From the IMG/VR virus record IMGVR_UViG_2883475777_000001: a stretch of 64,000 bases of DNA; one strand, written 5' to 3'. Within the stretch, counting starts at the first letter, position 1, and each line of letters begins with the position of its first letter. The notes under the pieces were generated by a model. It was not told the origin of the DNA. It saw only the letters and a list, made by a program, of their open reading frames with translations, and did no database searches. The position numbers were made by a program, and so were the translations under genes. Below are positions 1 through 64,000 of the stretch, piece after piece. The DNA is from a virus (taxonomy: Duplodnaviria; Caudoviricetes).

Positions 1-1563
1 TCATCGCTCTGGCTGCGAGTTCCCATCAGTCTCCGCACTCGTGAACCGCTGACGGAATTGCGACAACTCCTGCTGGAAACTTCGGTTCCACTGTCTGGAA
101 CCGGAGAACAGTTGTGAGAGACGCGACTCCGAACAACACAGCTCCTGTGCGAGCAGCTTCTGCGTAATCTTGTTCGCTCGCATCCACGATCGAAACTCAA
201 TCGGATCGACAAGCTGGTGTGCAGGTCGAATCACCGGTAGAGGACCACCCGATCCTCCGGGGATCTCGTCATATCCCAGTTTCGTGGCAAACCACTGGCG
301 CCATCTGGCGAGGTAATCCTCGGGCGCGAAGATTCTGAGACGGCAGTTTTCGAGTACTTCCTTGCCGCGATTTGAACGTAACATCTCCCGCATTTCTGCG
401 AGGTTGTAGCATCGGCAAGGAGGCTTCGACACCGCTGCGACAACGAGATCAAACCGTTGCGAAAGATCCGCCAGATCGGCGAGGAAGAATCGTACCCATT
501 GCCAAAGCTGTTCATCGGAAGCTCCATCAACTGGGTAGCCGGCTCTATAAAGCCATCCCTTTCGAGTTCGCCCGATGATTTGGTATCCACGATGGCCATT
601 GAAATTACCACCGAAGTTCGCGTACCGCTGCTCTTGCGAAAGAAGTTCGCACCGAATTGAGCGTGATCCAGACGGGGGCATCACCAGACCATCTTCGACC
701 CACGCCGTCGTTCCAGGGCGCCTTCCTTTGCCTGGAACGTGAGACAACTCACGCATGATGCCCTGTAAGAGACGTTGCTGACGTCGAGGTATTTTTACCT
801 TCGGCGAATGCCCGAACAGCTGAATGGGAAGGTACGCAGAGTAGAGCTGCTTCCGCAGCAAAGTTTTCAGCGGCTTGTCCTCACGATCACGCTTCTCAAA
901 GTCGAAGGTGTATTCATCTTCTCCGATTTTATCCATGAACTGCGAGAGCGCGCCGAGCGACCTTCGTGCATCCTTCCAGAGAAAATGCTCATGAGGAACG
1001 TGGAGGTCGTGATAGACGCAAGATTCATCACAGCCGTACGCCGAAGCTCTCGCGAGAATGTCGTCGTCAACTCCGATCTCCTCCAATTCAGCGATCAACC
1101 GTTGCCTCTTGGCCTGCCACCGAAGTGAGCCTGAGCACTTTCTGAGTTTGTCTTCAGCCTCCGAGAGCTGATTTCTAATTCCTTCTGCTCTATGACTTCG
1201 GCGTCCAGAGGCTTCGCAAGTAAGGCCCCATGATTCACGTAGGACGGCCCGCCAATTCTTTGGGCGTTTGTGAGCCCCCCAAGTGCAAGCGGCGATGAGT
1301 TCGTCCGGGACGAGTACGGGATACCGTCTTCTTTCGCACGCCAGGAGAAGTAACAGCCAGCGTTCACAACTGAGGATGCGGCGAATGCGTCCACGACCTG
1401 GGTTGATATCTCTACTTGTCATCGGGCCAAGTGGGACTGCCTGATCCGTGAGGAGAAAATCCGGGATGGCGGTCGGAAAAACTACGAGTGGTGAGACATT
1501 GTCGGGCGCGATGCCTGTGGATACCATGAGGATGCTCCGCTTGAACTCTGGGGCACAATTCAC
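1..1563 (-). CDS. Hypothetical protein with C-terminal XRE-type HTH
   Basis: 520-aa ORF, complete (TGA at 1-3). C-terminus FRSWMRANKITQKLLAQELCCSESRLSQLFSG is HTH-like; the rest is unrecognised. Start codon uncertain. Confidence 0.6.
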   Translation of the reverse strand: MNCAPEFKRSILMVSTGIAPDNVSPLVVFPTAIPDFLLTDQAVPLGPMTSRDINPGRGRIRRILSCERWLLLLLACERRRYPVLVPDELIAACTWGAHKRPKNWRAVLRESWGLTCEASGRRSHRAEGIRNQLSEAEDKLRKCSGSLRWQAKRQRLIAELEEIGVDDDILARASAYGCDESCVYHDLHVPHEHFLWKDARRSLGALSQFMDKIGEDEYTFDFEKRDREDKPLKTLLRKQLYSAYLPIQLFGHSPKVKIPRRQQRLLQGIMRELSHVPGKGRRPGTTAWVEDGLVMPPSGSRSIRCELLSQEQRYANFGGNFNGHRGYQIIGRTRKGWLYRAGYPVDGASDEQLWQWVRFFLADLADLSQRFDLVVAAVSKPPCRCYNLAEMREMLRSNRGKEVLENCRLRIFAPEDYLARWRQWFATKLGYDEIPGGSGGPLPVIRPAHQLVDPIEFRSWMRANKITQKLLAQELCCSESRLSQLFSGSRQWNRSFQQELSQFRQRFTSAETDGNSQPER

Positions 1564-1616
1564 GAAGGCCAGCCTGGCGGGGCTGGCCTTTCGTTTTGGT
1601 CGTTGGGAATTGGTTC

Positions 1617-2402
1617 CTAATTACCGCTCACCTCCTTGTGATCAAAGGTTCCCATTCGGAAGACGCCTATCGCGACGAGCACTTTCAGTGAGTAACTCTC
1701 CTCGGTTTCGACCTCCCCTTCTGGCGGTTCCTCGTCATAAAATATGAGGTCACGTTCATGTTTCCCATCTACCTTTTTGAACTCTGACAAGGGCTTCTTT
1801 CGAGACTGGACGAGCCAGACTCGCGTTGTCGTTGAACGAGCAACACAGCCCAACGTCAAACGCCCACTCTCGCTGATAACACAGGGATGCCCAGCAAGGT
1901 TCTTCGGCCACGATTTCTTGTCGGGATCGAAAAGGACGTGATCACCTTCAGCTAGTCGCAAGTTGTCGTAAATCAGCAGAGGACAATCGCCGTCGATCTG
2001 AATCCAGTAACGGCTCGGGCGGTAATACGGGAGAGGCACCTCCAGCATGTGACCGAGCGAGTCCCCATGATCATCTGGCAAGCCCTCAAATAGCTGGCGC
2101 GCAATGTAGGCCGCTCGCCGTCCAGCTTCTCCGCCAGCGGAAATGAGCGGATCGCCGTGACCGGTCACAAGCCAGGTTGAATTGACCAAGGCGCTGCTGG
2201 AAAGCCTCTCAAGCATCTTCCGGCCTGGTTGCTGCCGACCCGTGACGACGTTGGAGATCGCCGACTGGCTGATGCCGGTTTCTTCCGCCATGCGGGATTG
2301 CGAGCCGTGCCATACCTTCTTCAGCAACCATTGGACTCGTTGCGCTGACTCGCTTAGTTGACTTGTCACGTCAGAAATCTCCAGTCTTGCCACTTGACGC
2401 AT
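1617..2402 (-). CDS. XRE-family (CI-like) transcriptional repressor
   Basis: N-terminal HTH GSQSRMAEETGISQSAISNVVTGRQQPG; divergent from the excisionase/recombinase genes. Confidence 0.75.
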   Translation of the reverse strand: MRQVARLEISDVTSQLSESAQRVQWLLKKVWHGSQSRMAEETGISQSAISNVVTGRQQPGRKMLERLSSSALVNSTWLVTGHGDPLISAGGEAGRRAAYIARQLFEGLPDDHGDSLGHMLEVPLPYYRPSRYWIQIDGDCPLLIYDNLRLAEGDHVLFDPDKKSWPKNLAGHPCVISESGRLTLGCVARSTTTRVWLVQSRKKPLSEFKKVDGKHERDLIFYDEEPPEGEVETEESYSLKVLVAIGVFRMGTFDHKEVSGN

Positions 2403-2422
2403 TGCGGTACCACTTCTATGAT
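2394..2422 (+). promoter_or_regulatory. Sigma70-like promoter for the xis-recombinase operon
   Basis: TTGACG (2394-2399), 17-nt spacer, TATGAT (2417-2422); overlaps the annotated start of the divergent repressor. Confidence 0.55.
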
Positions 2423-2475
2423 ATTCGTTAAACGTGAGAAATCAACCGCGCAAAAGCCAGAAGGGAGCGGACAAA

Positions 2476-2736
2476 ATGGAATCGATGACCCCAAGTCCAA
2501 CGACCGACTGGATTACTCAACGTGAGCTTGCCGAACTGCTTGGGATTTCCGAGCGGACAGCTTCGCTGTGGGCGAAGGGCGGGAAGCTCGAACCTTTCAA
2601 GCACGGCGTGAAGACGTGTGGCCGAAGGAAGTACAGTAAGTCGCTCGTCCAGCGTGAACTAAATAACCGCTGGGACGAAGCTGTGGCACGGCAAGATACG
2701 GCCGCCGTCACTACGAACTCAGAGTCGGACGAATAA
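2476..2736 (+). CDS. Excisionase/MerR-type HTH DNA-binding protein
   Basis: WITQRELAELLGISERTASLWAKGGKL motif; ATG 2476 preceded by AAGGGAG; upstream of the recombinase. Confidence 0.7.
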   Translation: MESMTPSPTTDWITQRELAELLGISERTASLWAKGGKLEPFKHGVKTCGRRKYSKSLVQRELNNRWDEAVARQDTAAVTTNSESDE

Positions 2737-2798
2737 GTTCCGACCAGGCACTCCGCCGTCGCACCAGGGAGAGTTCGATTGTGGACTGATCTTCAAAT

Positions 2799-3017
2799 TT
2801 GAAGATGCCACGAAAAAGTAAGCAGCACTGGACAACCAATGTCGTCCCGTGGGGAACCAACGAAATCGTACGAAAGCATCCCCACCGCGAGAAATCCGCC
2901 AAAGAGCGTGACCAACTCGCTACTTCGCTCATGAAGGAAGCCTACGTCTTCCACTTTCGAGCACACCAGGCTGAACGCAACGATTCGCATGAATCGCAGC
3001 AGCAAGAATCAGCCTGA
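2799..3017 (+). CDS. Small hypothetical protein
   Basis: 72-aa ORF co-oriented between the xis-like gene and the recombinase; no motif recognised. Confidence 0.35.
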   Translation: MKMPRKSKQHWTTNVVPWGTNEIVRKHPHREKSAKERDQLATSLMKEAYVFHFRAHQAERNDSHESQQQESA

Positions 3018-3089
3018 TCTCCACATCGCAGTCGCGCATTTCTGTGCGGCTGCGTTTTCTAAATCATCCATTCAAACGAGAACAGAAAT

Positions 3090-4766
3090 ATGAACACACG
3101 TAAATGCGCACTCTATGGTCGTGTCTCCACCCAACGTCAGGCGCAGGTTCAGGAAGGCGGTCTCGACTCTCAATTCAGCCTGATGGAAAAGCGGGTTGAG
3201 TTGGAAAACCAAAAGGACGGCGGCGAGCATTGGGAGATCACGGGCCGTTATCGAGAGGAGGGCTGGTCGGGCAAGAACACGGATCGTCCTGAGTTCCAAC
3301 GCCTCATGCGTGACATTGAAGACGGCAAGATCGACATCCTCATCGTCCAAAAGATTGACCGAGTAACACGATCCCTTCTCGACTTCTTTGAGCTCTGGGC
3401 AAAGCTCCAGAAGTACGAGGTTGAGTTTGTCAGTGTCAATGAGAGTTTCGACACCACGTCAGCGATGGGACGAGCAATGGTGAAGATCATCCTCGTTTTT
3501 GCTGAGTTGGAACGAGAAACTACTGCTGAACGTACTTATGCCACGATGAAGCATCGAGCCGAACAGGGACTTTGGCACGGCGGTCGTCAAATCGGTTACG
3601 AAGCTGACCCAGATCGGAAGGGCGTGCTCAAGGTGAATCCAGAAGAAGCTCGCCTTGTCGAGCAGATTTACGAAAAGTGCATTGAGCTTGGATCAGCGGG
3701 AAAGGTGACGAAGTACCTCGCCGACCAGGGGATTCGTCGTCCGACCTACGTGACGAAGAACGGCGAGCCGGGAGGTGGCGGACCGATCTACAAGCAGACA
3801 GTCATCCGAACGCTCACAAGCAAGCTGTACCTGGGAAAGATCGTTTTCGACGACGTCGAGTACGAGGGCCAGCATGACGCCATCATCGAACGGGAATTGT
3901 ACGATCGGGTCCAGAAGATTCTTGAAGACAATCGTGAGGCGCGTGGAAACAGTCGCGGTGATTACGAGCACACGTTTCTTCTTCAGGGACTTCTGCGCTG
4001 TGGTCGCTGCGGCTCGATGATGTCGACAACATGGTGTACGGGCCGAAACGGTGATAAGCATTTCTATTACCAATGCACACGAAAGTCTCACAGCGCGGGA
4101 ACCGCGTGTGATGCCCGATATGCTCCGGCCTTCGCTGTCGAGGAGTTCGTGCTCAACCAAGTTTCCGAGTGGGGCGTCCGACGTGATCAGATTCAGAAGG
4201 CCATTGAACAGGCCACTCAGCACCACAACAACGAGGCCAAACGGATTGGAGACGAACTCAATGCAGTAAAACGTCGATTGCGCGACACGAAGTCCAGTCT
4301 CAGCAAATTGATTGCTGCCGTAGCCGGCGGCGCAGAGTTCCGGTCTATGGAGGAGCAGATTGCAGAGCTTGAGGCGGTTCGCAGCAACTTGGAAGAACAG
4401 GTGCAGGCGCTTGAGACCGCTCGAACGGAGGCTCTCAACCAGTCACTTTCAGCAGACTCAATCTCGGAAGCCTACTGTGATTTTCCGTTTGTTGTCGAGA
4501 AGCTGAAGGAAGCCGGCAACGCCTACGCTCTGAAGGACCTGCTCGCCTGCTACATCGCGGCGATCGACCTAACTCAGGACGAGGACGATCCTCAGAGCGG
4601 GCACATGGAAATCACCCTTTTCGACCAGGAATTGCCGATTCCGGGGGCTGCAAGCGCAAAGAAAGACACTCGTGGAGCCAATGGCGTTGACCATTTGGAC
4701 CGACGAGTGTCTTCAAAGCTCCCCGAAAGGAACCCTCTTCGTAACAATACTCTCTTTTGCGAATGA
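3090..4766 (+). CDS. Large serine recombinase (integrase)
   Basis: Catalytic YGRVST; DRVTR and ELERE motifs; recombinase domain; Zn ribbon LLRCGRCG...YYQC...C; coiled coil. Confidence 0.93.
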   Translation: MNTRKCALYGRVSTQRQAQVQEGGLDSQFSLMEKRVELENQKDGGEHWEITGRYREEGWSGKNTDRPEFQRLMRDIEDGKIDILIVQKIDRVTRSLLDFFELWAKLQKYEVEFVSVNESFDTTSAMGRAMVKIILVFAELERETTAERTYATMKHRAEQGLWHGGRQIGYEADPDRKGVLKVNPEEARLVEQIYEKCIELGSAGKVTKYLADQGIRRPTYVTKNGEPGGGGPIYKQTVIRTLTSKLYLGKIVFDDVEYEGQHDAIIERELYDRVQKILEDNREARGNSRGDYEHTFLLQGLLRCGRCGSMMSTTWCTGRNGDKHFYYQCTRKSHSAGTACDARYAPAFAVEEFVLNQVSEWGVRRDQIQKAIEQATQHHNNEAKRIGDELNAVKRRLRDTKSSLSKLIAAVAGGAEFRSMEEQIAELEAVRSNLEEQVQALETARTEALNQSLSADSISEAYCDFPFVVEKLKEAGNAYALKDLLACYIAAIDLTQDEDDPQSGHMEITLFDQELPIPGAASAKKDTRGANGVDHLDRRVSSKLPERNPLRNNTLFCE

Positions 4767-4830
4767 CGTAAGCCGTTGGGATGAAAACGGTTGTCGAGTT
4801 CGAGTCTCGTTCGCTGGCTTCCCCGAACTC

Positions 4831-5241
4831 TCATTCAACATCGAATGTGCATTCTTCTCGTGCGCACGTCTGGAAAGTACCACCGTCCTGTCGGAACATG
4901 ATGTACGCCTGAAGTGCCCATTCGCCCGGCGGCCGGAAATAGTTAAAAACCTTGAGTTGCCCGGTTTGCGACATACCTTCGTCCAGATCCAGCTCAACAA
5001 GCGCGTTGCTTTGTTCTCGGTAATGGTTGCCCGTGCCGTCGCTGTGGATTCCGCGAACTCCGATGACGAACTTCGTGGCTGACGATCCTGCACTGCAGGT
5101 GTAGTCAACGGTGAACAACTCCGCATCAAATTGATTGTGGCGTCCGCCACACGGATGAAGGTTAGCTAGTCCGCAGCCAGGCAATGATGAAATCTCGGCA
5201 TCCTTCAAGGCGTCAATTTGGGCCAGCAGTTCCTTGTCCAT
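4831..5241 (-). CDS. Hypothetical protein
   Basis: 136-aa ATG-started ORF with normal composition in cargo region; no motif recognised. Confidence 0.45.
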   Translation of the reverse strand: MDKELLAQIDALKDAEISSLPGCGLANLHPCGGRHNQFDAELFTVDYTCSAGSSATKFVIGVRGIHSDGTGNHYREQSNALVELDLDEGMSQTGQLKVFNYFRPPGEWALQAYIMFRQDGGTFQTCAREECTFDVE

Positions 5242-5474
5242 GCCAGTAACTCCTAAGATTTTGTTGGTTAGGTCGCGATTCCCAACGATTGTAACGGTTT
5301 TTCCGGCTTCCGTGAATTCCGGCGGGAGACCGTGAGAGCCGTCTTTCTTCGGAACAGTGTTCCAATTCCTAAAACGCGAACTACACTAGCTAAGAGTCTA
5401 CGGGGACCTATCCACTTCCATATTCGCGGAGCAACAAGATAGGTTTCGACCACAGTACAATAGGCCTCAAATCG

Positions 5475-6023
5475 ATGACGCAATACATACGAGTTCTGTC
5501 CTGCATATCAACAATCTTGCTGACTTCGAGTGTGGCGATTGGCCAAACCCCCTCAGTGCGGTCAGTCGTTGCACATCTAGGGCAAGCCAAAGACGTCACT
5601 TTCGCCACGGCGATACAGAATGAACCAATTGTTGCGGATGAAGAGGTTTGCTCGGTCGCCAAGTTGACGACCAAAACGATCCTTGTCACCGGCCATTCCC
5701 TTGGCACCACCAATCTGTTTGTGGTTCTCGACGGTGGCGTTATTGAGGCTGTAAGCATTGAGGTTGTGCGCGATCCGCTGCGATTTCAGCGTCTCGAAGC
5801 AACGATCCCGACAGTTGTTCCTGGAGCACAGGTAACGCTGACACCAGTGGATGCCACTGACAAGGTGGTTGTAAGCGGAACTGTAAAGTCCTGTGGAGAC
5901 ATTAGACTGGTTATTCAGCTACTTGAAGATCGCCAACTACCGCAAAGCATGATCATAAACCAACTGCGTGTTCGCTGCTGTTGCTGTCCATGCCGAACGA
6001 CGCGAAGGTTTTGCAGGCGGTAA
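5475..6023 (+). CDS. Exported protein with CpaC/RcpA N-terminal (pilus assembly) and BON-like domains, no secretin domain
   Basis: Signal peptide; ILVTGHSLGTTNLFV motif typical of CpaC N-domain; VVVSGTV...IINQLRV BON-like; Cys/Arg-rich tail. Confidence 0.65.
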   Translation: MTQYIRVLSCISTILLTSSVAIGQTPSVRSVVAHLGQAKDVTFATAIQNEPIVADEEVCSVAKLTTKTILVTGHSLGTTNLFVVLDGGVIEAVSIEVVRDPLRFQRLEATIPTVVPGAQVTLTPVDATDKVVVSGTVKSCGDIRLVIQLLEDRQLPQSMIINQLRVRCCCCPCRTTRRFCRR

Positions 6024-6030
6024 TCGCCCG

Positions 6031-8355
6031 TCATACGGTGATCAGTATCTCTCCCTTTGTGCCAATGTTGATACTCAGAATCGTTATTTCTCTGACAGAA
6101 GGTGCAACTTCGACTGACTTTGCTGGTTCCCCTTGAGAAAAGTCAACATCGGTCGTCGTGTTATCAGTGTGAGTCATTCGTAGCGAAATCCCTCCATCCG
6201 GACGACGTCTGGAAAACTCGACTCCAAGAAGTGGTGTGCGCGGATGCGCGGCCGTGCGATTCCAGACCACCCATGTTCCGTCTGTATAGGGTCCTTCAAA
6301 TGGCAGCCGAATGACTCCTGGTTGCTCTTCCTCTTCGGCTTCGCGACGTGCATCAGCTATCGCATCAATCAAGCGGTCTCTGTTCCGTGGGGCATCAGCA
6401 GACGCGGCAACCATTGATGCAACCATGAGATCAACCCCGTTATACAGGCTCCCCTCTGAGCCGGGATCGCGTTTAGAGCGCTTCCAACGAAAATCTTGAT
6501 TCCAGCCGCGTTTCGCGCTCTCTTTCGGATAATCCTCTGGCGCCGTTTCAAGAGATTCCAGGCGACGTTTGACGTCCCCTCGGGCCGCGACTCCGTGGAA
6601 TCGATGCATTAACGCCATAAAGAAGGCATTATCAAATCGATGAGCAGCTCGTATAGGATTGATTCGGTTTTCTCCAAACGTATCCGATGCAGCATTAGCG
6701 CAGAAGAAGTGGTATATCATGAATCGCGCGGCATCAACGTTCGAATACACCAGTTCCCCTAGCAGCGACAGCGGAGCCGTAACTGGAAACTCTGCCAGAT
6801 TAGGAAAGATCAACACCCACGGTGCCGGGATATCCCAGTCGATGTCGAGAGTTCCAAAATCCTGAGCTGGCGCGATCTCTACCTCTTCGTGGCATCCCAC
6901 CTTCGTGCCGCATACGCAGAGTGGGTTCCATACCTTAATGACAACAGGCGGTGTTTTTAGCTCCCACTGAAACTGAAACCGAATTGTTCTTGGCAACTCC
7001 CCAACGACTCCGAGGTCCTGCAACAGCTTTCCAAGATCGAGCACCCAATGCAAGGACTCGTCTGGGTCGAGTTCGTTGCGCGGATCAACCAACGTCGTCC
7101 GTGAAAACACACGGAACAGTGCCCTGGCGAGGTTGTCGTTCAATGCCTCGCTGAGCGGATCATTGCCAAGCTCCGCGAGTCTATCGCGCAGCCAGCGTGC
7201 AAGGTCGCTACGCACAAAGGCTCGTACTGCTTCTCTGAGCGTGTTCAATGCGGCACGAAGAATCTCTTCCAAGATGTACCCGAAATGCCGAATTACTAGG
7301 TCGAGAAAATCACCGAATTCTCCCAGCTCTCTCTGGATGTCGCGTTGGAGATTAACATGCTTTGTGATCAACCCAGGAAGTGTGTCGATTAGCCCGTCAA
7401 GGATCACAGTAATGAGATTCTCAACGAAGTCGAAAAGAAATCGATAAAGGAAGGGTTCGAGGAACGGTCTATAATTCCCGCTGCCCCCAGCTCGCGCTGA
7501 CGCTTGGGTGCGGGCAAGTGGATAGGCGTACATCCAGCACCAGCCGCCCTGCCGGTCAACCTCTGCTCCATCACAACGGCGCATCGCGTATCTACAGTTT
7601 GTAGCGATGTACCGGTGCGTGGCAGTCATGCGCTCAATAATTCCCGCCTGCAGCGCATCAACACGTGGGTGATGATCCGGGGGGCACCGAGGATCTGACG
7701 CCACGTCGGCTTCTTCCAATATCCTCCACGCGAATGCCCCGCAGTTGTTCAGACTACCTAGTTGGTCGTATGATGGCTCGTGGGAACGAAAGTCATTCGA
7801 TAGCGGATCCTTCTTCCATTCACAAAAGGACTCCTCGAATCCGTCAAACGCATCGTGCCGAACCATGTAGCCGTATGTTGATCCTACGCGAGGACGGCAA
7901 CGATTGCTTCTCTCCTCTTTGTATCCCGGCTGCCAAGTACCAAGGCGACGGAGCATCGCCAACACACACTCCGCAAGTTCTAGTGTCTGATCGTCATAAG
8001 TAATTACGTATTCGGCCACCAACGCCAGAAACAGATTGGAGGAGTACAACGTTTGGTCTGCATGACGAATCCCTGTCACGAACCGTTCTTCTTCTGTGGC
8101 GCCCTCTGGTTCATTCGATACTCTGAGCAAATCAGCGACCAAGAAAGCGCCCGGTTCAGTGACATCGGTTGTTGCTTGACGCACGAACGGCACAGGAGCC
8201 CCTTCTCGCTGAAACTCAACGGTTGGGAATTCATTGCAGCCACCTGGCACGCTGCAACTGCGCAAAGTCGAGTCGCAGAAATACCCCTTGGGCCCATCAA
8301 TCAGCCGTTGGCGGTAGGTCGCATACAAACGAGCGAGCTTTTCAGAAAGAATCAT
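6031..8355 (-). CDS. Large hypothetical protein (paralog of 8723-12415) with fused C-terminal beta domain
   Basis: Likely start MILSEKLARLY at 8355 (774 aa); shares ordered motifs with the 1230-aa protein. Confidence 0.7.
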   Translation of the reverse strand: MILSEKLARLYATYRQRLIDGPKGYFCDSTLRSCSVPGGCNEFPTVEFQREGAPVPFVRQATTDVTEPGAFLVADLLRVSNEPEGATEEERFVTGIRHADQTLYSSNLFLALVAEYVITYDDQTLELAECVLAMLRRLGTWQPGYKEERSNRCRPRVGSTYGYMVRHDAFDGFEESFCEWKKDPLSNDFRSHEPSYDQLGSLNNCGAFAWRILEEADVASDPRCPPDHHPRVDALQAGIIERMTATHRYIATNCRYAMRRCDGAEVDRQGGWCWMYAYPLARTQASARAGGSGNYRPFLEPFLYRFLFDFVENLITVILDGLIDTLPGLITKHVNLQRDIQRELGEFGDFLDLVIRHFGYILEEILRAALNTLREAVRAFVRSDLARWLRDRLAELGNDPLSEALNDNLARALFRVFSRTTLVDPRNELDPDESLHWVLDLGKLLQDLGVVGELPRTIRFQFQWELKTPPVVIKVWNPLCVCGTKVGCHEEVEIAPAQDFGTLDIDWDIPAPWVLIFPNLAEFPVTAPLSLLGELVYSNVDAARFMIYHFFCANAASDTFGENRINPIRAAHRFDNAFFMALMHRFHGVAARGDVKRRLESLETAPEDYPKESAKRGWNQDFRWKRSKRDPGSEGSLYNGVDLMVASMVAASADAPRNRDRLIDAIADARREAEEEEQPGVIRLPFEGPYTDGTWVVWNRTAAHPRTPLLGVEFSRRRPDGGISLRMTHTDNTTTDVDFSQGEPAKSVEVAPSVREITILSINIGTKGEILITV

Positions 8356-8362
8356 GGATCGC

Positions 8363-8686
8363 TCACGGTAGTGTTGATATTTGAATGCTGAACCTAGCAC
8401 CAGCAGAAGCTGACTCAATCCAGACACCATTCAACGCGGGGTCATCGTTGTATCGCAACGGAACAGTGATGGACTTCGCCGACTCTCCGTTCGCCAAGTT
8501 TGCCGAGAGTCGCTCCGCAGTTCCTGCGACGTTTGCCACACGGACTACAACCTCTCCAATTCCTCTTGTGCGGTCGAAGACAATCGCCACCATCATATCC
8601 GTTTCCTGATGGTTGCCAGTGTCGGTGAGTTGCAGGACTTGATGTTCGGCTATCGCCCCTTGGAACGGCAGTTTAATTGGTCCCAT
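8363..8686 (-). CDS. Small protein homologous to the C-terminal domain of 6031-8355
   Basis: AAGGAG RBS before ATG 8686; GPIKLPFQG / FDRTRGIG / NGESAKSITV match GVIRLPFEG / FSRRRPDG / QGEPAKSVEV. Confidence 0.6.
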   Translation of the reverse strand: MGPIKLPFQGAIAEHQVLQLTDTGNHQETDMMVAIVFDRTRGIGEVVVRVANVAGTAERLSANLANGESAKSITVPLRYNDDPALNGVWIESASAGARFSIQISTLP

Positions 8687-8722
8687 CTTTTTCTCCTTGT
8701 TTATTTCAACCAACGGTCAATG

Positions 8723-11700
8723 CTAGGGATCTAACAACAGTGCTCGTCGGAAAGCTTCTCGATTGGAAGAATTTGAGTCAGCGGCTGCAACGATTGCGGT
8801 AGCAGTCAGAAAATCTAAACCGTTTCCTAAGGAACCGGCTTTGCTCAATGTGTCTTCAATATTTGGGCGAATTGCCCAGCGAAAATCACAATCCCATCCA
8901 CCGGCGACACCATGATGCGGGAACTCAGTAGGTGCATTGGAAAGCAACTCAATAGTCTCTGCAAACTCGTCAGACTGTGAGTTGACGCCTAGAAAGCTGT
9001 GCGCGAGCGCCAGCAGCATGGCATCTTGCTCCCTGTGTGCCACTGAGAGTGCGTCGAGAATCGGCCCGCGAAGACCTGAAGTCGCGGCGGCAACTATTCT
9101 CCACGGATATGCCGGGGCAGGTTGCGGTCTAGCGACAGCAAACCACGCACTATCCCCGTTTGAAGGAACAGAGACAGCGGTTGCTTCGATCGGATCAACC
9201 TGCAGGGTCGTATTCTGATCAGCTACCACTGGGAGTGAGATCAAAAAATCATCGACTGCGATGCTTGGTCCATCATCATCGCGGAGCCACGTCAGTCCGC
9301 AACGGGTTGGCTCGGAAAGGCCTATCGGGGCGTCGTCATCAAATACAATCACTTCCTCATCGTCGACAATGACGACTACCTGTCTCAACGTTGCAACGAC
9401 CCGAATTGTATGGTCGCGGCCTACTTCGACTAAGTAGGGTACCGACGTCACTTCTGCCCGTGTTCCAGCATCAATTCGCCACAGATGCACGCGAGAATAC
9501 GAACGTCCGATACTAATCGTTGCCTCATAATAGCTTGCATACTGGGGAGGGCCACCGGTGGCTCGTACGATGACGCCCTGGGTCGCGTAACCCTCATGTG
9601 AGTCGTCCTCCCAGTCGTTTCTTACAATCACCTCACACGAGTAGTTGCTTCCAGTGATAGGTTGTCTGAACAACAAGAGTCCTTCCCCAGAGGATGCTGC
9701 CAACCGACCACGACTCGTTTCAGAGCTGCCCGTTTCCTGGCGCCATTGAAGGCCGGGACCCGTGTCATCCCGGTTAAACTGATCAACCAATGTCGATTGA
9801 AAATGAGGGACTTCAAGAATTTGGCTGGTGCCATCGTTCAAACCAACTACTGCATATTTTGCGTTTGGTGATGACGCGACCGATGTAACCGCAACGTCGG
9901 GCTTCGGGCGAATGCCAGCAAATCGAACACCGTTTTCCAGATTCCAAAAAGAAAGAGCATCATCATGTGCCAAAATACATAAGATGCCGAGGCGTCGATC
10001 GCGGTCAATCGGCGGCACTATGGTAGTTACAGGGCCGATGGTCCCCGCTCCGCCAGCAGCACTTGAAACTGCGTTAAACGCCTGACCTACGGTATTGCCG
10101 ACGCCAGTCACGGTGTCGCCCGATACCGCCCAAGTGATTTCAGTGAATGCCGGGATCGTTGAGGCCTCAAGAGCTTGCATAAGTGAACTAGCGGTGTCAT
10201 TCACGCCTGTGCCGGAACCAGCCGTCGATACGTCTTGACCATCAATGCTAATCGTGTAGGCGGTATCTGAATCGTCAGCGGTGATTTGAACCGTAGATAC
10301 TTGGGCTCGGTAATCAGGGACCTCAACGAAGCCGCATGATGCGATCGTGGAATCGATAGAAACCGGTTCACGACTTACATCGGTAGACTCGTAATCCCAA
10401 ACTCGAACATTTCCGTTCGCACTAGCGGACACGACGGAAAAAGCGGATGTCGCGATTCCCGGGACAAGAACTCGAAGTGCCATTATGTCAGCGGCATGCG
10501 CTTCCCATCCCTTTTCTTCGACTTCTGCGTCGATGTCCCAACTCCGAATATGGCGATCTCGCCCTCCCGACAACAGTAAGGGGCGTGTCGCTTCATCTTC
10601 CGGGACTTCCCGCCAAGCGAGACACAGCGTACCACCAGGGTGTCCAACCAGGCTCACTTCATTGCCACCACCGTCAGCGCGAAACACCAAAATGTGCCCG
10701 GCATCCGTCCCAGCAGCAACTAGGACACCGTCCGGACTGAAAGTTATGGATCGAATCGCGCCTCCAGCGCAATCGACGCTGTGCAGATCTCCACCCGTCT
10801 CAATATCGCGTATCCGCACGATTCCATCATCATGCCCTGACGCGAGAACGTTCTCCGCAGTTGGTGAAAACGCCAGACAAGGCGCACCGCCCACGCCTTC
10901 AACGCTAAGCCGCAAGGCCGCACTTCCGTCAGCAAGTCGAAACACTTGAACATTAGATGATTCTGGTGACGCGCGACCGTCGCTGACTTCGTGAACAAGA
11001 GCGTTGGGGGTCAATGTCAAATGAAGTCGCTCACCTCCTACATCAATTGGAACGTCGGGAATCTCGACGTCAAATGAGTAGGTATCTGTAATCTGGATTG
11101 TGATAGTCTGGGACGGGAAGACAAGGTTGTGATCACCGACTACATTTGCCAATCGGATGTCGATTTTGCAGACTCGCGGCGACAGGGACGTCGCATCGAA
11201 CGATCTTCTCCCAAGTCGTTCCCAAAGCGCCGTTGCCAGGCTGAGTGTGGAATCCGAGCTCAGTGATGGTCCATCTAGCCACGCATCCAGCTGCGTTGCT
11301 AAATAATCTCGCAAGTTCCCCGCGAGGAATGTGTCTACATCGTGCCGGATTCGAAGGATTACATCCCGTAGCCATACTTTGGGAAACTGGATACGTAGAA
11401 CACGAACAGTTTCTTCCGAGAGTACGACACATGCTTCTCGAAGTACATTGGCTGCTATTCTTGCAGCGACGTCCGTCAGTATCTGGGCAACGAGCGAAGC
11501 GCGGTCAAAGCCACCATCAAATTCCCGGATAAAGCCCGCCAATTGATCGACATGAAAATCTGCCAATTCATCTTCTGCATTGGTGTTCTTTATCTCAGCA
11601 GTCAATTGCGCTAAGGGGAGCGCGGTGCCAAACGCAAATGGGCCAGACACAACGTCTGAACCGTCACTACGACGAATTCTATATCGCGCTGCCCCTAGGA

Positions 11701-12415
11701 AGCGGTTGATGGCTTGCACTCGTTCGTCGATCTCGGAGATCAGGTCGTCATACACTCCTTCGCCTCGCGCAAGAGTGCGTCTTGCGAAGACCAACGTAGC
11801 GACAAGCCCTGCATAGTCTCCTGCGGACGGTTCAAGCGGTCGAGCTGTGTCCGGATCTCCCAGCCAATTGCAGTAGTTTGCTGTAAGGTCTCCTTGAGCG
11901 TTTGCAGTTGAGTCGTCGACAGTGTCAGCTCGCAACATGTAACCCCAGCCCATGGCAGGGAGAGCATCTGGTTCACCGTATCCCTTAGTAATCGATCCCA
12001 GTCTACGAAGCGCGCGAAGAATCCTAACTGCTAAATCGACCGGCTCGTGGTCGTTCGTGATGATCGCTTCTGATGCGAACGCGAGAACTGCCAGCGCTGA
12101 ATGCAAAAGAGAATACTCATGCTCTATCCCAAGAAGCCCTTCTATCTCAAGTCGATCTGGATCAGTTGCTTGGCCGATGAGTCGCGTTGCGCACACCGAA
12201 CGAGCTGGATAGTCCACGGGGTCACCAGCATCCTCACCTTCCCAGCGCAAGAACGGCACTAATTCACCACGTCGTGCCCAGCGGAGATTGGGAGGGTCGG
12301 CACGATTGCATTCGTGCTCATCTGCAACATCCGAAAGTGGCCCCACCGGTCCCAGCAGCAATCTCTCGCGATACCTCGCATATAATTCTAGCCACTCCTG
12401 TTGAGAGATAATCAT
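8723..12415 (-). CDS. Large multidomain protein: shared paralog core + WD40 repeats + inserted phage-structural-like segment + ConA/lectin-like domain
   Basis: WD40 motifs LASGHDDGIVRIRD, LLSGGRDRHIRSWD, VSASANGNVRVWD; beta-sandwich region after DQFNRDD; ATG 12415 overlaps the upstream stop (ATGA). Confidence 0.7.
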   Translation of the reverse strand: MIISQQEWLELYARYRERLLLGPVGPLSDVADEHECNRADPPNLRWARRGELVPFLRWEGEDAGDPVDYPARSVCATRLIGQATDPDRLEIEGLLGIEHEYSLLHSALAVLAFASEAIITNDHEPVDLAVRILRALRRLGSITKGYGEPDALPAMGWGYMLRADTVDDSTANAQGDLTANYCNWLGDPDTARPLEPSAGDYAGLVATLVFARRTLARGEGVYDDLISEIDERVQAINRFLGAARYRIRRSDGSDVVSGPFAFGTALPLAQLTAEIKNTNAEDELADFHVDQLAGFIREFDGGFDRASLVAQILTDVAARIAANVLREACVVLSEETVRVLRIQFPKVWLRDVILRIRHDVDTFLAGNLRDYLATQLDAWLDGPSLSSDSTLSLATALWERLGRRSFDATSLSPRVCKIDIRLANVVGDHNLVFPSQTITIQITDTYSFDVEIPDVPIDVGGERLHLTLTPNALVHEVSDGRASPESSNVQVFRLADGSAALRLSVEGVGGAPCLAFSPTAENVLASGHDDGIVRIRDIETGGDLHSVDCAGGAIRSITFSPDGVLVAAGTDAGHILVFRADGGGNEVSLVGHPGGTLCLAWREVPEDEATRPLLLSGGRDRHIRSWDIDAEVEEKGWEAHAADIMALRVLVPGIATSAFSVVSASANGNVRVWDYESTDVSREPVSIDSTIASCGFVEVPDYRAQVSTVQITADDSDTAYTISIDGQDVSTAGSGTGVNDTASSLMQALEASTIPAFTEITWAVSGDTVTGVGNTVGQAFNAVSSAAGGAGTIGPVTTIVPPIDRDRRLGILCILAHDDALSFWNLENGVRFAGIRPKPDVAVTSVASSPNAKYAVVGLNDGTSQILEVPHFQSTLVDQFNRDDTGPGLQWRQETGSSETSRGRLAASSGEGLLLFRQPITGSNYSCEVIVRNDWEDDSHEGYATQGVIVRATGGPPQYASYYEATISIGRSYSRVHLWRIDAGTRAEVTSVPYLVEVGRDHTIRVVATLRQVVVIVDDEEVIVFDDDAPIGLSEPTRCGLTWLRDDDGPSIAVDDFLISLPVVADQNTTLQVDPIEATAVSVPSNGDSAWFAVARPQPAPAYPWRIVAAATSGLRGPILDALSVAHREQDAMLLALAHSFLGVNSQSDEFAETIELLSNAPTEFPHHGVAGGWDCDFRWAIRPNIEDTLSKAGSLGNGLDFLTATAIVAAADSNSSNREAFRRALLLDP

Positions 12416-12768
12416 GTCGCGCCCAACTCGTCGCACTGGTTCAGTGATGATAGGTGTGGGTCTGTCTCAAACCCTCTATCAACTAATTCGATGTGAATCG
12501 CGCCCTGCAACCCAGCCGCGTCTGCAACGATAGAAATAGACACCTCACGCGATGCGCTTGAGCGAAGTGCAACACCAAATAGTGAATTCTTTGAGACGGC
12601 ACTCGCTCCAGGTGTTGGTTGGTCTACTCCACCATCACCAACAGTAATCATTCCGCTTCCGCTCGAGCACTGTACATATGCCCAACCGAAAATCGCCGAG
12701 TTGCCCAGCCGCGGATTGAGCTTAACGGAATAAGTTTCACCTGCAGAGAGCTGAATTGGTAGTCGCAT
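12412..12768 (-). CDS. Hypothetical protein
   Basis: 118-aa ORF translationally coupled to the 1230-aa gene. Confidence 0.55.
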   Translation of the reverse strand: MRLPIQLSAGETYSVKLNPRLGNSAIFGWAYVQCSSGSGMITVGDGGVDQPTPGASAVSKNSLFGVALRSSASREVSISIVADAAGLQGAIHIELVDRGFETDPHLSSLNQCDELGAT

Positions 12769-12778
12769 ACGTGATTCC

Positions 12779-13288
12779 TTAAGCGTCGATCTTCCGTTCG
12801 CCGAGTAGGACGATTACATTGGCCTGTTTGTATGGGGGCACAGCAACGTCCTTCAAATCAATCTTGAGCGGATCATCTGTGTCGTCAGCTGCACTTACAA
12901 GCGAAAAGCGAAAGTCGGCGGCAGCATCCAGTCGGTTGGTAAATACAGCACTCAGCGCCACGCGCTTAGAGAACGCAATCTCAGATTTAGGGACTCTAAA
13001 CACAAACGTACCTGCGGAATCAGATCGCGCGGGTGACCGAAAGTACGGATCCGGTTCAAACCGAATGATTTTCGTCGGTGCGTCGGTAAACGCCTCGTGG
13101 GAATAATAGGATTCACCGTTTCCGGGAGTCCTCGACCCATCGGCGACGCTAGCCACGATTGGCCCGCCTGAGAATCGAACAGTGACAACGTACTCCAACC
13201 CGGCTGAAGTATCCTCAGTGATTCGATACAGCCAAATCCGTTCGCTGGCAGCATCCGCGCCGTCTAATACCGGGTCGAGCAGTGGCAT
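12779..13288 (-). CDS. Hypothetical protein
   Basis: 169-aa ATG-started ORF, first gene of the 6.0-13.3 kb operon. Confidence 0.55.
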   Translation of the reverse strand: MPLLDPVLDGADAASERIWLYRITEDTSAGLEYVVTVRFSGGPIVASVADGSRTPGNGESYYSHEAFTDAPTKIIRFEPDPYFRSPARSDSAGTFVFRVPKSEIAFSKRVALSAVFTNRLDAAADFRFSLVSAADDTDDPLKIDLKDVAVPPYKQANVIVLLGERKIDA

Positions 13289-13461
13289 TTCTAAACTCCG
13301 CAGGACAATTACATCTGATTGTTCAGGACCTGTTTTGAGAAGGACCAGACTCCCAACAGTGTTCGAAGTCGAGACGTATTTTAGCCGATGGCGGCCAAAT
13401 CGCTAGCACGCGACGCAAATTGCCTATTCTGCCTGCTGCTGGCCGCGCCAATTGTAATCAA

Positions 13462-14181
13462 TCAAAGCAACTTCCATTCCCTATTCAGTGAGTCGGACGT
13501 CGCCACCCAGGGCGTCCGATGGTTCGCGCGATACCACTCGGGCGTCCGGTTGTTCTCACCCTTTTCGTAGCCGATGTTCTGGATGCGGCTGAGGATCGGG
13601 AACACCTCGCGGCGCGTGCGACGGTACTGGGATCGGAACTGGCACGTGAAGCACTTTCGGTTGCGGAAGCACCAATTGACGATCAGCCACGTCAATCGCG
13701 ATCGGTCGACCGCCCATCCCCACGGTGTCCAGATCGGGCGTGTGTCGCAGACATGGGAGCGGTCAACGCTTGGCTCGGTCTTCGGTTTGTTGTAACCGGA
13801 CGCGAGCAGAATCTGATGGCCGTCCGACGACTTTACGTCGGGGATCAGCAGATCACGAACGGCCCAGTCGAAATAGCGGAGCGCGTCGGGACTGAGAACG
13901 GTGTCGTCTTCGAGGTGAACCATCACGTCGGCCCGTAGGTTGAATGCGCGGAGCACCGCCTCGTGCGTGTTCTTGTTCAGCCCAAGTCGCTTCTCGTTGA
14001 CGACCAGACGCATCTCGCAGGCATCCCACTCGCGAAAAGCAGCAATGACTTCTTCGTTGCCGGGTTCGACGTTCGGCAGCAACAGCCAGTCGGCGATCCC
14101 GTCGCACTTCGCCAGCGAGGCTAACACTTCGCGCGTGTACGCCGGCCGGCGATATGACGTCATCGTGATTACGCGGAGCAT
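13462..14181 (-). CDS. GT-A fold glycosyltransferase
   Basis: MTSYRRPAYTREVLASL start and VHLEDDTVLSPD acidic motif. Confidence 0.7.
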   Translation of the reverse strand: MLRVITMTSYRRPAYTREVLASLAKCDGIADWLLLPNVEPGNEEVIAAFREWDACEMRLVVNEKRLGLNKNTHEAVLRAFNLRADVMVHLEDDTVLSPDALRYFDWAVRDLLIPDVKSSDGHQILLASGYNKPKTEPSVDRSHVCDTRPIWTPWGWAVDRSRLTWLIVNWCFRNRKCFTCQFRSQYRRTRREVFPILSRIQNIGYEKGENNRTPEWYRANHRTPWVATSDSLNREWKLL

Positions 14182-14183
14182 AG

Positions 14184-14795
14184 CTATTCATCCTTGTGCA
14201 CGTAGATGGCGTCCTGGTGCGTAGAGTGCCGGTTGTAGTCGGCCACACGGACGTAGCCTTGCTTTGTCAGGAATGCATCGAGCGCCTTCGGATCACACCA
14301 GTCAGTGGCCGGGCAGTGTCCACCGCGACGCTCTTCGAGATTGATCCAGCGAACGCGGCCAGACGCGAGTAGCCGACGGCCACTCCGCAAGGCAGATAGT
14401 TCGCTCCCCTCGATGTCGAGCCACAGGAGGATGCGCTCCTGCTCACCCATGTTCACGTCAAACCGGTCGAGCGTCCAAACCTCGACCTGGCAAGTGGCGT
14501 TGGCATAAGGCACCGGCAGAAGGCTGCAGCACTTCAGGTCGTGCGTTGGCACGTGGAGCGTGGCAGCCCCCTCGTTTTCGCCGATCGCAACCCTGGCCAG
14601 CGGGCCAGGAAAGTCCGCATCGAGCAGTTTCTCGTGCTGGACCGGATGTGGTTCGCAACCAAACACATGCATGGCTGAGTATTTGCGACTCAGCGTTCGC
14701 CATTCGGTTTTTGGTCCAACACCGATGTCGTAGAGCGCGCCAGGGACGCCATGAATGAAACGGCAGATAACGGATTCATACTGTTGTTGGTTCAT
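14184..14795 (-). CDS. FkbM-family methyltransferase
   Basis: LYDIGVG SAM-binding motif, VFGCEPHP, LWLDIEGSEL; likely start MNQQQYE at 14795. Confidence 0.8.
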   Translation of the reverse strand: MNQQQYESVICRFIHGVPGALYDIGVGPKTEWRTLSRKYSAMHVFGCEPHPVQHEKLLDADFPGPLARVAIGENEGAATLHVPTHDLKCCSLLPVPYANATCQVEVWTLDRFDVNMGEQERILLWLDIEGSELSALRSGRRLLASGRVRWINLEERRGGHCPATDWCDPKALDAFLTKQGYVRVADYNRHSTHQDAIYVHKDE

Positions 14796-15504
14796 CTTCA
14801 GCCTCCTTGAGTTCCGCGTTCGCCAGCCGCAACCAATCGGCATCCCAGCGTGGCTTCACCTTCTCGATCCGCTGCGCCGGTGCTTGTCCGAGCCGTTCGT
14901 AACCGTTCGCGCCCATCGCCGAGATATGCGTCGAGTGCGCGGTGAACCAGCGATAGACATAGCTGGGACGTGGGTCGTACTGGATCGGGTCGGCACGACG
15001 CAGCTTGGCGGCCTTGAAACGCCGCAACAGTCCCTGGTCCTGGCCGCTTTGGATGAACGGGTAGCCTCCAACCCGCTCGAATGCCTCTCGGCGGAACGAC
15101 CACGCGCCGTGAAACAGGTACTGGTTCGACTTCCGCTGCACTCGGTTTCGCTTGTCGTTGTAGATGACCGTGGGAATCGTATAGTCTGCCTCGGCCAACA
15201 CAGCGGCCGCTGCGGTCATGTGCCACGGCAGGTAAACGTCGTCGTCATCCCACACGCAGTAGGCGTCAATGTTTGGGGACACCAGTCCGGCGCTGGCGTT
15301 GCGCTTTTCGCCCAACGTGCGGAACCGAAACGGAAGGGATACGATCCGCCAGCCGTCACCTTCCTGGTTCTCGTACTGGCCGGCATCGTCCAGCACAATC
15401 AGTTCGCGGAGGTCTGCCGGGTAGTCCTGACGCAGGAAGCACTCAATGGCGGTCGCCAGTTCGTTGGGGCGTTTATATGTGCAGCAAATCGCGGCCAGCT
15501 TCAT
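14776..15504 (-). CDS. GT2-family glycosyltransferase
   Basis: ICCTYKRP, LIVLDD, WDDDDVYLP, FERVGGY, GQD motifs. Confidence 0.85.
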   Translation of the reverse strand: MKLAAICCTYKRPNELATAIECFLRQDYPADLRELIVLDDAGQYENQEGDGWRIVSLPFRFRTLGEKRNASAGLVSPNIDAYCVWDDDDVYLPWHMTAAAAVLAEADYTIPTVIYNDKRNRVQRKSNQYLFHGAWSFRREAFERVGGYPFIQSGQDQGLLRRFKAAKLRRADPIQYDPRPSYVYRWFTAHSTHISAMGANGYERLGQAPAQRIEKVKPRWDADWLRLANAELKEAEDEPTTV

Positions 15505-16180
15505 GCCGTTCTCCTTTCAACCAGGCTTCGCAGGCGCGAAGCAACCGTGTGCGATGTGCGACGTGGCCCTTCCAGTTGCGACCGTGGATCGAGTGCGGCG
15601 CGGGCAATTCGTTCACGGCGACGCGGTGGACCCGATTGAGTCGGCCCGATTCGCTCATGGCGACGTAGCTGAAGATGATGTCCTCACCGTTGCCGGCCGG
15701 CTTGCCACCTTGCTGCACGTTGGCGAACGCAGGGGCGACCTGAAAGAACTGCGAGGCGTAGCGGCGATGGGCGACGAGAACGCGGGTCAGCACGATAGGC
15801 GACTCGGTGTCGCCGCCAATGTTGCGGGCATACGAGCCATCGGGTTTCGGCGCACGACCGAAGACTCCGTGGATGATGCCGAAGTCGTCGTGCCACGCAT
15901 CGACAAGCGTGCGTAGCGATTCGGCCGGCAATTCAAGATCGTCGTCTTGAATCAACACGCAATCGTTGGTGGCCAGGCACGCGGTCGCAAACCGCGTGTA
16001 GAGTCCCATGTCCTGCGCCGCGTTGACCACGTTGGCCCACTGGTGGCGAAACGTCGCGGCCGGGTTGTTGTTCCAGACAATGGCCTCGGTCACGATGCCG
16101 CTCGCCTGCCAGCCCGACAGGATACGGGCCACGTTCGTCGGTCGCTTCCAATTCAGAATGACGCCGGTGACGTTGTTCAT
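15473..16180 (-). CDS. GT-A glycosyltransferase, GT64/EXTL-like
   Basis: VILNWKR, IVWNN, LIQDDDL, NGEDIIFSY motifs. Confidence 0.65.
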   Translation of the reverse strand: MNNVTGVILNWKRPTNVARILSGWQASGIVTEAIVWNNNPAATFRHQWANVVNAAQDMGLYTRFATACLATNDCVLIQDDDLELPAESLRTLVDAWHDDFGIIHGVFGRAPKPDGSYARNIGGDTESPIVLTRVLVAHRRYASQFFQVAPAFANVQQGGKPAGNGEDIIFSYVAMSESGRLNRVHRVAVNELPAPHSIHGRNWKGHVAHRTRLLRACEAWLKGERHEAGRDLLHI

Positions 16181-17229
16181 GCGGCCGCCCTCCGTTCGGT
16201 GTTGATGGCTTCAAAAAGGCGTTTCCAGCCGGCCCACAGCACGTTGGGACTGGCCAATTCGTTGACGAGCCGCTCGCGAGCGGCGTTGATGATTCGCATC
16301 CGCAGCGTTTCGTCATAAGCGAGCACGGCGGTGTGGTGGGCCAGTTCCTCGTCGCAACTGCCGAGAAAGCCGGTCACGCCATGCTCGATCATTTCGCGCC
16401 AGCCCCAATCATTCTGGGCGACCACAGCCACGCCTGCGGCCATCGCCTCCAGCCCGACACGAGGCCAGTTCTCGCGAGCGCCGCCATTGACGGGCAACGT
16501 GCAGTGCAACTGGCGGAAGTAATCGTGCGCGGGCAAAGCCATCGGCTTCAGGCAATCAGCCCACTCCGGCGGTGCGCCGAGCTTTTGATGCGTCCGTTCG
16601 TCCATGCCGAGCATCAGCGCCCGCTTGTTGCGGTACTGGATGCGGTTGTAGATGGGCCAGGTGTTACTCGACCACTTATCGAGGTCAGGCCGTGCGGCTC
16701 GGCCAACGACAATTGCTTCACCATCGGCGTGCGGCCGCGGGTTAAACTCCCACTCCTCGAAGTCGAACGCGCCGCGAATCAGATTACCGAGTCCTGGGGT
16801 GTAGCCGAGCTTCGTCAGTTCCGGCTCGAGCATCGATCGCTGGAATTCGGACTGGAACACAAAGGCGTCGAACGGACCGGACTCGCGATAAAACTTTCGC
16901 TCCGCATCGAACAGCCAGGTCATGCAGTTAACCCATGCCAGTCGGCAGCCAAGTTCGCGCAGGCGTTTCGCATTGGCCAGAAACGCCGCATTGCAGAAGC
17001 TAACCACCGTCGCACCGGCCAAACCGGGCACCTGATCGAGCGTTTCCGGCGTCGCAGTATGCGTCGTACAACCCAGCGCGTCGACGCGGGATCGCCACTT
17101 GGCGTCGGTCCCCCAAGTCGCGATCAGGTGAACGTCAGCATCGAATCGTCGCCACAGTTTGACCGTGTGCCAGGCCTCGGTGCATGCGCCGCCGAGGTCG
17201 CCCGGATAACCCATCAGAAATACTCGCAT
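16177..17229 (-). CDS. GT4 (GT-B) glycosyltransferase
   Basis: ENWPRVGLEAMAAG (EX7E), EMIEHGVTGFL. Confidence 0.85.
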   Translation of the reverse strand: MRVFLMGYPGDLGGACTEAWHTVKLWRRFDADVHLIATWGTDAKWRSRVDALGCTTHTATPETLDQVPGLAGATVVSFCNAAFLANAKRLRELGCRLAWVNCMTWLFDAERKFYRESGPFDAFVFQSEFQRSMLEPELTKLGYTPGLGNLIRGAFDFEEWEFNPRPHADGEAIVVGRAARPDLDKWSSNTWPIYNRIQYRNKRALMLGMDERTHQKLGAPPEWADCLKPMALPAHDYFRQLHCTLPVNGGARENWPRVGLEAMAAGVAVVAQNDWGWREMIEHGVTGFLGSCDEELAHHTAVLAYDETLRMRIINAARERLVNELASPNVLWAGWKRLFEAINTERRAAA

Positions 17230-17243
17230 CGTTGTCTGCTCCG

Positions 17244-19415
17244 TTAGGGAATTGATTCAGAAGAACTCGGCAGCTCTGGCGTCGATGGTGATTCGCTTGC
17301 GCTGGGCGTACTCGACGAAGGCAATTCGGGTTCGGTGCTACTGCTTGACGATTCACTCGAACTGGACGATGTCGGAACCGGCGGCGGCACAGTGGAACTG
17401 CTGGGAGTCGGCGAACCGCTACCCGAAGGCATCGGCGTGGAGCTGCTGGCACTTGGTGTTGGGACGGCGCTGGACTCACTCGACGAACTGCTTTCCGCCG
17501 ATGAGGACGAACTCGACGACGAACTGCTATCGACCGAACTTGGAGTTGGCCCGCTGCTCGGCGGCTCGGTGCTTGAAGATGGCAGGCTGTCGCTGCTCGA
17601 CGAGCCCGATGTCGAACTCGAGGGAACAGAATTCGACGAGGAGCTGCCGCTCGAAGATGGATGGCTGCTCGATGACGAACTCGACGACGACGAACTGCTT
17701 GAACTTTCGGACGACGGACTGCTGCTGGAACTACTCGACGAAGGAAGGCTGGATGACGGTTGGATGCTACTGCTCGAAGATGGCTCGCTGCTGGAGGACG
17801 AACTCGATGAAGGTTCGCTCGACGAGCTTGACGACGATGAGCTGGAAGAGCTGCTGCTCGACGACGAACTACTGCTGCTGGAACTGCTGGACGAGGACTC
17901 GCTGGAGGACGAACTTGAACTGCTGCTGGACGACGGTTCGCTACTTGAGGAAGAACTTGACGACGAGCTGCTCGATGAACTGGATGAAGACGAACTCGAC
18001 GAGTTGCTCGATGAAGGCTCGCTGGATGACGAACTTGAACTGCTACTACTACTGCTCGATGAGCTCGAACTTGACGACGAGCTGGATGAACTCGGAGGGA
18101 CGCTCGATGAGTTGGACGAACTGGACGGGCAAGGACACTTCGGTACGCAGATCTTCTTGCCGCAGATTGTGATCTCCCAGCAATCGCCAGCGTCTTGCAC
18201 GTCGAAGTGCGCGCATGGGTCAGGTGCCGACGTGCTTGGTGACGACGAACTCGCCTCGCAACAGATTGGCACTTCGCAGTCGTCAGTGTCGTCGATCGAC
18301 ACCAGCTGTCCGCACACAAACGTGAGACGCTGCGTCGGAAACCGGATCGTGTCCCCGTATCGTTCGGGGCATGGCAGCAGCGTATCGACCGTCGTGGTCA
18401 GACCTTGACCGGGCGGGCACGACGGTTCGCTGGACGATCCCGACGAACTACTCTCGCTGGAACTGCTCGACGACGAACTCGACGAGGACGAACTGGAGGA
18501 CGACGAGCTGCTCGATGAACTCGACGAGGACGAAGAACTGGACGAACTCGACGAGTCGCAGCATCCTTCGCCGAGTTGCACGACTTCCCACTTGCGGCTG
18601 TCGGCCATCCATTTGGCCCAACCGAACGTGCCGGCCGGCACGCTGTCCGCCGGATCACAGCACTCGCCCGATGATTGCGGTTGGCAAACGTCGGGGCAAA
18701 CCACGCCGATTGAATCGTAGACGGTGAACGGGCAGTCGACCTCGCACCATTTCAAGTCGTCCGGCATCGGCGTCGGACAAGGCGGATTGGTTTTCGAGCC
18801 ATCGTAGATGACCCGCACCGCCGAAGCGGAGCCGCAACGGGAAAGCGGCGTGATCAGCTTGAAACGCCGCATGTCGTCGGGGTAGTTCGACAACCGCACG
18901 ACGGCCCATTGCCCGCCGGTTCCACCCTCTCGCCAGAGAATCTTGGCCGATCCGACGGGCCGGCTAGTCAGCGCCGTCGGATCGCAATGTTTGACGTCGG
19001 CGAACTCGTGGCAGGGGTCCTCGACCTCGATGTAAGCCGGGCAGACGCCCGAAACCCACGCCCGGCCGATCTTGCCGTCGCGCAGCGGGTCCAGCAGAAT
19101 CGCGAACCGCGTGAAGTGGCGAGGATGCTTCGGTTTGACGCCTTCCAGCGCGACTTGGTTTTTGAACTCGCGCAGATGATCGCCGGGTGAAATGATCGGC
19201 GAGTCGATGCCCAGCACATGAAACCGTAGGCGGTCGTCACCGCTGTTGTTGCGAACCTTGATGATGTCGCCCTGGCGAATCTGGTCCAGCGCCTCGGCGA
19301 GCTGGTCGTGCTTCTTCCCCTTCTGTTCTCGAACGGTGTCGAGAAACGAGTTCCAGACTTCCGCCGAGACATCGAGCGGCTGGCCGGCCTGCGTCTTTTT
19401 GAAGCGATCGGCCAT
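17244..19415 (-). CDS. Putative tail/virion protein with Cys-rich segments and long poly-Ser tracts
   Basis: Directly downstream of the tail genes; about 290-aa globular N-terminus, then Ser runs of more than 30 residues in mixed codons separated by Cys-rich modules. Confidence 0.75.
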   Translation of the reverse strand: MADRFKKTQAGQPLDVSAEVWNSFLDTVREQKGKKHDQLAEALDQIRQGDIIKVRNNSGDDRLRFHVLGIDSPIISPGDHLREFKNQVALEGVKPKHPRHFTRFAILLDPLRDGKIGRAWVSGVCPAYIEVEDPCHEFADVKHCDPTALTSRPVGSAKILWREGGTGGQWAVVRLSNYPDDMRRFKLITPLSRCGSASAVRVIYDGSKTNPPCPTPMPDDLKWCEVDCPFTVYDSIGVVCPDVCQPQSSGECCDPADSVPAGTFGWAKWMADSRKWEVVQLGEGCCDSSSSSSSSSSSSSSSSSSSSSSSSSSSSSSSSSESSSSGSSSEPSCPPGQGLTTTVDTLLPCPERYGDTIRFPTQRLTFVCGQLVSIDDTDDCEVPICCEASSSSPSTSAPDPCAHFDVQDAGDCWEITICGKKICVPKCPCPSSSSNSSSVPPSSSSSSSSSSSSSSSSSSSSSSSSEPSSSNSSSSSSSSSSSSSSSSSSSSSEPSSSSSSSSSSSESSSSSSSSSSSSSSSSSSSSSSSSSSSEPSSSSSSSSEPSSSSSIQPSSSLPSSSSSSSSPSSESSSSSSSSSSSSSSHPSSSGSSSSNSVPSSSTSGSSSSDSLPSSSTEPPSSGPTPSSVDSSSSSSSSSSAESSSSSESSAVPTPSASSSTPMPSGSGSPTPSSSTVPPPVPTSSSSSESSSSSTEPELPSSSTPSASESPSTPELPSSSESIP

Positions 19416-19418
19416 GCC

Positions 19419-20204
19419 CTACGTCCCAATTCCGAGGCCAGCGAAACTCCCGTACTCGTAGACCCGCTCGACGTAGGCGGCGATCGGCTTCTTGATCAGC
19501 ACTTTGGCCGCGTTGTCCTCTTCGTCTGCGAAGCGCACCCAGAGATAATGCCAGCCTTCCTTGTCGATGCCGGCGATGTTGCCCAATTGCAGACCCGCCA
19601 CGTTCGGGCTGGCCGCGAACCGGAACGTGATCTCCCAATCCTCGAAGCCACGCTTCGCGCCCGACGCGCCGAGGAATAGCACCTCGCCTTTGGCGAAGCC
19701 CTTGAACCCGGCGTCGTTGACGCGACCAGTCAGAAAGAAGAGCGTCGCCTTGTACGCGCCGGTCACCAGTGCATCGTCGATGTAATGCGTTTCGGTGAAG
19801 TTGTAGACCGGGACCGTGATGTCGGTCCCTTCAATCTGGTCCTGGTTGACGCCGATCGCGCTCTGAAAGTCGGGCGCGATCTCGCCGGGCGCGGGATAGC
19901 GATTGATCGTCTCGATGGCCTGACTGATGTGCTGCGTGCCGCCGCCGGTGTCGAAGGTGAACTGCGAATCGCTCTCGATCTTGACGTACTGGACGGAGCA
20001 TTCCCAAACGCCGCCGCCGACCGTCTTGATCGTGAAGCTGTCGCGTTTGAGCCCGTCGTAGATCGCCGGCGCGGTTGCGGCCACGAGCGATTTGACCAGC
20101 AGATCGTCATCGGTGCCTTGGACGACATACAGAAGCTCGGTATTCGGGCTTTCGCTTTCCGTCGCCTCGCGGCTGTCGAATTTCTCATCAATGGTGATGG
20201 CCAT
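19419..20204 (-). CDS. Putative distal tail protein
   Basis: 261 aa, immediately after the tape measure gene; position-based call. Confidence 0.55.
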   Translation of the reverse strand: MAITIDEKFDSREATESESPNTELLYVVQGTDDDLLVKSLVAATAPAIYDGLKRDSFTIKTVGGGVWECSVQYVKIESDSQFTFDTGGGTQHISQAIETINRYPAPGEIAPDFQSAIGVNQDQIEGTDITVPVYNFTETHYIDDALVTGAYKATLFFLTGRVNDAGFKGFAKGEVLFLGASGAKRGFEDWEITFRFAASPNVAGLQLGNIAGIDKEGWHYLWVRFADEEDNAAKVLIKKPIAAYVERVYEYGSFAGLGIGT

Positions 20205-20210
20205 AACGAT

Positions 20211-22211
20211 CTACTGTGCGAAGACGAGCTTTCCTTGTTTAGCCTGGTCCACCAGGTCCTTCGTGTTGACGACGATCTGCTCGGCGGCCCGCGCCGTCCG
20301 CTCGGCCAGGTTGTCCGCGCCGAGTCCGCGGGCAGCCAGCGCGTTGAACGTGCCTTTGACTTCGACCTTGCGCTGCTCTTCGCCGAGCGCCCCCGCGCTG
20401 AAGGACAGACTGTCTTGGAGTTCCTTCATGCGTTCTGGCTCGCTCGACTCGGCTTCAGCCCGTTTCTTCGCCGCTTCGGCGATGGCCTCCTGCCACTCGC
20501 GGCGAGCGTCCGCCAGTTCGCCCTCCGTTTCCCCAAGGTCTTCGGCGAACTGCCGTTGCCGGCGGGCGTGTTCCTCTCGCTGCATGTCGGTGAGCGTGCT
20601 CTCGACGCCGGCCCGGTCGCGTTCGATTTGTGCGCGTCGCTCTCGTCGCTCACGGTCCCGCCGGCCAACCGCCTCGAGCATCTTGTTGTCGGCGGCTTCA
20701 TTCGCCTGGCTGGTTTCGCGATTTATGCGATTGACCTCGGCGTTGACATCCACGTCCGAATCGAACAGCGACTTGAGCCGGACCCAGGCCTTCTTGATGA
20801 AGCCGACGGTCGAATGCCAGGTCTTGGTGAGCAGGTTGGTAAAGACCGACCAGGCGTCGGCGAGGAACCCGACCGTCTCGGTCCAGGCAACTTCGATGGC
20901 GGCCCAACCATCGTTAAAGATCTTCGCCGCGCCGAACACGGCATTCGTGGCGATAGAGAGGAAGAACTCCTTGAACTTGATCCACAGTCCGTTGAGGAAG
21001 TGGATGCCCCGCTTCCATTCCATCTTCAGCGTCAACCAGAGAATCTTCGCCGCCAGGGCGAGGTCGCCTGCCGCCAGCGCATCGCCGATTCCCTGCCACG
21101 CGGCGAGGGCATCGCTCTTGAGTACCTGAAACCGCTCGCCCAACCAGGCGAGCGCCTTGCCGCCAATTCCAGTCGCGTACAGCAGGTAGCCGGCCAGCGC
21201 CACGACAGCGAGAATGACCAAGCCGATCGGCGTGAGCAGCAGCGCGATGATTTTTCCCAGAATGGCAATCGCCGCTCCGACCGCCCCGATGACCGCGACC
21301 AGCCCGCCGATCACCGCGCCGATCACCGCGCCGGCGCTGGAGATCAGCGTGCCAAGAATAATGAGCGCAACGCCGGCGGCAACTACAGCGGCGGCGATCT
21401 TGAAGACCGTAACGACGAGCGTCTTGTTCTCTTTGATCCATTTGATGACCGACGTGATGAGGGGTGCGATTCGCTTCTGCATTTCCGTCAGCACTGGGGC
21501 GAGCGCTGCGCCGATCTGCACAACGATGGCCATTAGTTGGCGTTTCAAGCGGTTCAATGCGTCGGTCAACTCGGCTGCGGAGGTGGCGTCCTCGTCCGTC
21601 ATCGTGATGCCGAGCCGGCGGGCCTCTTTTTGTAGCGCTTCGATCGACGCCCGACCGCCTTCCAGCATGGGCAGTAGCTCACGGCCACTGCGGCCAAACA
21701 CGTTCAGGGCGACGCCAGCGCGGAGCGTGGGGTCTTCGATCTTGGAAATCGCCTCGGCCAGCAGCTTGAAGCGTTCTTCGGGGCTGGCCTGTTTGAACTG
21801 CTCAGCGGAGACGCCGAGCATGTCGAGAAGATCAGTGGACGTTTTCAGACCGCGCTCGACCATCACGGAAAAGCGGGCCATTGCTGCCAGCGAGCGGTCG
21901 AGTTGGTCGATGGACGCGCCGCCCTGTTCGGCAGCGAATCCTAGTTCGCTGAGCGCCTCAGCTGAGAAACCGGTCCGTGCCCGCATCTTGTCGAGCTGGT
22001 CACCCGTGGAAGCGAAGAGTTTCGCCGCTCCCAATAGAGGCGCGAGCATCGCGGCTCCGGCGGCCGCGACTTTGAGCCCCATCGCGCGGACGCCCGCACC
22101 GAAGGCCTGCAATCGCTTCGATGCGCGGGCCAGGCCGCGAACGAGACGGCTGTCCTTCGTGTAGAGTTCGACGTAGGCCGCGCCAGCGCGGATTGCTTGA
22201 GCCGAAGGCAT
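20211..22211 (-). CDS. Phage tail tape measure protein
   Basis: IRAGAAYVEL N-terminus, Ala-rich helical repeats, IFGRSG-like NVFGRSG motif, long hydrophobic segment; follows the chaperone genes. Confidence 0.88.
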   Translation of the reverse strand: MPSAQAIRAGAAYVELYTKDSRLVRGLARASKRLQAFGAGVRAMGLKVAAAGAAMLAPLLGAAKLFASTGDQLDKMRARTGFSAEALSELGFAAEQGGASIDQLDRSLAAMARFSVMVERGLKTSTDLLDMLGVSAEQFKQASPEERFKLLAEAISKIEDPTLRAGVALNVFGRSGRELLPMLEGGRASIEALQKEARRLGITMTDEDATSAAELTDALNRLKRQLMAIVVQIGAALAPVLTEMQKRIAPLITSVIKWIKENKTLVVTVFKIAAAVVAAGVALIILGTLISSAGAVIGAVIGGLVAVIGAVGAAIAILGKIIALLLTPIGLVILAVVALAGYLLYATGIGGKALAWLGERFQVLKSDALAAWQGIGDALAAGDLALAAKILWLTLKMEWKRGIHFLNGLWIKFKEFFLSIATNAVFGAAKIFNDGWAAIEVAWTETVGFLADAWSVFTNLLTKTWHSTVGFIKKAWVRLKSLFDSDVDVNAEVNRINRETSQANEAADNKMLEAVGRRDRERRERRAQIERDRAGVESTLTDMQREEHARRQRQFAEDLGETEGELADARREWQEAIAEAAKKRAEAESSEPERMKELQDSLSFSAGALGEEQRKVEVKGTFNALAARGLGADNLAERTARAAEQIVVNTKDLVDQAKQGKLVFAQ

Positions 22212-22223
22212 GGGTTATGTGAT

Positions 22224-22948
22224 TCACCTTTTATCAACAAACACACGTTTCAGGACGCGAATGCCGGTCTTGGAAATCGCGACCGGTTTTCGTTCAACCA
22301 GTGGATGGAACTCGGCGGGCGAGTACGGCTTCGACCGCTTTTTTGGGTTGCGGTGGACGTTCGCCGTCAGCGCCAAGACCGCCGCCGTGTGCGACCACTG
22401 GTCCTGCCGCCGCGCGCCGACCATCCAGATCAACTCGCGGAGGGTCAGCGGATTCGGATCGACGCCCACGATGCCGGCCAGTTGCCAGATCAGCTTCCAG
22501 GCGACGTCTCCGGTAACTCGCCTTCGCTCAGCAGCGCTTCCAGTTGCTGATCCAGTCTCGGATCGTCCAACCGCTTGCTGGCCGTCTCGACCGCCTTCGA
22601 CTGGAATGTTTTCAGTTTGGCCAGCGCCTTCGCCAGCACCTGGCGCTTGCCGCTCGGGAAAAAATCGACAAGTTCCTCCAGCAAGGCGGTCGTTGCGTTG
22701 TCGATCGCGTCGCCGGCCATCGCGCGGCCGAACTCTTCATCGCTGATTTCCTTCGTATCCGCTTCGGGCTTGCAGATCGCAAAGATCACGTCGCACAACA
22801 GGATTGGGTCGGAGACAAGCTGCTCGATCAGCTTTCCCTCGATGGCGTCCAGTAGATTCACCGAGAGGAGCGTCTTGACCCGTTTGATGCACTCGACGTT
22901 GATGGCGACCGTCCAGGTGCGGCCCGCGTTGTCGTTAAATGTCTTCAT
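22224..22948 (-). CDS. Tail assembly chaperone GT fusion via -1 programmed frameshift (about 241 aa)
   Basis: Slippery T TTT TTC (plus-strand 22658-22664); the -1 frame is stop-free from there into WKLIWQLAGIVGVDP... to TGA 22224. Confidence 0.7.
22490..22948 (-). CDS. Tail assembly chaperone (gpG-like)
   Basis: MKTFNDNAGRTW... 152 aa between tail tube and tape measure; contains ELVDFFP slip site. Confidence 0.75.
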   Translation of the reverse strand: MKTFNDNAGRTWTVAINVECIKRVKTLLSVNLLDAIEGKLIEQLVSDPILLCDVIFAICKPEADTKEISDEEFGRAMAGDAIDNATTALLEELVDFFPSGKRQVLAKALAKLKTFQSKAVETASKRLDDPRLDQQLEALLSEGELPETSPGS

Positions 22949-22965
22949 GCGTTCCTTTCGTTCGC

Positions 22966-23409
22966 TTACGGTCCGCCAGTGATCCATTCGGGCGCGTTGT
23001 CGGCGTAGGTTGGCTTGATCGAAACGTCGACCATGATGGCCTCTTCCAGCGCTTCGTTGCGCGTGAAGTTAAAGATGTCGAAGGTCGCTCGCAGTCCTTC
23101 CGAATCGGGATCGGTGATGTCGCCGTCCATCACTGCGAATTCCAGCGGCGCGTTGTTGAAGAACGCCTGACGGATCGCGTCGAAGCCTGCGTCGACCGTG
23201 TCCCAAACCATCTGGAACTCAATCGAGGCGTCCTTGAGCGTGCCAACCGTGGCTCGCCAGCCAGCGTTGGCGCGGGTCGTGACGTCGGCCTCGCCTTTCT
23301 CCAGGTTCAGCGTGACGTCTTTGACGTTGCTCACCTCGACCCAGACCGGCGTCGCGTAGTCGCCCGTGTTGCGATACAGCTTTGCATCCATGCCCAATCG
23401 TGTGGCCAT
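22966..23409 (-). CDS. Major tail (tube) protein
   Basis: 147 aa; VSNVKDVTLNLEKGEADVTTR...GW pattern; position upstream of the chaperone. Confidence 0.75.
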   Translation of the reverse strand: MATRLGMDAKLYRNTGDYATPVWVEVSNVKDVTLNLEKGEADVTTRANAGWRATVGTLKDASIEFQMVWDTVDAGFDAIRQAFFNNAPLEFAVMDGDITDPDSEGLRATFDIFNFTRNEALEEAIMVDVSIKPTYADNAPEWITGGP

Positions 23410-23425
23410 GACGTTCGTCTCCTAT

Positions 23426-23824
23426 TCAGTGCGCCTTAACGGAGCCTGCCCACTTGCGCGGCAGTCGCTCCTTGGTTGTTTCCAATGCCGGACCCATGAA
23501 CGGTCGCTTCGGGTAACGCTGCCGCTTGTACCGCCCGCCGTGCTCGTGTGCGGAAGCCGACTTTCCGACCTTCGTGTGCTCCGGACCGATCGCGACCAGA
23601 TCGTTCTGCTTCTCGACCGCGTACATGATCGCGCCGCGAAGCTGTCCTTTGCGGGTGCTGGGCGGCTTCCCCTCGGCGCTCGCCTTCTTGCGGCGTCGGA
23701 TGCTTCTCTTGGCCGTCAAGCGAATCGTCGCGCCGGCGTGGCCGAGGCTCTTGATGCTGCCCTTCTTGGCTTTGGCCAGCACCTGCTTCGTGTTGTCGCG
23801 CGTCCGCGACTGCATGGCGATCAT
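23426..23824 (-). CDS. Tail completion / HK97 gp10-like neck protein
   Basis: Basic 132-aa protein with HEHGG and C-terminal RPFMGPAL motif. Confidence 0.65.
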   Translation of the reverse strand: MIAMQSRTRDNTKQVLAKAKKGSIKSLGHAGATIRLTAKRSIRRRKKASAEGKPPSTRKGQLRGAIMYAVEKQNDLVAIGPEHTKVGKSASAHEHGGRYKRQRYPKRPFMGPALETTKERLPRKWAGSVKAH

Positions 23825-23827
23825 TCG

Positions 23828-24259
23828 TTACCTCACGACTCGAAACGTCAGCGTCAGGACGCTAGTGAACTGCCGTAGTTCGTCCCAGTGTTCCTGGGCG
23901 TAAATGGGTGCATGCTCCGTCTTGATCCAGTGGGCGTTCGGATACGCTGTCAGCCGTCGCAAACGAAAAAAGTCCGCGATCTCCTCGACCAAAGTCAGCA
24001 GTGGATCAATTTCCGCCGCATCGCCCGTCTCAAATTTCTTCTGCACCGCCACGTCGATCTGAAAGTCGTTCGTGTTGCGGGTGCGGTCGCTCTTGGTGAT
24101 CACCACGCCTTTGGGGACGACGCTGACGTGCAGATCTTTCATGTCCTGCAGTTCGAACGACGGAACGTAGTGCCGCGCTGCGGTGAGTGGCAGGCTCAAC
24201 GAAGCGGCGTTCAATTCGGCAACCAGCGCGTCGGCAACGTCCGTAATCACGGCCATCAA
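23828..24259 (-). CDS. Tail terminator (gpU-like)
   Basis: 143 aa; position between head-closure and gp10-like genes. Confidence 0.55.
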   Translation of the reverse strand: MMAVITDVADALVAELNAASLSLPLTAARHYVPSFELQDMKDLHVSVVPKGVVITKSDRTRNTNDFQIDVAVQKKFETGDAAEIDPLLTLVEEIADFFRLRRLTAYPNAHWIKTEHAPIYAQEHWDELRQFTSVLTLTFRVVR

Positions 24260-24639
24260 GCATCCTCCGTAGCGATGTGTTTCGTATGGACCCGCAGCGT
24301 TGTGCGATACGGATCGCTGTAGCGCCAGTGCGGCTCCGTCCCCAGAGGCATGACCTCGTAGGTGAACTTCTTTCCGGCGTCGATCTCTTCCACGCGGTCG
24401 CCTCGTTCGGGCAACGCCGGCTGGCCGGCGAGCACGAGATCAGCCGTGTCGATCAGGTAATCGCGAACCTCGGTGCGGACGATGACGCCGGTGCCATCGT
24501 CTTGTTCGAAGACCGTGCGGCCGACCGTGGCTTGCACGGGCACCGAATCTACGCCTCGCCGATACGTGACCGAGCGAGTGGCGTGTTTCTTTCGCTGACT
24601 TTGCAGCCAGTTCGATCCGGTTTCGAGGATGTCAGCCAC
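24256..24639 (-). CDS. Head-tail joining / head closure protein
   Basis: 127 aa; PERGDRVEE motif; position after DUF2190. Confidence 0.6.
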   Translation of the reverse strand: MADILETGSNWLQSQRKKHATRSVTYRRGVDSVPVQATVGRTVFEQDDGTGVIVRTEVRDYLIDTADLVLAGQPALPERGDRVEEIDAGKKFTYEVMPLGTEPHWRYSDPYRTTLRVHTKHIATEDA

Positions 24640-24654
24640 GATGTTGACTCCGAA

Positions 24655-24996
24655 TTACGGCGTGAGCTTGGCGCGAACGCTGGCGTCAGCGTCAGCCGCG
24701 TCTGCGACCGCTTTGCCGAGCAGCTTGTTCGCGCCGCCGCCATCGGTCGTAACGGCCACGTCATTGGCGTCATCCCAGTACGCCAGGTCGCCTGTTGAGA
24801 ACGTCACACCGCCGCCGGCCTCCTTGGCCACGTCGAAGACGCCTTCCACGGCCAGAGCGCCGAGCGTGTTGGCCTTGATCTCTCGTTTGGCGATGCCAAC
24901 CAGGTCGCTTTGCACCACCACATCGCCCGGAGCGACGTCCGCCCCAGGCGTGTGGTCGATGGCTGCGCCTTCGTGAACAAAAGTTGCTTGAGCCAT
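24655..24996 (-). CDS. DUF2190-family capsid decoration protein
   Basis: VAPGDVVV...VGIA...GALAVEGVFDV motif; directly after the capsid gene. Confidence 0.8.
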   Translation of the reverse strand: MAQATFVHEGAAIDHTPGADVAPGDVVVQSDLVGIAKREIKANTLGALAVEGVFDVAKEAGGGVTFSTGDLAYWDDANDVAVTTDGGGANKLLGKAVADAADADASVRAKLTP

Positions 24997-25041
24997 ATCA
25001 GCCTCCGATTGAATTTCAAGGTTTTGGTTGTCGTGTCAGGC

Positions 25042-27075
25042 TTACGCTTCGCCCTTGGCTTTCACGCCACCGCGCGAGTCTTGAAGTGCCACCCCGAAGT
25101 CGTGGTAACCTCGCATCTGGACACCGAGCTTGTTGAAGTCCGCCTCGGCCGTTTCGATCGTCGGGGCCTCTTGGCCGTTGAGGAATGCGACCTCGATGAC
25201 GGGCAGGTCGGTCGACTCGGCCAGCAGATACCAGGCCTTCGACGAATTGCCCGTGTATTGGGCGTTGGACAGGTAGCGACTGACCTCGACGCGGAACTTG
25301 CCCTGGTGCGGATTGGACACCGGGTACTTCGTGGTGGTCGTCGTGTCCCGCAGTTCCATCGACTTGAAGAGCTGCGAGCCGATGGCTGATAGCGACGTCG
25401 GCACGAGCAAGATCGCCGGCATGATGCCGATCGGCTTGCCGTCGCCATCGACCTGATCCATGAAGGTCACTTCGCCTTCGGTCAATCCGTCGATCGACAG
25501 CGCCGTGCTGGCACCGGTGATGTAGTTGTTGTTGCCCGCCGTGAAGAAGGCGCTGTTGGCCAGGAACGTTGACCAGAAGACGTCATTGATCTTCAGACCG
25601 CTGCCCCGACCAAGCTTGCGCGGCACGGTGGTGATGGCATTCAGGTCGTCGTTGATGATGTCGCGGCGATCGATCGAGAGCATCAGGCCGTAGGTGTCGG
25701 CCTTGTTCTCGTACTTCTCTTCGCCGAGCGTCCCGTGCTTGAGCTCGCCGCCGGGTGCGACCTGCTCGTATTGATCCTTGCCGACCAATCGGTAGCTGGT
25801 CACGGTCTTGAAGTCGCTCACGTTGCGCACTGCCGTAACGTTCCGCCAGGTCCGCTCGACGCTGAAGAAGCCATCGAGCAGGAATTTGTTAGCGACGTTC
25901 GACAGGATGCCGCCGATGTCGACGGTCGAGAATCCGGCTTCGAGCGTCGGGTTGAAGGCGTAACGCAACACAGCCCGGCTGTCGCGGAAGTTGCGGCCGG
26001 TGTAGCCGTTGGCCCATGCCGCTTCGAGCAGCAGTTCCTGCAGCCCGATGCCGCCGCGGAATCGCTCCGTCGCGGCGTCGAGCGTTTGACCGTCGAACAT
26101 GGCGTCGATCTGGTCCACGTGCCCTGTCAGCAGGCACGCCGCCTCGAGCACGCGGGCATTGATCGTCTTGTCGTGCATGTGAATCGCCGGCGTGCGGGGC
26201 CGGTTGGCGCGAAGCACTTCCAATTCACAGCGCGTCACGTCCCAGCCTTCACCGATCGCCTTGGCCTCGATCTCAGGAAAACGGCCCGCGCACAGTTGGC
26301 GGATCGCCGAGATGCGACTGACTTCGGCAGCAGCCTGCGAGCGGATTTCATCGACGGCGGAGCCGGCGGTCACAGCAGGGGCCTGCGTTTGTTGGTTCGC
26401 TTGGTGCGAATCCCGCTCGTTCGCGTCGGTATCTGTGGCGGCAGTGGTGTTTTCGGGGTCCATGTCGGAATTCTCCTCTTGCTTGTCGGTATGGTTGGCA
26501 GCGGCTGCGACCGTCGCGCTGGTCTGCCCATCCGCGCCGAGATCGACGAAACTGATCTCACTGAGCGTGGACTTGCGCACGACGTTGAGCGGGCCGGCGT
26601 GCTCCTGGCCGTTGACGATTACCGTTTGGCGTTCCTTGACGAACTCGAACTCATCGACGCTCGCTCCCACGGATGCCTGCCAGGGGAATCCGTTCTTCGA
26701 AGAGGCGACGACTTCGCGGGCGGCTGCTGTGTCGCGGGACACAATGCCCGTTGCCACCAGCTGCCCGCCGTCGATGCGGATGTTGTCCGTGTGCCCGACG
26801 CCGGACGTCGGGTCATGACTGAAGCGGATCGGCCGCGACTGCGAGGGAATCCCCAGTCCCGCGAGGTCGATGATGACCGGAAAACGCCAGCCCGCGATCC
26901 GCATCGGTGCGCCGGTGTAGGCGACCATTCGGAATCGGGGCAGCGCGGGCGCGGAGCCTTCATCGCCGGCTGACGCGACGTCGATCATCGCCGTCGCGGT
27001 GAGTTGCAGCGTGCTGGGCACGTTCTGCTTTTCAGGCTGCGCGGGCGGGCGCGTCTTCGTTTGCTTCTTCGCCAT
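25042..27075 (-). CDS. Prohead protease-scaffold-major capsid fusion protein (helper prophage)
   Basis: Protease part VAYTG...GFPWQASVG...LSEISFV; capsid part APGGELKHG...TYG...IDRRDIINDD...HDFG. Confidence 0.88.
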   Translation of the reverse strand: MAKKQTKTRPPAQPEKQNVPSTLQLTATAMIDVASAGDEGSAPALPRFRMVAYTGAPMRIAGWRFPVIIDLAGLGIPSQSRPIRFSHDPTSGVGHTDNIRIDGGQLVATGIVSRDTAAAREVVASSKNGFPWQASVGASVDEFEFVKERQTVIVNGQEHAGPLNVVRKSTLSEISFVDLGADGQTSATVAAAANHTDKQEENSDMDPENTTAATDTDANERDSHQANQQTQAPAVTAGSAVDEIRSQAAAEVSRISAIRQLCAGRFPEIEAKAIGEGWDVTRCELEVLRANRPRTPAIHMHDKTINARVLEAACLLTGHVDQIDAMFDGQTLDAATERFRGGIGLQELLLEAAWANGYTGRNFRDSRAVLRYAFNPTLEAGFSTVDIGGILSNVANKFLLDGFFSVERTWRNVTAVRNVSDFKTVTSYRLVGKDQYEQVAPGGELKHGTLGEEKYENKADTYGLMLSIDRRDIINDDLNAITTVPRKLGRGSGLKINDVFWSTFLANSAFFTAGNNNYITGASTALSIDGLTEGEVTFMDQVDGDGKPIGIMPAILLVPTSLSAIGSQLFKSMELRDTTTTTKYPVSNPHQGKFRVEVSRYLSNAQYTGNSSKAWYLLAESTDLPVIEVAFLNGQEAPTIETAEADFNKLGVQMRGYHDFGVALQDSRGGVKAKGEA

Positions 27076-27506
27076 CTTCGTCCTCCTCGATGTCGTCGTT
27101 GGTCGGTGGAACTGCCGCAGGTGTCAGCCCGAGTTCCTGCATCAGCGAGAATTCCTTGGCCCGCTGGCGCAAGGCTTCTTCCCAATCGCGCCCCTGCCGG
27201 GCGTATTCGTGAGCAAGGGTGGTGGTGAGATTGGCCAAACGGGTCGCTTGGGCGCTGGCTTCTTTGGCGGGGTCCACATGCTCGTGGCCATCCCAAAACC
27301 ATTGATGGGGCCATTGAGCGATCGGCCCAGCGTCCGCGGGCAAGAGTCCCGGAATGAGCACCGCTTCGTCGAACCAAGCGGCCAGCACTCGATCGAGCAC
27401 AACCGATTCCAGTTGGGCCTGCTCGACGCGGATCGATTTGAAGTACGTCTGATGATCCAGACGGCCCGAGGCGTAGTTGTATCCCGAGCTGTTTCCCGCC
27501 GCGACG
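27032..27506 (-). CDS. Lambda-type portal protein, 3' half (interrupted gene)
   Basis: NVAAGNSSGYNYASGRLD...WFWDGHEHVDPAKE... continues in frame from ...CLNMPF of the 5' half. Confidence 0.92.
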
Positions 27507-27531
27507 TTGAACGGAGCGCAAGAGGCGGGAT
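27507..27531. other. att junction (left) of the inserted satellite
   Basis: Core TTGAA 27507-27511; arm CAAGAGGCGGGAT 27519-27531 is the exact inverted repeat of 37931-37943. Confidence 0.9.
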
Positions 27532-27555
27532 AAGAGCGAACAATGCAGAACGCGT

Positions 27556-29394
27556 CTATTCGGCGGCGATCCAACCCTTTTGATGGCCGAGGTTGTTAAT
27601 CTTGCCGCTTAAGACGGCCTGCGCAAGGAGGCGAGAAGCGTACGGCCGTCGCACGCCGAGATGGTCGGCTACGTTGCCAAGGAACACCACGTCGTCCTGT
27701 TCGCGGACGAAGCGCGCGGCGTCCCGCCAGCGACCGGGACTGGGAACGTCATCATCGGTAATTGGAATCGTGCCATCGATGCCCAGGTCGTCGCGAAGTT
27801 CGATCGCGCCGTCCCACAGCGTGATCCGGTGCTTGCCGTCGCCACGACGCTCGCGACGAAGAATGATCCGCTTCACGGTCTGGCGAATGGCGAACGCGAG
27901 CTTCTCACGGTCCGCTTCCGACAGGCACTCCAGCAGTTCGTCCAACCGTGCGATGACCTCCAGCGCTTCCGGCGTCGGTGCTTGCTCGCCCTGCACCTGG
28001 TGCAGCTTCTCTTTGAGCTCCGATTCCTGTTTGCGCCACGTCGCCAGCAGCTTCGAGATACCGGGAACGTCCAACGGATCGGCCAGGGCCAGGTTCTCCG
28101 TGCCCCGTTCGATCTTGGCCCACAAGTCGGCAAGCTGCGATTCGTACCGACCGACATCGGTCTGAACCTTTCTCGTGCGACGCGTGATCTCCTTGCGGAT
28201 CGCTCGCTTTGTGCGTTCGTCCGACATGAACGCCTGTAACTTGGACAAGACGCCCTGCTCGATGGTCTCCGCGCGGAAGCTTGGCCGATCCGATTCCTCC
28301 GGGTGTTCCTCGAATTCGCGGGGAGGCAGCGAATAGTACCGTCGCACGACCGCGCGTTGCGAATGGCTCATGGTGCAGCCTTGCAGTCTGCGGCCGTCGC
28401 CGAGAAAGACAACTCCAGTGAGCAGGTACTTGCCTGGCGTTGGAGCCTTGCACGGCTCGCTGTTTCGCTGGAGCTGCTTCTGCGCGCGGTCGAATAACGC
28501 GGGTGTTACGAGCGGCTCGTGGGCGTCTTCGCATGTCACGCCACCATCATCGTAGAGACTGCGAAACTTGCCGCGCCGCCGCTTCTGGCCGGCAACGATC
28601 CTTCCCACGTAGACCGGATTCGTCACCGTGCGTCGAACACTCGTGGCGTTCCACCGGTTGCCATGCATCGTTCGGTAGCCTTGCCGATTGAGCTGGCGGG
28701 CCACGGACCCGCACGACGAGCCTTTTGCAACGGCCTCGAACATCATTCGCACCGCTTCGACAGCTCGCACGTCGGTTGAGATGACCAGTCTCGACGACCA
28801 TTCAATCGGACGCCGGAACTTCTCCGTTGGCGATACGCGGCGGACGACGACACCCGTTTCGTCGAGAATCTCCCGGTCGTAGCCGAACGGTGGCCCGCCC
28901 TGCTTCTGGCCACGACTGATTGCCAGTCGCTTGCCACTAATAACCCGGTCGGCCAGTTTCACCGATTCCTCGCGTGCGCCGTACTGATCGACGATGGCGG
29001 TGATCACGCCGCCCAGGTTGTTGAAGTCGAGTTCGCCGCGCTGGCAGGTGATGATCTTCACGCCGGCGTCCCGTAGCTGCTTCCAATGGATCATCGCGTC
29101 GAACACGTCCTCGCGCGACATCCGGCTTTGTTCAGAAAGCAGAACAGCGCGAAACGCGCCGCCTTTTGCGTCACCGAGCAACCGCTGGAAGTCCTTGCGG
29201 TTGTTCGATTCCGTGCCGGTCAGTCCGTGGTCTTCATACCAGCGGACGATTTTGTAGCCGGCGCGATCGGCCAAGGCCTCAATGTCCTTTCGTTGCCGCG
29301 CGGGGCTATCCTGCTGTTGGTCGGTGCTCATGCGGATGTAGCCAACCGCCGGAACGCGCGACCCGTTTCTCCGTGTAGAATTGCGTTTAGCCAT
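27556..29394 (-). CDS. Large serine recombinase (satellite integrase)
   Basis: VGYIRMST catalytic motif, SEQSRMSR, GPPFGY, recombinase domain, coiled coil; likely ATG 29394 with GGAAAGGG RBS. Confidence 0.92.
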   Translation of the reverse strand: MAKRNSTRRNGSRVPAVGYIRMSTDQQQDSPARQRKDIEALADRAGYKIVRWYEDHGLTGTESNNRKDFQRLLGDAKGGAFRAVLLSEQSRMSREDVFDAMIHWKQLRDAGVKIITCQRGELDFNNLGGVITAIVDQYGAREESVKLADRVISGKRLAISRGQKQGGPPFGYDREILDETGVVVRRVSPTEKFRRPIEWSSRLVISTDVRAVEAVRMMFEAVAKGSSCGSVARQLNRQGYRTMHGNRWNATSVRRTVTNPVYVGRIVAGQKRRRGKFRSLYDDGGVTCEDAHEPLVTPALFDRAQKQLQRNSEPCKAPTPGKYLLTGVVFLGDGRRLQGCTMSHSQRAVVRRYYSLPPREFEEHPEESDRPSFRAETIEQGVLSKLQAFMSDERTKRAIRKEITRRTRKVQTDVGRYESQLADLWAKIERGTENLALADPLDVPGISKLLATWRKQESELKEKLHQVQGEQAPTPEALEVIARLDELLECLSEADREKLAFAIRQTVKRIILRRERRGDGKHRITLWDGAIELRDDLGIDGTIPITDDDVPSPGRWRDAARFVREQDDVVFLGNVADHLGVRRPYASRLLAQAVLSGKINNLGHQKGWIAAE

Positions 29395-29499
29395 GATTGC
29401 CCTTTCCAAACCAAAGGGTGTGAATGGTAAGAGCCGCCGGCGTGTTCGCTGCACGCCGACGGCTCGCTTTGGTTTCAGACGTTGGGTGGTTTCGACTGA

Positions 29500-29703
29500 T
29501 CATCGGCCTTCCAAGATTCCGACGACCGCCGCCAACCTCTGGTTGACTTCAGCCATCGTTCCAACATGCGTCCATGCGATGTCGACCTCGCCGCCGGGTG
29601 CCGGTTGGTCCTGCAACAATTCGCGGATGCGTTGCAACAGGTCCTGCGCAACCAGGTGGGACGTCTCGTAGGCCGGTTCGGCTTGCAATCGTTGTCGTGT
29701 CAT
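29500..29703 (-). CDS. Small protein, homolog of 46087-46314
   Basis: AEPAYETSHLVAQDLLQRIRELL...W.HVG.MAEVN.RL matches the prophage copy. Confidence 0.7.
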   Translation of the reverse strand: MTRQRLQAEPAYETSHLVAQDLLQRIRELLQDQPAPGGEVDIAWTHVGTMAEVNQRLAAVVGILEGR

Positions 29704-29975
29704 TTGGACGCCCTCCGTTTCTTCGCCGCCAAGGTGAAACGACCGGGGCCGGTCTTCTTGAAACGGGCGTCCTTTCCCTTGCCGATGTCTCGAATGATCG
29801 AAGCGTACAAGGTGGCCTGCGGCGTCTTGCCGCCGGGCGAGGTCCACAGGTTTTTCCTTTCCATCGCCTCGATCATCTCTTTGCAGCTCATGGGCTTTCG
29901 GGCTTGCCGCAGCACCTTGATGGCTGCATCGATCTGGCTCAGCTTCGGTTGGGTTGCGGTCTTCTTTCCTGCCAT
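29700..29975 (-). CDS. Winged-helix (HARE-HTH-like) protein, homolog of 46690-47091
   Basis: KLSQIDAAIKVL...LWTSPGGKTPQATLY...ARFKK. Confidence 0.8.
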   Translation of the reverse strand: MAGKKTATQPKLSQIDAAIKVLRQARKPMSCKEMIEAMERKNLWTSPGGKTPQATLYASIIRDIGKGKDARFKKTGPGRFTLAAKKRRASK

Positions 29976-30066
29976 CGTTTCGTCTCCCAATCGGATTGGT
30001 GTTGTTGCGTCGCGAACGCCGCGACGCGTGACAGGACAGTTACCTCGCGTTTTCGGCGTCATCAAG

Positions 30067-30381
30067 CTAGGCGTTGGCATCCTTGGCCAAGTCCGCCGAA
30101 TCGTCGCCAGACGGGCCAACTGTGGGCGACGGGTTGGCCATTTGGGCGTCCAGCCAAGGGTATTCGCCAGCCCGAATCGACGCTTCGATCTGTTTCAGAA
30201 ATTGCCATTCCCACAGCGGGACCATTACGACGTCCTGCTTGCTGTAGCGCTGGATCACAATCGGCTCGTCGGTGTTGGCCACGGATTGATACGCCCATCC
30301 CAGGCTGTCTCGCAGGTGGGTGATCCGCATGACGTGCTCGGGCGTTGGTTCGGGCGTTGGTTCGGGCATTGGCTCGGACAT
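30067..30381 (-). CDS. Phd/YefM-like DNA-binding protein
   Basis: MRITHLRDSL...VANTDEPIVIQRYSKQDVVMVPLWEWQFL resembles the Phd/YefM pattern. Confidence 0.55.
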   Translation of the reverse strand: MSEPMPEPTPEPTPEHVMRITHLRDSLGWAYQSVANTDEPIVIQRYSKQDVVMVPLWEWQFLKQIEASIRAGEYPWLDAQMANPSPTVGPSGDDSADLAKDANA

Positions 30382-30484
30382 GTACAAGAAAGAAACTGTA
30401 GGTAAGTTTGCGACTGTTCCCGCGGGCGTCTCCTGAAGACGGTCGCGAGGTAGGACCCGTTCGCCCAACGGAGGCGATTCAAGG

Positions 30485-30717
30485 TTGCCACCAAGACTGC
30501 CAACATGCCCCCGTCTCTTTTTGGTGGCAATCTTGGCAGTGTTGGCAGCCTTCCCCAAAAACACCGGGAACCACGCGTTCCCTCTACGGCAATTTGGTGG
30601 CCATCTTCCTTTTTGGTGGCAGTGTTGGCAGTCTTGATTCGGTGAAAGATGTCCAAGGCTGCCAAGACTGCCAACTTATTGAGACGGGGGTTGGTGGCAG
30701 TCTTGGTGGCCATCTTG
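30485..30717. repeat. Cluster of TTGG(TG)GCAG-type short repeats in both orientations (candidate satellite ori iterons)
   Basis: Roughly a dozen copies, e.g. ttggtggcaatcttggcagtgttggcag at 30521, ttggtggcagtgttggcagtcttg at 30613, inverted ccaagactgccaac; overlaps the end of the helicase gene. Confidence 0.7.
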
Positions 30718-32286
30718 ATCCGGCAGGCTCCAATACCACTTGCCACCATCCTTCTTGGACCGACCTTCGATCTCCTTGAACGCACGCCGGAGCGTTCGCT
30801 CCGAGAAGCCGTTCTCTCTCGCATCCGCAATCACCTGTTTCGATGGCTGGCGACCTTCAGCGAGCTCGTTGCGCAACCAGGCGACGACCTCACGTCGCTC
30901 CGCGCCTTGAGTGCTCTTGTCGCTGGTCGATTTCAATTCCGCCGCGAAGGCCTCGTCGGCGTGCATGCGAACCGGTTCGAGTTCCCATGCCACGCGGCTG
31001 TCGACGATGCGGTACGCCAGGCCGTCGGGATCGCGTGCGAGGTTTAGCTTGCCGGGCAGGAACAATCGTCGCTCGGGATTCTCCTGGTCCTTGGCCACCG
31101 CCCACACGGCGCGTGAAGCGGCCGCGAATGCCAGCGAGCCCATCGCACGGTACACCGCTTTCGCGCCACCCGACTTGCTGAGATGGGTCACAGCGACAAT
31201 CGCCACCCGATGGCGGCCAGCCAAATCGGCAAGCGGCGCGAGTAGACCTCGGACATCCGTGTTCTTGTGGGAATCAACGCTGCCGGTGTAGGCCGAAATC
31301 GGATCGATCACGACCAGGCGCGCGTCGGGCATCTCTTGCATGACTTCCTCAAGGCGTGGGAGGTCGGCCTCAAGCGAGAAGTGCCGGCGTCTGCCACCTT
31401 CGGCCACGCCTTCGACGGCCACTATGTTCCCGTCGTCCGCGCCGGCCTTGTCCAATCGCGGCGCGATGGTGTCGGCCAGATCGTCCTCGGCGTTGAAGAG
31501 CACGACGCCCGCCGGCGACTGCTTGAGCAAGGGCAGGTCGGGCCACGGCTCGCCGCGCGAAACGCGAGCGGCGATGTCCAGCGTGACGAATGACTTTCCC
31601 AGACCTGGATCGCCGGCCAACAGAGTCAGCTTGCCCAGCGGAATCCGCCCAGGCCACAACCAGTCAAGTAGTTCACGTTCCACGTCTTTCAACCTCCTCT
31701 TGATCGCGTGAGGCGGTGCCGGTGGTCGCCAGAGCGGCGCTGGTGCCGGTGTTGGCTTTGCCGGCTTCGGTGCCTCAAGCATGCCGCGCAGTCCCTCCGT
31801 CAGAAAATCCTCGGGCCGTGGCGGTGGTACGATCCGCTTCGGATTGATCTCCGCTTTCGCCCACGCATCGACCGCCTTCTGCCACGGCGGCACAATCTCG
31901 TCCGCGACTTGGCCGTTGGTCGCACCCGCTTCGCACAGTTCCCACCAGAGTTGCTTGGCCATCTCCATTGCCTGGCAACGTCCGCGCGTGCGACATGCGG
32001 CAACCTCGTGGCCCGTGTGGTAGACCACCTGGTCGCTCTCCATGTCGGGATCGCCGTACATCTCGGCGCTCGGCACGAGCAGTTCGGCTTCCCGTCTTGC
32101 CTGCCGCCGGTCGTTCCAGGCCAGGGCGATGGCTGCCTCGTCGGGCGCATCCCAGGTGGCGACCACCATAGCGCCCTCCATGAAGGCTTGGCGATAGACG
32201 CGTTCGTTGGTTTGGCGCTCGGGCGTGACAGGCCAATGCGGACCGTCGTCGTAGAAGCGAACCGTCTCAGGCGGCAGCGTCACCAT
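30676..32286 (-). CDS. AAA_25 / RepA-like SF4 helicase (satellite replication protein)
   Basis: Walker A AGDPGLGKS, Walker B LVVIDP, VTHLSK motif, C-terminal HTH-like GFSERTLRRA. Confidence 0.85.
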   Translation of the reverse strand: MVTLPPETVRFYDDGPHWPVTPERQTNERVYRQAFMEGAMVVATWDAPDEAAIALAWNDRRQARREAELLVPSAEMYGDPDMESDQVVYHTGHEVAACRTRGRCQAMEMAKQLWWELCEAGATNGQVADEIVPPWQKAVDAWAKAEINPKRIVPPPRPEDFLTEGLRGMLEAPKPAKPTPAPAPLWRPPAPPHAIKRRLKDVERELLDWLWPGRIPLGKLTLLAGDPGLGKSFVTLDIAARVSRGEPWPDLPLLKQSPAGVVLFNAEDDLADTIAPRLDKAGADDGNIVAVEGVAEGGRRRHFSLEADLPRLEEVMQEMPDARLVVIDPISAYTGSVDSHKNTDVRGLLAPLADLAGRHRVAIVAVTHLSKSGGAKAVYRAMGSLAFAAASRAVWAVAKDQENPERRLFLPGKLNLARDPDGLAYRIVDSRVAWELEPVRMHADEAFAAELKSTSDKSTQGAERREVVAWLRNELAEGRQPSKQVIADARENGFSERTLRRAFKEIEGRSKKDGGKWYWSLPDQDGHQDCHQPPSQ

Positions 32287-32434
32287 CGTTGGCCTCCGCT
32301 TGTTTCCGTCGCTTCTCGTAGATGTCGATCAATACGGCGGCCCAGGCGTCGGCGACTTCCTCAGGAAGCTTCTCCTTCGTATCCGGATCCTGCCGGCGCG
32401 CATCCTCAGCGCACGGTGTTGACTTGGTTCTCAT
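32267..32434 (-). CDS. Small hypothetical protein
   Basis: 55 aa (ADAWAAVLIDIYEK) overlapping the helicase start. Confidence 0.45.
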   Translation of the reverse strand: MRTKSTPCAEDARRQDPDTKEKLPEEVADAWAAVLIDIYEKRRKQAEANDGDAAA

Positions 32435-32559
32435 GACCCTCTCCTCGAAACCGCGAATTCTGCTGTCGCAGAGACAAATCGGCGTCGCGGCCTGCAAGTC
32501 CTGGTGCAAGCCACGATTCGCCACGCGGGTGCGGGCCAGTCCATTGAGTGCGGCGCGGA

Positions 32560-34401
32560 CTATTCGCCGTCGGCCTTGTACGCGGCGCGATAATCGCCCA
32601 GCGCGGAACCGAAGTCGTGATAGACTCGCCACGTCGCGGCGAGCTTGTTGGGATCGGCGTCGAAGCCGAAAAACTCAACCGTCGGGCTCTGCTTGCCCTG
32701 CAGGAATGCCACGACGATTGCCGCGTCCTGCCGGCCGGCGAACAGATACCATGCCTTATCGCTGGTGCCGGTGAAGCGAGCTGAGTTCGACAGCCGCGGT
32801 TCGACCTCGAGCGACACGACGTTCTTGAGGGCATTGCCCGTCGGCTCGTCGTTGTTCGCCCGCTGGATAAAGTCGGACTGCAGCAGCTCCTTGGCGGTCT
32901 GCTGCAACTCGGGCGGCACAAGTAACGTGCGAGGTCGGATGTCGAGGTCGCGATCCTCGTCGTCCCGCTGCGCCATCATGCGAGCGATGCCGGTCGCCAG
33001 CGCGATCGCGTCGAGCGTCGATCCGGCACCGGTGTCAAAGTTGCCGTTGCCGGCGCTGAAGAACGAGCCGGCCCCACCGAGCAGCGTCGTGTAGGCCAGA
33101 TCGCTGACCGCGCGCATGGCCGCTCGACCGAGCGACATCGCCGTGTCCTCGAACAGACCGAGGTCGTCGTTGATGATGTCGCGCCGGTCAATCGACAGCA
33201 TCTTGCCAAAGGTATCGACCGAATACTGGTAGGTCGCCTCGTCGATGCTGCCGTGCTTCAGTTCGCCGCCCGGCGCAACCTGCGTCAGGTCACCGGTATC
33301 ACTCGGTCGGATGCCGGTGTGATCCTTGAAGTCGGCAGCCGACTTGATCGCCGCGAACGCACGCCAGGTGGCCGGCGACTCGGTGTAAGCATCGAGAAGC
33401 ACCTTGTTCGCCGCATTCCCAAGCGCGACGGGAAGAGAGTAAGTCGACAGCGCCGCGCGGATCAGGGCCTCGCGTCCCGATGGCGCGTCGCGCTGTTCGA
33501 CCATCAGTGCCGCCCGGCATAGATCAACGAGGCTCGTGGCCCGCAGCTCGCGGGCTTGTTGGGCGGTTTGCGGGCCAAGGTGCTTCTCGACCAGATTCTC
33601 GTGGCCCATGTGGACCAGCACGGCCGCTTCGATCACGTCGCGCGTGGGCGCGACCGTCGTCGTTTGGATGTACGGACCGCGCGGGCGCGACGCTCGCAGC
33701 ACGGCCAGTTCCGTCTGCTGTCCGGACCAGCCTTCTCGGATGGCCTGCGCCTCGATGTCGCCGTGTTCGCCATTGCAGGCACGACGAATCGCCGTGATCC
33801 GTTCGGTTTCGGCAGCCGCTTCGGCACGGATGTCCTCGGCGGTTTTTTCTGTGGTTGTCATGAGAGCCTCTTCTCCTTCCTGCGAAGCGGCGATCGCGAC
33901 CGACGTTCCGGCATCGGCACCAATCGCCACAATGCTGACTTCCTTGAGCGCGGACGACCGCACCAGCGTGAACCCGCTACCGGTCGCCCTGATCGTCCGC
34001 CCGTTTACTTCAACAATGTCGCCGGCGCGTACTCGCTTCGATTCGCCCGGAGCAACACCGACCGACGCCTGAAACTGAAACCCGCTGCGAGCCAGCTCGA
34101 TGATCTGCTTCGCGGCCTCATTGGTGGGCGCGATCGTGCCGGCGACTAGCAACTTGCCGTTGGCGACCGACGCCTGCCCGAAACCCACAACACCTCGCAG
34201 CGTAGAGTCGTGGTCGGCCAGGATGCTGATCTGAGACGCCGAGACGTCGACGCCGGCCAGGTCGAGAACTAGCGGTCCCCATCCAGGCACGACCATCTCA
34301 CCGCCTGTGTAGGCGACGATGGTGACGGCCGGCGTTTTGCCGGCGGCCTGAATATCCACGTCGCTTGTCGCGAGCAGCAGTTCTTCAGTCGCTGTGGACA
34401 T
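32560..34401 (-). CDS. Second protease-scaffold-major capsid fusion protein (satellite)
   Basis: VAYTG, GFQFQASVG, QVAPGGELKHG, DTFGKMLSIDRRDIINDDL, KAWYLFA, YHDFG are colinear with the helper capsid protein. Confidence 0.88.
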   Translation of the reverse strand: MSTATEELLLATSDVDIQAAGKTPAVTIVAYTGGEMVVPGWGPLVLDLAGVDVSASQISILADHDSTLRGVVGFGQASVANGKLLVAGTIAPTNEAAKQIIELARSGFQFQASVGVAPGESKRVRAGDIVEVNGRTIRATGSGFTLVRSSALKEVSIVAIGADAGTSVAIAASQEGEEALMTTTEKTAEDIRAEAAAETERITAIRRACNGEHGDIEAQAIREGWSGQQTELAVLRASRPRGPYIQTTTVAPTRDVIEAAVLVHMGHENLVEKHLGPQTAQQARELRATSLVDLCRAALMVEQRDAPSGREALIRAALSTYSLPVALGNAANKVLLDAYTESPATWRAFAAIKSAADFKDHTGIRPSDTGDLTQVAPGGELKHGSIDEATYQYSVDTFGKMLSIDRRDIINDDLGLFEDTAMSLGRAAMRAVSDLAYTTLLGGAGSFFSAGNGNFDTGAGSTLDAIALATGIARMMAQRDDEDRDLDIRPRTLLVPPELQQTAKELLQSDFIQRANNDEPTGNALKNVVSLEVEPRLSNSARFTGTSDKAWYLFAGRQDAAIVVAFLQGKQSPTVEFFGFDADPNKLAATWRVYHDFGSALGDYRAAYKADGE

Positions 34402-34981
34402 TGGTCGCCTCCTGCGGTTCGAGTTTGGTTCCCTGCGGGAAGAACCGGATGTAGGCGTACTCGTTCGGATCGGTGGACGGTTCGATCACGGTGACCAAGC
34501 CGAGCACGTCGAAGCTCGTCGAGAACCCCATCTTGTAACGAGCGGCTGCAACGCGACGCGCCTTCACGCACTGGCCGAACCGCAGGTTGTTGACCCAGCA
34601 GTAGTGCGTCCAGGACGACCATCGGTCCTGGTCGTTCTCATAGATCCACTCGGCGGCCGCGTCGATGTCCTCCTTGCTCCACTCGAGCCAATCGTTGCCC
34701 GTCCAGGTCATGCCTGGCCGCGCTCCCTTCGGCTGGACGATTCCTTTCTCGGCGAGCTGCCAGAGGTAGATGCCGTCGACGTACAACCCTCGGAGACGCA
34801 GTTCGCGGAATGCGCCTTCCGTCGACTTGGGATAGATCAGCGCCGTGCTGGAGTTGCGACTGCGCATCTTCTCGTCGTCGATGTTGGGTAGCAATTCCAT
34901 CAACTGATCGAAGTCCTCGCGGAGCCAATAGTGCTTCTTGTCGGCCCGGGCTTCGCGGTCCTGCTGTTCAGTTTGCCTCAT
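34385..34981 (-). CDS. Hypothetical protein
   Basis: 198 aa from ATG 34981 (ATGA-coupled to the sigma gene), overlapping the capsid gene start. Confidence 0.6.
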   Translation of the reverse strand: MRQTEQQDREARADKKHYWLREDFDQLMELLPNIDDEKMRSRNSSTALIYPKSTEGAFRELRLRGLYVDGIYLWQLAEKGIVQPKGARPGMTWTGNDWLEWSKEDIDAAAEWIYENDQDRWSSWTHYCWVNNLRFGQCVKARRVAAARYKMGFSTSFDVLGLVTVIEPSTDPNEYAYIRFFPQGTKLEPQEATNVHSD

Positions 34982-35487
34982 CCTTGTTCTCCTTCTTTGA
35001 TGATTGAGAGTTCGCGTTGGACGGTTCGCTTGGGAATTCCCGTCTCCCTGGCGATTTCGTCGACCGTGCAGCCGGCCATCCACAGCGTGCAGACTTCCCG
35101 CCTTCGTTCCGGCAGGCTGCCGAGATAGTCGCGAATCAACCCGTCGACGGCCGGGTCGCGACAACGCGAAGTGCGCGGCGTCGCATAACCCTCGATGTTT
35201 CCCGGCTGGTTGTCAGAGTCGATTCGTGAGACAGCCTTCGGCTCGCGTTTGCCTTCCGAGTAGAAGTCACGGAGGAGGTTGTACTGCCGGCTCGCCATGC
35301 GGTTCTTGGCAAGACCGACGTCCTTCGTCTCACACAAGACCTGCCAGCCGGCCAGAAACAGCTCCTGAATCGCATCCTCCGTGCGATGGTCGTCCCAGCC
35401 ATGCGGTCGCTTGGCCGCGATGAGTTTCTTGACCAACGCCTCCGCAAACGGGTGGAGATCATCGGGGGTGTCGAAGTAATCGGTCAT
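34978..35487 (-). CDS. Sigma-70/ECF-like factor (satellite)
   Basis: Region 2-like EDAIQELFL; region 4 LPERRREVCTLWMAGCTVDEIARETGIPKRTV. Confidence 0.7.
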   Translation of the reverse strand: MTDYFDTPDDLHPFAEALVKKLIAAKRPHGWDDHRTEDAIQELFLAGWQVLCETKDVGLAKNRMASRQYNLLRDFYSEGKREPKAVSRIDSDNQPGNIEGYATPRTSRCRDPAVDGLIRDYLGSLPERRREVCTLWMAGCTVDEIARETGIPKRTVQRELSIIKEGEQG

Positions 35488-35821
35488 CCAATCTCCTTTG
35501 ACCGGCAGGCTTCCTGCGTCTACTCAACTAATCCACGCGCCTCCGCGCAAACGCGCCATCGTAGACTCGAAATCTTCTTGAGACCTCGGCCTCCATCGGA
35601 TCGTCAGTTGTTTGCGTATTAGCTGCGCGGAAATATCACTGATTTTTCTCATGTCCGACGATTGAACTCGCGTTGCAGAATGATAAACTGGGCAATTTAG
35701 TGGAGGCGAGAGCAGTTCGCTGCCGATTCGTGGAGTCGCTGAAACTTTTTGGACTCCGAAGTCGTCTCTCCTTGATAGAGAGGTTTCCATTTTCCCTAGC
35801 CGGCCAACCACGAGGTGTCAA

Positions 35822-37807
35822 ATGCAAAGACGATTCACGGTTGTTATCACAACCTTACTGTTGACTCTCTCTTCTACTGTTTCTTATGCCCGCACCTGGA
35901 CCGAGCGGTCATCCGGACGAACAGTCAATGCAGATCTCGTCTCCTTTGCTGGCGACGTCGTAAAGATCAGACGCCAGAGCGATGGCAGAGTCTTCGCTGT
36001 CCCCGTCGAACGGTTGAGCGACGTTGACCGAACCTTTGTGGAATCTGCTTCTCAAACGCGCCCTGAGGCAACGCCCCGAAAAGGCAACGTTAGGTTTGTG
36101 GCGTTTAATGCGCAGGCCCAGGATGAGTACAGTGCTGAGCAACTCAATGCGTCGAAACGCATCGTCTGTGTCTGGAAAAAAGGCACGGCTCAAGCAGCCA
36201 TGAGGACGATTGAAGCGGTCGGTCTGAAGGTCACGTACCTTGGCTCTGCAATCCCGTTCGGCGTTTGCACCGGACAACTCACCGAGGACGGACTCAAGCG
36301 GCTGAGGAGCGACCCGTCGATCCAAAGTGTCGAACCTGACATCGAGTTGGTCGTTGACGACGCGCAGCCCGAAGTGCGGCAGATTACGGACGAAGTCTTG
36401 GCAGCATACGAACACGCTGGCCGTATGGTGTGCGTCTGGAAGAAGGGGAAGAAGAAGGAAAGTCTCGAGATGCTTGCGCAAATGGAGAAAGAAGGAAAGC
36501 TGCGCGTGATTCACAAACTCGAGACCACTCCAATCGCCTTCTGTGACTGGAAGCCGCCACTGCAGCAAGCAACGCTGGTGCAACTGCAAAAATCGCCAAT
36601 GCTGGATTACGTTGAACCAGATTTGACGCTGGTGAAGGACAACCCAACCAAAGGTCGAGAGATTGTATTCCCGAACGGGACACCCAAGACGGTCGTGTCT
36701 AAAGGCGTTGTACTGACCACGCCAGATGATCCAGAGATTGCCAAGCTCTGGGGAATGGATTCCATCAAGGCGAAGAAGGCGTGGACCTGTGCCAACCAAA
36801 CAGATGTTGTTGTGGCAGTGATCGATTCGGGCGTCGATTATAATCATCCGGACCTGAAGGCCAACGTGTGGGTCAATACGGGTGAGATCCCTAACAACGG
36901 AGTTGATGACGACAGTAACGGCCACAAGGATGACTACTACGGCCTGAACTTCACTCAACTTCCACCTACAACGGATACGCTCGATAGATACGGACACGGT
37001 AGCCACGTCGCCGGAACTATCGGTGCCGTTGGCAACAACAAGCTCGGAGTCGCAGGCGTCAATTGGCGTGTGCAGGTCATGGGACTCAAAGTTTTTGATG
37101 ACGCTGGAACTGCACCAGTTGGAAGCGCTCTAGCTTCTGCCATCGATTATGCTGTCGCGAGGAAAGTTCGCGTCATCAACTTGAGTCTTCGCTGGGGAAG
37201 TGAGCGGGCTTTCTTGAAACGTGTTATTGATGGAGCGGAAGACAAGGGCGTTCTGATTGTATGCTCAGCTGGCAATCTAAATCGTGGTGATGATCCACGC
37301 ACGATTGATAATGACGTCGTGCCCCAGTTCCCCGCGTCCTTTCCGAATGACAACGTCATCGCGGTTGCGAACATCACGGAGAGAGAACAGCTTAATGCGA
37401 GTAGTCATTTTGGATTGCGGAGCGTCGATTTGGGTGCTCCCGGGACAGACATTTACAGCACTGTGCCAACTTCTGTAAAGGCATCGGGTTATGACTCGTA
37501 CACTGGGACATCCATGGCAAGTCCGCATGTCGCAGGTGCGGCGGCGCTGATTTGGGGACATAAGAGGTATAGCAGTGGCGATTTCAAGGCGATTCGAAAG
37601 CTACTTCTAGACAATGCTCGCTCAATTCCCGCGTTGTCGGGAAAGTGCGTAACTGGCGGCACTCTTGACATTGGCTTCTTGTGTAAGCAGAGCCCGCCAC
37701 CTATCGGAAAGAAACCGCCAATCGTGATTTGCCCCCCACCTCGTTGTTACATCCCGTGTCCCCCGCGCCGCCACGTCTTTTATCGCTTCCGTTGTGGTAG
37801 TCGGTAG
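35822..37807 (+). CDS. Secreted S8 subtilisin-like protease with SHD1 domain and two I9-like prodomains
   Basis: Signal peptide; RTWT...G...A...SHD1 pattern; triad VAVIDSG, HGSHVAG, GTSMASPHVAG. Confidence 0.92.
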   Translation: MQRRFTVVITTLLLTLSSTVSYARTWTERSSGRTVNADLVSFAGDVVKIRRQSDGRVFAVPVERLSDVDRTFVESASQTRPEATPRKGNVRFVAFNAQAQDEYSAEQLNASKRIVCVWKKGTAQAAMRTIEAVGLKVTYLGSAIPFGVCTGQLTEDGLKRLRSDPSIQSVEPDIELVVDDAQPEVRQITDEVLAAYEHAGRMVCVWKKGKKKESLEMLAQMEKEGKLRVIHKLETTPIAFCDWKPPLQQATLVQLQKSPMLDYVEPDLTLVKDNPTKGREIVFPNGTPKTVVSKGVVLTTPDDPEIAKLWGMDSIKAKKAWTCANQTDVVVAVIDSGVDYNHPDLKANVWVNTGEIPNNGVDDDSNGHKDDYYGLNFTQLPPTTDTLDRYGHGSHVAGTIGAVGNNKLGVAGVNWRVQVMGLKVFDDAGTAPVGSALASAIDYAVARKVRVINLSLRWGSERAFLKRVIDGAEDKGVLIVCSAGNLNRGDDPRTIDNDVVPQFPASFPNDNVIAVANITEREQLNASSHFGLRSVDLGAPGTDIYSTVPTSVKASGYDSYTGTSMASPHVAGAAALIWGHKRYSSGDFKAIRKLLLDNARSIPALSGKCVTGGTLDIGFLCKQSPPPIGKKPPIVICPPPRCYIPCPPRRHVFYRFRCGSR

Positions 37808-37930
37808 CGGCTTGCAGAGTGACGACTAGTAGTGCTAGTTACGCCCAGCAGGAGCATTCCTGCTGGGCATTTCTTTTTGACTCAATGACGTTGATACAGA
37901 AATGCCGAATCGAACAGGTTGTTGACGAAA

Positions 37931-37958
37931 ATCCCGCCTCTTGAACGCCCTTCTTGAA
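37931..37958. other. att junction (right) of the inserted satellite
   Basis: Arm ATCCCGCCTCTTG 37931-37943; core TTGAA 37954-37958. Confidence 0.9.
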
Positions 37959-38942
37959 AGGCATGTTCAGGCAGCGGGCAATCTCGTTGAGAATCTCGTG
38001 CTTAAACTCGCCATAGGTCGTCGCGGGCTGTTCGGCTTCGAGCTGGCTCATCTTCCAACCGCCAGGCATGGTGAGCAGCGCCCGCTGTTCCAGTTCGATG
38101 GGCTCGAATGGTTCGGCGGCGTCCGCCTCGCCGTTGGCTGGCGCGTCGGTGTAGAGGATGCCGGCGAAGTCGGCAGCCGTTTCAGCGGCCGCAAGCACGG
38201 CCAGCGTGAATCGCCGCAACTGTGCAAACAGCGGCAGCGCCGGCATGATGTCGGGAATGCCGCGTGCCTGGCCGGGTCGGTCGAGGCGGAACAAGTGAAT
38301 CATCGCTTCGGCGGGCAGGCGGTCGTAGTCTCGCGTCAGCCGAACGGCTTCGCCTGGATGCGACTTGAGCACGTGGTATTCGATCGGATTGCCGGCGTCG
38401 TCAAACACGATGCCGTCGATGCCATTGGTGATCAAAGCATTCAAGTCGGGCGTGCAAACCTGGTCGGCTTCAATCAACCGCAGGTCGAGTTGGATCGCCG
38501 TCGGCAGCACGGGATTGCTTGTCAACACGGCGAACGCTTCACCGTCCTGGGCGCGCGACATTCGCATCGTGCGAAGTTTCTCGGGCAGGTTGACGGCTCT
38601 GGACCACGCGCCAAACTCTCGTTCGATCCGGCGATTGGCGTCGGCGTCATCCGTCAGTACCTGCAGCCGAGGTCCGGTGCCGATCGCGTCGTTGGCCAGC
38701 GTCAACACAATGCCACGGGCGTAGCTGTTGTTGGCTACCTCATAGCGTGCTCGATTACGCAGAATGCGACGTACCTCGGCGCTATTGGCCGCGTTGGCGG
38801 ACAGTCCATCCGCGCCGGCCCAATGCCGACGGTTATCGTCGTTGGTGACGGCCGCATCGTAGCGGGCGCGAAGCACTCGCGCGGCCCGCGTCAACGGGCG
38901 GCTAGTCGTCTTGGTGAACAGATTGGCGAGCCAACGGAACAT
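37954..38942 (-). CDS. Lambda-type portal protein, 5' half (interrupted gene)
   Basis: RARYDAA, LRNRARYEVANN, RPGQARGIP...EIARCLNMPF; joined to 27032-27506 gives 1464 nt = 487 aa + stop. Confidence 0.92.
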
Positions 38943-39140
38943 TTAGGATGCTCCTGGTGGCACGAGTTTGTTGAATGCAAGACCACGACGCTTTGACTTG
39001 GCTGCTTCCTTCGAGGCCAAGTACTTGTCGGCCGCGATTTGATCGGGGAGCTTGTGCTGCTCCACGGACCCAGCGTCGCCGGCAGCCTTGGCAGGCCCTT
39101 CGGCGTTTTCGCGGATCGTGTCTTTGAGGTCGTCGGCCAT
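38943..39140 (-). CDS. gpW-like head completion protein
   Basis: 65 aa immediately upstream of the portal (GSVEQHKLPDQI). Confidence 0.6.
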   Translation of the reverse strand: MADDLKDTIRENAEGPAKAAGDAGSVEQHKLPDQIAADKYLASKEAAKSKRRGLAFNKLVPPGAS

Positions 39141-39175
39141 TGAGGTCTCCAATCGCAAGCGAGAACAACGCCTGC

Positions 39176-39213
39176 CTATTTGAAGACCTACCCGGTCACT
39201 CTCGTGAATGACG
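39176..39213 (-). promoter_or_regulatory. Putative phage-sigma promoter (copy 1), upstream of the head-tail operon
   Basis: CGTCAT-N11-ACCGGGTAGGTC-NN-CAAATAG; matches 56029-56066. Confidence 0.55.
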
Positions 39214-39299
39214 AAAGACAAGGAGAAGAAGGCAGAATCGTGCTACATGTAGCGAGGTCGGAGCCTCAGGGCCATGAACGTAGCGGTCGACGAAGGAAC

Positions 39300-40130
39300 T
39301 TAGCGCAAGTCGGGTGTGCGCCTGGAGAGGACTGCAAGGACCTCGTCATGGCCCCATCTGGAACCGACCTCCTTGCGTCGATGTTGAGCCCACCCGCTTG
39401 CCGACATGTGATGCTTGGCATCAAGGATGGTGGCGTCCGCGCCACGGTTCAATAGAAACGACACCATGTTCGGCTTCGCTTCCCATGCCGCCCAGTGCAA
39501 TGCGGTCGCTTTCCCATCCGTCACGTTCACATCCAGACCGCTATCGAGCAAGTATTCCACGAGGGGTACACGATCGCAGACTGCGGCACACCTCAGCACA
39601 TCAAAGACTTGCTCATCGGAAAAGGATGCCGACTCAAGGTCCGCCCGCACTCGATCGAGTTGTCCAGCTCCGGCCGCGATTCGTGTCGATAGGATTTTCG
39701 CACCCTCTCTTACGAGCAGGTCGACAACTTCGACCATGCCGAAATGAACGGCGAAATCCAGCGGCGTGCCATCGGGGATGCCGGGATACGAGGCAACGGC
39801 TTCCATGTTCGCGCCGGCGTCGATCAAAACTTCCGCGACGCCCGCTTCTCCCAAACTCGCTGCGCCGTGAAGAGGCGTTTCGCCTGCGCCGGGAAGTCCG
39901 TCCACCGGCGCGCCCGCGTCGATCAGAATCTGTGCCAACTCCGCCTGCCGGCCATGATCCCAGAGTTGATTGAAGGGGCCATCGCTCAAGAAGTGAAGCG
40001 GCTCAGTCTGGCAGCTGTTCAGAATGCTGCCCCAGCGGATCGGCGTGGAAGCTAGTTTTGGGTTTTCATTCAGAAGCTGTCGGGCGCGTTCGACATCGCC
40101 AGCGACAATCGCCTTCTTAAGTTGACTCAT
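39300..40130 (-). CDS. Ankyrin-repeat protein
   Basis: GETPLHGAA, GTPLDFAV, GKATALHWAA repeats; 1 bp downstream of the MerR gene. Confidence 0.85.
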   Translation of the reverse strand: MSQLKKAIVAGDVERARQLLNENPKLASTPIRWGSILNSCQTEPLHFLSDGPFNQLWDHGRQAELAQILIDAGAPVDGLPGAGETPLHGAASLGEAGVAEVLIDAGANMEAVASYPGIPDGTPLDFAVHFGMVEVVDLLVREGAKILSTRIAAGAGQLDRVRADLESASFSDEQVFDVLRCAAVCDRVPLVEYLLDSGLDVNVTDGKATALHWAAWEAKPNMVSFLLNRGADATILDAKHHMSASGWAQHRRKEVGSRWGHDEVLAVLSRRTPDLR

Positions 40131-40131
40131 T

Positions 40132-40548
40132 TCATTGGGCCTTCAATCCTGCCACAACCTGGCAGCAGTCTGATTTCTTTTGAGTCTGGCATTCCTCGAG
40201 CGCGTTCTTCAACACTTTGCGGACGTGCCGAAGATCCTTCAGCCGCTGCTCGATGTCCGCCAGTCGCTCCTCAATCAGGCTCTGCACGTTGCCGCACGTC
40301 GGAATGCCGCCTTCGTCGTCGGAGAGCAACGCCTTCACGTCCTCGAGCGTAAACCCGATCGCTTGTGCCGCGCGGATGAACTTCAGCTTGTTGAGCGACT
40401 CACCGCTGTACAACCGGTAGTTTCCCTGGCTGCGATTCTCGGGTTCAACGAGACCGATTCGCTCATAGTAGCGAACAGTCGTTGTCGGAATGTCAGCCGC
40501 TTTGGCCAACTGGCTGATGGTGTATTCGTCGGGCATGGCAATGCTCAA
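40132..40548 (-). CDS. merR: MerR-family heavy-metal-responsive regulator
   Basis: TISQLAK...TVRYYERIGL, GNYRLY; Cys85/Cys120/Cys129 have the 35/9 spacing of Hg-type MerR C82/C117/C126. Metal specificity not proven. Confidence 0.85.
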   Translation of the reverse strand: MSIAMPDEYTISQLAKAADIPTTTVRYYERIGLVEPENRSQGNYRLYSGESLNKLKFIRAAQAIGFTLEDVKALLSDDEGGIPTCGNVQSLIEERLADIEQRLKDLRHVRKVLKNALEECQTQKKSDCCQVVAGLKAQ

Positions 40549-40591
40549 ATCGCCCTTGGAGAACTGATTTTCAGTTTTTTGGCAAATCCGC

Positions 40592-40623
40592 TTGACCTTG
40601 CACTTAGGTGCAACCTCGATAAT
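40592..40623 (+). promoter_or_regulatory. MerR-type promoter with extended spacer and dyad operator
   Basis: TTGACC (40592-40597), 20-nt spacer containing the dyad TTGCAC-TTAG-GTGCAA, GATAAT (40618-40623). Confidence 0.8.
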
Positions 40624-40664
40624 AGACGCAGATGACCGGATTCACAACATAGGGCTGAGAAGCC

Positions 40665-41855
40665 ATGAACCAGAACGCGGCAACCGCAACCAGACAGACG
40701 TGCCCGACTTGTGGCCAAAAAGCACGACGTGTTTCGCTTCACACGATTCGCAGCCTGTTGAAGGAACCCGCTGCATCAGGATTCCAAAACGGCGAATCGT
40801 GTTGCCAGACCGATGGAACGGGATGTCACGCAATCACCGAAGACACCGGCTGGCGTTTCTGTGACTCGCCGGCATGCGACGTTGTGTACTTCGCAGAGCA
40901 GAGTGACGATACGTTTGTCAAATCACAATTGAAAGTTGACGTGGGCGTCAAGGAGACAGCTGGCGACCGCCCTCTCTGTTATTGTTTTGACCACTCGGTG
41001 ACCAGCATCAAGCGTGAGCTGGAGGCAACGGGAGAATCGACGGCGGTCGAGGATATCCGCTCCCGGATGAAAGGAGAGGGGTGCCATTGTGAAGTGACCA
41101 ACCCCAGCGGATCCTGTTGCCTCGGAAGCGTGGCCAAGGGAATCGAAATCGCGAAGGGTGAACTGGTTACGACGGAGTCGCACATTGATTCCAAACCTCC
41201 TTCGGGCCGGGGAGAGAAGATCGCCAAGGTCGGGACCATCGTCTCTGCGATCATGGCATCGAGTTGCTGCTGGCTCCCGTTGGTCCTATTGGCCGTAGGC
41301 GTATCCGGTGCCGGCATCGCGGCCGCGCTCGAAACCTATCGGCCCCTGTTCATGCTCATCACATTCGGGTTTCTGGGAGCCGCCTTCTACTTCACTTACC
41401 GGCCTCGGCCAGCAAGCGATGCGAACCAGGACGCGTCGTGCTGCGACTCGACGATGGTAGGCGAATCAGACTGCTGTGCGCCCGAAACGACGTCGCGCTG
41501 GAGTATGGCCGCGATGAACAAAGTCATGCTGTGGGTCGTCACTGGGCTGGCGATCGCGTTCCTGGCCTTCCCAAGCTATGTCGGTCTGCTCTTCGGTGCA
41601 GGACACAACGTGGTCGTAACCGATGATATGAACCGCGCGGTTCTCACAATTGAGGGCATGACTTGTGAAGGATGCGCGACGACAGTTGCTGAAGCGATCA
41701 AACGTGTGGACGGTGTGATCGCGGTGGAAGTGAACTACGAAACGAAGCAAGCGACCATCGGGGCGGAAGACTGCTGTCCCGTGCCGATTAAGGAAATCCA
41801 GTCTGCTCTCGCCAAGGCCGGTTACGCCGGCGAGCCAATCGACCCAACGGACTAA
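40665..41855 (+). CDS. CopZ-like Zn/[2Fe-2S] domain + MerT transporter + HMA domain fusion
   Basis: CPTCG, FCDSPAC, LCYCF, CHCEVTNPSGSCC; MerT TM ASSCCWLP; HMA GMTCEGC. Confidence 0.85.
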   Translation: MNQNAATATRQTCPTCGQKARRVSLHTIRSLLKEPAASGFQNGESCCQTDGTGCHAITEDTGWRFCDSPACDVVYFAEQSDDTFVKSQLKVDVGVKETAGDRPLCYCFDHSVTSIKRELEATGESTAVEDIRSRMKGEGCHCEVTNPSGSCCLGSVAKGIEIAKGELVTTESHIDSKPPSGRGEKIAKVGTIVSAIMASSCCWLPLVLLAVGVSGAGIAAALETYRPLFMLITFGFLGAAFYFTYRPRPASDANQDASCCDSTMVGESDCCAPETTSRWSMAAMNKVMLWVVTGLAIAFLAFPSYVGLLFGAGHNVVVTDDMNRAVLTIEGMTCEGCATTVAEAIKRVDGVIAVEVNYETKQATIGAEDCCPVPIKEIQSALAKAGYAGEPIDPTD

Positions 41856-41882
41856 CCAATTCATCCGAAAGTGATTCACAAC

Positions 41883-43145
41883 ATGAGCCGTTTTGCTTGC
41901 ATAGCCCTGCTTTGCCTGCCCGTCGCAATCGTTGGATGCGGCCGCACGAGTACGGAGAATCCAAACGGTACGTCGTCAACCGCGTCGTCCGAATCGACTG
42001 TCCACATTCACATCAGCGGCTTCAAGAAGAGCAAAAGCGGCGCGACGTGAATGTTGTGACCGAACACGGTCAAAGAGGCCCTGGAAGGGTCTGACGCAGT
42101 CACAATGGTTGAGATGCATCTCGATCGAGACGTATTCGATGTCACGTTTGATTCATCGAAGGCGCAAGCGTCCGATCTCGTCGCCATCATCGCCGAGGCC
42201 GGCTACTCGGCGAGAATTATCACGGGCGATACGTCCGAACCTACCGTTGCCGATGTCGACTATCCCGCGCTTTTGCCTTCCGTATTCGACCGGGCGAGAT
42301 CCGCCGGCAAACCGGTCGTGTTGTACTTTGGGGCGTCATGGTGCGTTCCTTGCCGCCGCATGTCCCAAGAAACGTTTGCAGATCCGACGGTAAAAAGCCT
42401 GCTCGACCGCTGCATCTTTGAGAAGATCGACGCCGACGAGCGAGCCGACTTGTCAAAACAGGCGGGTGCGAGGGCTCTCCCCGACGTGCGATTCGTTTCC
42501 GCCGACGGGAAGGAAATGAAGAGGATCACCAGCTTTCTCGGCCCGAACCTGTTCGCGGACGAGCTGCGCCAATTGCTAGGTGATGAGCCTGTCGACAACA
42601 CAGTCGAAGAAGGCAAGAGCGTCGAGTTGCATGATCTCTCGCCCGAAGCAGACCAGCTGCGCGAGGCCTTCGTGAAGGCCAGCGGTAAAGTGAGAGTCGT
42701 AATGCTTGTCTCGCCTGGCTGACCGATGTGCGTCGAAGGGGCCCGTGCGGTCCATAGGCAGGCTACCAGCCAGATTGAAAGTCCCGACTTGGTGATTTTC
42801 GTTGTGTGGTTGCCGCGATATCCGGGGGACAACCGCGAGAAGGCCGTCACCGCCACCAGGAACGTATCTGACTCGCGGGCTCACCACTTCTGGGACGCCG
42901 AAGCCATGCTGTCAAAGCGTTACGGACGGATCTTGGGTCTGCCGGAAGGTAAACAATTCGCGTGGGACACATACATGGTGTTCGACGCGGATGCGACTTG
43001 GATCGACACACCGCCGACGCCCGCCAACTGGATGCATCAAATGGGCGGGGCACTTGGCCGCAGCCATCCGCGTTGGCTTGATCCTGATAGATTCAAGGGC
43101 TCGCTAATTGAATTGCTAAAAGAGCCAGACCGCAATCAACCTTGA
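41883..43145 (+). CDS. Predicted triple-selenocysteine lipoprotein: HMA(UxxU) - thioredoxin(WCVPC) - Trx-fold(UxxC), 420 aa
   Basis: One continuous frame with TGA at 42048, 42057 and 42720; reads GAT-U-ML-U-PNTVKEAL and VSPG-U-PMC; lipobox IVGC. Confidence 0.8.
42069..42095 (+). promoter_or_regulatory. Candidate bacterial SECIS hairpin for U56/U59
   Basis: GTC-[AAAG bulge]-AGGCCCT-GGA-AGGGTCT-GAC; loop G is 24 nt after the second UGA and 33 nt after the first. Confidence 0.6.
42739..42753 (+). promoter_or_regulatory. Candidate SECIS hairpin for the third UGA
   Basis: GGGCC-CGTGC-GGTCC; loop G is 23 nt after UGA 42720-42722. Short stem. Confidence 0.4.
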
Positions 43146-43150
43146 TTCAT

Positions 43151-43342
43151 TCAGACGCGATTTGGAGGAGCCTGGACCGGCGACTCGTAAGTCACGATCT
43201 TGCGGCTGCAATGCCGGCACTCTTTGCGGCGGCGAATACGGCCGTCACGCAGCGGTTCCGTATGCGTGGTGTAGAAATGCCGGCAGCCGCACCGTGGGCA
43301 TTCGATGCCGCGATTGGGTTGTTGTGAGCCGGCCTGATTCAT
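43151..43342 (-). CDS. Small Zn-ribbon protein (Ogr/Delta- or NrdR-like)
   Basis: CPRCG...RRRKECRHC...TYE; ATGA-coupled to terL. Confidence 0.7.
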   Translation of the reverse strand: MNQAGSQQPNRGIECPRCGCRHFYTTHTEPLRDGRIRRRKECRHCSRKIVTYESPVQAPPNRV

Positions 43343-45609
43343 TCGCGACGCCTCCGCTGCAGTTCGGCGAAGCTGACACGCTCGCGTTTGGCGGGACCAA
43401 ATGCGCTCCCTGTTCCAGCGAGCACCGCCCCCTGAATTGAGGCGGCCACAGCGCAGCCGACTAGACAATCAAACCAGTGGTTGTCGCCGCGTTCTGGTCG
43501 CATCTTCCATTCGTCAACCGTGCGGCCGCGGCCTTCGGTCTTCACTCGATACTCGGCCGACAAGTGCTCGGCAAAGAGACGATGCTGGTCGGCGCTTTCG
43601 CCAAACAACGACAGGCAGCCACGGTCACCCATCGGCACCGCCAGCCGAGCGTGCACGAATGTTTTCCAGAAGTTGGTGTCGTAGACGACGTGGCGCACAG
43701 CACGCTTGCCGGCCACATTGGGCATCCGCCAGTTGTGTCCGACCCGGTCGCCCGGCCGGCGCTTGTACTCGGAGAAAGGCTGACTCGATGCGCCAACAAA
43801 CCGGCCGTGACTGGGAATGATGACGCCGGCGTGTGCGGATTGCCGGCAGAATTGATAGACCACGTCAGTCGATGCACCCCAGTTGGCGTCCACCAGGCAG
43901 CGTTCGATTCGCAGCATGGCACCATCATCGCGCCGCCATTCGCGACCGAGATGCGACGTCGTCAACTGTTCGAGTCCCGCATAGATGGACCCTTCCAAAC
44001 CACTCGCCTTCGTCGCCAGCGGCAGCGTGAGCCGGGCATCTCGCAGCGTAAAGTAAGGCCGCTGTTGGTCAGGAAACTCGCCATAGTCGACGACATAGCC
44101 GGTGAAATCGTCTTCCCACGCTGCGACGACGTAGAACAGTAAGTTCCCTTGAACGTCCACAAACATCGTCAGATGGTTGCAGCCAATTGGCAGCACGCCT
44201 CGCTGCATGCGATTGGTCTTGGCGGCGATTTGGTCAGGCGACAGTTCGTCTGCTTCGGACGTTTCCTCGGGTAGTGGCTCGTTCTGGTACTCTGCGAAGA
44301 ACGCCGCCTCGTCTTGCAACTTGAGGTTCATCGCGTGCTGGATCGCCGACTCTTCATCGTGGTTGAATCGTTCTTGCCAAGCCACGTCAGCGCCGGCATC
44401 CATTGCTTCCCGATTGGCCGCGTAGAACTCGGTCGCCAGTCGGATGTCGCCGTGGGCGCGGAGGCTCTCGCCGCGAAGTTCGGCGTAACGCTGCCACAGC
44501 TTCTCATCGGTGGGAAACGAATACACCATCTTCGTGCGCTCGCCGTTCCATTCCGGATGCTTGTCGCGGCATAAAATGTTGTCAGCCATGTCGCTGGGGC
44601 GGATTACCGTACAGGGCATGATGCCGCTGATCTTCTTGCCGGGACCAGCCAGACCCAGGATAGCGCCTGCGAGTATTCCCTCGCGCGTCGCGCATTGCGA
44701 CAACGACCGAGCCGACTCGTCGGTCTGCGGATCGTCGAGCACGACCAGTGAGGGGCGAACGGTATGTCCGTCCGAACGCTTGTATTTCATGCCGCGAATG
44801 CGGCCAGTAATGCCAGCGACCTTGATGATCGCCCCGCTCGCGGCGCTGCCGGGCATCGAAGGAAGCACGACCTCGCGGGCCGTCCAACCGATGTGCGTTC
44901 GCTCGCCCTTGAAGAGTTGACCGTTGCAGCGATTGGCGATTCCATCGAGGCACTGAATCGGATAGACGACCTCGGGGAAGTCTTCGAGCAACAGGTCGTT
45001 GCCGTCGAGTTCCATCTTGATCGAGTCAAGCATATCCATCGCATGCCCTTCGTCGCTGCCGATGAGACACACGAACTCGCGGTGGCCGTTGAGCACGGCC
45101 CAGATGCACGCGCATTCGCAAATCGTCGTCTTGCCCGAACCGCGAGGCATCGCCATCGCGAATAGTCCGCCGCGCAGCACGGCCTGCTCGATCTTGCCGA
45201 TCACTTTCAAGTGGTCGGGCGACCACGGGAGGTGGAACGTCAGCGGAAAGTAGGTCTCGCAGAAGAATCGAAAATCGGATGCTGCCCGCGCTTTGCGGTC
45301 CCCGCTGACGACCTCGGGCAGTTCACCAATGTCGCGGCCGGCAATGGCAAGCGCGACATTGCGAGCGCGAGCGCGATCCTTCAGCTTTTCATACGGATCG
45401 CCGTCGGGCTCTGGGCGCGGCGTGTGCCGAATCTCCACGAGCCACGCGACGTACCGCAGCAAGTCTACGAAACGTGCATCGCCGATTCGCATGCCGGCCC
45501 GCGTTCGATGGCGATGGAGCTGCCGTTCATTGATGACCTCGCCCAACGGCGTCGAGTTCAACAAGCGGCACAATTCGCTCGGTCGTAGTTTCCGCGGGTC
45601 AGTTGCCAC
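43339..45609 (-). CDS. Terminase large subunit (gpA-like) with N-terminal HTH extension
   Basis: Walker A AMPRGSGKT, Walker B VVLDDPQ, nuclease FVDVQ, C-terminal DNHWFDC. Confidence 0.9.
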   Translation of the reverse strand: MATDPRKLRPSELCRLLNSTPLGEVINERQLHRHRTRAGMRIGDARFVDLLRYVAWLVEIRHTPRPEPDGDPYEKLKDRARARNVALAIAGRDIGELPEVVSGDRKARAASDFRFFCETYFPLTFHLPWSPDHLKVIGKIEQAVLRGGLFAMAMPRGSGKTTICECACIWAVLNGHREFVCLIGSDEGHAMDMLDSIKMELDGNDLLLEDFPEVVYPIQCLDGIANRCNGQLFKGERTHIGWTAREVVLPSMPGSAASGAIIKVAGITGRIRGMKYKRSDGHTVRPSLVVLDDPQTDESARSLSQCATREGILAGAILGLAGPGKKISGIMPCTVIRPSDMADNILCRDKHPEWNGERTKMVYSFPTDEKLWQRYAELRGESLRAHGDIRLATEFYAANREAMDAGADVAWQERFNHDEESAIQHAMNLKLQDEAAFFAEYQNEPLPEETSEADELSPDQIAAKTNRMQRGVLPIGCNHLTMFVDVQGNLLFYVVAAWEDDFTGYVVDYGEFPDQQRPYFTLRDARLTLPLATKASGLEGSIYAGLEQLTTSHLGREWRRDDGAMLRIERCLVDANWGASTDVVYQFCRQSAHAGVIIPSHGRFVGASSQPFSEYKRRPGDRVGHNWRMPNVAGKRAVRHVVYDTNFWKTFVHARLAVPMGDRGCLSLFGESADQHRLFAEHLSAEYRVKTEGRGRTVDEWKMRPERGDNHWFDCLVGCAVAASIQGAVLAGTGSAFGPAKRERVSFAELQRRRRE

Positions 45610-45805
45610 GCCCCATCTCCTTCACGAGCCATGCGGCGTAGTGCATGAGGTTGACCGTGCCGTCGGGATTCTGCGGCGCGCCGGCCTCCAGGTCGGCGGC
45701 GATCTGTTCGACGGGGACGCGGACCTTGGCGGCGGCCGAAAGCAGCTTGGCAGCCTGCTCGACGGAGAGGCGGTTTGGGTCCACGGGCGCATTCTCAGCG
45801 TTCAT
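45599..45805 (-). CDS. Terminase small subunit-like HTH protein
   Basis: 68 aa, LSVEQAAKLLS...GAPQNPDGTVNLMHYAAWL; overlaps the terL start. Confidence 0.6.
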   Translation of the reverse strand: MNAENAPVDPNRLSVEQAAKLLSAAAKVRVPVEQIAADLEAGAPQNPDGTVNLMHYAAWLVKEMGRGN

Positions 45806-46086
45806 CGCCCGCCCCCTTCCGGCACAGCTCTCCGCGTGGGCCAACGGGTGGCCACGTCGCGTACCGCGCCGGCGATTGGCCATTCGTGCGACCACCGGCG
45901 TAACACGTCGCGACACGTGGCCAACCTGATCGACGCGACGCCAACCTTGCCCCGTTTGACTTCCGAGAAAACCTGCTGAATTCCGGCGGAATGTTCCGCG
46001 ACCGCGCTTGATGTTCCTCGAAACGCATGGCTCATGTGTGACTGTCGTAACGCGAATCCCAACCACCAACCAACCGGAGACCAACC

Positions 46087-46314
46087 ATGAACGCCCGCAA
46101 AAACAAGAAGCCGAAGCTGACCGCCGAAGCCGCCTACGAGAACGCGCACATCGTGGCGCAAGACCTTGTCCAAAGAATCGGCGAGCTGCTTTTCGACCTG
46201 CCCGCGCCCGGCAACGACGAGCACCCGATCAACTGGGCCGACGTCGGCAGCGTCAACGAGGTCAACAACCGCCTGTCCTCGGTCGTCGCCTTTCTCGAAG
46301 GCACCGAAGAGTAA
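46087..46314 (+). CDS. Small accessory protein
   Basis: 75 aa, opposite strand to the late genes; homolog in the satellite. Confidence 0.7.
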   Translation: MNARKNKKPKLTAEAAYENAHIVAQDLVQRIGELLFDLPAPGNDEHPINWADVGSVNEVNNRLSSVVAFLEGTEE

Positions 46315-46341
46315 CCCCCAACCACGAAAGAAAACCCAACC

Positions 46342-46593
46342 ATGACCATCGACGACTTGATCCAACGCTTGGAAGAGTACCGCGACGCCCTGGGCGGCGA
46401 CGCCGAAGTCCGCCTGATGACCCAGCAGAATTGGCCGTTTGAAAACGAGATCGTCGGCCTCGCTTCGGGCGAAGAGATCAACGAGCCCGACGACGGCGAA
46501 GACGAAGACATGGACGAAGACAGCGTGGTCTTCATCATCGAAGGCCAGCAGCGCTGCTACGGATCGAAGCGGGCCTGGGAGGTCGCGTACTAA
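46342..46593 (+). CDS. Small acidic accessory protein
   Basis: 83 aa; AEVRLMTQQNWPFEN. Confidence 0.65.
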   Translation: MTIDDLIQRLEEYRDALGGDAEVRLMTQQNWPFENEIVGLASGEEINEPDDGEDEDMDEDSVVFIIEGQQRCYGSKRAWEVAY

Positions 46594-46689
46594 AGCCGAA
46601 ACGCCCACGCGGGCGTCGCGGCGGGTGGTACCCGCCGCCTGATGATGGCAGCCCAACCATCGCGAACGTTTTTCACAAGGAGCCAGATC

Positions 46690-47091
46690 ATGGCAACGAA
46701 GAAGACCACCGCGAAAAAGACCCCTGCGAAGAAGGCCGCTGCCCCGAAGGCAACCCGCAGCGCCAAGTCGACCAAGGCCGCGCCGGCGAAGAAGGCTCAG
46801 CCCGCGAAGCCGGCGGCGAAGAAGACGAAGCCCGCCGCGTCGAAAGGCGAGGCCAAGGCCAAGAAGCTCAGCGCCATCGACGCGGCCGCGAAGGTGCTGG
46901 CCACGGCGAAGGAACCGATGAACTGCAAGGAGTTGATCGAGGCGATGGCCACGAAGAAGCTCTGGACCAGCCCCGGCGGAAAGACGCCGCACGCCACGCT
47001 GTACAGCGCGATTCTGCGGGAGATCAAGACGAAGGGGAAGGACGCCCGTTTCAAGAAGACCGAGCGCGGCCAGTTCGCCGCGAATGGCTAG
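46690..47091 (+). CDS. Winged-helix (HARE-HTH-like) protein with histone-H1-like Lys/Ala N-terminus
   Basis: KKTTAKKTPAKKAAAPK..., then LSAIDAAAKVL...WTSPGGKTPHATLY. Confidence 0.8.
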   Translation: MATKKTTAKKTPAKKAAAPKATRSAKSTKAAPAKKAQPAKPAAKKTKPAASKGEAKAKKLSAIDAAAKVLATAKEPMNCKELIEAMATKKLWTSPGGKTPHATLYSAILREIKTKGKDARFKKTERGQFAANG

Positions 47092-47113
47092 GCCACGCGA
47101 CGGGTTCCGACCC

Positions 47114-47148
47114 AACGCCCCACGTTCGCCACGTTGGGGCGTTTTCTC
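47114..47148 (+). terminator. Probable intrinsic terminator
   Basis: AACGCCCC-ACGT / ACGTTGGGGCGTT hairpin followed by TTCTC, just after the wHTH gene. Confidence 0.5.
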
Positions 47149-47295
47149 GTTGGCGGCCTCGGTGGCCAATACCAACGGCCCGACGCGACACGGCGCAATC
47201 GTCGCGACGAGCCTATTGATGTTTCCGCCCGTTTGTGGCTCCTGTGGTTGGGAGATTGGATGTGCCAGCCGCTTACAAACCGAAAGGAACGAATC

Positions 47296-47529
47296 ATGAA
47301 GACCTACCTTGTCGCCACTCTCGCCCGCTATGTGCTGGTCGAGGCCGACGACGAAACGCAGGCACGCGAACTTGGCCGCCCCGCGCTGCACGATCTGTAC
47401 GCCGACCTGCGCCAGCGATTGGGCAGGGAGGTGCCGATCGAAATCCGCACCGTCCGCGAGGCGACTGAAGATGAGATCGAACTTTGGACGTGGCATCATG
47501 AAATGCTCGCAAGGGAGAAACAACAATGA
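47296..47529 (+). CDS. Small hypothetical protein
   Basis: AAGGA RBS, ATG 47296, 77 aa. Confidence 0.55.
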   Translation: MKTYLVATLARYVLVEADDETQARELGRPALHDLYADLRQRLGREVPIEIRTVREATEDEIELWTWHHEMLAREKQQ

Positions 47530-47756
47530 CCTCGATTCCAAGGGCGGGTGACCGCATCCGACTCATCTCCATGCAAGACGACCCCGCCCCGGTCCAGGTG
47601 GGACAGGTGGGAACGGTCGTTTCTGTCTCCCGCCACGGCGGTGGGGAAGACGCTTGGCATCAGGTCGACGTCGCCTGGGATAACGGTCGGACGCTCATGC
47701 TTGTCTCCCCACCCGACCGGTTCGCGATCTTGGAATCCCAGACCGACACGCCGTAG
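47526..47756 (+). CDS. DUF4314-family protein
   Basis: GDRIRLISMQDDPAP...GTV...VAWDNGRTLML. Confidence 0.75.
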   Translation: MTSIPRAGDRIRLISMQDDPAPVQVGQVGTVVSVSRHGGGEDAWHQVDVAWDNGRTLMLVSPPDRFAILESQTDTP

Positions 47757-47821
47757 CGCTGGCCACGTGCCCCAACACGCGCCGCCCTCGTGCGGCGTTT
47801 TCTCGTGGCTGGTAGTTTCGT

Positions 47822-48187
47822 TCAACCGCCCACCTCCTTCGCGACGTGGGCCAACGTGGGCGACCAGTCGGGACCGAGATACCGAACGGGCTTGCCCAAC
47901 TCGATGGCGATTCGGATTTCCGCTTGCACCCCCGCACTCGCCTCCCAACCATCGAGCGTCAGCACGACCACTTCGTTGCAACATTCAAGATGGTGCCGGT
48001 CGAACGGTTCCCAGAATCGCCAGTCAGTCGGCAGCCCATGCGTGCAGATGCAGTGGCCGTGAGCGATCGGCGAAAAAACGGCGTGGCCAAGCCGCATTAG
48101 CTTCGCCGCCGCGCGGCACGCGTCACGAAAACGCAATTCGCGCACCGCAACATCGGGATGCGAATACGGGCTGGCCAGGTAGATCAT
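47822..48187 (-). CDS. DUF1937 / nucleoside deoxyribosyltransferase-like protein
   Basis: MIYLASPYSHPD...FSPIAHGH...SAGVQAEI. Confidence 0.75.
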   Translation of the reverse strand: MIYLASPYSHPDVAVRELRFRDACRAAAKLMRLGHAVFSPIAHGHCICTHGLPTDWRFWEPFDRHHLECCNEVVVLTLDGWEASAGVQAEIRIAIELGKPVRYLGPDWSPTLAHVAKEVGG

Positions 48188-49581
48188 GCAGAAGCCTCCT
48201 GCGCGGGCGCTTCCACACGCTCGGCCTTCTGGCCGGTGAACTTCTCCCACCGCTGCACGATGACGTCGCAATACGGCGGGTCGAGTTCCATCAAGAACGC
48301 TTTACGCCCTGTTTGTTCGCAGGCGATGAGCGTTGAACCACTGCCGCCGAACAGGTCGAGCACGTTCTCGCCGGCCAGCGACGAGTACTGCAGCGCCCGC
48401 ACCGTCAACTCGACGGGCTTCTCGGTCAAGTGAACCATGCTCTGCGGGTTGACCTTCTTCACGGGCCAGACGTCGGGCACATTATTCGGACCGAAGAACC
48501 GATGCGCCGCGCCTTCGCGCCAGCCGTAGAAACACCACTCGTGGTCGCCCATGAAATCCTTGCGCGTCAGGACGGGATGCAGCTTGTGCCAGATCACGGC
48601 TTGCGAGAAGTACATGCCGCAGGCCTTGAAGACCGGCGGATAGTTGGCGACGTTGGCGTAGCCACCCCACACGTAGAAACCATGTCCCGGCAACAGCACG
48701 CGGGCGATGTTACCGAACCAAGCGTGCAGCATTTCATCGAATGCTTCATCGCTCACGAAGTCGTTCGCCAGTGGACGATCTTTGGCTCGCATCTTTTTCT
48801 GCGTCGGCTTCGCCTTTTCGGGATGGCGGGCGAGGTCGAACTTCTGGTGATGCTCGTTGCCAGCCTTCGTCTTGCCGCGAGCCACGTCGAACGAGGCGTT
48901 GCCTTGACCTGCCTTCAGCTTCTTGGCCGCCCCGTCGTTCGAGAAAGAGCTGAGGCCGGCGGCAATCGCGTTGTTGCTGCGCGGCTCCACTTTGACGTTG
49001 TACGGCGGGTCGGTCGAAACCAAGTGGATGCTCGCGCCGTCGAGCAGACGGTCCACATGCTCGGCGTTGCTGCTGTCGCCACAGAGCAACCGGTGGTCTC
49101 CGAGAATCCAAAGGTCGCCCAGCTGCGTGATCGCGTCGTCGGGCGGCTCGGGCACGTCGTCGGGATCGGTTAGTCCATCCTGAACGCCGGGATCGAGCAG
49201 CTTCGCCAACTCTTCCTGGTCGAAGCCGAGCAGGCCCAGGTCGTAATTGCACGACTGCAGCTCGCCGAGTTCGATGGGCAGCAGATCGTAGTTCCATTCC
49301 GCCAGCTCGGCCGTCTTGTTGTCGGCGATGCGGTAGGCCTTGATCTGCTCGGGCGTGAGGTCTTTCGCGGTGTGGACCGGCACCTTCTCCAGGCCCAGCT
49401 TCAGCGCCGCCTTGTATCGGGTGTGACCGCAGATAATCACACCCTCGGTATCAACCACAATTGGCTGGCGGAAACCGAACTCGCGGATCGAGGCGGCCAC
49501 CGCATCGACGGCGTCGTCGTTGAGCCGAGGGTTTTTTTCGTAGGGGCGAATGTCCGTGATCGGACGCAATGTGACTTGCAT
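48184..49581 (-). CDS. ParB-like nuclease domain + N4/N6 DNA methyltransferase
   Basis: PYEKNPR, FGFRQPIVVD, GHTR; TDPPYNV; HLTEKPVEL; VLDLFGGSGST. Confidence 0.9.
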   Translation of the reverse strand: MQVTLRPITDIRPYEKNPRLNDDAVDAVAASIREFGFRQPIVVDTEGVIICGHTRYKAALKLGLEKVPVHTAKDLTPEQIKAYRIADNKTAELAEWNYDLLPIELGELQSCNYDLGLLGFDQEELAKLLDPGVQDGLTDPDDVPEPPDDAITQLGDLWILGDHRLLCGDSSNAEHVDRLLDGASIHLVSTDPPYNVKVEPRSNNAIAAGLSSFSNDGAAKKLKAGQGNASFDVARGKTKAGNEHHQKFDLARHPEKAKPTQKKMRAKDRPLANDFVSDEAFDEMLHAWFGNIARVLLPGHGFYVWGGYANVANYPPVFKACGMYFSQAVIWHKLHPVLTRKDFMGDHEWCFYGWREGAAHRFFGPNNVPDVWPVKKVNPQSMVHLTEKPVELTVRALQYSSLAGENVLDLFGGSGSTLIACEQTGRKAFLMELDPPYCDVIVQRWEKFTGQKAERVEAPAQEASA

Positions 49582-49867
49582 GGCAACCTCCGTGAATCAG
49601 CTGAAGAACAGGATCTTGATCAGGACCGCGAACCAGGCAACGCGCCAAGCGAAGCCTTCCAGCCCTTGGGCCGTGGGAACAACACGCGACTTCCAGTACT
49701 CGTCGCGGTCGGAGCGGCGGGTGGAAGCGGGATCTTGGGTTTGCAGCATCGGAATCCTCTCGGTTCAGATTTCGGACAAACAAAACAAACTGTGATGCCA
49801 ATGGTGGCTGTTCCCGCGTGCCTCACCTGAGGATTTGGGCCGGGAAGGAACCATTGGCCGGCCGGCG

Positions 49868-50180
49868 GACTTCCTTACTTCTTTCCCCACCCCCCTCACA
49901 CACGCACGCCTACACGCGTACGCGCGGGTGTATATGCGTGTATGGGTGAAGGAAGAAAGAAGTAGTGTGAATACATATATCTGCGTGACGGGGTGAAAGA
50001 AGAAAGAAGCCAAGGACGCCGTGATTCGTGGCGTTTCCGCATCGCTTCCTTCACTTCTTTCACGCCCGATTCGCGTGTTGATGACTGGTTCTTGTTTCAC
50101 CGCTGTTTCTCCGTTTCGTGGCTTCCTTCACCGGCTTGCCGTCTGATCGGGTCGAACATCTTTCACGCTTCACCACTCGT
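49868..50180. repeat. Candidate prophage replication origin (CTTCCTTCAC/TTCTTTCAC repeats plus alternating purine-pyrimidine tract)
   Basis: Repeats in both orientations at about 49870, 49947, 50046, 50121, 50160; R/Y tract at about 49897-49943; directly downstream of the primase gene. Confidence 0.45.
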
Positions 50181-52445
50181 TTCACCCAGCAACCGGTAGT
50201 GCCGTTGCGGTCGCCCGGCCGTTGCCTGGATGACCGTCAGCAGATCGCCCTGCTGCTCGAGCGTCGTGACCAACTCCTGAAACGTCTTGGCGTCGGTCTT
50301 CATTCGCTTGAGCAGCACGCTGTGCGCGAGTTGCCCGTCAGGCGCGTCGCGCAGCTTGCGAAGCAGCTTGAGGCACTCGCCGTGGAACGGGTTCTCGGCC
50401 ACATGGTTGTGGGCCATGAACAACATCCGCCGCGTCTGGTGCAGCATGAAGTCGGTCGCCCAGCGCACTGCCGCGACGTCGATTCGCGGCGTCTGGTGGC
50501 TGGCGCTCACCGCGTACAACAACGCCAGCTTGCGGATCTGCTCGGGCACCCGGCCCCAGACGGTGGTGCCGACCGGATCGCCACGGGCTTCCGCGCTGGC
50601 GTACTCGGCCTCCGACGTGAGACGTGCCTCGGCCAGCAGGTCGCGGGCGTCGTCGTCCGCTTCGACGATCAACGGCTGAGGATGCCAATTTTCGAGGTTG
50701 CCGGTGCCTGGGCTGAATTCCGACCACCAGCGGGCGGCGTCCATGACGCTCGCCGGCGGGTCAATGATCCCCGGTTCCTGGCCGGCGCTGCGCGGCCCGC
50801 TCTCGACGATCAGCATGCGAGCGAAGAAGCCGTTGGTGAGCATCCGCTCGGAGAGAGCCTCGTAATAGTGCGTGGGGATGGCCGTGCCGTAGACGACCAG
50901 ACACGGTTGGTCGATAACGCCTGGCGGCTCCTTGCCCGCCTTGCGCCGCATGGGATAGATGCTGTTGGCCGCCGAGTACATCGTGAGCAGCGTGCCCATA
51001 ATGTTCTCGTGCCTCGCGTCGCGGGCCTTGTTGATTGACTGCAGCAGGCCGTCGATCTCGTCAGTCTGGAATAGCATCGCCGGCGTCAGAAACAGCGAAT
51101 CCTGAATCCCTTCGCCGGACGCAAACTTTTCGCCGAGCGAATTCACCAGCCCCACGCGATGCATGACATGCGTGTTGACCTTGCGTGGCCAGTCCTTGCC
51201 GACCGACGAGTAGGCCAGCGCCAGCAGATACAGGTTTGTCCGGTTGTCGGCTCGGTCTCGCACCTTGCGGCCAGCGAGGACCGACTGAAGCGCAAGTGCG
51301 CCGCAGAACGCCAGCGACACGTTCGGATAGGGCGCGGTGGCCAGGCAATGGTCCATCACCTCGGAGACGAAACCAGGGACGCGCAGTAGCGTGTCCGGCA
51401 GCGGCCCAGGATCGGGGTATGCCGGCCGCGCCGGCGTCAGACACGCGCGCCCGTTGCACGCGAGGTTTGACAAGTCGACATCGACGTCGCCTGCGGGTTG
51501 ACCATAGCCTTCGGCTCGCAGCGCCGTGGCGGCCGCCGCGAAGTCACCATCGTGATTGAGCAAGGCGTAGACGGTGAAGGGAGCGTAGGCGCGATCGGGT
51601 TCGAAGGGTGCGGCGTTGGATGAGAACACGTAGAGCACGCCTTCGCGGAGCGTGGCGCTCCATCCCTGCTCCTTTCCGGGGCGACGCCAATACTCGTTCT
51701 CGCCCCCACGAACCAAGTCCCAGCCGTGCCGGCGCAGAACATCGCGCACTTCGCCACGCTCGTTGAAATCGTCTCCAGGCCGGCCTTCCCCGAGCAAACC
51801 CGCCGGCGCGCGGGCGACCGGCGGCATCGTCTCGTTTAGCGCGCACGCGGCTTCGATCAACACCGATCGTTCCGCCTCGTTCAGAACGGGCAGCGTGTTC
51901 AGCGACCCCTGTTCGATTTGGTAGTCCGGCGTCGGGTCGCATAGAAAGAGGCCGCCCTCGCCGCGCGTCTCGATCAGCGTGCAGGTGATTTGAAACTGGT
52001 CGCCAACACGACGCGGCACGTATCGTTTGCCAGCGATGACGACCGGCTCGTTGCTGGGCGTCACCACGGTCCGCTGGGCCAGCTTGCGGTTGCCGGGAAT
52101 GGGGCACTCGCAGCGATAGATCACATGCTGGCCGCCCGACTGCGACCGTTCGACGACGAGGCGTCCCGCCAGCGCCGGCATTTCGGTTGCTACCAGCTCT
52201 CGCCAACAGTCGAACAATTCTCCTTCGTGATCAAAGTCGATCATCTCCAAGTGGCCCGATACCTCGCCTGCCAGGACGCAGATGGCCGGCGCATCGGCAA
52301 ACCACGACTCCACCTGCCGCTCCGTTGGCAGGCGACGCTGGTATTGCTTCCAGCCGGCCAGCGCCGGCCGCTTCTCTGCGGAGATCGCGGGCAGCACGGA
52401 CAGGCCGGAGCGGAGGTAGTCAAGCGCGGTATCGAGCATGCTCAA
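50163..52445 (-). CDS. Bifunctional primase-polymerase with DUF3987 helicase domain
   Basis: GLSVLP...KRP, LEMIDFD, SQSGGQHVIY, IETRGEGG; C-terminal SSVGKD and DEID motifs. Confidence 0.85.
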   Translation of the reverse strand: MSMLDTALDYLRSGLSVLPAISAEKRPALAGWKQYQRRLPTERQVESWFADAPAICVLAGEVSGHLEMIDFDHEGELFDCWRELVATEMPALAGRLVVERSQSGGQHVIYRCECPIPGNRKLAQRTVVTPSNEPVVIAGKRYVPRRVGDQFQITCTLIETRGEGGLFLCDPTPDYQIEQGSLNTLPVLNEAERSVLIEAACALNETMPPVARAPAGLLGEGRPGDDFNERGEVRDVLRRHGWDLVRGGENEYWRRPGKEQGWSATLREGVLYVFSSNAAPFEPDRAYAPFTVYALLNHDGDFAAAATALRAEGYGQPAGDVDVDLSNLACNGRACLTPARPAYPDPGPLPDTLLRVPGFVSEVMDHCLATAPYPNVSLAFCGALALQSVLAGRKVRDRADNRTNLYLLALAYSSVGKDWPRKVNTHVMHRVGLVNSLGEKFASGEGIQDSLFLTPAMLFQTDEIDGLLQSINKARDARHENIMGTLLTMYSAANSIYPMRRKAGKEPPGVIDQPCLVVYGTAIPTHYYEALSERMLTNGFFARMLIVESGPRSAGQEPGIIDPPASVMDAARWWSEFSPGTGNLENWHPQPLIVEADDDARDLLAEARLTSEAEYASAEARGDPVGTTVWGRVPEQIRKLALLYAVSASHQTPRIDVAAVRWATDFMLHQTRRMLFMAHNHVAENPFHGECLKLLRKLRDAPDGQLAHSVLLKRMKTDAKTFQELVTTLEQQGDLLTVIQATAGRPQRHYRLLGETSGEA

Positions 52446-54103
52446 AAGGGAATCTCGTCGGGATCGTAGTCGGGGAATTCGCCGGCAGGCAGCGCGTCCG
52501 GCAACGGGCCAAGTTCATGGTCGATGATGCGTTCGTAGGGATCACCAGCGACGGCGCGGACAGTGATGCCAAGCGTCGCAGCCAGACCGCCGCCTTCAAT
52601 GATCTCGACGGCACGTTGCGCCGAGTCTGGCACCAGATCGGGCGAGCGTTGTCGCCACCACGCCACCGCCTTCTGGCGGGCATAACCTTCGTGCTCGAAG
52701 CAGACCCATTCGGATTTGTAGTCGTGCCAGCCGACGCGGTAATCAACGCGGAGAGTCTTTGGATCGTCGTCGCTCGCGCCGCGCTTCGTATGAACGCTGT
52801 ACACCACATCCTCGACGGGGAACTTCGTCGTGGTGACCTGGCCAGAAAGGATGCCGGCCTCACTGGCTTTGGCATCGTGCTGCTTTCGCTCGGGTGGTGG
52901 AAACTCGTATCCGCACTGTGGGCAAATGGCGAAGCCGGCGGCGATCACCGCCTGACAATCGGGGCATTCCTTCGCCGGCGTTTTCCCGTCGCCTCGATCC
53001 ATCGTCGTGATTTGAATCTCATCGACGGGGCCATGCCGCAGCACGTTGCCGCCGAAGTCCAGCACCAGGCAGTTCTCTTTGCTGGGGTGCAGGCGGAAGC
53101 CACGACCGACCATTTGGTAATAGAGTCCCGGTGACATCGTTGGTCGGACTAGCGCCACGCAGTCGATGTGCGGCGCGTCGAAACCGGTCGTCAACACGTT
53201 GACGTTGCACAGGTATTTCAACTCGCCGGCCTTGAAGCGGCCGAGTATTGCATCGCGTTCGGCGGTCGGAGTTTCGCCGCAGACGAAACCGCACTGGATG
53301 CCGTGCTCGCGATCGAGCGTCTCGACGATATGCTGTCCGTGTTTGACGCCCGAAGCGAAGATGAGGGTGGCCTGGCGGCTGGTGGTGTGCTGAACAATCT
53401 CCGCGCACGCCGACTTCACCAGCGTCTCTTGGTCCATCAAGTCTTCGACCTCGTCGGCCACGAACTCACCGCCGCGCACATGCAGCGCCGTGGTGTCGGC
53501 CTTCGCCTTGCCGGCCTTACTGATCAGCGGGCACAAGAACCCGTCGCGGATTAACTCGCGGACGCCGACGTCGTAGCAGATATGGTTCAAGAACCCGTCG
53601 GGCGTGCAGATGGGCCCGGTCTTCAAACGGAACGGGGTGGCAGTGAATCCGATGATTCGCAGCTCGGGATTGATCACCTTGGCGTCGGCCAGAAACTGCC
53701 GATACATGCCGTCGCCTTCGAGCGGAATCAGATGCGCTTCGTCGACCATCACAAGATTGAAGGCGTCGAGTTCGCAGGCCCGCTTGTAGACGCTCTGAAT
53801 GCCGGCCACGATCACCGGGTGTTCGGTGTCGCGCCGCTTGAGGCCCGCCGAGTAAATTCCGAAGTCGATCTCGGGGCAGACGATTCGCAGCTTGTCGGCC
53901 GTCTGCTCGAGCAGTTCCTTGACGTGCGCCAGAATCAGCACGCGGCCGTTCCATTGCCCGACCGCGTCCTTGCAGATGCTTGCCATGATGGGCGTCTTGC
54001 CGCCGGCGGTCGGCACCACGGCGCAGGGATTGTCGTCCCGCGCCCGCAGGTGACCATAGACGGCAGCCTTGACTTCTTCTTGATACGGGCGAAGCGTGAT
54101 CAT
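52442..54103 (-). CDS. SF2 DEAD/DEAH helicase with Zn finger
   Basis: LRPYQ, PTAGGKT, VDEAH, GFTATP, LTTGFDAP, QMVGRGFR, CPDC...CPQC. Confidence 0.92.
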   Translation of the reverse strand: MITLRPYQEEVKAAVYGHLRARDDNPCAVVPTAGGKTPIMASICKDAVGQWNGRVLILAHVKELLEQTADKLRIVCPEIDFGIYSAGLKRRDTEHPVIVAGIQSVYKRACELDAFNLVMVDEAHLIPLEGDGMYRQFLADAKVINPELRIIGFTATPFRLKTGPICTPDGFLNHICYDVGVRELIRDGFLCPLISKAGKAKADTTALHVRGGEFVADEVEDLMDQETLVKSACAEIVQHTTSRQATLIFASGVKHGQHIVETLDREHGIQCGFVCGETPTAERDAILGRFKAGELKYLCNVNVLTTGFDAPHIDCVALVRPTMSPGLYYQMVGRGFRLHPSKENCLVLDFGGNVLRHGPVDEIQITTMDRGDGKTPAKECPDCQAVIAAGFAICPQCGYEFPPPERKQHDAKASEAGILSGQVTTTKFPVEDVVYSVHTKRGASDDDPKTLRVDYRVGWHDYKSEWVCFEHEGYARQKAVAWWRQRSPDLVPDSAQRAVEIIEGGGLAATLGITVRAVAGDPYERIIDHELGPLPDALPAGEFPDYDPDEIPF

Positions 54104-54454
54104 CTACTCGGACACCTCGTTGATTTGCACAAGCGTTTTGCCGCCATCGAGCGGCTCGCCCTTTTCGATGGCGAGCCGAATGATCTGGCTGTCGTCGTCA
54201 TACGCGCCGCCATGCTGAAGGGCGTCGAGCAACGCTTTCTGCACGTTGTCGATATCGCGACGGCGGCGGTCAGGCGGATGGACGACGATCGACATCTCCA
54301 ACGGACCCGCAAGCGGCCGCACCCCGCGGGCCGCGAGGATCGCGCAAACCTCATGGCGGAATGCTCGACCCCCGCGGCTGATGAGCGTCCGTGCTCCTAC
54401 GCGCCGCCAATAGTGATTCACACTTGGCGGATAGGGCAGTTCGAACTCGACCAT
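54104..54454 (-). CDS. rusA: RusA-family Holliday junction resolvase
   Basis: LPYPPSVNHYW, PPDRRRRDIDNVQKALLDAL, DDSQI. Confidence 0.88.
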   Translation of the reverse strand: MVEFELPYPPSVNHYWRRVGARTLISRGGRAFRHEVCAILAARGVRPLAGPLEMSIVVHPPDRRRRDIDNVQKALLDALQHGGAYDDDSQIIRLAIEKGEPLDGGKTLVQINEVSE

Positions 54455-54918
54455 CAGGAACGCTTCCAAGGAGGCGTACTGTCGGTCGCAGCCGCAGCGC
54501 CGGCGGCGGGCAGCGGCGTCTGATCCTTCTTCGCGTACCCCTTGATCTCGTTGACGATCTCGCCCGTGTCCGTGCGCTTTTTGCAGCGGACATGGATGAC
54601 CAGCGGCAAGTTGTGCAACTCGGCCGAGTCCTTCGGGGCCAGCACACCGACCGCCCGACAAATTGCGGACAAGTCCGCGCGTGCGATTTGCACAGCAACC
54701 GCATTCGGGTGGTCGAGGTTCAGACGCGCCCACAGCAGGCGGTTCTGATGCTCGCCTTCGATGACTTGAAAGGTCATCTGTAGCAGGCTTCCCGTGCCCG
54801 CCTTGTTGGCCTTCATCTCGCTCTCGGTGATGACCGCGAGATATTTGCCGGCGGGAATGGGCTCGAAGTCGCCGGTCGGTTCGACTTGGTTGGCATCAAA
54901 GCCATTGAGATCAGCCAT
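54454..54918 (-). CDS. DUF669 phage ssDNA-binding-like protein
   Basis: DFEPIPAGKY...; C-terminal PPWKR. Confidence 0.8.
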   Translation of the reverse strand: MADLNGFDANQVEPTGDFEPIPAGKYLAVITESEMKANKAGTGSLLQMTFQVIEGEHQNRLLWARLNLDHPNAVAVQIARADLSAICRAVGVLAPKDSAELHNLPLVIHVRCKKRTDTGEIVNEIKGYAKKDQTPLPAAGAAAATDSTPPWKRS

Positions 54919-55699
54919 TGGTATTGGCTCCTTCTGGTTGTTGGTTGTTGGTCAACGATTGGATGAACGCCGCCCACGAGAGCGGCAACTCGTCCGTGAT
55001 TCCGTAGCGGTTCTTGGCCACGCACGACGGCCCACCGACGCACCGCAGGATCCGTTCGCCGCCGTCCTTGCCGATCGCGTGCGCGATGGTGCGTTTGCGG
55101 TTGAAGCCGGCGTCTTCCGACTGAGTGCGGATGCGGCGAGTAGCGAATAGCACCGCATCGCACCACTCGCTGACGAGCGCGGCGGCATGCTTATGCAGGC
55201 GGGGTGCGAAGCGGTCGTAGGGCGACGACTCGGGGTCCTCGAACCGTTCGACTTTGGAGTGGGCGATCCGCAGCACGACCATGCCGCGCCCATTGCGGAG
55301 CACGTTCAAGTGGTCGACGATTTCGCGCCAATACGTCAGCGCGTGGGTGTAGCCCTTGGCGTAACCGCCATCGACCTTCTCAATTGAGTTGACGCCGTTC
55401 TCCAGGCAGAGCTTGTCCCACGCCAGACGTTCCAGCCAATCGAGCGAGTCGATCACGACCGTCTCGTAGCTGTGTTCCTCGCGGCGAAGTTCGACGAGCG
55501 CTTCGGCCACGTCCTCGTAGGTCGTGGCCAGCGGAAACTTGTCGCAGTCAATTTCGTCGAGGCCATCCTCAGTTTGAATGAAGATCGGGTTGGGGGCTTG
55601 CGCGCCGAACGTGCTCTTGCCGATCCCTTCGACGCCGTACAACAGAATGCGGGGCGGCTTGGCAATCCGCCCTCGCTGGACCTTGTCCATCAAACTCAT
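54911..55699 (-). CDS. AAA_24 (Sak4-like) ATPase
   Basis: LYGVEGIGKSTF, VVIDSLDWLE, AHS, AKNRYG. Confidence 0.85.
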   Translation of the reverse strand: MSLMDKVQRGRIAKPPRILLYGVEGIGKSTFGAQAPNPIFIQTEDGLDEIDCDKFPLATTYEDVAEALVELRREEHSYETVVIDSLDWLERLAWDKLCLENGVNSIEKVDGGYAKGYTHALTYWREIVDHLNVLRNGRGMVVLRIAHSKVERFEDPESSPYDRFAPRLHKHAAALVSEWCDAVLFATRRIRTQSEDAGFNRKRTIAHAIGKDGGERILRCVGGPSCVAKNRYGITDELPLSWAAFIQSLTNNQQPEGANTNG

Positions 55700-55998
55700 G
55701 CCGCCGCCTCCTGGGGCTGGTGCTCGTGATTTGCGATGCGTTCAACAGTGAAGGCATCCGGCCCGAACTCTCGTCCCATGAAGCCGGTGAACAAGCGATT
55801 GAGATCTCGACCGACGGGCGTGCCCGCGTCGACAACGCAGGCACGCTTCGTCGGATCGAGGTAATGAGCCGCATCGAGACGCGTTTGGGCTTCGCCATGC
55901 AGGCTTTCCGTCGCCATGACGGCCAGCAGCAGCGACGCTTCGACCTCCTCGATGGGCACGTCTTCTTCAAACGTGTAGCGATACAATTCCTGGGTCAT
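55696..55998 (-). CDS. Hypothetical protein
   Basis: 100 aa, first gene after the promoter-like motif; ATGA-coupled to AAA_24. Confidence 0.6.
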   Translation of the reverse strand: MTQELYRYTFEEDVPIEEVEASLLLAVMATESLHGEAQTRLDAAHYLDPTKRACVVDAGTPVGRDLNRLFTGFMGREFGPDAFTVERIANHEHQPQEAAA

Positions 55999-56028
55999 GA
56001 CTTATCCCTCGTGTCGGAAACCGGGCCT

Positions 56029-56066
56029 CTATCTGTTGACCTACCCGGTTCCGACGCGAGATGACG
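56029..56066 (-). promoter_or_regulatory. Putative phage-sigma promoter (copy 2), upstream of the replication operon
   Basis: CGTCAT-N11-ACCGGGTAGGTC-NN-CAGATAG immediately after the sigma gene. Confidence 0.55.
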
Positions 56067-56067
56067 A

Positions 56068-56658
56068 CTACGACTCCAAGTAGTCCCGCATGCCGGCCTT
56101 TTCAAAGCGCTGCCGGATACGACGCATCCAGTCATTGAGCGTCGTGCGGGGGACGCCCATCTCGTCAGCAATCGCTTGCATGGTCAGCGTCTTGCGCAGC
56201 TCCAGCAGCGTCTGCCACGAGTCAGGCAGCGTGGACATCACATCCGCCACATCGACCGCCAACTGCACGAGCTCATCTTCACCGCGCCGGTGCCGACCAA
56301 GACGGGCGTCGTGCTCACGCTCACCGATGGTCTGAGCCAACTCGGTCGGCCCCTCCTCGGTGATCTCGATCATCACGTTCAGGGAGATGCGCCCCTGGTG
56401 ATCGCGCTTCGCCGCCCGCTTGTTACGCAGGATGTTCGCGACATAGCGTTCCACGACCGTGGTGATGAACTTGTTGCGATGAGCCTGGTCGGGATCGAAT
56501 TTCGGCAGGCTCTGCAGGACACGGACGAAGAGGTCCTGCTCAAGATCTTCGCGGTCCTGCTGGGTGAATCCGGCGCGGCCCATCAATTGCTTGACCTTGC
56601 GCCGGATGATGCCTCGAGTAAAACGATCGTCACTGGGATTGAATTCGGCTTTCGCCAT
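56068..56658 (-). CDS. Phage sigma-70/ECF-like factor
   Basis: DREDLEQDL, KFDP...FITTVV region 2; LPDSWQTL...IADEMGVPRTTL region 4. Confidence 0.8.
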   Translation of the reverse strand: MAKAEFNPSDDRFTRGIIRRKVKQLMGRAGFTQQDREDLEQDLFVRVLQSLPKFDPDQAHRNKFITTVVERYVANILRNKRAAKRDHQGRISLNVMIEITEEGPTELAQTIGEREHDARLGRHRRGEDELVQLAVDVADVMSTLPDSWQTLLELRKTLTMQAIADEMGVPRTTLNDWMRRIRQRFEKAGMRDYLES

Positions 56659-56863
56659 TTGAAATTCTCCTCGCCGGCGAGGAGCGGTTGGCGTGGGCCA
56701 ACGACGAATGGCGAAGGGAATGCAGGCCAACGAAAAAGCGGAGGCGATGCGAGTCGAGCCATGATCGGCGTCGCCCACAGTCGCCTCCGCTTTGCGGCCG
56801 GCAAAATGTCAGGTAACAGAAATGAAAAAGAAACGTCACGAAGCGGGTGCCTAACCCCAGTGA

Positions 56864-57232
56864 CTAGGCGGGCACCTCCGTGACGATCATGCGGAACGGC
56901 AGGCCGTGCTTGATTTCCAGGACGTCGATCACGCCGTCCTGCAGCTCGTCGAAGAACGCGAACAACTCGACGACCTTCTGCTTGAGAAGGAAGTCCTCTG
57001 CGGCGACTTCGGGGCGGGGGCCGTTGTCGCCGCCGAACTTGTGCTCGCGGACGATCACGGGGCAAGGGTCAAGAATCGGCTCACCGCCGGCGATCGACAG
57101 ATGTTCGATCCGGCCGAAGTTGACGCTCTGCATCAACTCCAGCAAGCGGGAACGGCAGGCAGAGAGATCCTGCTTAGAACGGTGCGGGGACTTGTCGCGC
57201 CCCCCGCCGGGCGCTGGCGCGGATACAACCAT
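56864..57232 (-). CDS. Hypothetical protein
   Basis: 122 aa with GAGGAG RBS; upstream of the sigma gene. Confidence 0.6.
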   Translation of the reverse strand: MVVSAPAPGGGRDKSPHRSKQDLSACRSRLLELMQSVNFGRIEHLSIAGGEPILDPCPVIVREHKFGGDNGPRPEVAAEDFLLKQKVVELFAFFDELQDGVIDVLEIKHGLPFRMIVTEVPA

Positions 57233-57351
57233 AGCACTTCTCCTCGTGTAAAGTCGGAATCACCGGGGCGGTGATCCTCACGAGGGAAGTGTCGCTAGAT
57301 TGGTTGATTTAATCGGTGCGCAAACGGTGCCTAAACGGTTGCGGAGTTTCC

Positions 57352-58245
57352 TTAGTGGTCCCGAAGTTTGGATGCACGCGAATTACCTTTGTCAGTCAGC
57401 CAGCAGCCTCCTCCACGGCCGGTTTTGCTGTTGATCAACTCTCGCGTCTTGAGGTCCGACATAACGCCTTTTAGCGCATTCGGGTCTGTGCCCTCACCCA
57501 AGGCTTTGATTGCGATCTCGTCGGTTGGCTTCCTGCGATCCGAATCGACCGCATCCAGTTCAAGCATCGCGATGAGCACGAGTTGTGCGCGATCGGCAAG
57601 CGGCTCATCGCCGGCTGGCGACACAGATTCCAGCTCCGCTGGCGACTGAAACTTCTGTGGATCGATGGCCCACCGCCGCAGCCGGACGAATGGAACAAGA
57701 ACGCGACCCACCGTTGGGCAGGAAATGTACGCGCGCAGTTCCGAGGCGGATGGGGACTTGATGTACTCAACGCTCTCGACGTGATCGTGACCGCAAGCGT
57801 CGCAGGCGATTGATTTGGCCGCCTCAATCGATATGAGTGTTCCGTCGGCCACGAATTCCTCCACCAGCCCATCCGGCCAGGTGGATACTTCATCGGCGTC
57901 GATGACCGGCGAGTCCGCGCGAATACGGTCACCAAGCGACAAGAGAATACTGGCTCTATCGGGTTGGCCTCCGTTTGCGCCAAGCCCGGATTTGTCCACC
58001 GCAAATCGCATCCAAGGCAGCCGCTGTTCCATATCGAGCGCTCGCCAATCTTCCAGCGACAGGCCGCGAGTATGATTCAACACCGACGCGGCCAACGCCG
58101 ATTCTTCCGCGTCGGAAAGCAGGCCGATGTTGTGGGGATAGTTGCGATCGCATTCCGGCAAGGGGAGCGGAAAGTCCTCTCGACCAAGGAGGCGTGCCGC
58201 GAGATCGTGGTACAGGTCGAATGGAGTCATGTTGAAAAAGTGCAT
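57352..58245 (-). CDS. Hypothetical protein with CxxC and C-terminal winged helix
   Basis: CDACGHDH; LKTRELINSKTGRGGGCWLT. Confidence 0.6.
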   Translation of the reverse strand: MHFFNMTPFDLYHDLAARLLGREDFPLPLPECDRNYPHNIGLLSDAEESALAASVLNHTRGLSLEDWRALDMEQRLPWMRFAVDKSGLGANGGQPDRASILLSLGDRIRADSPVIDADEVSTWPDGLVEEFVADGTLISIEAAKSIACDACGHDHVESVEYIKSPSASELRAYISCPTVGRVLVPFVRLRRWAIDPQKFQSPAELESVSPAGDEPLADRAQLVLIAMLELDAVDSDRRKPTDEIAIKALGEGTDPNALKGVMSDLKTRELINSKTGRGGGCWLTDKGNSRASKLRDH

Positions 58246-58249
58246 CCGA

Positions 58250-59443
58250 TCATGCGCGGTCGATTCCCCACCGACGAAGATACTTCTCGCCGATCAACCG
58301 CAGATCTTCTTTGCGACAGCTCTTGAGGTTGCTGGTGTTCGGGTGGGACACTTCGAAAGTCAACGTTTGCTGACGCCCTTGCCCAGTGTGGACAAAGCGA
58401 AAATGGAACTGCGCGAGCGTGATGTTGAAGAGGGCGTCCGGCATGTTGTGGCGATTAAGGCACTCGTCCAACATATTGTAAATGGCACTGGGGCCGCCGT
58501 CGGGGTCAGCCTCAAGCGTGATTCTACGCTTGGCCCCGCCCAACACTGACAGTCGCAATTTGCGAACCTGAACTTCTTCGATGCCGTCGCCGGGGTCGGT
58601 GTCGAGTGCGGTCTGCAGAAAGTCCCGTGACTTGAGGCCATTCAATTCATAGGGATGGCCGAGCGGCGACTCCGGCGGCAATTCCTGATGTAGGAGCGTG
58701 CGGCAGAAGATGGTTTGCAGCGACTCTTGCACCACCTTACCGCCCTGCGCGAAGACGTCGAGCGTTCCGTCGACCGGATCGAAGAGGAAGACAATCTCAA
58801 AGGCCGGCCGCTGCGGGCGTCGCACGAATTGCCCGTGCTCGTCGTGCCCAAGATAGGTGTCGGCATAATTGTCTGGATAGGCGAAGAAGTAGTGGTAGCG
58901 ATCCACTCGCAAGTAAGTGTCGACGGTGCAGCGGTGCCCGCGTCCCTCGTTCTGCCTGAAATACGCGGAGATCGCATCGCGGAACTGATCAAGCGCTGCC
59001 AGCGACACATCCGGCTGCTGGAGCGGCATGTTGCCACGGTGCCGCCAATAGCGACGTGAAAGAGAATGTGCGTGGTGGATCGTTCCGGCAACTTGAAACA
59101 CCCGCGGATGCGTGATCGCGACATGCATCGCCTTGTCGCGGAAATTGCCGAGCGCGTCCAATTCCGTGGCAAGATCAAGACCGTGGAATAGGCCTTCGTC
59201 GATGAGAGTCTTGACGCCTTCCTCGGAGGCCAGCGCCTCGGCTTCCTCGAACGTCCGCTCAATCTCAAGACGTTGTGATTCGGGCAGGTTCTGCCAACCG
59301 TCGTAAACACATTCGATGTCGTGGTTGGCGAGATCCGCCCAAGGCAGTTCCTGTAGGACACCCAGGTCGCCAAAGCAGGCCTGCAGAATTTCATTCGAAG
59401 TCTGGCGCAGAAACGTTCTGGGCGTAAAATGAATAGTAGCCAT
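58250..59443 (-). CDS. Hypothetical protein
   Basis: 397-aa ORF following ImmA; no motif recognised. Confidence 0.65.
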   Translation of the reverse strand: MATIHFTPRTFLRQTSNEILQACFGDLGVLQELPWADLANHDIECVYDGWQNLPESQRLEIERTFEEAEALASEEGVKTLIDEGLFHGLDLATELDALGNFRDKAMHVAITHPRVFQVAGTIHHAHSLSRRYWRHRGNMPLQQPDVSLAALDQFRDAISAYFRQNEGRGHRCTVDTYLRVDRYHYFFAYPDNYADTYLGHDEHGQFVRRPQRPAFEIVFLFDPVDGTLDVFAQGGKVVQESLQTIFCRTLLHQELPPESPLGHPYELNGLKSRDFLQTALDTDPGDGIEEVQVRKLRLSVLGGAKRRITLEADPDGGPSAIYNMLDECLNRHNMPDALFNITLAQFHFRFVHTGQGRQQTLTFEVSHPNTSNLKSCRKEDLRLIGEKYLRRWGIDRA

Positions 59444-59591
59444 TTTTCACTCCTTTGCCTGTGGCTCTAGGAAGTAAACTGCCGCCAAGTCTCAAATCGG
59501 TCTTGATTTGACAAGGGCCGGGCGAGCATCCGCGTACACTGAACAGTAAACACTGATTCTACAAAAAAATGCTTTCTCGCATAGTGGGTAT

Positions 59592-60347
59592 TTAGAACAG
59601 CAAATTCTCTTTTTCACGCAGTAGGAGCTTCATGCCCTCCAGACGTATCCGCATCGCGTCGGGCGATACCTCAAACGTCGCGGCCAGCGGCCGACTGGCA
59701 TGCTCCAGCAGCATGTTGGCTTCGGCATTGTCGCCCGATTTGAACCCGCCGCGTCGTAAAACCTCGGCCGTCAGAATCTGTTGGCGTTTGGCCTGCAGAT
59801 CGTCGAGGTAGATCGGGTCCATACTGCCACGCCATTCGTGCCAGGCACGTTTGACCATCTCGCGCGGCATCAACAGGCATGAGGCGAATCGGTTGGCTTG
59901 GTACTCGATCGGTTCCGTATCGCTCGATCGGCAGATGTATTCGGGCCGCTCGACGTTGTCCGGCAGCAAAGTCAGCTGATTGGCCCTCCGCAGGAAGAGG
60001 TGTCGATGCAAACGCCAATGGCCAGCTTCATGGGCCAACGTGAAATGGTAACGCCCGAGCATCGAGGGATTGTCGGTCGGTTCCAGTCGATGGTCGATGC
60101 CGACTCGGCGATCATTGACCCACAACGCGCCGTGGACATCGCTGACGCCGAAGAGCTGCTGCATGTCGTCGAATGTGAGGTGGAGTTGTAGATACAGCTC
60201 GACAATCTCGTCGATGGGAATCGGGGGCGCGGTGACCTGGCCGTGCTGGTTGCCGTATTCCGCAAGCAGCAGCGCAGCTTCGTCCTCGAACTCTTGGTCC
60301 TTCATGAACCGCAACTTCGGGCCGGGTTTCGATACGCGTTTGGCCAT
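59592..60347 (-). CDS. ImmA/IrrE-family metallopeptidase (anti-repressor)
   Basis: RYHFTLAHEAGHW (HExxH), EYQANRFASCLLMP. Confidence 0.9.
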   Translation of the reverse strand: MAKRVSKPGPKLRFMKDQEFEDEAALLLAEYGNQHGQVTAPPIPIDEIVELYLQLHLTFDDMQQLFGVSDVHGALWVNDRRVGIDHRLEPTDNPSMLGRYHFTLAHEAGHWRLHRHLFLRRANQLTLLPDNVERPEYICRSSDTEPIEYQANRFASCLLMPREMVKRAWHEWRGSMDPIYLDDLQAKRQQILTAEVLRRGGFKSGDNAEANMLLEHASRPLAATFEVSPDAMRIRLEGMKLLLREKENLLF

Positions 60348-60350
60348 AAT

Positions 60351-60731
60351 CTACGTCTCCTCGTCTCTACCTTCTTCCTTCATGCGTTCAGCATCTTCGC
60401 GTAGCCGGCGTAGCTGATCGCCTGTCAAACCTCGCACGGCGCGAAGCAGGTCGGGTACCTCAGTCGGCGATTCGTGAATAATAGCAGGCAGGTCCTCCGT
60501 TAATCGCCCCGCCAACGCTGTCCACTCGTCCACACTCTCTTCGAGGATTTCCGCCATCCGCTTTACGCGATCGGCGGTCGGCGGATCGACGTTCATCTGC
60601 TCAACCTGCGAGAGGTACGTCGGGCTGACGCCTACCAACTGGGCGAACTTCCGCAGGCTGTAGCCCTTCTCGATTCGTTTTTCGCGAAGCAATTGCCCGA
60701 ACGGTTTTTGCTTTGGTTTCTTCTTGGCCAT
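60351..60731 (-). CDS. XRE-family repressor (ImmR-like)
   Basis: FGQLLREKR...SLRKFAQLVGVSPTYLSQVE. Confidence 0.88.
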   Translation of the reverse strand: MAKKKPKQKPFGQLLREKRIEKGYSLRKFAQLVGVSPTYLSQVEQMNVDPPTADRVKRMAEILEESVDEWTALAGRLTEDLPAIIHESPTEVPDLLRAVRGLTGDQLRRLREDAERMKEEGRDEET

Positions 60732-60732
60732 T

Positions 60733-61890
60733 CTACAGTTCCCCTCGGAATGCACGGTCAAGAATTGACGGGAGCAGTGCATCTAACTGTGCTGACTGAT
60801 CGTGCAGCGATTGTAGCTCGCTCATCTTTCGGCGAACGTTGCGAAGTTTGACCTGAGCTTCGTTGGACGGCAGCGGGAGTTCATAGTTCAAGAAGTCCTT
60901 AGGGTTCAGTCGCTTGCGGCGAACATTGGTGCCGGTGCTGGCTCCACTGAGAAGCGGCCATACAGAGGGCGACCGGAAATACACATCCAGCACTTCAGGA
61001 AACACACGATCCTCGTTAATTGTGAATACGGGAAACTCGGGTGAGACAAAAAGCCCGTCGCAAGTGTTTGGGACAACGGCCAACGCGCCCTCCCAGGCCA
61101 TCAACTTCGGGTAGACAAATTCTCCTTCGCGAATTTGTGTCAATCGCTTGTAGGCGAAGTCGTTTCCTGCCTTCACTTGACCGCGAAATACTCCGCGGCC
61201 GAAGCAGTAGACACCGGCGAAGTGATATGTCTTCGTGGGAACAACGTCCACGTCAGGCTTGCGCCAGGTCACCAATTCGTGCATGGGTGTCAGCGTTGGC
61301 GGTCCGAACTGTTCATCTCTCAGAATAGCCCGACAAAGTTGATCGCATTCTTTATTTGCGCTTGTCCGCAGCGACTTGGCTTCACCAATCTTGTCTGCGA
61401 TGCGGTCGATTTGCGCCACGATCGTCTCTTGTTGCGCAGGAGTAGGAAGTGGCACCTCAATGGTGAGAAATTTCTCGGGACGAATGCGATTTTTCCCACT
61501 GCTCCCTTGGGAAAGTGCGTCACACTTTTGCCAAAGTTCGCGAGCCTTGGAATACCAATGAAGCCAGCGCGGCAAAACGCAATCACGACGACATTCAAAT
61601 GTTGGAAACTCATTTGAACCGACGCATCCGGCGACCTCAGCGGGGACGACTGCGACGGACCCGTGACGAACCCAAATCTTGTTGATGATCAAATCATCCT
61701 CTCGAACTTCATTCAGCGTCTTGACTGCGGTTTCACTGCCGTCGATCGTCTGACGCTCGTATGCGCCTTCGCCCCACCACTTCACCCCGAGAGTTCTGTA
61801 AGTCTCACCTGGAACAACGGATACGCTACGTTGCACAGGCGTTACGATTTCGGATAGCGCGACTAGTGGCCAACCGTTTGAAGTTGTCAT
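60733..61890 (-). CDS. hsdS: Type I R-M specificity subunit
   Basis: Two TRD-like halves, VPLPTPAQQETIV spacer, C-terminal SILDRAFRGEL. Confidence 0.88.
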   Translation of the reverse strand: MTTSNGWPLVALSEIVTPVQRSVSVVPGETYRTLGVKWWGEGAYERQTIDGSETAVKTLNEVREDDLIINKIWVRHGSVAVVPAEVAGCVGSNEFPTFECRRDCVLPRWLHWYSKARELWQKCDALSQGSSGKNRIRPEKFLTIEVPLPTPAQQETIVAQIDRIADKIGEAKSLRTSANKECDQLCRAILRDEQFGPPTLTPMHELVTWRKPDVDVVPTKTYHFAGVYCFGRGVFRGQVKAGNDFAYKRLTQIREGEFVYPKLMAWEGALAVVPNTCDGLFVSPEFPVFTINEDRVFPEVLDVYFRSPSVWPLLSGASTGTNVRRKRLNPKDFLNYELPLPSNEAQVKLRNVRRKMSELQSLHDQSAQLDALLPSILDRAFRGEL

Positions 61891-63503
61891 ACTTTCGCCT
61901 CCGTGAGTTCAGACTTGATCTCTTCCATGATCTCAAGGATTCGACGCTCTTTCGCCAAGATGTCATCAGCTAGCTGCTGAGGAGGCAGATGTTCCATAGC
62001 CTCGGCGCTCTTCGGATTCTTGAGGTCGAGATTGCATGCTACGAGCGAATCGGACTCGTCGTACTCCAATACCTCGTCGGCGGATACGCGCCACGCGTAG
62101 TCGTTCTCGCGGCGGCGATTAAGCTGGAACCATCGGATGCAGTCCGTGAATTCGTCGAATTGAAGCGGCTTGGTCTTTGTGTAGTTGCGACGCCCCTCCG
62201 GCAATGGAACCTCGTAATACCAAATGTCTTTGGTCGGCCCCGACCTATCGAAGAACAGAAGGTTCGTCGGGATTGCGGTATAGGGGGCGAACACGCCGTT
62301 GGGCAGCCTCACGATCGTATGAAGATTGAACTCTTTGAGCAGTTCTTCTTTGATGCGAGCGCAAACGCCGTCGCCGAACAGCGTGCCATTGGGTACGACG
62401 ATTGCTGCGCGGCCGCCCCGTTCCGACTTTGCAGTGGGTTTGCGTAGCTTACGCATGATGAGTTGCAAGAATAGCAAGGCCGTTTCGCTGGTCCGTTTGT
62501 CGGCAGGGAAGTTCCCGCGAATGCCAGCTTCCTCCTCGCCACCGAATGGTGGATTCGTCAGGATCACGTCCACGCGGTCCTTCGGTCCCAACTCCGTAAT
62601 CTTCACGGCCAAGCTGTTGCCATACTGAATGGCTGGCGCGTCAAGCCCGTGCAATAAAAGATTCATTTGCGACAGCATGTAGGGGAGCGGTTTGGCCTCG
62701 CCACCATGAATACTCCGCTGCTGAAGAACCTTGCGGTCCTGCGCCCGATTGCACTGTTTTTCCAAGTGGGCGAACGCTTCGGCCAAGAATCCACCGGTCC
62801 CACAGGCCGGGTCGAGCACGACCTCGCCGAGCTGTGGGTTCGTTACCGCCACCATGAATTGAATGACTGGGCGCGGTGTGTAGAACTCGCCGGAATCGCC
62901 GGCGGCGTCCCGCATCTCGCGGAGCATCGACTCGTATAGCCGAGCAAGCGTGTGAATCTCCTCGGATGAATCGAAATGTATGCCGTCGACGAGGTTGACC
63001 ACGTCCCGCATAAGGTAGCCGGAGATCATCCGATTGTTCACGCCCTCAAAAACCGTGGCAATCACGTCGCGCCGCCGATCGCCATTGGATGATCGCAGAC
63101 CGCGCAAGTAGGCCAGTAGGCCAGCTCCTCGCTTGCCGTCGGGTCGAACGGCATCTTCCTGGTTCACGAAGGCGATCAGTTCGTCGCCAGTGATGCCGTC
63201 CTTCATCGCCGCCCAATCGCGCCAGCGGTATGGGGCTTCGACGGCCGACTTGTACTTTTTGCCAGCGATGCCCGCGCGGGCCTCTTCCAACCTTTCGCGG
63301 TCGTCGAGGAATTTCAGGAACATGATCCAGGTTAGCAAGGGGAGGCGATCCAAGTCGCCGTTGAGGCCCTTGTCTTTCCGCATGATGTCGCGCGCGGATT
63401 TGATGAGAGTAGACAATTGCTGTGCCGTTGTTTTTGGCTGTTCCGCCTTTTTGGGCTTCTTGCGTGTTGTCTTCTTAGCCGTCTTGGCCTTTTTCTTCGC
63501 CAT
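61887..63503 (-). CDS. hsdM: Type I R-M methyltransferase subunit
   Basis: GEFYTPR, DPACGTGGFL, TNPPFGG, FAPYTAIPTN. Confidence 0.95.
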   Translation of the reverse strand: MAKKKAKTAKKTTRKKPKKAEQPKTTAQQLSTLIKSARDIMRKDKGLNGDLDRLPLLTWIMFLKFLDDRERLEEARAGIAGKKYKSAVEAPYRWRDWAAMKDGITGDELIAFVNQEDAVRPDGKRGAGLLAYLRGLRSSNGDRRRDVIATVFEGVNNRMISGYLMRDVVNLVDGIHFDSSEEIHTLARLYESMLREMRDAAGDSGEFYTPRPVIQFMVAVTNPQLGEVVLDPACGTGGFLAEAFAHLEKQCNRAQDRKVLQQRSIHGGEAKPLPYMLSQMNLLLHGLDAPAIQYGNSLAVKITELGPKDRVDVILTNPPFGGEEEAGIRGNFPADKRTSETALLFLQLIMRKLRKPTAKSERGGRAAIVVPNGTLFGDGVCARIKEELLKEFNLHTIVRLPNGVFAPYTAIPTNLLFFDRSGPTKDIWYYEVPLPEGRRNYTKTKPLQFDEFTDCIRWFQLNRRRENDYAWRVSADEVLEYDESDSLVACNLDLKNPKSAEAMEHLPPQQLADDILAKERRILEIMEEIKSELTEAKV

Positions 63504-63507
63504 GTGT

Positions 63508-64000
63508 TCAGTTCGCCTTACTATTCCAATGGTCCCATAGTCCGTCGTCGGCTCTTCCAGTCGCCCCCTTGGGTCGGCGACCTTCCCAAATCATTACAGC
63601 GAGCTTCTCGACAGCCCCTGCATGCTTTGGGTCCCAGCCCAAGCGAATCAGTTGCTGGCGAATCAACTCTGGCGTCACGCCCTCCTGCTTGTGGTAGAGC
63701 GTTTCCAAGGTTCGGATCGCACTCGCGCGATCGCTCGGATGCCAATGCCTGTATTGAGATTCACTCCATGAGTAAGCGAGTCGAGAGCGATGAATGCTGC
63801 ACCTGTGGTCGGCTCCGATTGCTGCGTCTCAGGAGCAGCGTCCTGACCAAGCTCTGTTGCATGCCAAGTTTGAACCCACTGGTCACAGTCGCCGTCGCTC
63901 CAGGGAACATACAAAACAGAGGCGTTCCCCGAGATGCCGTCGACCACATCCAACAATTCTTGGCCACCATATATCGCAAGAATCGGACCGTCGAAGTTGT
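63508..64000 (-). pseudogene. Probable frameshifted hypothetical gene, truncated at the window edge
   Basis: Frame entering from the edge reads ...VNLNTGIG, and an adjacent frame continues HPSDRASAIRTL...GWDPKHA to TGA 63508; a 1-nt loss near 63742 would join them. Confidence 0.4.

Follow-up and report, generated by a model that had tools for sequence, protein, structure and literature searches.

Within the window, the 64,000-nt stretch of DNA that was analysed, a minus-strand portal gene of the lambda type in a planctomycete prophage was found to be interrupted between codons F329 and N330 by an insert of 10,447 bp (27509–37955). The 5' part of the gene (37954–38942, minus strand) comprises codons 1–329 plus an AA core and matched the lambda-family portal profile PF05136 (Pfam, E 2.7e-52). 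The 475-nt 3' part (27032–27506, minus strand) matched PHROG 21/537 portal, so that both fragments have matches in PHROG portal families. The 5' part shared 66–83% identity with the portals of 80 other loci. Joining the two parts on the minus strand (38942..37954 + 27506..27032) gave a single ORF of 1464 nt and 487 aa, reading ...NMPF|NVAAG... across the junction. The original prediction, that a portal split at NMPF|NVAA by 10,447 bp would be restored to an intact 487-aa form by excision, was borne out in silico; 49 intact orthologous portals were collinear with the rejoined ORF and uninterrupted at the junction position. In the integrated state the N fragment reads on through 38 unrelated codons of the element and the C fragment is without a portal start. 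The element carries no replacement sequence, and the portal gene is therefore disrupted while the element is integrated.

The genome is a 6.5-Mb single contig with one portal gene (the split one), one large terminase (TerL) and one such element, and the surrounding prophage is its sole helper-type phage. Downstream of the portal lies the helper protease-major capsid protein (MCP) fusion of 677 aa (25042–27075, minus strand; profile matches). The gpA-type large terminase (43339–45609, minus strand; PF20454) and a ParB-DNA methylase gene (48184–49581, minus strand) are both intact, as are the MCP, tape measure, major tail and neck genes. The helper prophage might itself be defective.

The left attachment site, attL (27484–27531), consists of a portal arm (27484–27506), the core (27507–27508) and an element arm (27509–27531); attR (37931–37978) consists of an element arm (37931–37953), the core (37954–37955) and a portal arm (37956–37978). 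The predicted TTGAA repeats are present at 27507–27511 and 37954–37958; a 5-bp repeat taken alone would be trivial. When the two element ends were joined, and only then, they formed the predicted 48-bp attP, a 23+2+23 dyad with 19 of 23 matching positions around a central AA. The uncut window, scanned at 63,952 positions, contains no 23+2+23 dyad with at least 19 matches. A short imperfect dyad with a non-palindromic 2-bp core is what is expected of an attP for a large serine recombinase (LSR). The AA core was common to six junction sets, and in one pair of relatives (L050/L118) compensatory changes preserve the attP dyad. Since AA is all that attL and attR of the relatives have in common, the true crossover was assigned to this dinucleotide. 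AA occupied the core position in 42 of the 49 intact orthologous portals, and the attB-centred window fell within the top ~10% of portal-gene windows by conservation. The stop codon of the recombinase gene (27556–27558) lies 48 nt from the att core and, as predicted, 25 nt from the outer arm edge (27531). The element was integrated by LSR recombination at the AA core, in a comparatively well conserved stretch of the portal gene. Free attP forms were sought in IMG/VR with a degenerate attP pattern and none was found; the two matches were both to unrelated loci without element genes.

The genes of the element run, in order, sigma-like regulator, protein without assigned function, MCP, replicase, origin, Phd-like protein, HARE-HTH protein, small protein and LSR. 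The LSR, replicase, MCP and regulators are all on the minus strand, in the orientation of the portal and of the late operon. The LSR gene (27556–29454) matched the resolvase catalytic domain (PF00239, E 3e-24), the recombinase domain (PF07508, E 9e-23) and PHROG 95 integrase (E 6e-80). Its true start probably lies ~20–30 codons inside the annotated one. The catalytic RMS(T)DQQ motif with its serine nucleophile is invariant in six relatives; of the C-terminal zinc-ribbon and coiled-coil domain, PF13408 was undetected, and the length (~600 aa) and PHROG 95 coverage (residues 23–543) fit the family. The enzyme is intact. No tyrosine integrase was found in the element with Pfam or PHROG, and no directionality factor was identified for it. 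Upstream lie genes for a 67-aa protein (29500–29703, minus strand), a HARE-HTH DNA-binding protein (29700–30119, likely start 29978, minus strand; PF05066, E 4e-15) and a small protein kept in most family members (30067–30378, minus strand), which was labelled Phd/YefM-like from its sequence pattern and not from an HMM. A plus-strand ORF of 279 aa (29566–30405) was discarded as the shadow ORF of the HARE-HTH gene on the minus strand.

A candidate replication origin (30480–30690) contains TTGGCAG iterons in both orientations, 6 of the window's 16 copies falling within 178 bp; the iteron sets of the element and of the helper are separate. It adjoins an AAA_25 (RepA/DnaB-like) replicase gene (30676–32286, minus strand; PF13481, E 4.5e-38; PHROG primase/helicase families). 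Next come a protease-scaffold-major capsid fusion of 613 aa (32560–34401, minus strand; PF25209, E 2e-42; PHROG 4523, E 7e-73), a gene without a Pfam match (34385–35164, minus strand; 57% identical to the homologue in L114) and a sigma-70 region-4-like regulator (34978–35487, minus strand; PF08281, E 9e-8). The product of the unassigned gene is probably ~186 aa long, since homology to relatives begins near residue 74. The sigma-like proteins of the element showed no similarity to the helper sigma. An S8 subtilase with an SHD1 domain (35822–37807, plus strand; PF00082, E 2e-47) is regarded as accessory cargo; its GC is low (0.53–0.56), its strand is opposite to that of the other element genes, and PADLOC returned a generic subtilase match only. 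Pfam and PHROG searches detected no portal, terminase or tail genes in the element. Its head genes amount to the protease-MCP fusion, and the full head module of the cfPICI type is absent. Its own integrase and replicon, with an incomplete virion gene set, are features of phage satellites.

Specific genetic ties to the helper were found in three homologous genes and a cis motif, and family members occur repeatedly inside a single phage lineage. The MCPs are 36% identical, the HARE-HTH protein is 66% identical to the product of helper gene 46642–47091, and the 67-aa protein is 58% identical to a helper protein of 75 aa (46087–46314). The motif, GGGAACAG-N17-ACAGTTT with an upstream block (30375–30465, minus strand), has its counterpart upstream of the helper ParB-methylase operon (49770–49860, minus strand; local alignment z ~6.8). 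Across satellites and helpers 16 syntenic copies were found against 0.25 expected. Every copy is followed, 20–30 nt downstream, by an RBS and start codon, and the layout is GGAAC-N17; on these grounds the motif was read as promoter-like and an earlier reading as a cos site was set aside, although it may have a cos function. No cos or pac site common to element and helper was identified. The late-promoter motif proposed for the helper (39185, 56038) is absent from the element.

The element belongs to a family in Planctomycetota. The original prediction called for other genomes with the portal split at the same MPF|N codon, and these were found: in four further, independent assemblies (L050/L118, L072, L044 and L026) a relative occupies the identical position, interrupting the gene at exactly that nucleotide. 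The attL junction recurs in L026 and L118 and the attR junction in L050, L072 and L044. Sister elements of ~10.3–10.7 kb with an LSR of a distant clade lie in related prophages, either at the Walker-B codons of TerL (L109, L112, L114, L115, L117) or in the ParB-methylase gene, the third target of the family (L111, L135, L137, L141). Decay is evident in some members (L116/L138, L107). For the satellite MCP over 100 homologues were found, 612–616 aa long and with 65–94% identity. They form a separate clade (support 1.0), and identity did not exceed 41% for any of 50 helper-type MCPs. Carriage of the capsid gene as accidental cargo was ruled out because it is a core gene of this large clade.

We consider the insert at 27509–37955 to be a phage satellite residing within its helper prophage, freed on induction and using helper virion parts (probability about 0.7). 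The satellite reading is well supported by the lack of portal, terminase and tail genes, the genes and motif shared with the helper, the Planctomycetota family sited at helper genes and the conserved, separate capsid clade. The element might instead be a generic integrative island carrying defence or other cargo, whose LSR uses phage genes as attB by chance and which inactivates the prophage permanently, as a lock of benefit to the host or through decay, with no packaging involved. Close LSR relatives (70–78% identity) do occur at non-portal sites, including the chromosome, with defence cargo replacing the capsid gene, such as cas3 with a GSU0053-family Cas gene in L023 and a type I R-M system in L050; the LSR backbone is thus not tied to the satellite lifestyle. 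The present copy has as cargo the S8 protease, whose GC is host-like, and no packaging signal was found. Against such an island, two distant LSR clades with the same capsid, replicase and HARE backbone hit three helper genes, the capsid proteins form a conserved clade specific to satellites, helpers have genes and a cis motif in common with the elements, and the LSR and the two halves of the portal gene remain intact. We judge an island of this kind unlikely.

Interference with helper capsid assembly is established for P4 and SaPIs and is common among satellites, and defence cargo is present in relatives. The capsid homologue might accordingly be mainly a defence factor that poisons or re-sizes the assembly of related incoming phages, with transfer incidental. 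Its full-length protease-scaffold-MCP architecture is kept, however, as in functional phage genes, and interference of this sort would be compatible with the satellite model; as the main function it seems distinctly improbable. An assembly artefact or chimeric join, for which no supporting point was found, is very improbable given the single 6.5-Mb contig, the same junction in four other independent assemblies and a dyad attP that appears only on joining the two ends.

For the embedded satellite the following life cycle is proposed. Helper induction would act through the shared promoter-type element to switch on the operon ending in the LSR, which, with a directionality factor, would recombine attL with attR to yield a circular satellite and a rebuilt portal gene. 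The satellite would then replicate from its own origin (AAA_25 plus iterons) and build capsids, probably smaller ones, from its own capsid protein, borrowing portal, terminase, connectors and tail from the helper. Gating of the portal by excision is a logical consequence of the position of the element in the only portal gene, the restoration of that gene by in-silico deletion and the genes and motif shared with the sole helper-type phage. As excision rebuilds the portal gene and helper virion parts are proposed to be borrowed, helper virion output would be delayed or reduced until the satellite leaves. A wider proposal, to which we give even odds, is that of a phylum-wide, previously undescribed Planctomycetota family of ~10-kb capsid-only satellites in which helper-embedding evolved independently of PICIs, with two unrelated LSR clades aimed at conserved or catalytic targets in portal, TerL Walker B and ParB-methylase, a shared sigma-type promoter wiring excision, and an own small head built around the helper portal.

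On this interpretation the strategy of a parasite residing in an essential gene of its helper would not be confined to one tyrosine-integrase clade of enterobacterial PICIs, but would have evolved anew, by means of serine recombinases, in a distant phylum whose phages and satellites have received hardly any study. The element offers a testable case of excision-gated virion assembly, and the family a source of natural pairs of LSR and att sites, with the 2-bp cores defined and three target sites mapped. Satellite-in-prophage composites of this type will be scored as defective prophages by prophage predictors.

Several known systems invite comparison. Like P4-like satellites, the element has an integrase, a primase/helicase replicon, variable slots for cargo or defence and a need for helper virion parts; P4 differs in its tyrosine integrase, its tRNA attB and in having capsid size factors (Sid/Psu) but no capsid protein of its own. 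Reversible gene interruption is known from skin in sigK, SPbeta in spsM and SpyCIM1 in mutL, where excision restores the ORF and some of the elements use LSRs. Those elements sit in host genes, and their switching serves the host's development or its mutation rate; the present element sits in a phage gene, and the beneficiary of switching would be the satellite. In addition to a capsid, cfPICIs (Alqurainy et al. 2023, cited in PMC10085698) encode a portal, connectors between head and tail and proteins for packaging, and tails are all that they take from their helpers. They resemble the present element in having an MCP lineage distinct from that of the helper, and differ in that the element has a protease-capsid fusion without portal, connectors or packaging proteins.

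The closest precedent is provided by the helper-embedded PICIs (HE-PICIs), of which 491 have been described, inserted into late genes of prophages at 14 sites (Tommasini, Mageeney & Williams 2023, NAR Genom Bioinform lqad036; PMC10111431). Their sites include B:Phage_portal_2:241 and A:Terminase_1:245 (PMC10111431), and the supposition that no satellite using the helper portal as attB had been described did not hold. The 'regulated gene integrity' argument had also been made for HE-PICIs, and a helper-embedded satellite was seen to excise after induction (PMC10111431). Both groups show precise late-gene insertion with key genes co-oriented with the interrupted gene, no replacement sequence, so that only excision restores the target, several alternative target genes with portal and large terminase among them, off-target chromosomal copies and a capsid gene in the satellite. 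HE-PICIs belong to one tyrosine-integrase clade (11capE) with AlpA and to Gram-negative hosts (enterobacteria, Arsenophonus) (PMC10111431). The Planctomycetota elements, in contrast, use LSRs of two distant clades and no tyrosine integrase, carry AAA_25, HARE-HTH and sigma-like genes, and do not match the PICI zone order (int-alpA, Bro-N zone, primase, late zone). The portal is entered at profile position ~325 rather than at 241 and 21 as in HE-PICIs, and the ParB-methylase gene is an extra, non-structural target. Relative to HE-PICIs, the novelty lies in the recombinase class, host phylum and gene content.

The helper prophage carries its portal gene in two parts on the minus strand. The ORF with the 5' part (38942..37839) was assigned to the lambda-family portals (PF05136, E 2.7e-52), and the ORF with the 3' part (27574..27032) matched PHROG portal families in their C-terminal region. 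The sequence TTGAA is repeated at 27507-27511 and 37954-37958, and removal in silico of the intervening 10,447 bp produced a 1464-nt ORF coding for 487 aa (...NMPF|NVAAG...). When the element ends were joined a 23+2+23 dyad was obtained with 19/23 matches and AA in its centre; no dyad of that quality (19/23) was present at any of the 63,952 positions of the uncut window. The original prediction of a portal split by 10,447 bp, of its restoration to 487 aa by excision, and of a dyad attP around a central AA was therefore borne out. The genome is one 6.5-Mb contig with one portal and one TerL of the helper's type, and one copy of the element. The crossover dinucleotide is AA, not the 5-bp TTGAA repeat, because all attL/attR pairs have only AA in common.

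The portal N fragment was used as the query in a scan of one genome per species, which returned 80 loci, nearly all from Planctomycetota MAGs. Full-length intact portal genes ran uninterrupted across the junction in 49 loci, with AA at the core position in 42 of them, and the 48-nt window centred on attB was within the top ~10% for conservation in the portal gene (mean 0.86 vs 0.78). Portals split at the same codon, which had been proposed as a check, were found. In three loci from other assemblies (L044, L050 and L072) the portal is broken at the identical nucleotide and followed by element arms like those of the window. Matching attL sites occur in L026 (genome G012) and in L118, which comes from the opposite end of the contig that carries L050; in both, a large serine recombinase (LSR) 69-73% identical to that of the window is followed by the C-terminal half of the portal. 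The attP inverted repeat is kept through compensatory changes between the window and L050/L118. By these comparisons the portal junction is a real attachment site that has been used repeatedly. The element was integrated precisely, in the manner of an LSR, within a conserved stretch of the portal gene, and its recombinase and att arms are intact.

Read along the portal strand, the element (27509-37955) contains an S8 subtilase with an SHD1 domain (35822-37807, opposite to the portal strand, with host-like GC), a sigma region-4-like protein (34978-35487), a protein without assigned family (34385-35164), a 613-aa protease-scaffold-major capsid fusion (32560-34401), an AAA_25 replicase (30676-32286), a dense iteron cluster (30480-30690), a conserved promoter-like motif (30375-30465), a Phd-like protein (30067-30378), a HARE-HTH protein (29700-30119), a 67-aa protein (29500-29703) and the LSR (27556-29454), whose catalytic motif, RMS(T)DQQ, is retained. 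The element lacks genes for portal, terminase, connector, tail and lysis. A 279-aa ORF on the + strand was rejected as a gene, being the shadow of the HARE-HTH gene. Matches to the antitoxin RNAs SymR (37.6 bits) and PtaRNA1 (29.2 bits), both below gathering, were located at 29389-29468 (+), antisense to the start of the LSR gene, and may be due to chance.

The helper carries a gpA-type TerL, a gpW-like gene, the split portal and a protease-capsid fusion of 677 aa; it also has neck, major tail and tape measure genes, together with PrimPol, a helicase, a ParB-methylase and a sigma factor. The element and helper capsids are 36% identical over their full length, their HARE-HTH proteins 66%, and a small protein of the element and its helper homologue 58%. 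Both partners carry, after the replicase and iterons, a composite motif (upstream block, GGGAACAG, 17 nt, ACAGTTT, T-rich leader; element 30375-30465, helper 49770-49860), of which 16 syntenic copies were counted in satellites and helpers among the fetched loci vs 0.25 expected. Since an RBS and start codon invariably follow it closely, it was read as promoter-like. The element copy heads an operon whose last gene is the LSR, a plausible route by which excision could be coupled to helper gene expression. The iterons differ between element and helper, so the two are separate replicons.

The helper iterons (49874-50174, units GGTGAAAGAAG / CTTCTTTCAC) lie downstream of PrimPol, and the helper layout of replicase, iterons and motif mirrors that of the satellite. 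At 46594-46657 (+), in the interval that separates a small helper gene from the helper HARE-HTH gene, Rfam RF02276 identified a type II hammerhead ribozyme (51.7 bits vs a gathering score of 37); none was detected at a corresponding place in the satellite. The slot that separates the gpW-like gene from TerL (39300-43300) holds an ankyrin gene, a gene for a MerR regulator and a CopZ-MerT-HMA fusion; it ranges from ~0.1 to >4 kb in related prophages and looks like a moron or cargo hotspot. A second LSR (3090-4766, +), with Resolvase, Recombinase and Zn-ribbon domains, lies ~9 kb past the tail genes, adjoins an HTH_3 gene (1617-2402, -) and is a possible integrase of the helper.

The satellite capsid has >100 homologues (612-616 aa, 65-94% identity). 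In a tree of 21 satellite-type and 50 helper-type capsids the former made one clade (support 1.0), and all 50 helper capsids were <=41% identical to the satellite capsid of the window. Across gene contexts a backbone is conserved that consists of regulator(s), capsid, AAA_25, Phd-like, HARE-HTH and LSR genes, and most copies with available flanks lie inside prophages belonging to the same lineage. One copy is chromosomal (L110, Symmachiella). Among genomes of the host family the satellite capsid was present in 6/401 species, and it was present in 0/11 other genomes of the genus, a distribution typical of a mobile element that occurs sporadically. In L116 and L138, helper head-tail and tail genes come immediately after a capsid gene of satellite type and an AAA_25 stub; both loci look like deletion derivatives of a composite, minus LSR, terminase, portal and helper capsid.

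Two further helper genes are targeted. Inserts of ~10.3-10.7 kb interrupt TerL at its Walker-B codons (VVLD|DPQ) in L109, L112, L114, L115 and L117, and in L075 and L083 an LSR adjoins the TerL C-terminal half. The ParB-methylase gene is split near residues 342-357, with both halves in L111, L135, L137 and L141 and the upstream half in several others. In these four loci ~15 residues are present on both sides of the split, suggesting that attP mimics part of the target gene. The ParB-methylase homologue of the window (48184-49581) is intact. A related prophage TerL (L055:6004-9390) has an in-frame LAGLIDADG-type intein a few codons past Walker-B, close to the TerL site of the LSR elements.

The LSRs fall into two clades that lie far apart in the tree, one with the portal-site enzymes and relatives at other sites (L023, L024, L025), the other with the TerL and methylase enzymes, the methylase group being monophyletic. 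Portal-clade members may bear other cargo in place of the capsid module: a type I R-M system in L050, and cas3 with a GSU0053-family Cas gene in L023, which adjoins glnE. The TerL-clade LSR genes of L112, L114, L115 and L075 have no stop codon before attL, and their ORFs (1044-1247 aa) continue in frame into the TerL C-terminal half, so that the recombinase C-terminus encoded by the integrated form would differ from that of the excised form.

The element has an independent replicon and a dedicated capsid lineage; it has genes and a motif in common with its helper, and embedding recurs in three helper genes. That it is a satellite embedded in its helper is well supported by the comparative evidence (probability roughly 0.7). 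Helper induction would switch on the LSR operon, and the LSR with a putative directionality factor would excise the circle and rebuild the portal gene. The satellite would then replicate and assemble its own, probably smaller, capsids on the helper portal; the helper terminase would package it and helper tails would be attached, with helper yield lowered or delayed. We infer in this way a functional gating of the helper by excision.

Literature searches yielded nothing direct on satellites in Planctomycetes, or on satellites in portal or terminase genes. The original prediction that a satellite using the helper portal as attB was undescribed fails, as the sites of helper-embedded PICIs (HE-PICIs; Tommasini et al. 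2023, PMC10111431) include B:Phage_portal_2:241 and A:Terminase_1:245. That study, cited as Tommasini, Mageeney and Williams by De Sousa et al. 2023, counted 491 elements, which occupy 14 sites distributed over nine lambda-cognate late genes; for one HE-PICI, excision was seen experimentally after composite excision and replication, and the 'regulated gene integrity' argument was already made (PMC10111431). A literature search on the term 'helper-embedded' yielded only PMC10111431 and papers citing it. HE-PICIs belong to one tyrosine-integrase clade with PICI architecture in Gram-negative bacteria (PMC10111431), whereas the family of the window is LSR-based and from a different phylum (Planctomycetota). 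The family is therefore best seen as a variant that has converged, with LSRs and in another phylum, on a principle already known.

Follow-up and report, generated by a model that had tools for sequence, protein, structure and literature searches.

Positions 41883 to 43145 of the analyzed DNA (64,000 nt in full; hereafter, the window) form a single plus-strand frame of 420 codons, running from an ATG at 41883 to a TGA at 43143-43145 and containing three internal TGA codons, at 42048-50 (codon 56), 42057-59 (codon 59) and 42720-22 (codon 280); neither TAA nor TAG occurs in it. This frame, together with the motifs around the three codons, is as the original prediction described it. The three-TGA ORF stands in a small cassette inside a prophage, with the following features (evidence in parentheses):

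37839-38942, minus strand: lambda-type portal ORF of the carrier prophage, 367 aa (Pfam Phage_portal_2)
38943-39221, minus strand: orf92, immediately upstream of the portal ORF and forming the left edge of the slot (conserved beside the portal gene in related prophages)
39222-43150, no single strand: four-gene cargo cassette of about 3.9 kb comprising the ankyrin gene, merR, merT-HMA and the three-TGA ORF (synteny, slot comparison)
39300-40130, minus strand: ankyrin-repeat protein, 276 aa, a conserved cassette member (Pfam Ank/Ank_2)
40132-40548, minus strand: divergent MerR-family metal-sensing regulator (Pfam MerR_1 and MerR-DNA-bind)
40592-40623, plus strand: candidate MerR-type promoter, with -35 TTGACC, a 20-nt spacer and -10 GATAAT (read from sequence)
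40665-41855, plus strand: zf_CopZ-MerT-HMA fusion transporter, 396 aa, all-Cys form (Pfam zf_CopZ, MerT, HMA)
41883-43145, plus strand: three-TGA ORF, encoding a lipoprotein signal, HMA(UxxU), Trx(WCVPC) and TlpA-like(UxxC) domains
41883-41939, plus strand: signal peptide with lipobox IVGC, Cys19 (sequence; lipobox kept across all homologs)
42048-42059, plus strand: TGA-ATG-TTG-TGA, read as U56-M-L-U59, at the HMA metal-binding CxxC position (sequence, alignment)
42057-42072, plus strand: hairpin A, UGACCG-AACA-CGGUCA, whose 5' arm starts with UGA59 (invariant in 6 homologs)
42076-42092, plus strand: hairpin B, AGGCCCU-GGA-AGGGUCU, the strongest candidate for a SECIS serving UGA59, perhaps UGA56 too (pairs kept in 6 homologs)
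42339-42353, plus strand: WCVPC active site of a DsbD-gamma/TlpA-type thioredoxin domain, residues 153-157 (Pfam Thioredoxin_2/_7 and Thioredoxin; NCBIfam DsbD)
42630-43127, plus strand: C-terminal TlpA/ResA/CcmG-like Trx-fold domain, residues about 250-415 (AF2 pLDDT 91.9; Foldseek)
42720-42722, plus strand: TGA read as U280, first position of UxxC in the C-terminal Trx-fold domain (aligned with an invariant Cys in 13 homologs)
42739-42753, plus strand: hairpin C, GGGCC-CGUGC-GGUCC, a SECIS candidate (kept in 5 homologs)
43151-43468, minus strand: Zn-ribbon ORF, 105 aa, right border of the slot (adjoins TerL in 8 related prophages)
43339-45609, minus strand: large terminase (TerL, gpA type) of the carrier prophage (Pfam GpA_nuclease; homologs in 41 of 151 family genomes)

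With TGA read as selenocysteine (Sec, U), residues 16-19 close the predicted signal peptide as IVGC, which fits the lipoprotein pattern [LVI][ASTVI][GAS]C, and a lipobox is kept throughout the homologs. Pfam assigns HMA to residues 51-108, Thioredoxin_2/_7 to 135-227 and, weakly, Redoxin to 267-370. The HMA motif reads SGAT-U-ML-U-PN, and U56 and U59 align with both cysteines of GMTCxxC in true HMA domains. The middle domain passes Pfam Thioredoxin_2 (43.6 bits, above 27) and matches positions 454-572 of the DsbD C-terminal region (NCBIfam); its WCVPC lies between the UxxU and UxxC motifs, as had been proposed. The C-terminal motif reads VSPG-U-PMC, in a domain that scored only 26.8 bits against Pfam Redoxin, with no single stretch passing, and whose best structural matches in Foldseek were Mtb DsbE/DsbF, ResA, CcmG, TlpA and Sco1 (E = 3e-6 to 1e-3 for DsbE, ResA, CcmG and TlpA). 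Both the middle and C-terminal domains have a Trx fold with CxxC or UxxC at the N-terminus of helix 1. In the full-length AF2 model the domains are confident, with a pTM of 0.60 that makes the inter-domain geometry unreliable.

By its gene order, the three-TGA ORF is the last gene of a predicted Hg-type MerR-controlled cassette (merR, merT-HMA, ORF). The regulator scored 109.7 bits against TIGR02051, under the cut-off of 150.9 (150.85), with ZntR and CueR close behind, and its Cys85, Cys120 and Cys128/129 lie 35 and 8-9 residues apart, an arrangement that we take to resemble the triad of Hg-MerR. The promoter spacer holds a perfect 6-bp dyad, TTGCAC-N4-GTGCAA, at 40598-40613 (found by eye and pattern search), which also occurs in metagenome contig L055 and in locus L046 of genome G204; homolog L041 carries a Tn501-like operator. 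The MerR context on which the original prediction drew lies upstream of the gene, as a divergent regulator with a putative Cys triad of the Hg type and a candidate promoter whose long spacer holds the dyad. The transporter has a CC motif in TM1 and a GMTCEGC motif, and scored 47.4 bits against Pfam MerT (cut-off 32.9), 110 bits against NCBIfam CopZ_Nterm_CC and 106 bits against MerTP_fusion. No MerA was found in the cassette, the best MerA-like ORF of the genome lying about 0.7 Mb away and scoring 397 bits against a cut-off of 454. Elsewhere, the C-terminal domain of the three-TGA protein is fused to MerT-HMA (G141) or to MerT-like membrane parts (G163 and database proteins). The entire cassette is syntenic in L055, whose flanks are non-phage and whose ankyrin homolog, at the equivalent position, is 67% identical in aa over 267 residues.

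Slot comparison among prophages indicates that the cassette occupies a cargo slot of variable content, which separates the terminase gene from the portal gene and is bounded by the Zn-ribbon ORF on the TerL side and orf92 on the portal side, in agreement with the earlier description of the gene as prophage-borne. Five related prophages (TerL 89-92% identical) have about 140 bp from the Zn-ribbon ORF to orf92, so that the slot is empty, and two further ones hold different cargo there. The cassette has the marks of a moron: it lies inside a prophage, lacks a counterpart at the site in close relatives and has its own MerR promoter. It was not found in 11 other genomes of the host genus.

Conservation of the TGA codons and the downstream RNA

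When genes were read through, all three TGAs and their flanking motifs were kept in five metagenomic lineages at about 38-93% identity, and the three TGAs recurred in homologs down to about 38-48% identity, far beyond chance. The full set was present in L037-42, L055-58 and L040 (partial; 93% nt identity), TGA56 with TGA59 in L037-42, L046, L047, L055 and L058, and TGA280 in L037, L041, L045, L021, L055 and L058. UxxU two-domain forms and UxxC C-terminal forms were found in G204, G239, G141 and G045, and the same TGAs occur in genomes from four further families of bacteria in the host's order. Position 280 is an invariant Cys in 13 uninterrupted homologs, forming a Cys/Sec pair; with U56 and U59 aligned to the CxxC of HMA domains, this bears out the claim that each TGA stands at a Cys position. 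Compared with L037, dN/dS was 0.097 for residues 60-279 and 0.086 for residues 281-420. Strong purifying selection acts downstream of the TGAs (omega about 0.09).

Constraint was also seen at the RNA level. Synonymous codon identity was 36/38 in codons 59-71 versus 269/603 (45%) elsewhere, in a test that uses related sequences and whose P-value is therefore overstated. The stems of the SECIS candidates begin 16 nt past UGA59 (25 nt past UGA56) and 16 nt past UGA280, and their G-containing loops (GGA and CGUGC) lie about 21-32 nt downstream of the TGAs, close to the 23-33 nt originally given for loop-G hairpins. These conserved hairpins have the form expected of a bacterial SECIS, namely a stem-loop soon 3' of the UGA with a G in the apical loop. 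Two pairs of hairpin B are kept through one-sided changes (z = -2.5 versus shuffles), and hairpin C has one compensatory pair, G-C to U-A, and is not energetically significant alone. The hairpins at the first site are invariant and so show no covariation.

We regard the family as real because its TGAs are conserved, position 280 forms a Cys/Sec pair, purifying selection continues downstream and the RNA is under SECIS-like constraint. Sequence comparison thus supports reading the three TGAs as Sec codons in this family, and to that extent the central claim of the original prediction stands at the level of the gene family.

Gene callers split the ORF and its homologs into separate ORFs at the TGAs, and because standard callers break the gene into three it is systematically mis-annotated. 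Database homologs are fragments ending exactly at TGA positions. Because homologs are stored in this form, a word-indexed search with the full protein as query returned no match; an exhaustive search did find homologs. A scan of viral_contigs found no relative. One of the pieces, of 205 aa, is a Trx domain without the metal site.

Selenocysteine machinery of the host and alternative readings

The closed 6.5-Mb host genome has no SelA, SelB, SelD or tRNA-Sec, and the same searches found all of them in relatives. The best match to SelB, at 153 bits against a cut-off of 242, was EF-Tu; the host had no SelB wing domain, and tblastn found neither a match to the C-terminal half of SelB from three relatives nor any selB remnant. 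A SelA-like ORF scored 148 bits, compared to 545-576 bits for true SelA in relatives, which marks it as a low-scoring paralog, and the best SelD match reached 62.6 bits versus 262-404 bits. A UCA anticodon was found in 0 of 81 host tRNAs and nowhere within the window. As a positive control, aragorn calls tRNA-SeC in the relatives, and blastn of these genes gave no match in the host; the Rfam tRNA-Sec scan of the host scored 150 of 978 candidates, and the absence was cross-checked by aragorn and blastn. Across the genus, SelB and SelD were each found in 0 of 12 genomes. The Sec trait is patchy in the family, with SelB in 47 of 81 genomes, and all five other TGA-carrying genomes in the order (5/5) have both SelA and SelB.

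At the level of this host, the original prediction is not supported: it had itself named a host without Sec machinery as a refuting observation, and such a host is what the searches show. Because the Sec machinery is absent, the ORF belongs to a three-TGA gene family but is no expressed selenoprotein of the host, and RF2 would therefore be expected to end translation at codon 56. The 'Se-based metal sponge' that had been proposed likewise has no machinery behind it here, and the encoded product applies to a Sec-competent host.

We consider it probable that the ORF is an intact, genuine selenoprotein gene that a phage delivered to a Sec-less host, where it would be an untranslatable passenger; in the present host it is most likely silent cargo. 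A temperate phage lineage infecting both Sec-positive and Sec-negative genera of the family may have acquired the cassette in its cargo slot. In a Sec-competent cell, the product would be a periplasm-facing lipoprotein that joins a MerP-like HMA domain with two selenocysteine metal ligands to a WCVPC domain of DsbD-gamma/TlpA type and a second, TlpA-like Trx-fold domain with UxxC. The diselenol site could capture extracytoplasmic Hg(II) or a different soft metal, both Trx-fold domains could hold that site reduced or join in ligand exchange, and the captured metal might then be handed to the MerT-HMA transporter. In the present host, RF2 would end translation at codon 56 of a gene that has not yet decayed. 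The motifs, hairpins and promoter of the host copy are all intact, and this lack of decay fits a recent arrival; it would fit continued use too.

Among the alternatives, the cell might use the gene as separate pieces, a 55-aa lipopeptide and products initiated internally from 42105-42722 (205 aa) and 42726-43145 (139 aa). Gene callers predict exactly such ORFs in the host and in homologs, and an ATG follows each TGA. However, the internal products would have no signal peptide, no HMA metal ligands and no first residue of the UxxC redox motif, which is invariant in the family, and the ATG after U280 is the M of UPMC and is not universal (UPGC in L041, UEPC in G045). We therefore find use in pieces unlikely.

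A second possibility is that the host lineage lost Sec decoding recently and that the gene is a relic rather than an import. The patchy distribution of the Sec trait implies that such losses occur, but SelB and SelD are missing from the whole genus, without selB remnants in the host, and the absence of the cassette from the other genus genomes and the empty slots of related prophages also speak against a relic. Recent loss is thus very unlikely.

Full-length translation in the host itself could be imagined in two ways, each with only a slim chance of being correct. In the first, which is the original proposal, the three UGAs are decoded as Sec in the host, and metal induction yields a functional metal-binding lipoprotein with three Sec. 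The intact gene, SECIS-like hairpins and MerR promoter, as well as the SelA-like ORF, would suit this reading; against it, five independent searches that were positive in relatives failed to find SelB, SelD and tRNA-Sec in the closed genome, the SelA-like ORF is the paralog noted above and the 12 genus genomes are negative for SelB and SelD. In the second, the Sec-less host would make the full-length protein by a route independent of SelB and tRNA-Sec, for example if the conserved hairpins stalled the ribosome and a near-cognate Cys or Trp were inserted at UGA. If true, a phage-borne selenoprotein gene would be usable in hosts that lack the Sec trait.

It is extremely improbable that UGA is read as a standard amino acid, through code reassignment in phage or host or a suppressor tRNA (Trp, Cys or Gly). 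One database homolog (P0093; ENA ERZ23498364 and ERZ27279858) has Trp at both UxxU positions, which may be real or may be TGA printed as W (table 4). Against this reading, tRNAs with a UCA anticodon are missing from the genome and the window, the frame is itself closed by a TGA with nothing conserved beyond, the TGAs are confined to Cys positions within redox and metal motifs, and every other TGA-carrying genome has Sec machinery. Finally, an ordinary pseudogene with three independent nonsense mutations in a Cys-type gene, each a single-base change from TGC or TGT to TGA, is ruled out by conservation of the same three TGAs in at least five diverged lineages and in the four other families of the order, and is further opposed by the low downstream omega and the RNA-level constraint after the TGAs.

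Relation to known selenoprotein and mer-type families

The predicted architecture, a lipoprotein with HMA(UxxU), Trx and TlpA-like(UxxC) domains, is covered by no NCBIfam model. We see it as a variant, with three Sec and not curated so far, of Sec metal-binding and Trx families that are already known. The nearest precedent for the metal site is the 'putative mercuric reductase' or UxxU family of the Olavius symbiont (PMC9312934, PMC13188914). This family, NCBIfam NF041115 ('UxxU_metal_bind', metal-binding (seleno)protein), shares with the ORF the HMA fold, the replacement of both Cys by Sec and UGAs 9 nt apart. Because this model covers a family with UxxU in an HMA fold, the motif is less unprecedented than the original prediction implied. 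NF041115 proteins stand alone, at about 74 residues, whereas the three-TGA ORF adds a lipoprotein signal, two Trx-fold domains and a third Sec and, unlike them, has a 7-residue FKKSKSG insertion before the UxxU motif; at 33.8 bits over residues 52-114 (cut-off 95), it is not a member. Among the table entries considered from a 2026 review, families have one or two Sec, a number that the three-TGA ORF exceeds.

In its position, the ORF resembles MerP (TIGR02052), as an extracytoplasmic HMA protein beside MerT and under MerR, and its presumed role would be the same, namely to bind incoming Hg(II) first and pass it on to MerT. MerP is a soluble, single-domain CxxC protein, whereas the ORF encodes a predicted lipid-anchored protein with UxxU and three domains, in a cassette without merA. 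With 35.3 bits against a cut-off of 92.55 and SGATUMLU in place of GMTCxxC, it falls outside the MerP family. Selenocysteine in mer-type metal traffic has precedents in NF045683, a MerT/CopZ fusion-like heavy-metal transport selenoprotein, and in the 'putative mercuric transport protein' selenoprotein. The upstream transporter of the cassette is a MerT/CopZ fusion of the same kind as NF045683 but all-Cys (59 bits versus 375), so that the cassette places Sec in the partner lipoprotein and not in the transporter. If the three TGAs are decoded, this design would bring selenium directly into the step at which a mer-type pathway first captures its metal.

The C-terminal domain has the same fold as TlpA, ResA, CcmG and DsbE, with helix 1 beginning at the redox motif, and its homologs alternate between UxxC and CxxC. 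Sec forms with UxxC appear as 'Redoxin family protein' and 'Thiol:disulfide interchange protein' in PMC13188914. In contrast to TlpA-type proteins, this domain has motifs of its own (AWDxY and PPxPxxWMHQ), and MerT-like and HMA modules are its regular fusion partners or neighbors. For the middle WCVPC domain, the match is to the Trx domain at the C-terminus of DsbD (its gamma domain) and of the selenoprotein NF045694 TsoB (rhodanese/DsbD fusion-like), a domain that supplies periplasmic reducing power; the ORF has no DsbD membrane part and scored 47-49 bits, far under the full-length cut-offs.

In literature searches, no bacterial selenoprotein gene was found to have been reported from a phage, and two selenoproteome reviews (PMC9312934, PMC13188914) make no mention of phages. 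On the reading preferred here, a temperate phage moved a selenoprotein gene into a genus unable to decode it, and the case would illustrate how the need for the Sec trait restricts the horizontal transfer of such genes. With two of its UGAs 9 nt apart, the locus is also a naturally occurring case in which to study how bacterial SECIS elements act on codons so close together.

A UxxU motif occurs in eukaryotes as well, in SelL, where it can form a diselenide and is decoded with a 3'-UTR SECIS. In SelL the motif sits in a Trx-like fold, whereas in the three-TGA ORF it sits in the HMA metal site.

The three-TGA frame and its mer-type cassette

The cassette holds four genes and a candidate promoter:

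39300-40130, minus strand: ankyrin gene, also a member of the conserved cassette
40132-40548, minus strand: MerR-family regulator (profile match)
merR/merT-HMA intergenic region: candidate promoter, -35 TTGACC, 20-nt spacer, -10 GATAAT
40665-41855, plus strand: zf_CopZ-MerT-HMA fusion, all-Cys form
41883-43145, plus strand: three-TGA ORF, a single frame of 420 codons with TGA as the sole interruption

The original prediction described one frame with three internal TGAs at Cys positions behind a lipobox, and all of these elements held. The TGAs lie at 42048, 42057 and 42720 (codons 56, 59 and 280; residues U56, U59 and U280), and standard ORF calling yields pieces of 59, 205 and 139 aa. When the TGAs were translated as Cys, Pfam assigned residues 51-108 to HMA and 135-227 to thioredoxin families, with a weak Redoxin match at 267-370; in the sequence, the lipobox IVGC closes the N-terminal signal peptide. 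Aligned to the HMA domains of the neighboring gene and of one relative, U56 and U59 correspond to the two Cys of GMTCxxC. Homologs with Cys at a TGA had been proposed as a check, and U280 aligned with the invariant Cys of SPxCPxC in 13 uninterrupted homologs.

The ORF starts 27 nt past the end of the zf_CopZ-MerT-HMA gene. The predicted MerR-induced metal context stands as regards a MerR, a dyad promoter and MerT-HMA, but the regulator scored under the TIGR02051 cut-off, with ZntR and CueR scores close behind. It contains Cys85, Cys120 and Cys128/129, whose spacing we take to be that of the Hg-MerR triad. The promoter spacer contains a perfect dyad (TTGCAC-N4-GTGCAA) also found in contig L055 and in the locus of relative G204, unlike the cassette promoter of the 48%-identity homolog (L041, 4250-4285), where TTGACT is followed by a CCGTA...TACGG dyad that presumably resembles the Tn501/Tn21 mer operator closely. 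No merA was found in the cassette, and the genome's best MerA-like ORF was distant and below the cut-off.

A family with conserved TGA codons

In an exhaustive phmmer search, the best matches were fragments bordered by TGA positions (residues 78-279, 282-412 and 1-55, the last with 93% identity). Reading the matching contigs through TGA produced full homologs in five lineages, all of which keep the lipobox, GAT-U-x-x-U-P, WCxPC and SP-x-U-x-x-C:

L040: partial homolog, about 93% identity
L037-39: about 70% identity
L055-57: about 53% identity
L041-42: about 48% identity
L058: about 38-40% identity

Relative to L037, dN/dS was 0.097 across residues 60-279 and 0.086 across 281-420, so the sequence 3' of each TGA evolved as translated protein. 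Conserved TGAs, the Cys alignment and these ratios bear out the Sec reading at the level of the gene family, which is almost certainly a genuine selenoprotein family. In L058 (ENA ERZ27251149) the three TGAs are kept, yet a true stop directly follows the lipobox (LVGCG*); the copy is disrupted or its sequence contains an error.

Whole-genome searches with stops read through identified related modules: two-domain HMA(UxxU)+Trx lipoproteins (G204, G239), the C-terminal UxxC domain as a separate gene (G045) or fused to a zf-CopZ/MerT/HMA transporter (G141), and Cys forms (G163, G189, G321, G330, G130). One two-domain database homolog, P0093 (ENA ERZ23498364, ERZ27279858), is recorded with Trp in place of each U of UxxU (SGVT-W-LS-W-PD); this is a true Trp variant or else TGA called as W under table 4. 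Directly after the two-domain lipoprotein of G204, in a SelB-positive genome, lies another lipoprotein ORF, this one containing two TGAs in frame (L046, G204:C36, minus strand; VEGLT-U-GAVSGLG-U-GS), which may be a further uncurated two-Sec protein.

The hairpins predicted downstream of the TGAs were recovered and are kept in homologs:

42057-42072: hairpin A, with UGA59 inside its 5' arm
42076-42092: hairpin B, beginning 16 nt 3' of UGA59
42739-42753: 5-bp hairpin with an xGUxx-type loop, beginning 16 nt downstream of UGA280

Hairpins A and B do not vary among six homologs (43-93% identity), and their region folds better than shuffles (z = -2.8). The third persists in five homologs, where one pair shows a compensatory change from G-C to U-A; its folding energy alone was not significant. 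Counting only codons for the same degenerate amino acid, identity to four homologs was 36/38 in codons 59-71 versus 269/603 over the remaining codons (Fisher P = 2e-10, overstated as the sequences are related). This marks an RNA-level constraint at the position expected of a bacterial SECIS. The bSECISearch consensus places the loop 16-37 nt from the UGA with a G among its first bases, a range into which hairpin B would fall for UGA56 and UGA59 alike. Candidate assignments are hairpin B for both UGAs or hairpin A for UGA56.

Curated families with Sec in HMA-type motifs include NF041115 UxxU_metal_bind, a UxxC cation ATPase, and MerT and MerT/CopZ selenoproteins (NCBIfam; PMC9312934, PMC13188914), and UxxC Trx, Redoxin and TlpA-like selenoproteins are catalogued as well. 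The three-TGA ORF fell under every curated cut-off in profile comparisons, and its three Sec contrast with one or two per family in the table entries seen in the 2026 review (PMC13188914). We rate it as a three-domain, three-Sec fusion, a variant of known Sec families.

AF2 modeled the C-terminal domain as a Trx fold (pLDDT 91.9), nearest in the PDB to DsbE/DsbF, ResA, CcmG and TlpA, with Sco1 lower down; DsbD gamma is the match for the middle domain. Modeled at full length, the protein has confidently predicted domains (pLDDT 86.6), but a pTM of 0.60 makes their arrangement uninterpretable. A lipid-anchored, MerP-like diselenol site would capture soft metal, which would then pass to MerT-HMA, while the two Trx-fold domains would either hold the site in its reduced state or mediate ligand exchange. 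The C-terminal domain occurs fused to MerT-HMA (G141) and to MerT-like membrane segments (G163 and database proteins), which is Rosetta-stone evidence in favor of a physical association with the transporter. We give this relay roughly an even chance.

Sec-decoding capacity of the host

The host genome is closed (one contig, 6.50 Mb, 99.5% complete). Its best SelB match (153 bits, cut-off 242) was EF-Tu, compared with 301-407 bits in relatives; no SelB winged-helix domain was found, and the C-terminal 300 residues of SelB from three relatives had no tblastn match. One SelA-like ORF reached 148 bits (cut-off 268; true SelA of relatives, 545-576), and the best SelD match 62.6 bits (cut-off 125; relatives, 262-404). 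Where both are located on the same contig, relatives' selA adjoins selB. No tRNA-Sec reached the Rfam threshold among the 150 of 978 host candidates scored, the best matches being tRNA-Ser; aragorn found no UCA anticodon among 81 host tRNAs, and relatives' conserved tRNA-Sec had no blastn match. In relatives G045 and G051, tRNA-Sec scored about 70 bits, and aragorn calls tRNA-SeC there. The window contains no tRNA gene.

Within the genus, SelB and SelD were each found in 0/12 genomes, and 47/81 genomes of the family carry SelB. SelB and SelA are both present in each of the five other genomes whose homologs contain TGA, leaving the host as the only TGA carrier found without Sec machinery. The original prediction had made host Sec machinery decisive, and with SelA, SelB, SelD and tRNA-Sec absent from the closed genome, recoding is not borne out and that reading is wrong for this host. 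The gene is very likely not decoded here.

The host has 26 tRNA genes within 3.9 kb (C1:726249-730102), including tRNA-Ile(UAU), and a second array of seven (C1:3314592-3315243); no member has a UCA anticodon. tRNA-UAU occurs in degenerate tRNA clusters of planctomycetes (PMC4807772). In many relatives (G013, G019, G023, G039, G042, G046, G051) selD carries a single in-frame TGA, the known Sec form of SelD, and one TGA is likewise present in G163's SelA match.

A prophage cargo slot

The cassette is prophage-borne, as predicted. Other prophage features include:

25042-27075 and 32560-34401: two protease-capsid fusions (677 and 613 aa)
27556-29454: serine recombinase
37839-38942: short portal ORF
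43339-45609: TerL
48184-49581: ParB-methylase
50-55 kb: primase-polymerase, helicase and RusA

Of 151 genomes in the family, 41 carry a TerL homolog; the nearest of these (88-92% identity) include three that are SelB-positive (G066, G088, G107). In five of the closest-TerL prophages, terL, a Zn-ribbon ORF, orf92 and the portal gene are contiguous, and the 3.9-kb cassette sits precisely at the junction of the Zn-ribbon ORF with orf92. This is a variable cargo site: two relatives carry other genes there, a HigB-like toxin with a 371-aa HTH protein (L064, G107:C331, 6903-9275) and an unknown 291-aa ORF (L066, G469:C110, 7769-8942). Contig L055 has the same cassette gene order with non-phage flanks. 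The host copy is intact and shares 93% DNA identity with L040, consistent with recent arrival. In the simplest history, a phage lineage that moves between genera with and without the Sec trait would have picked up the cassette and brought it into the Sec-negative genus.

The original interpretation holds as regards the family and the context of the gene, and fails for this host. The best combined explanation, a real selenoprotein family delivered by a prophage and undecoded here, with a proposed metal relay, is probably right. Less expected is that a prophage carried a three-Sec gene into a host unable to read it: a targeted literature search found no report of such a prophage-borne selenoprotein gene, and the two selenoproteome reviews (PMC9312934, PMC13188914) do not mention phages.

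Elsewhere in the prophage, a subtilase adjoins the short portal ORF (within 25042-38942), and a type II hammerhead ribozyme (RF02276; 46594-46657, plus strand; 51.7 bits, gathering score 37) lies antisense to an unannotated 579-aa ORF (45802-47541, minus strand).
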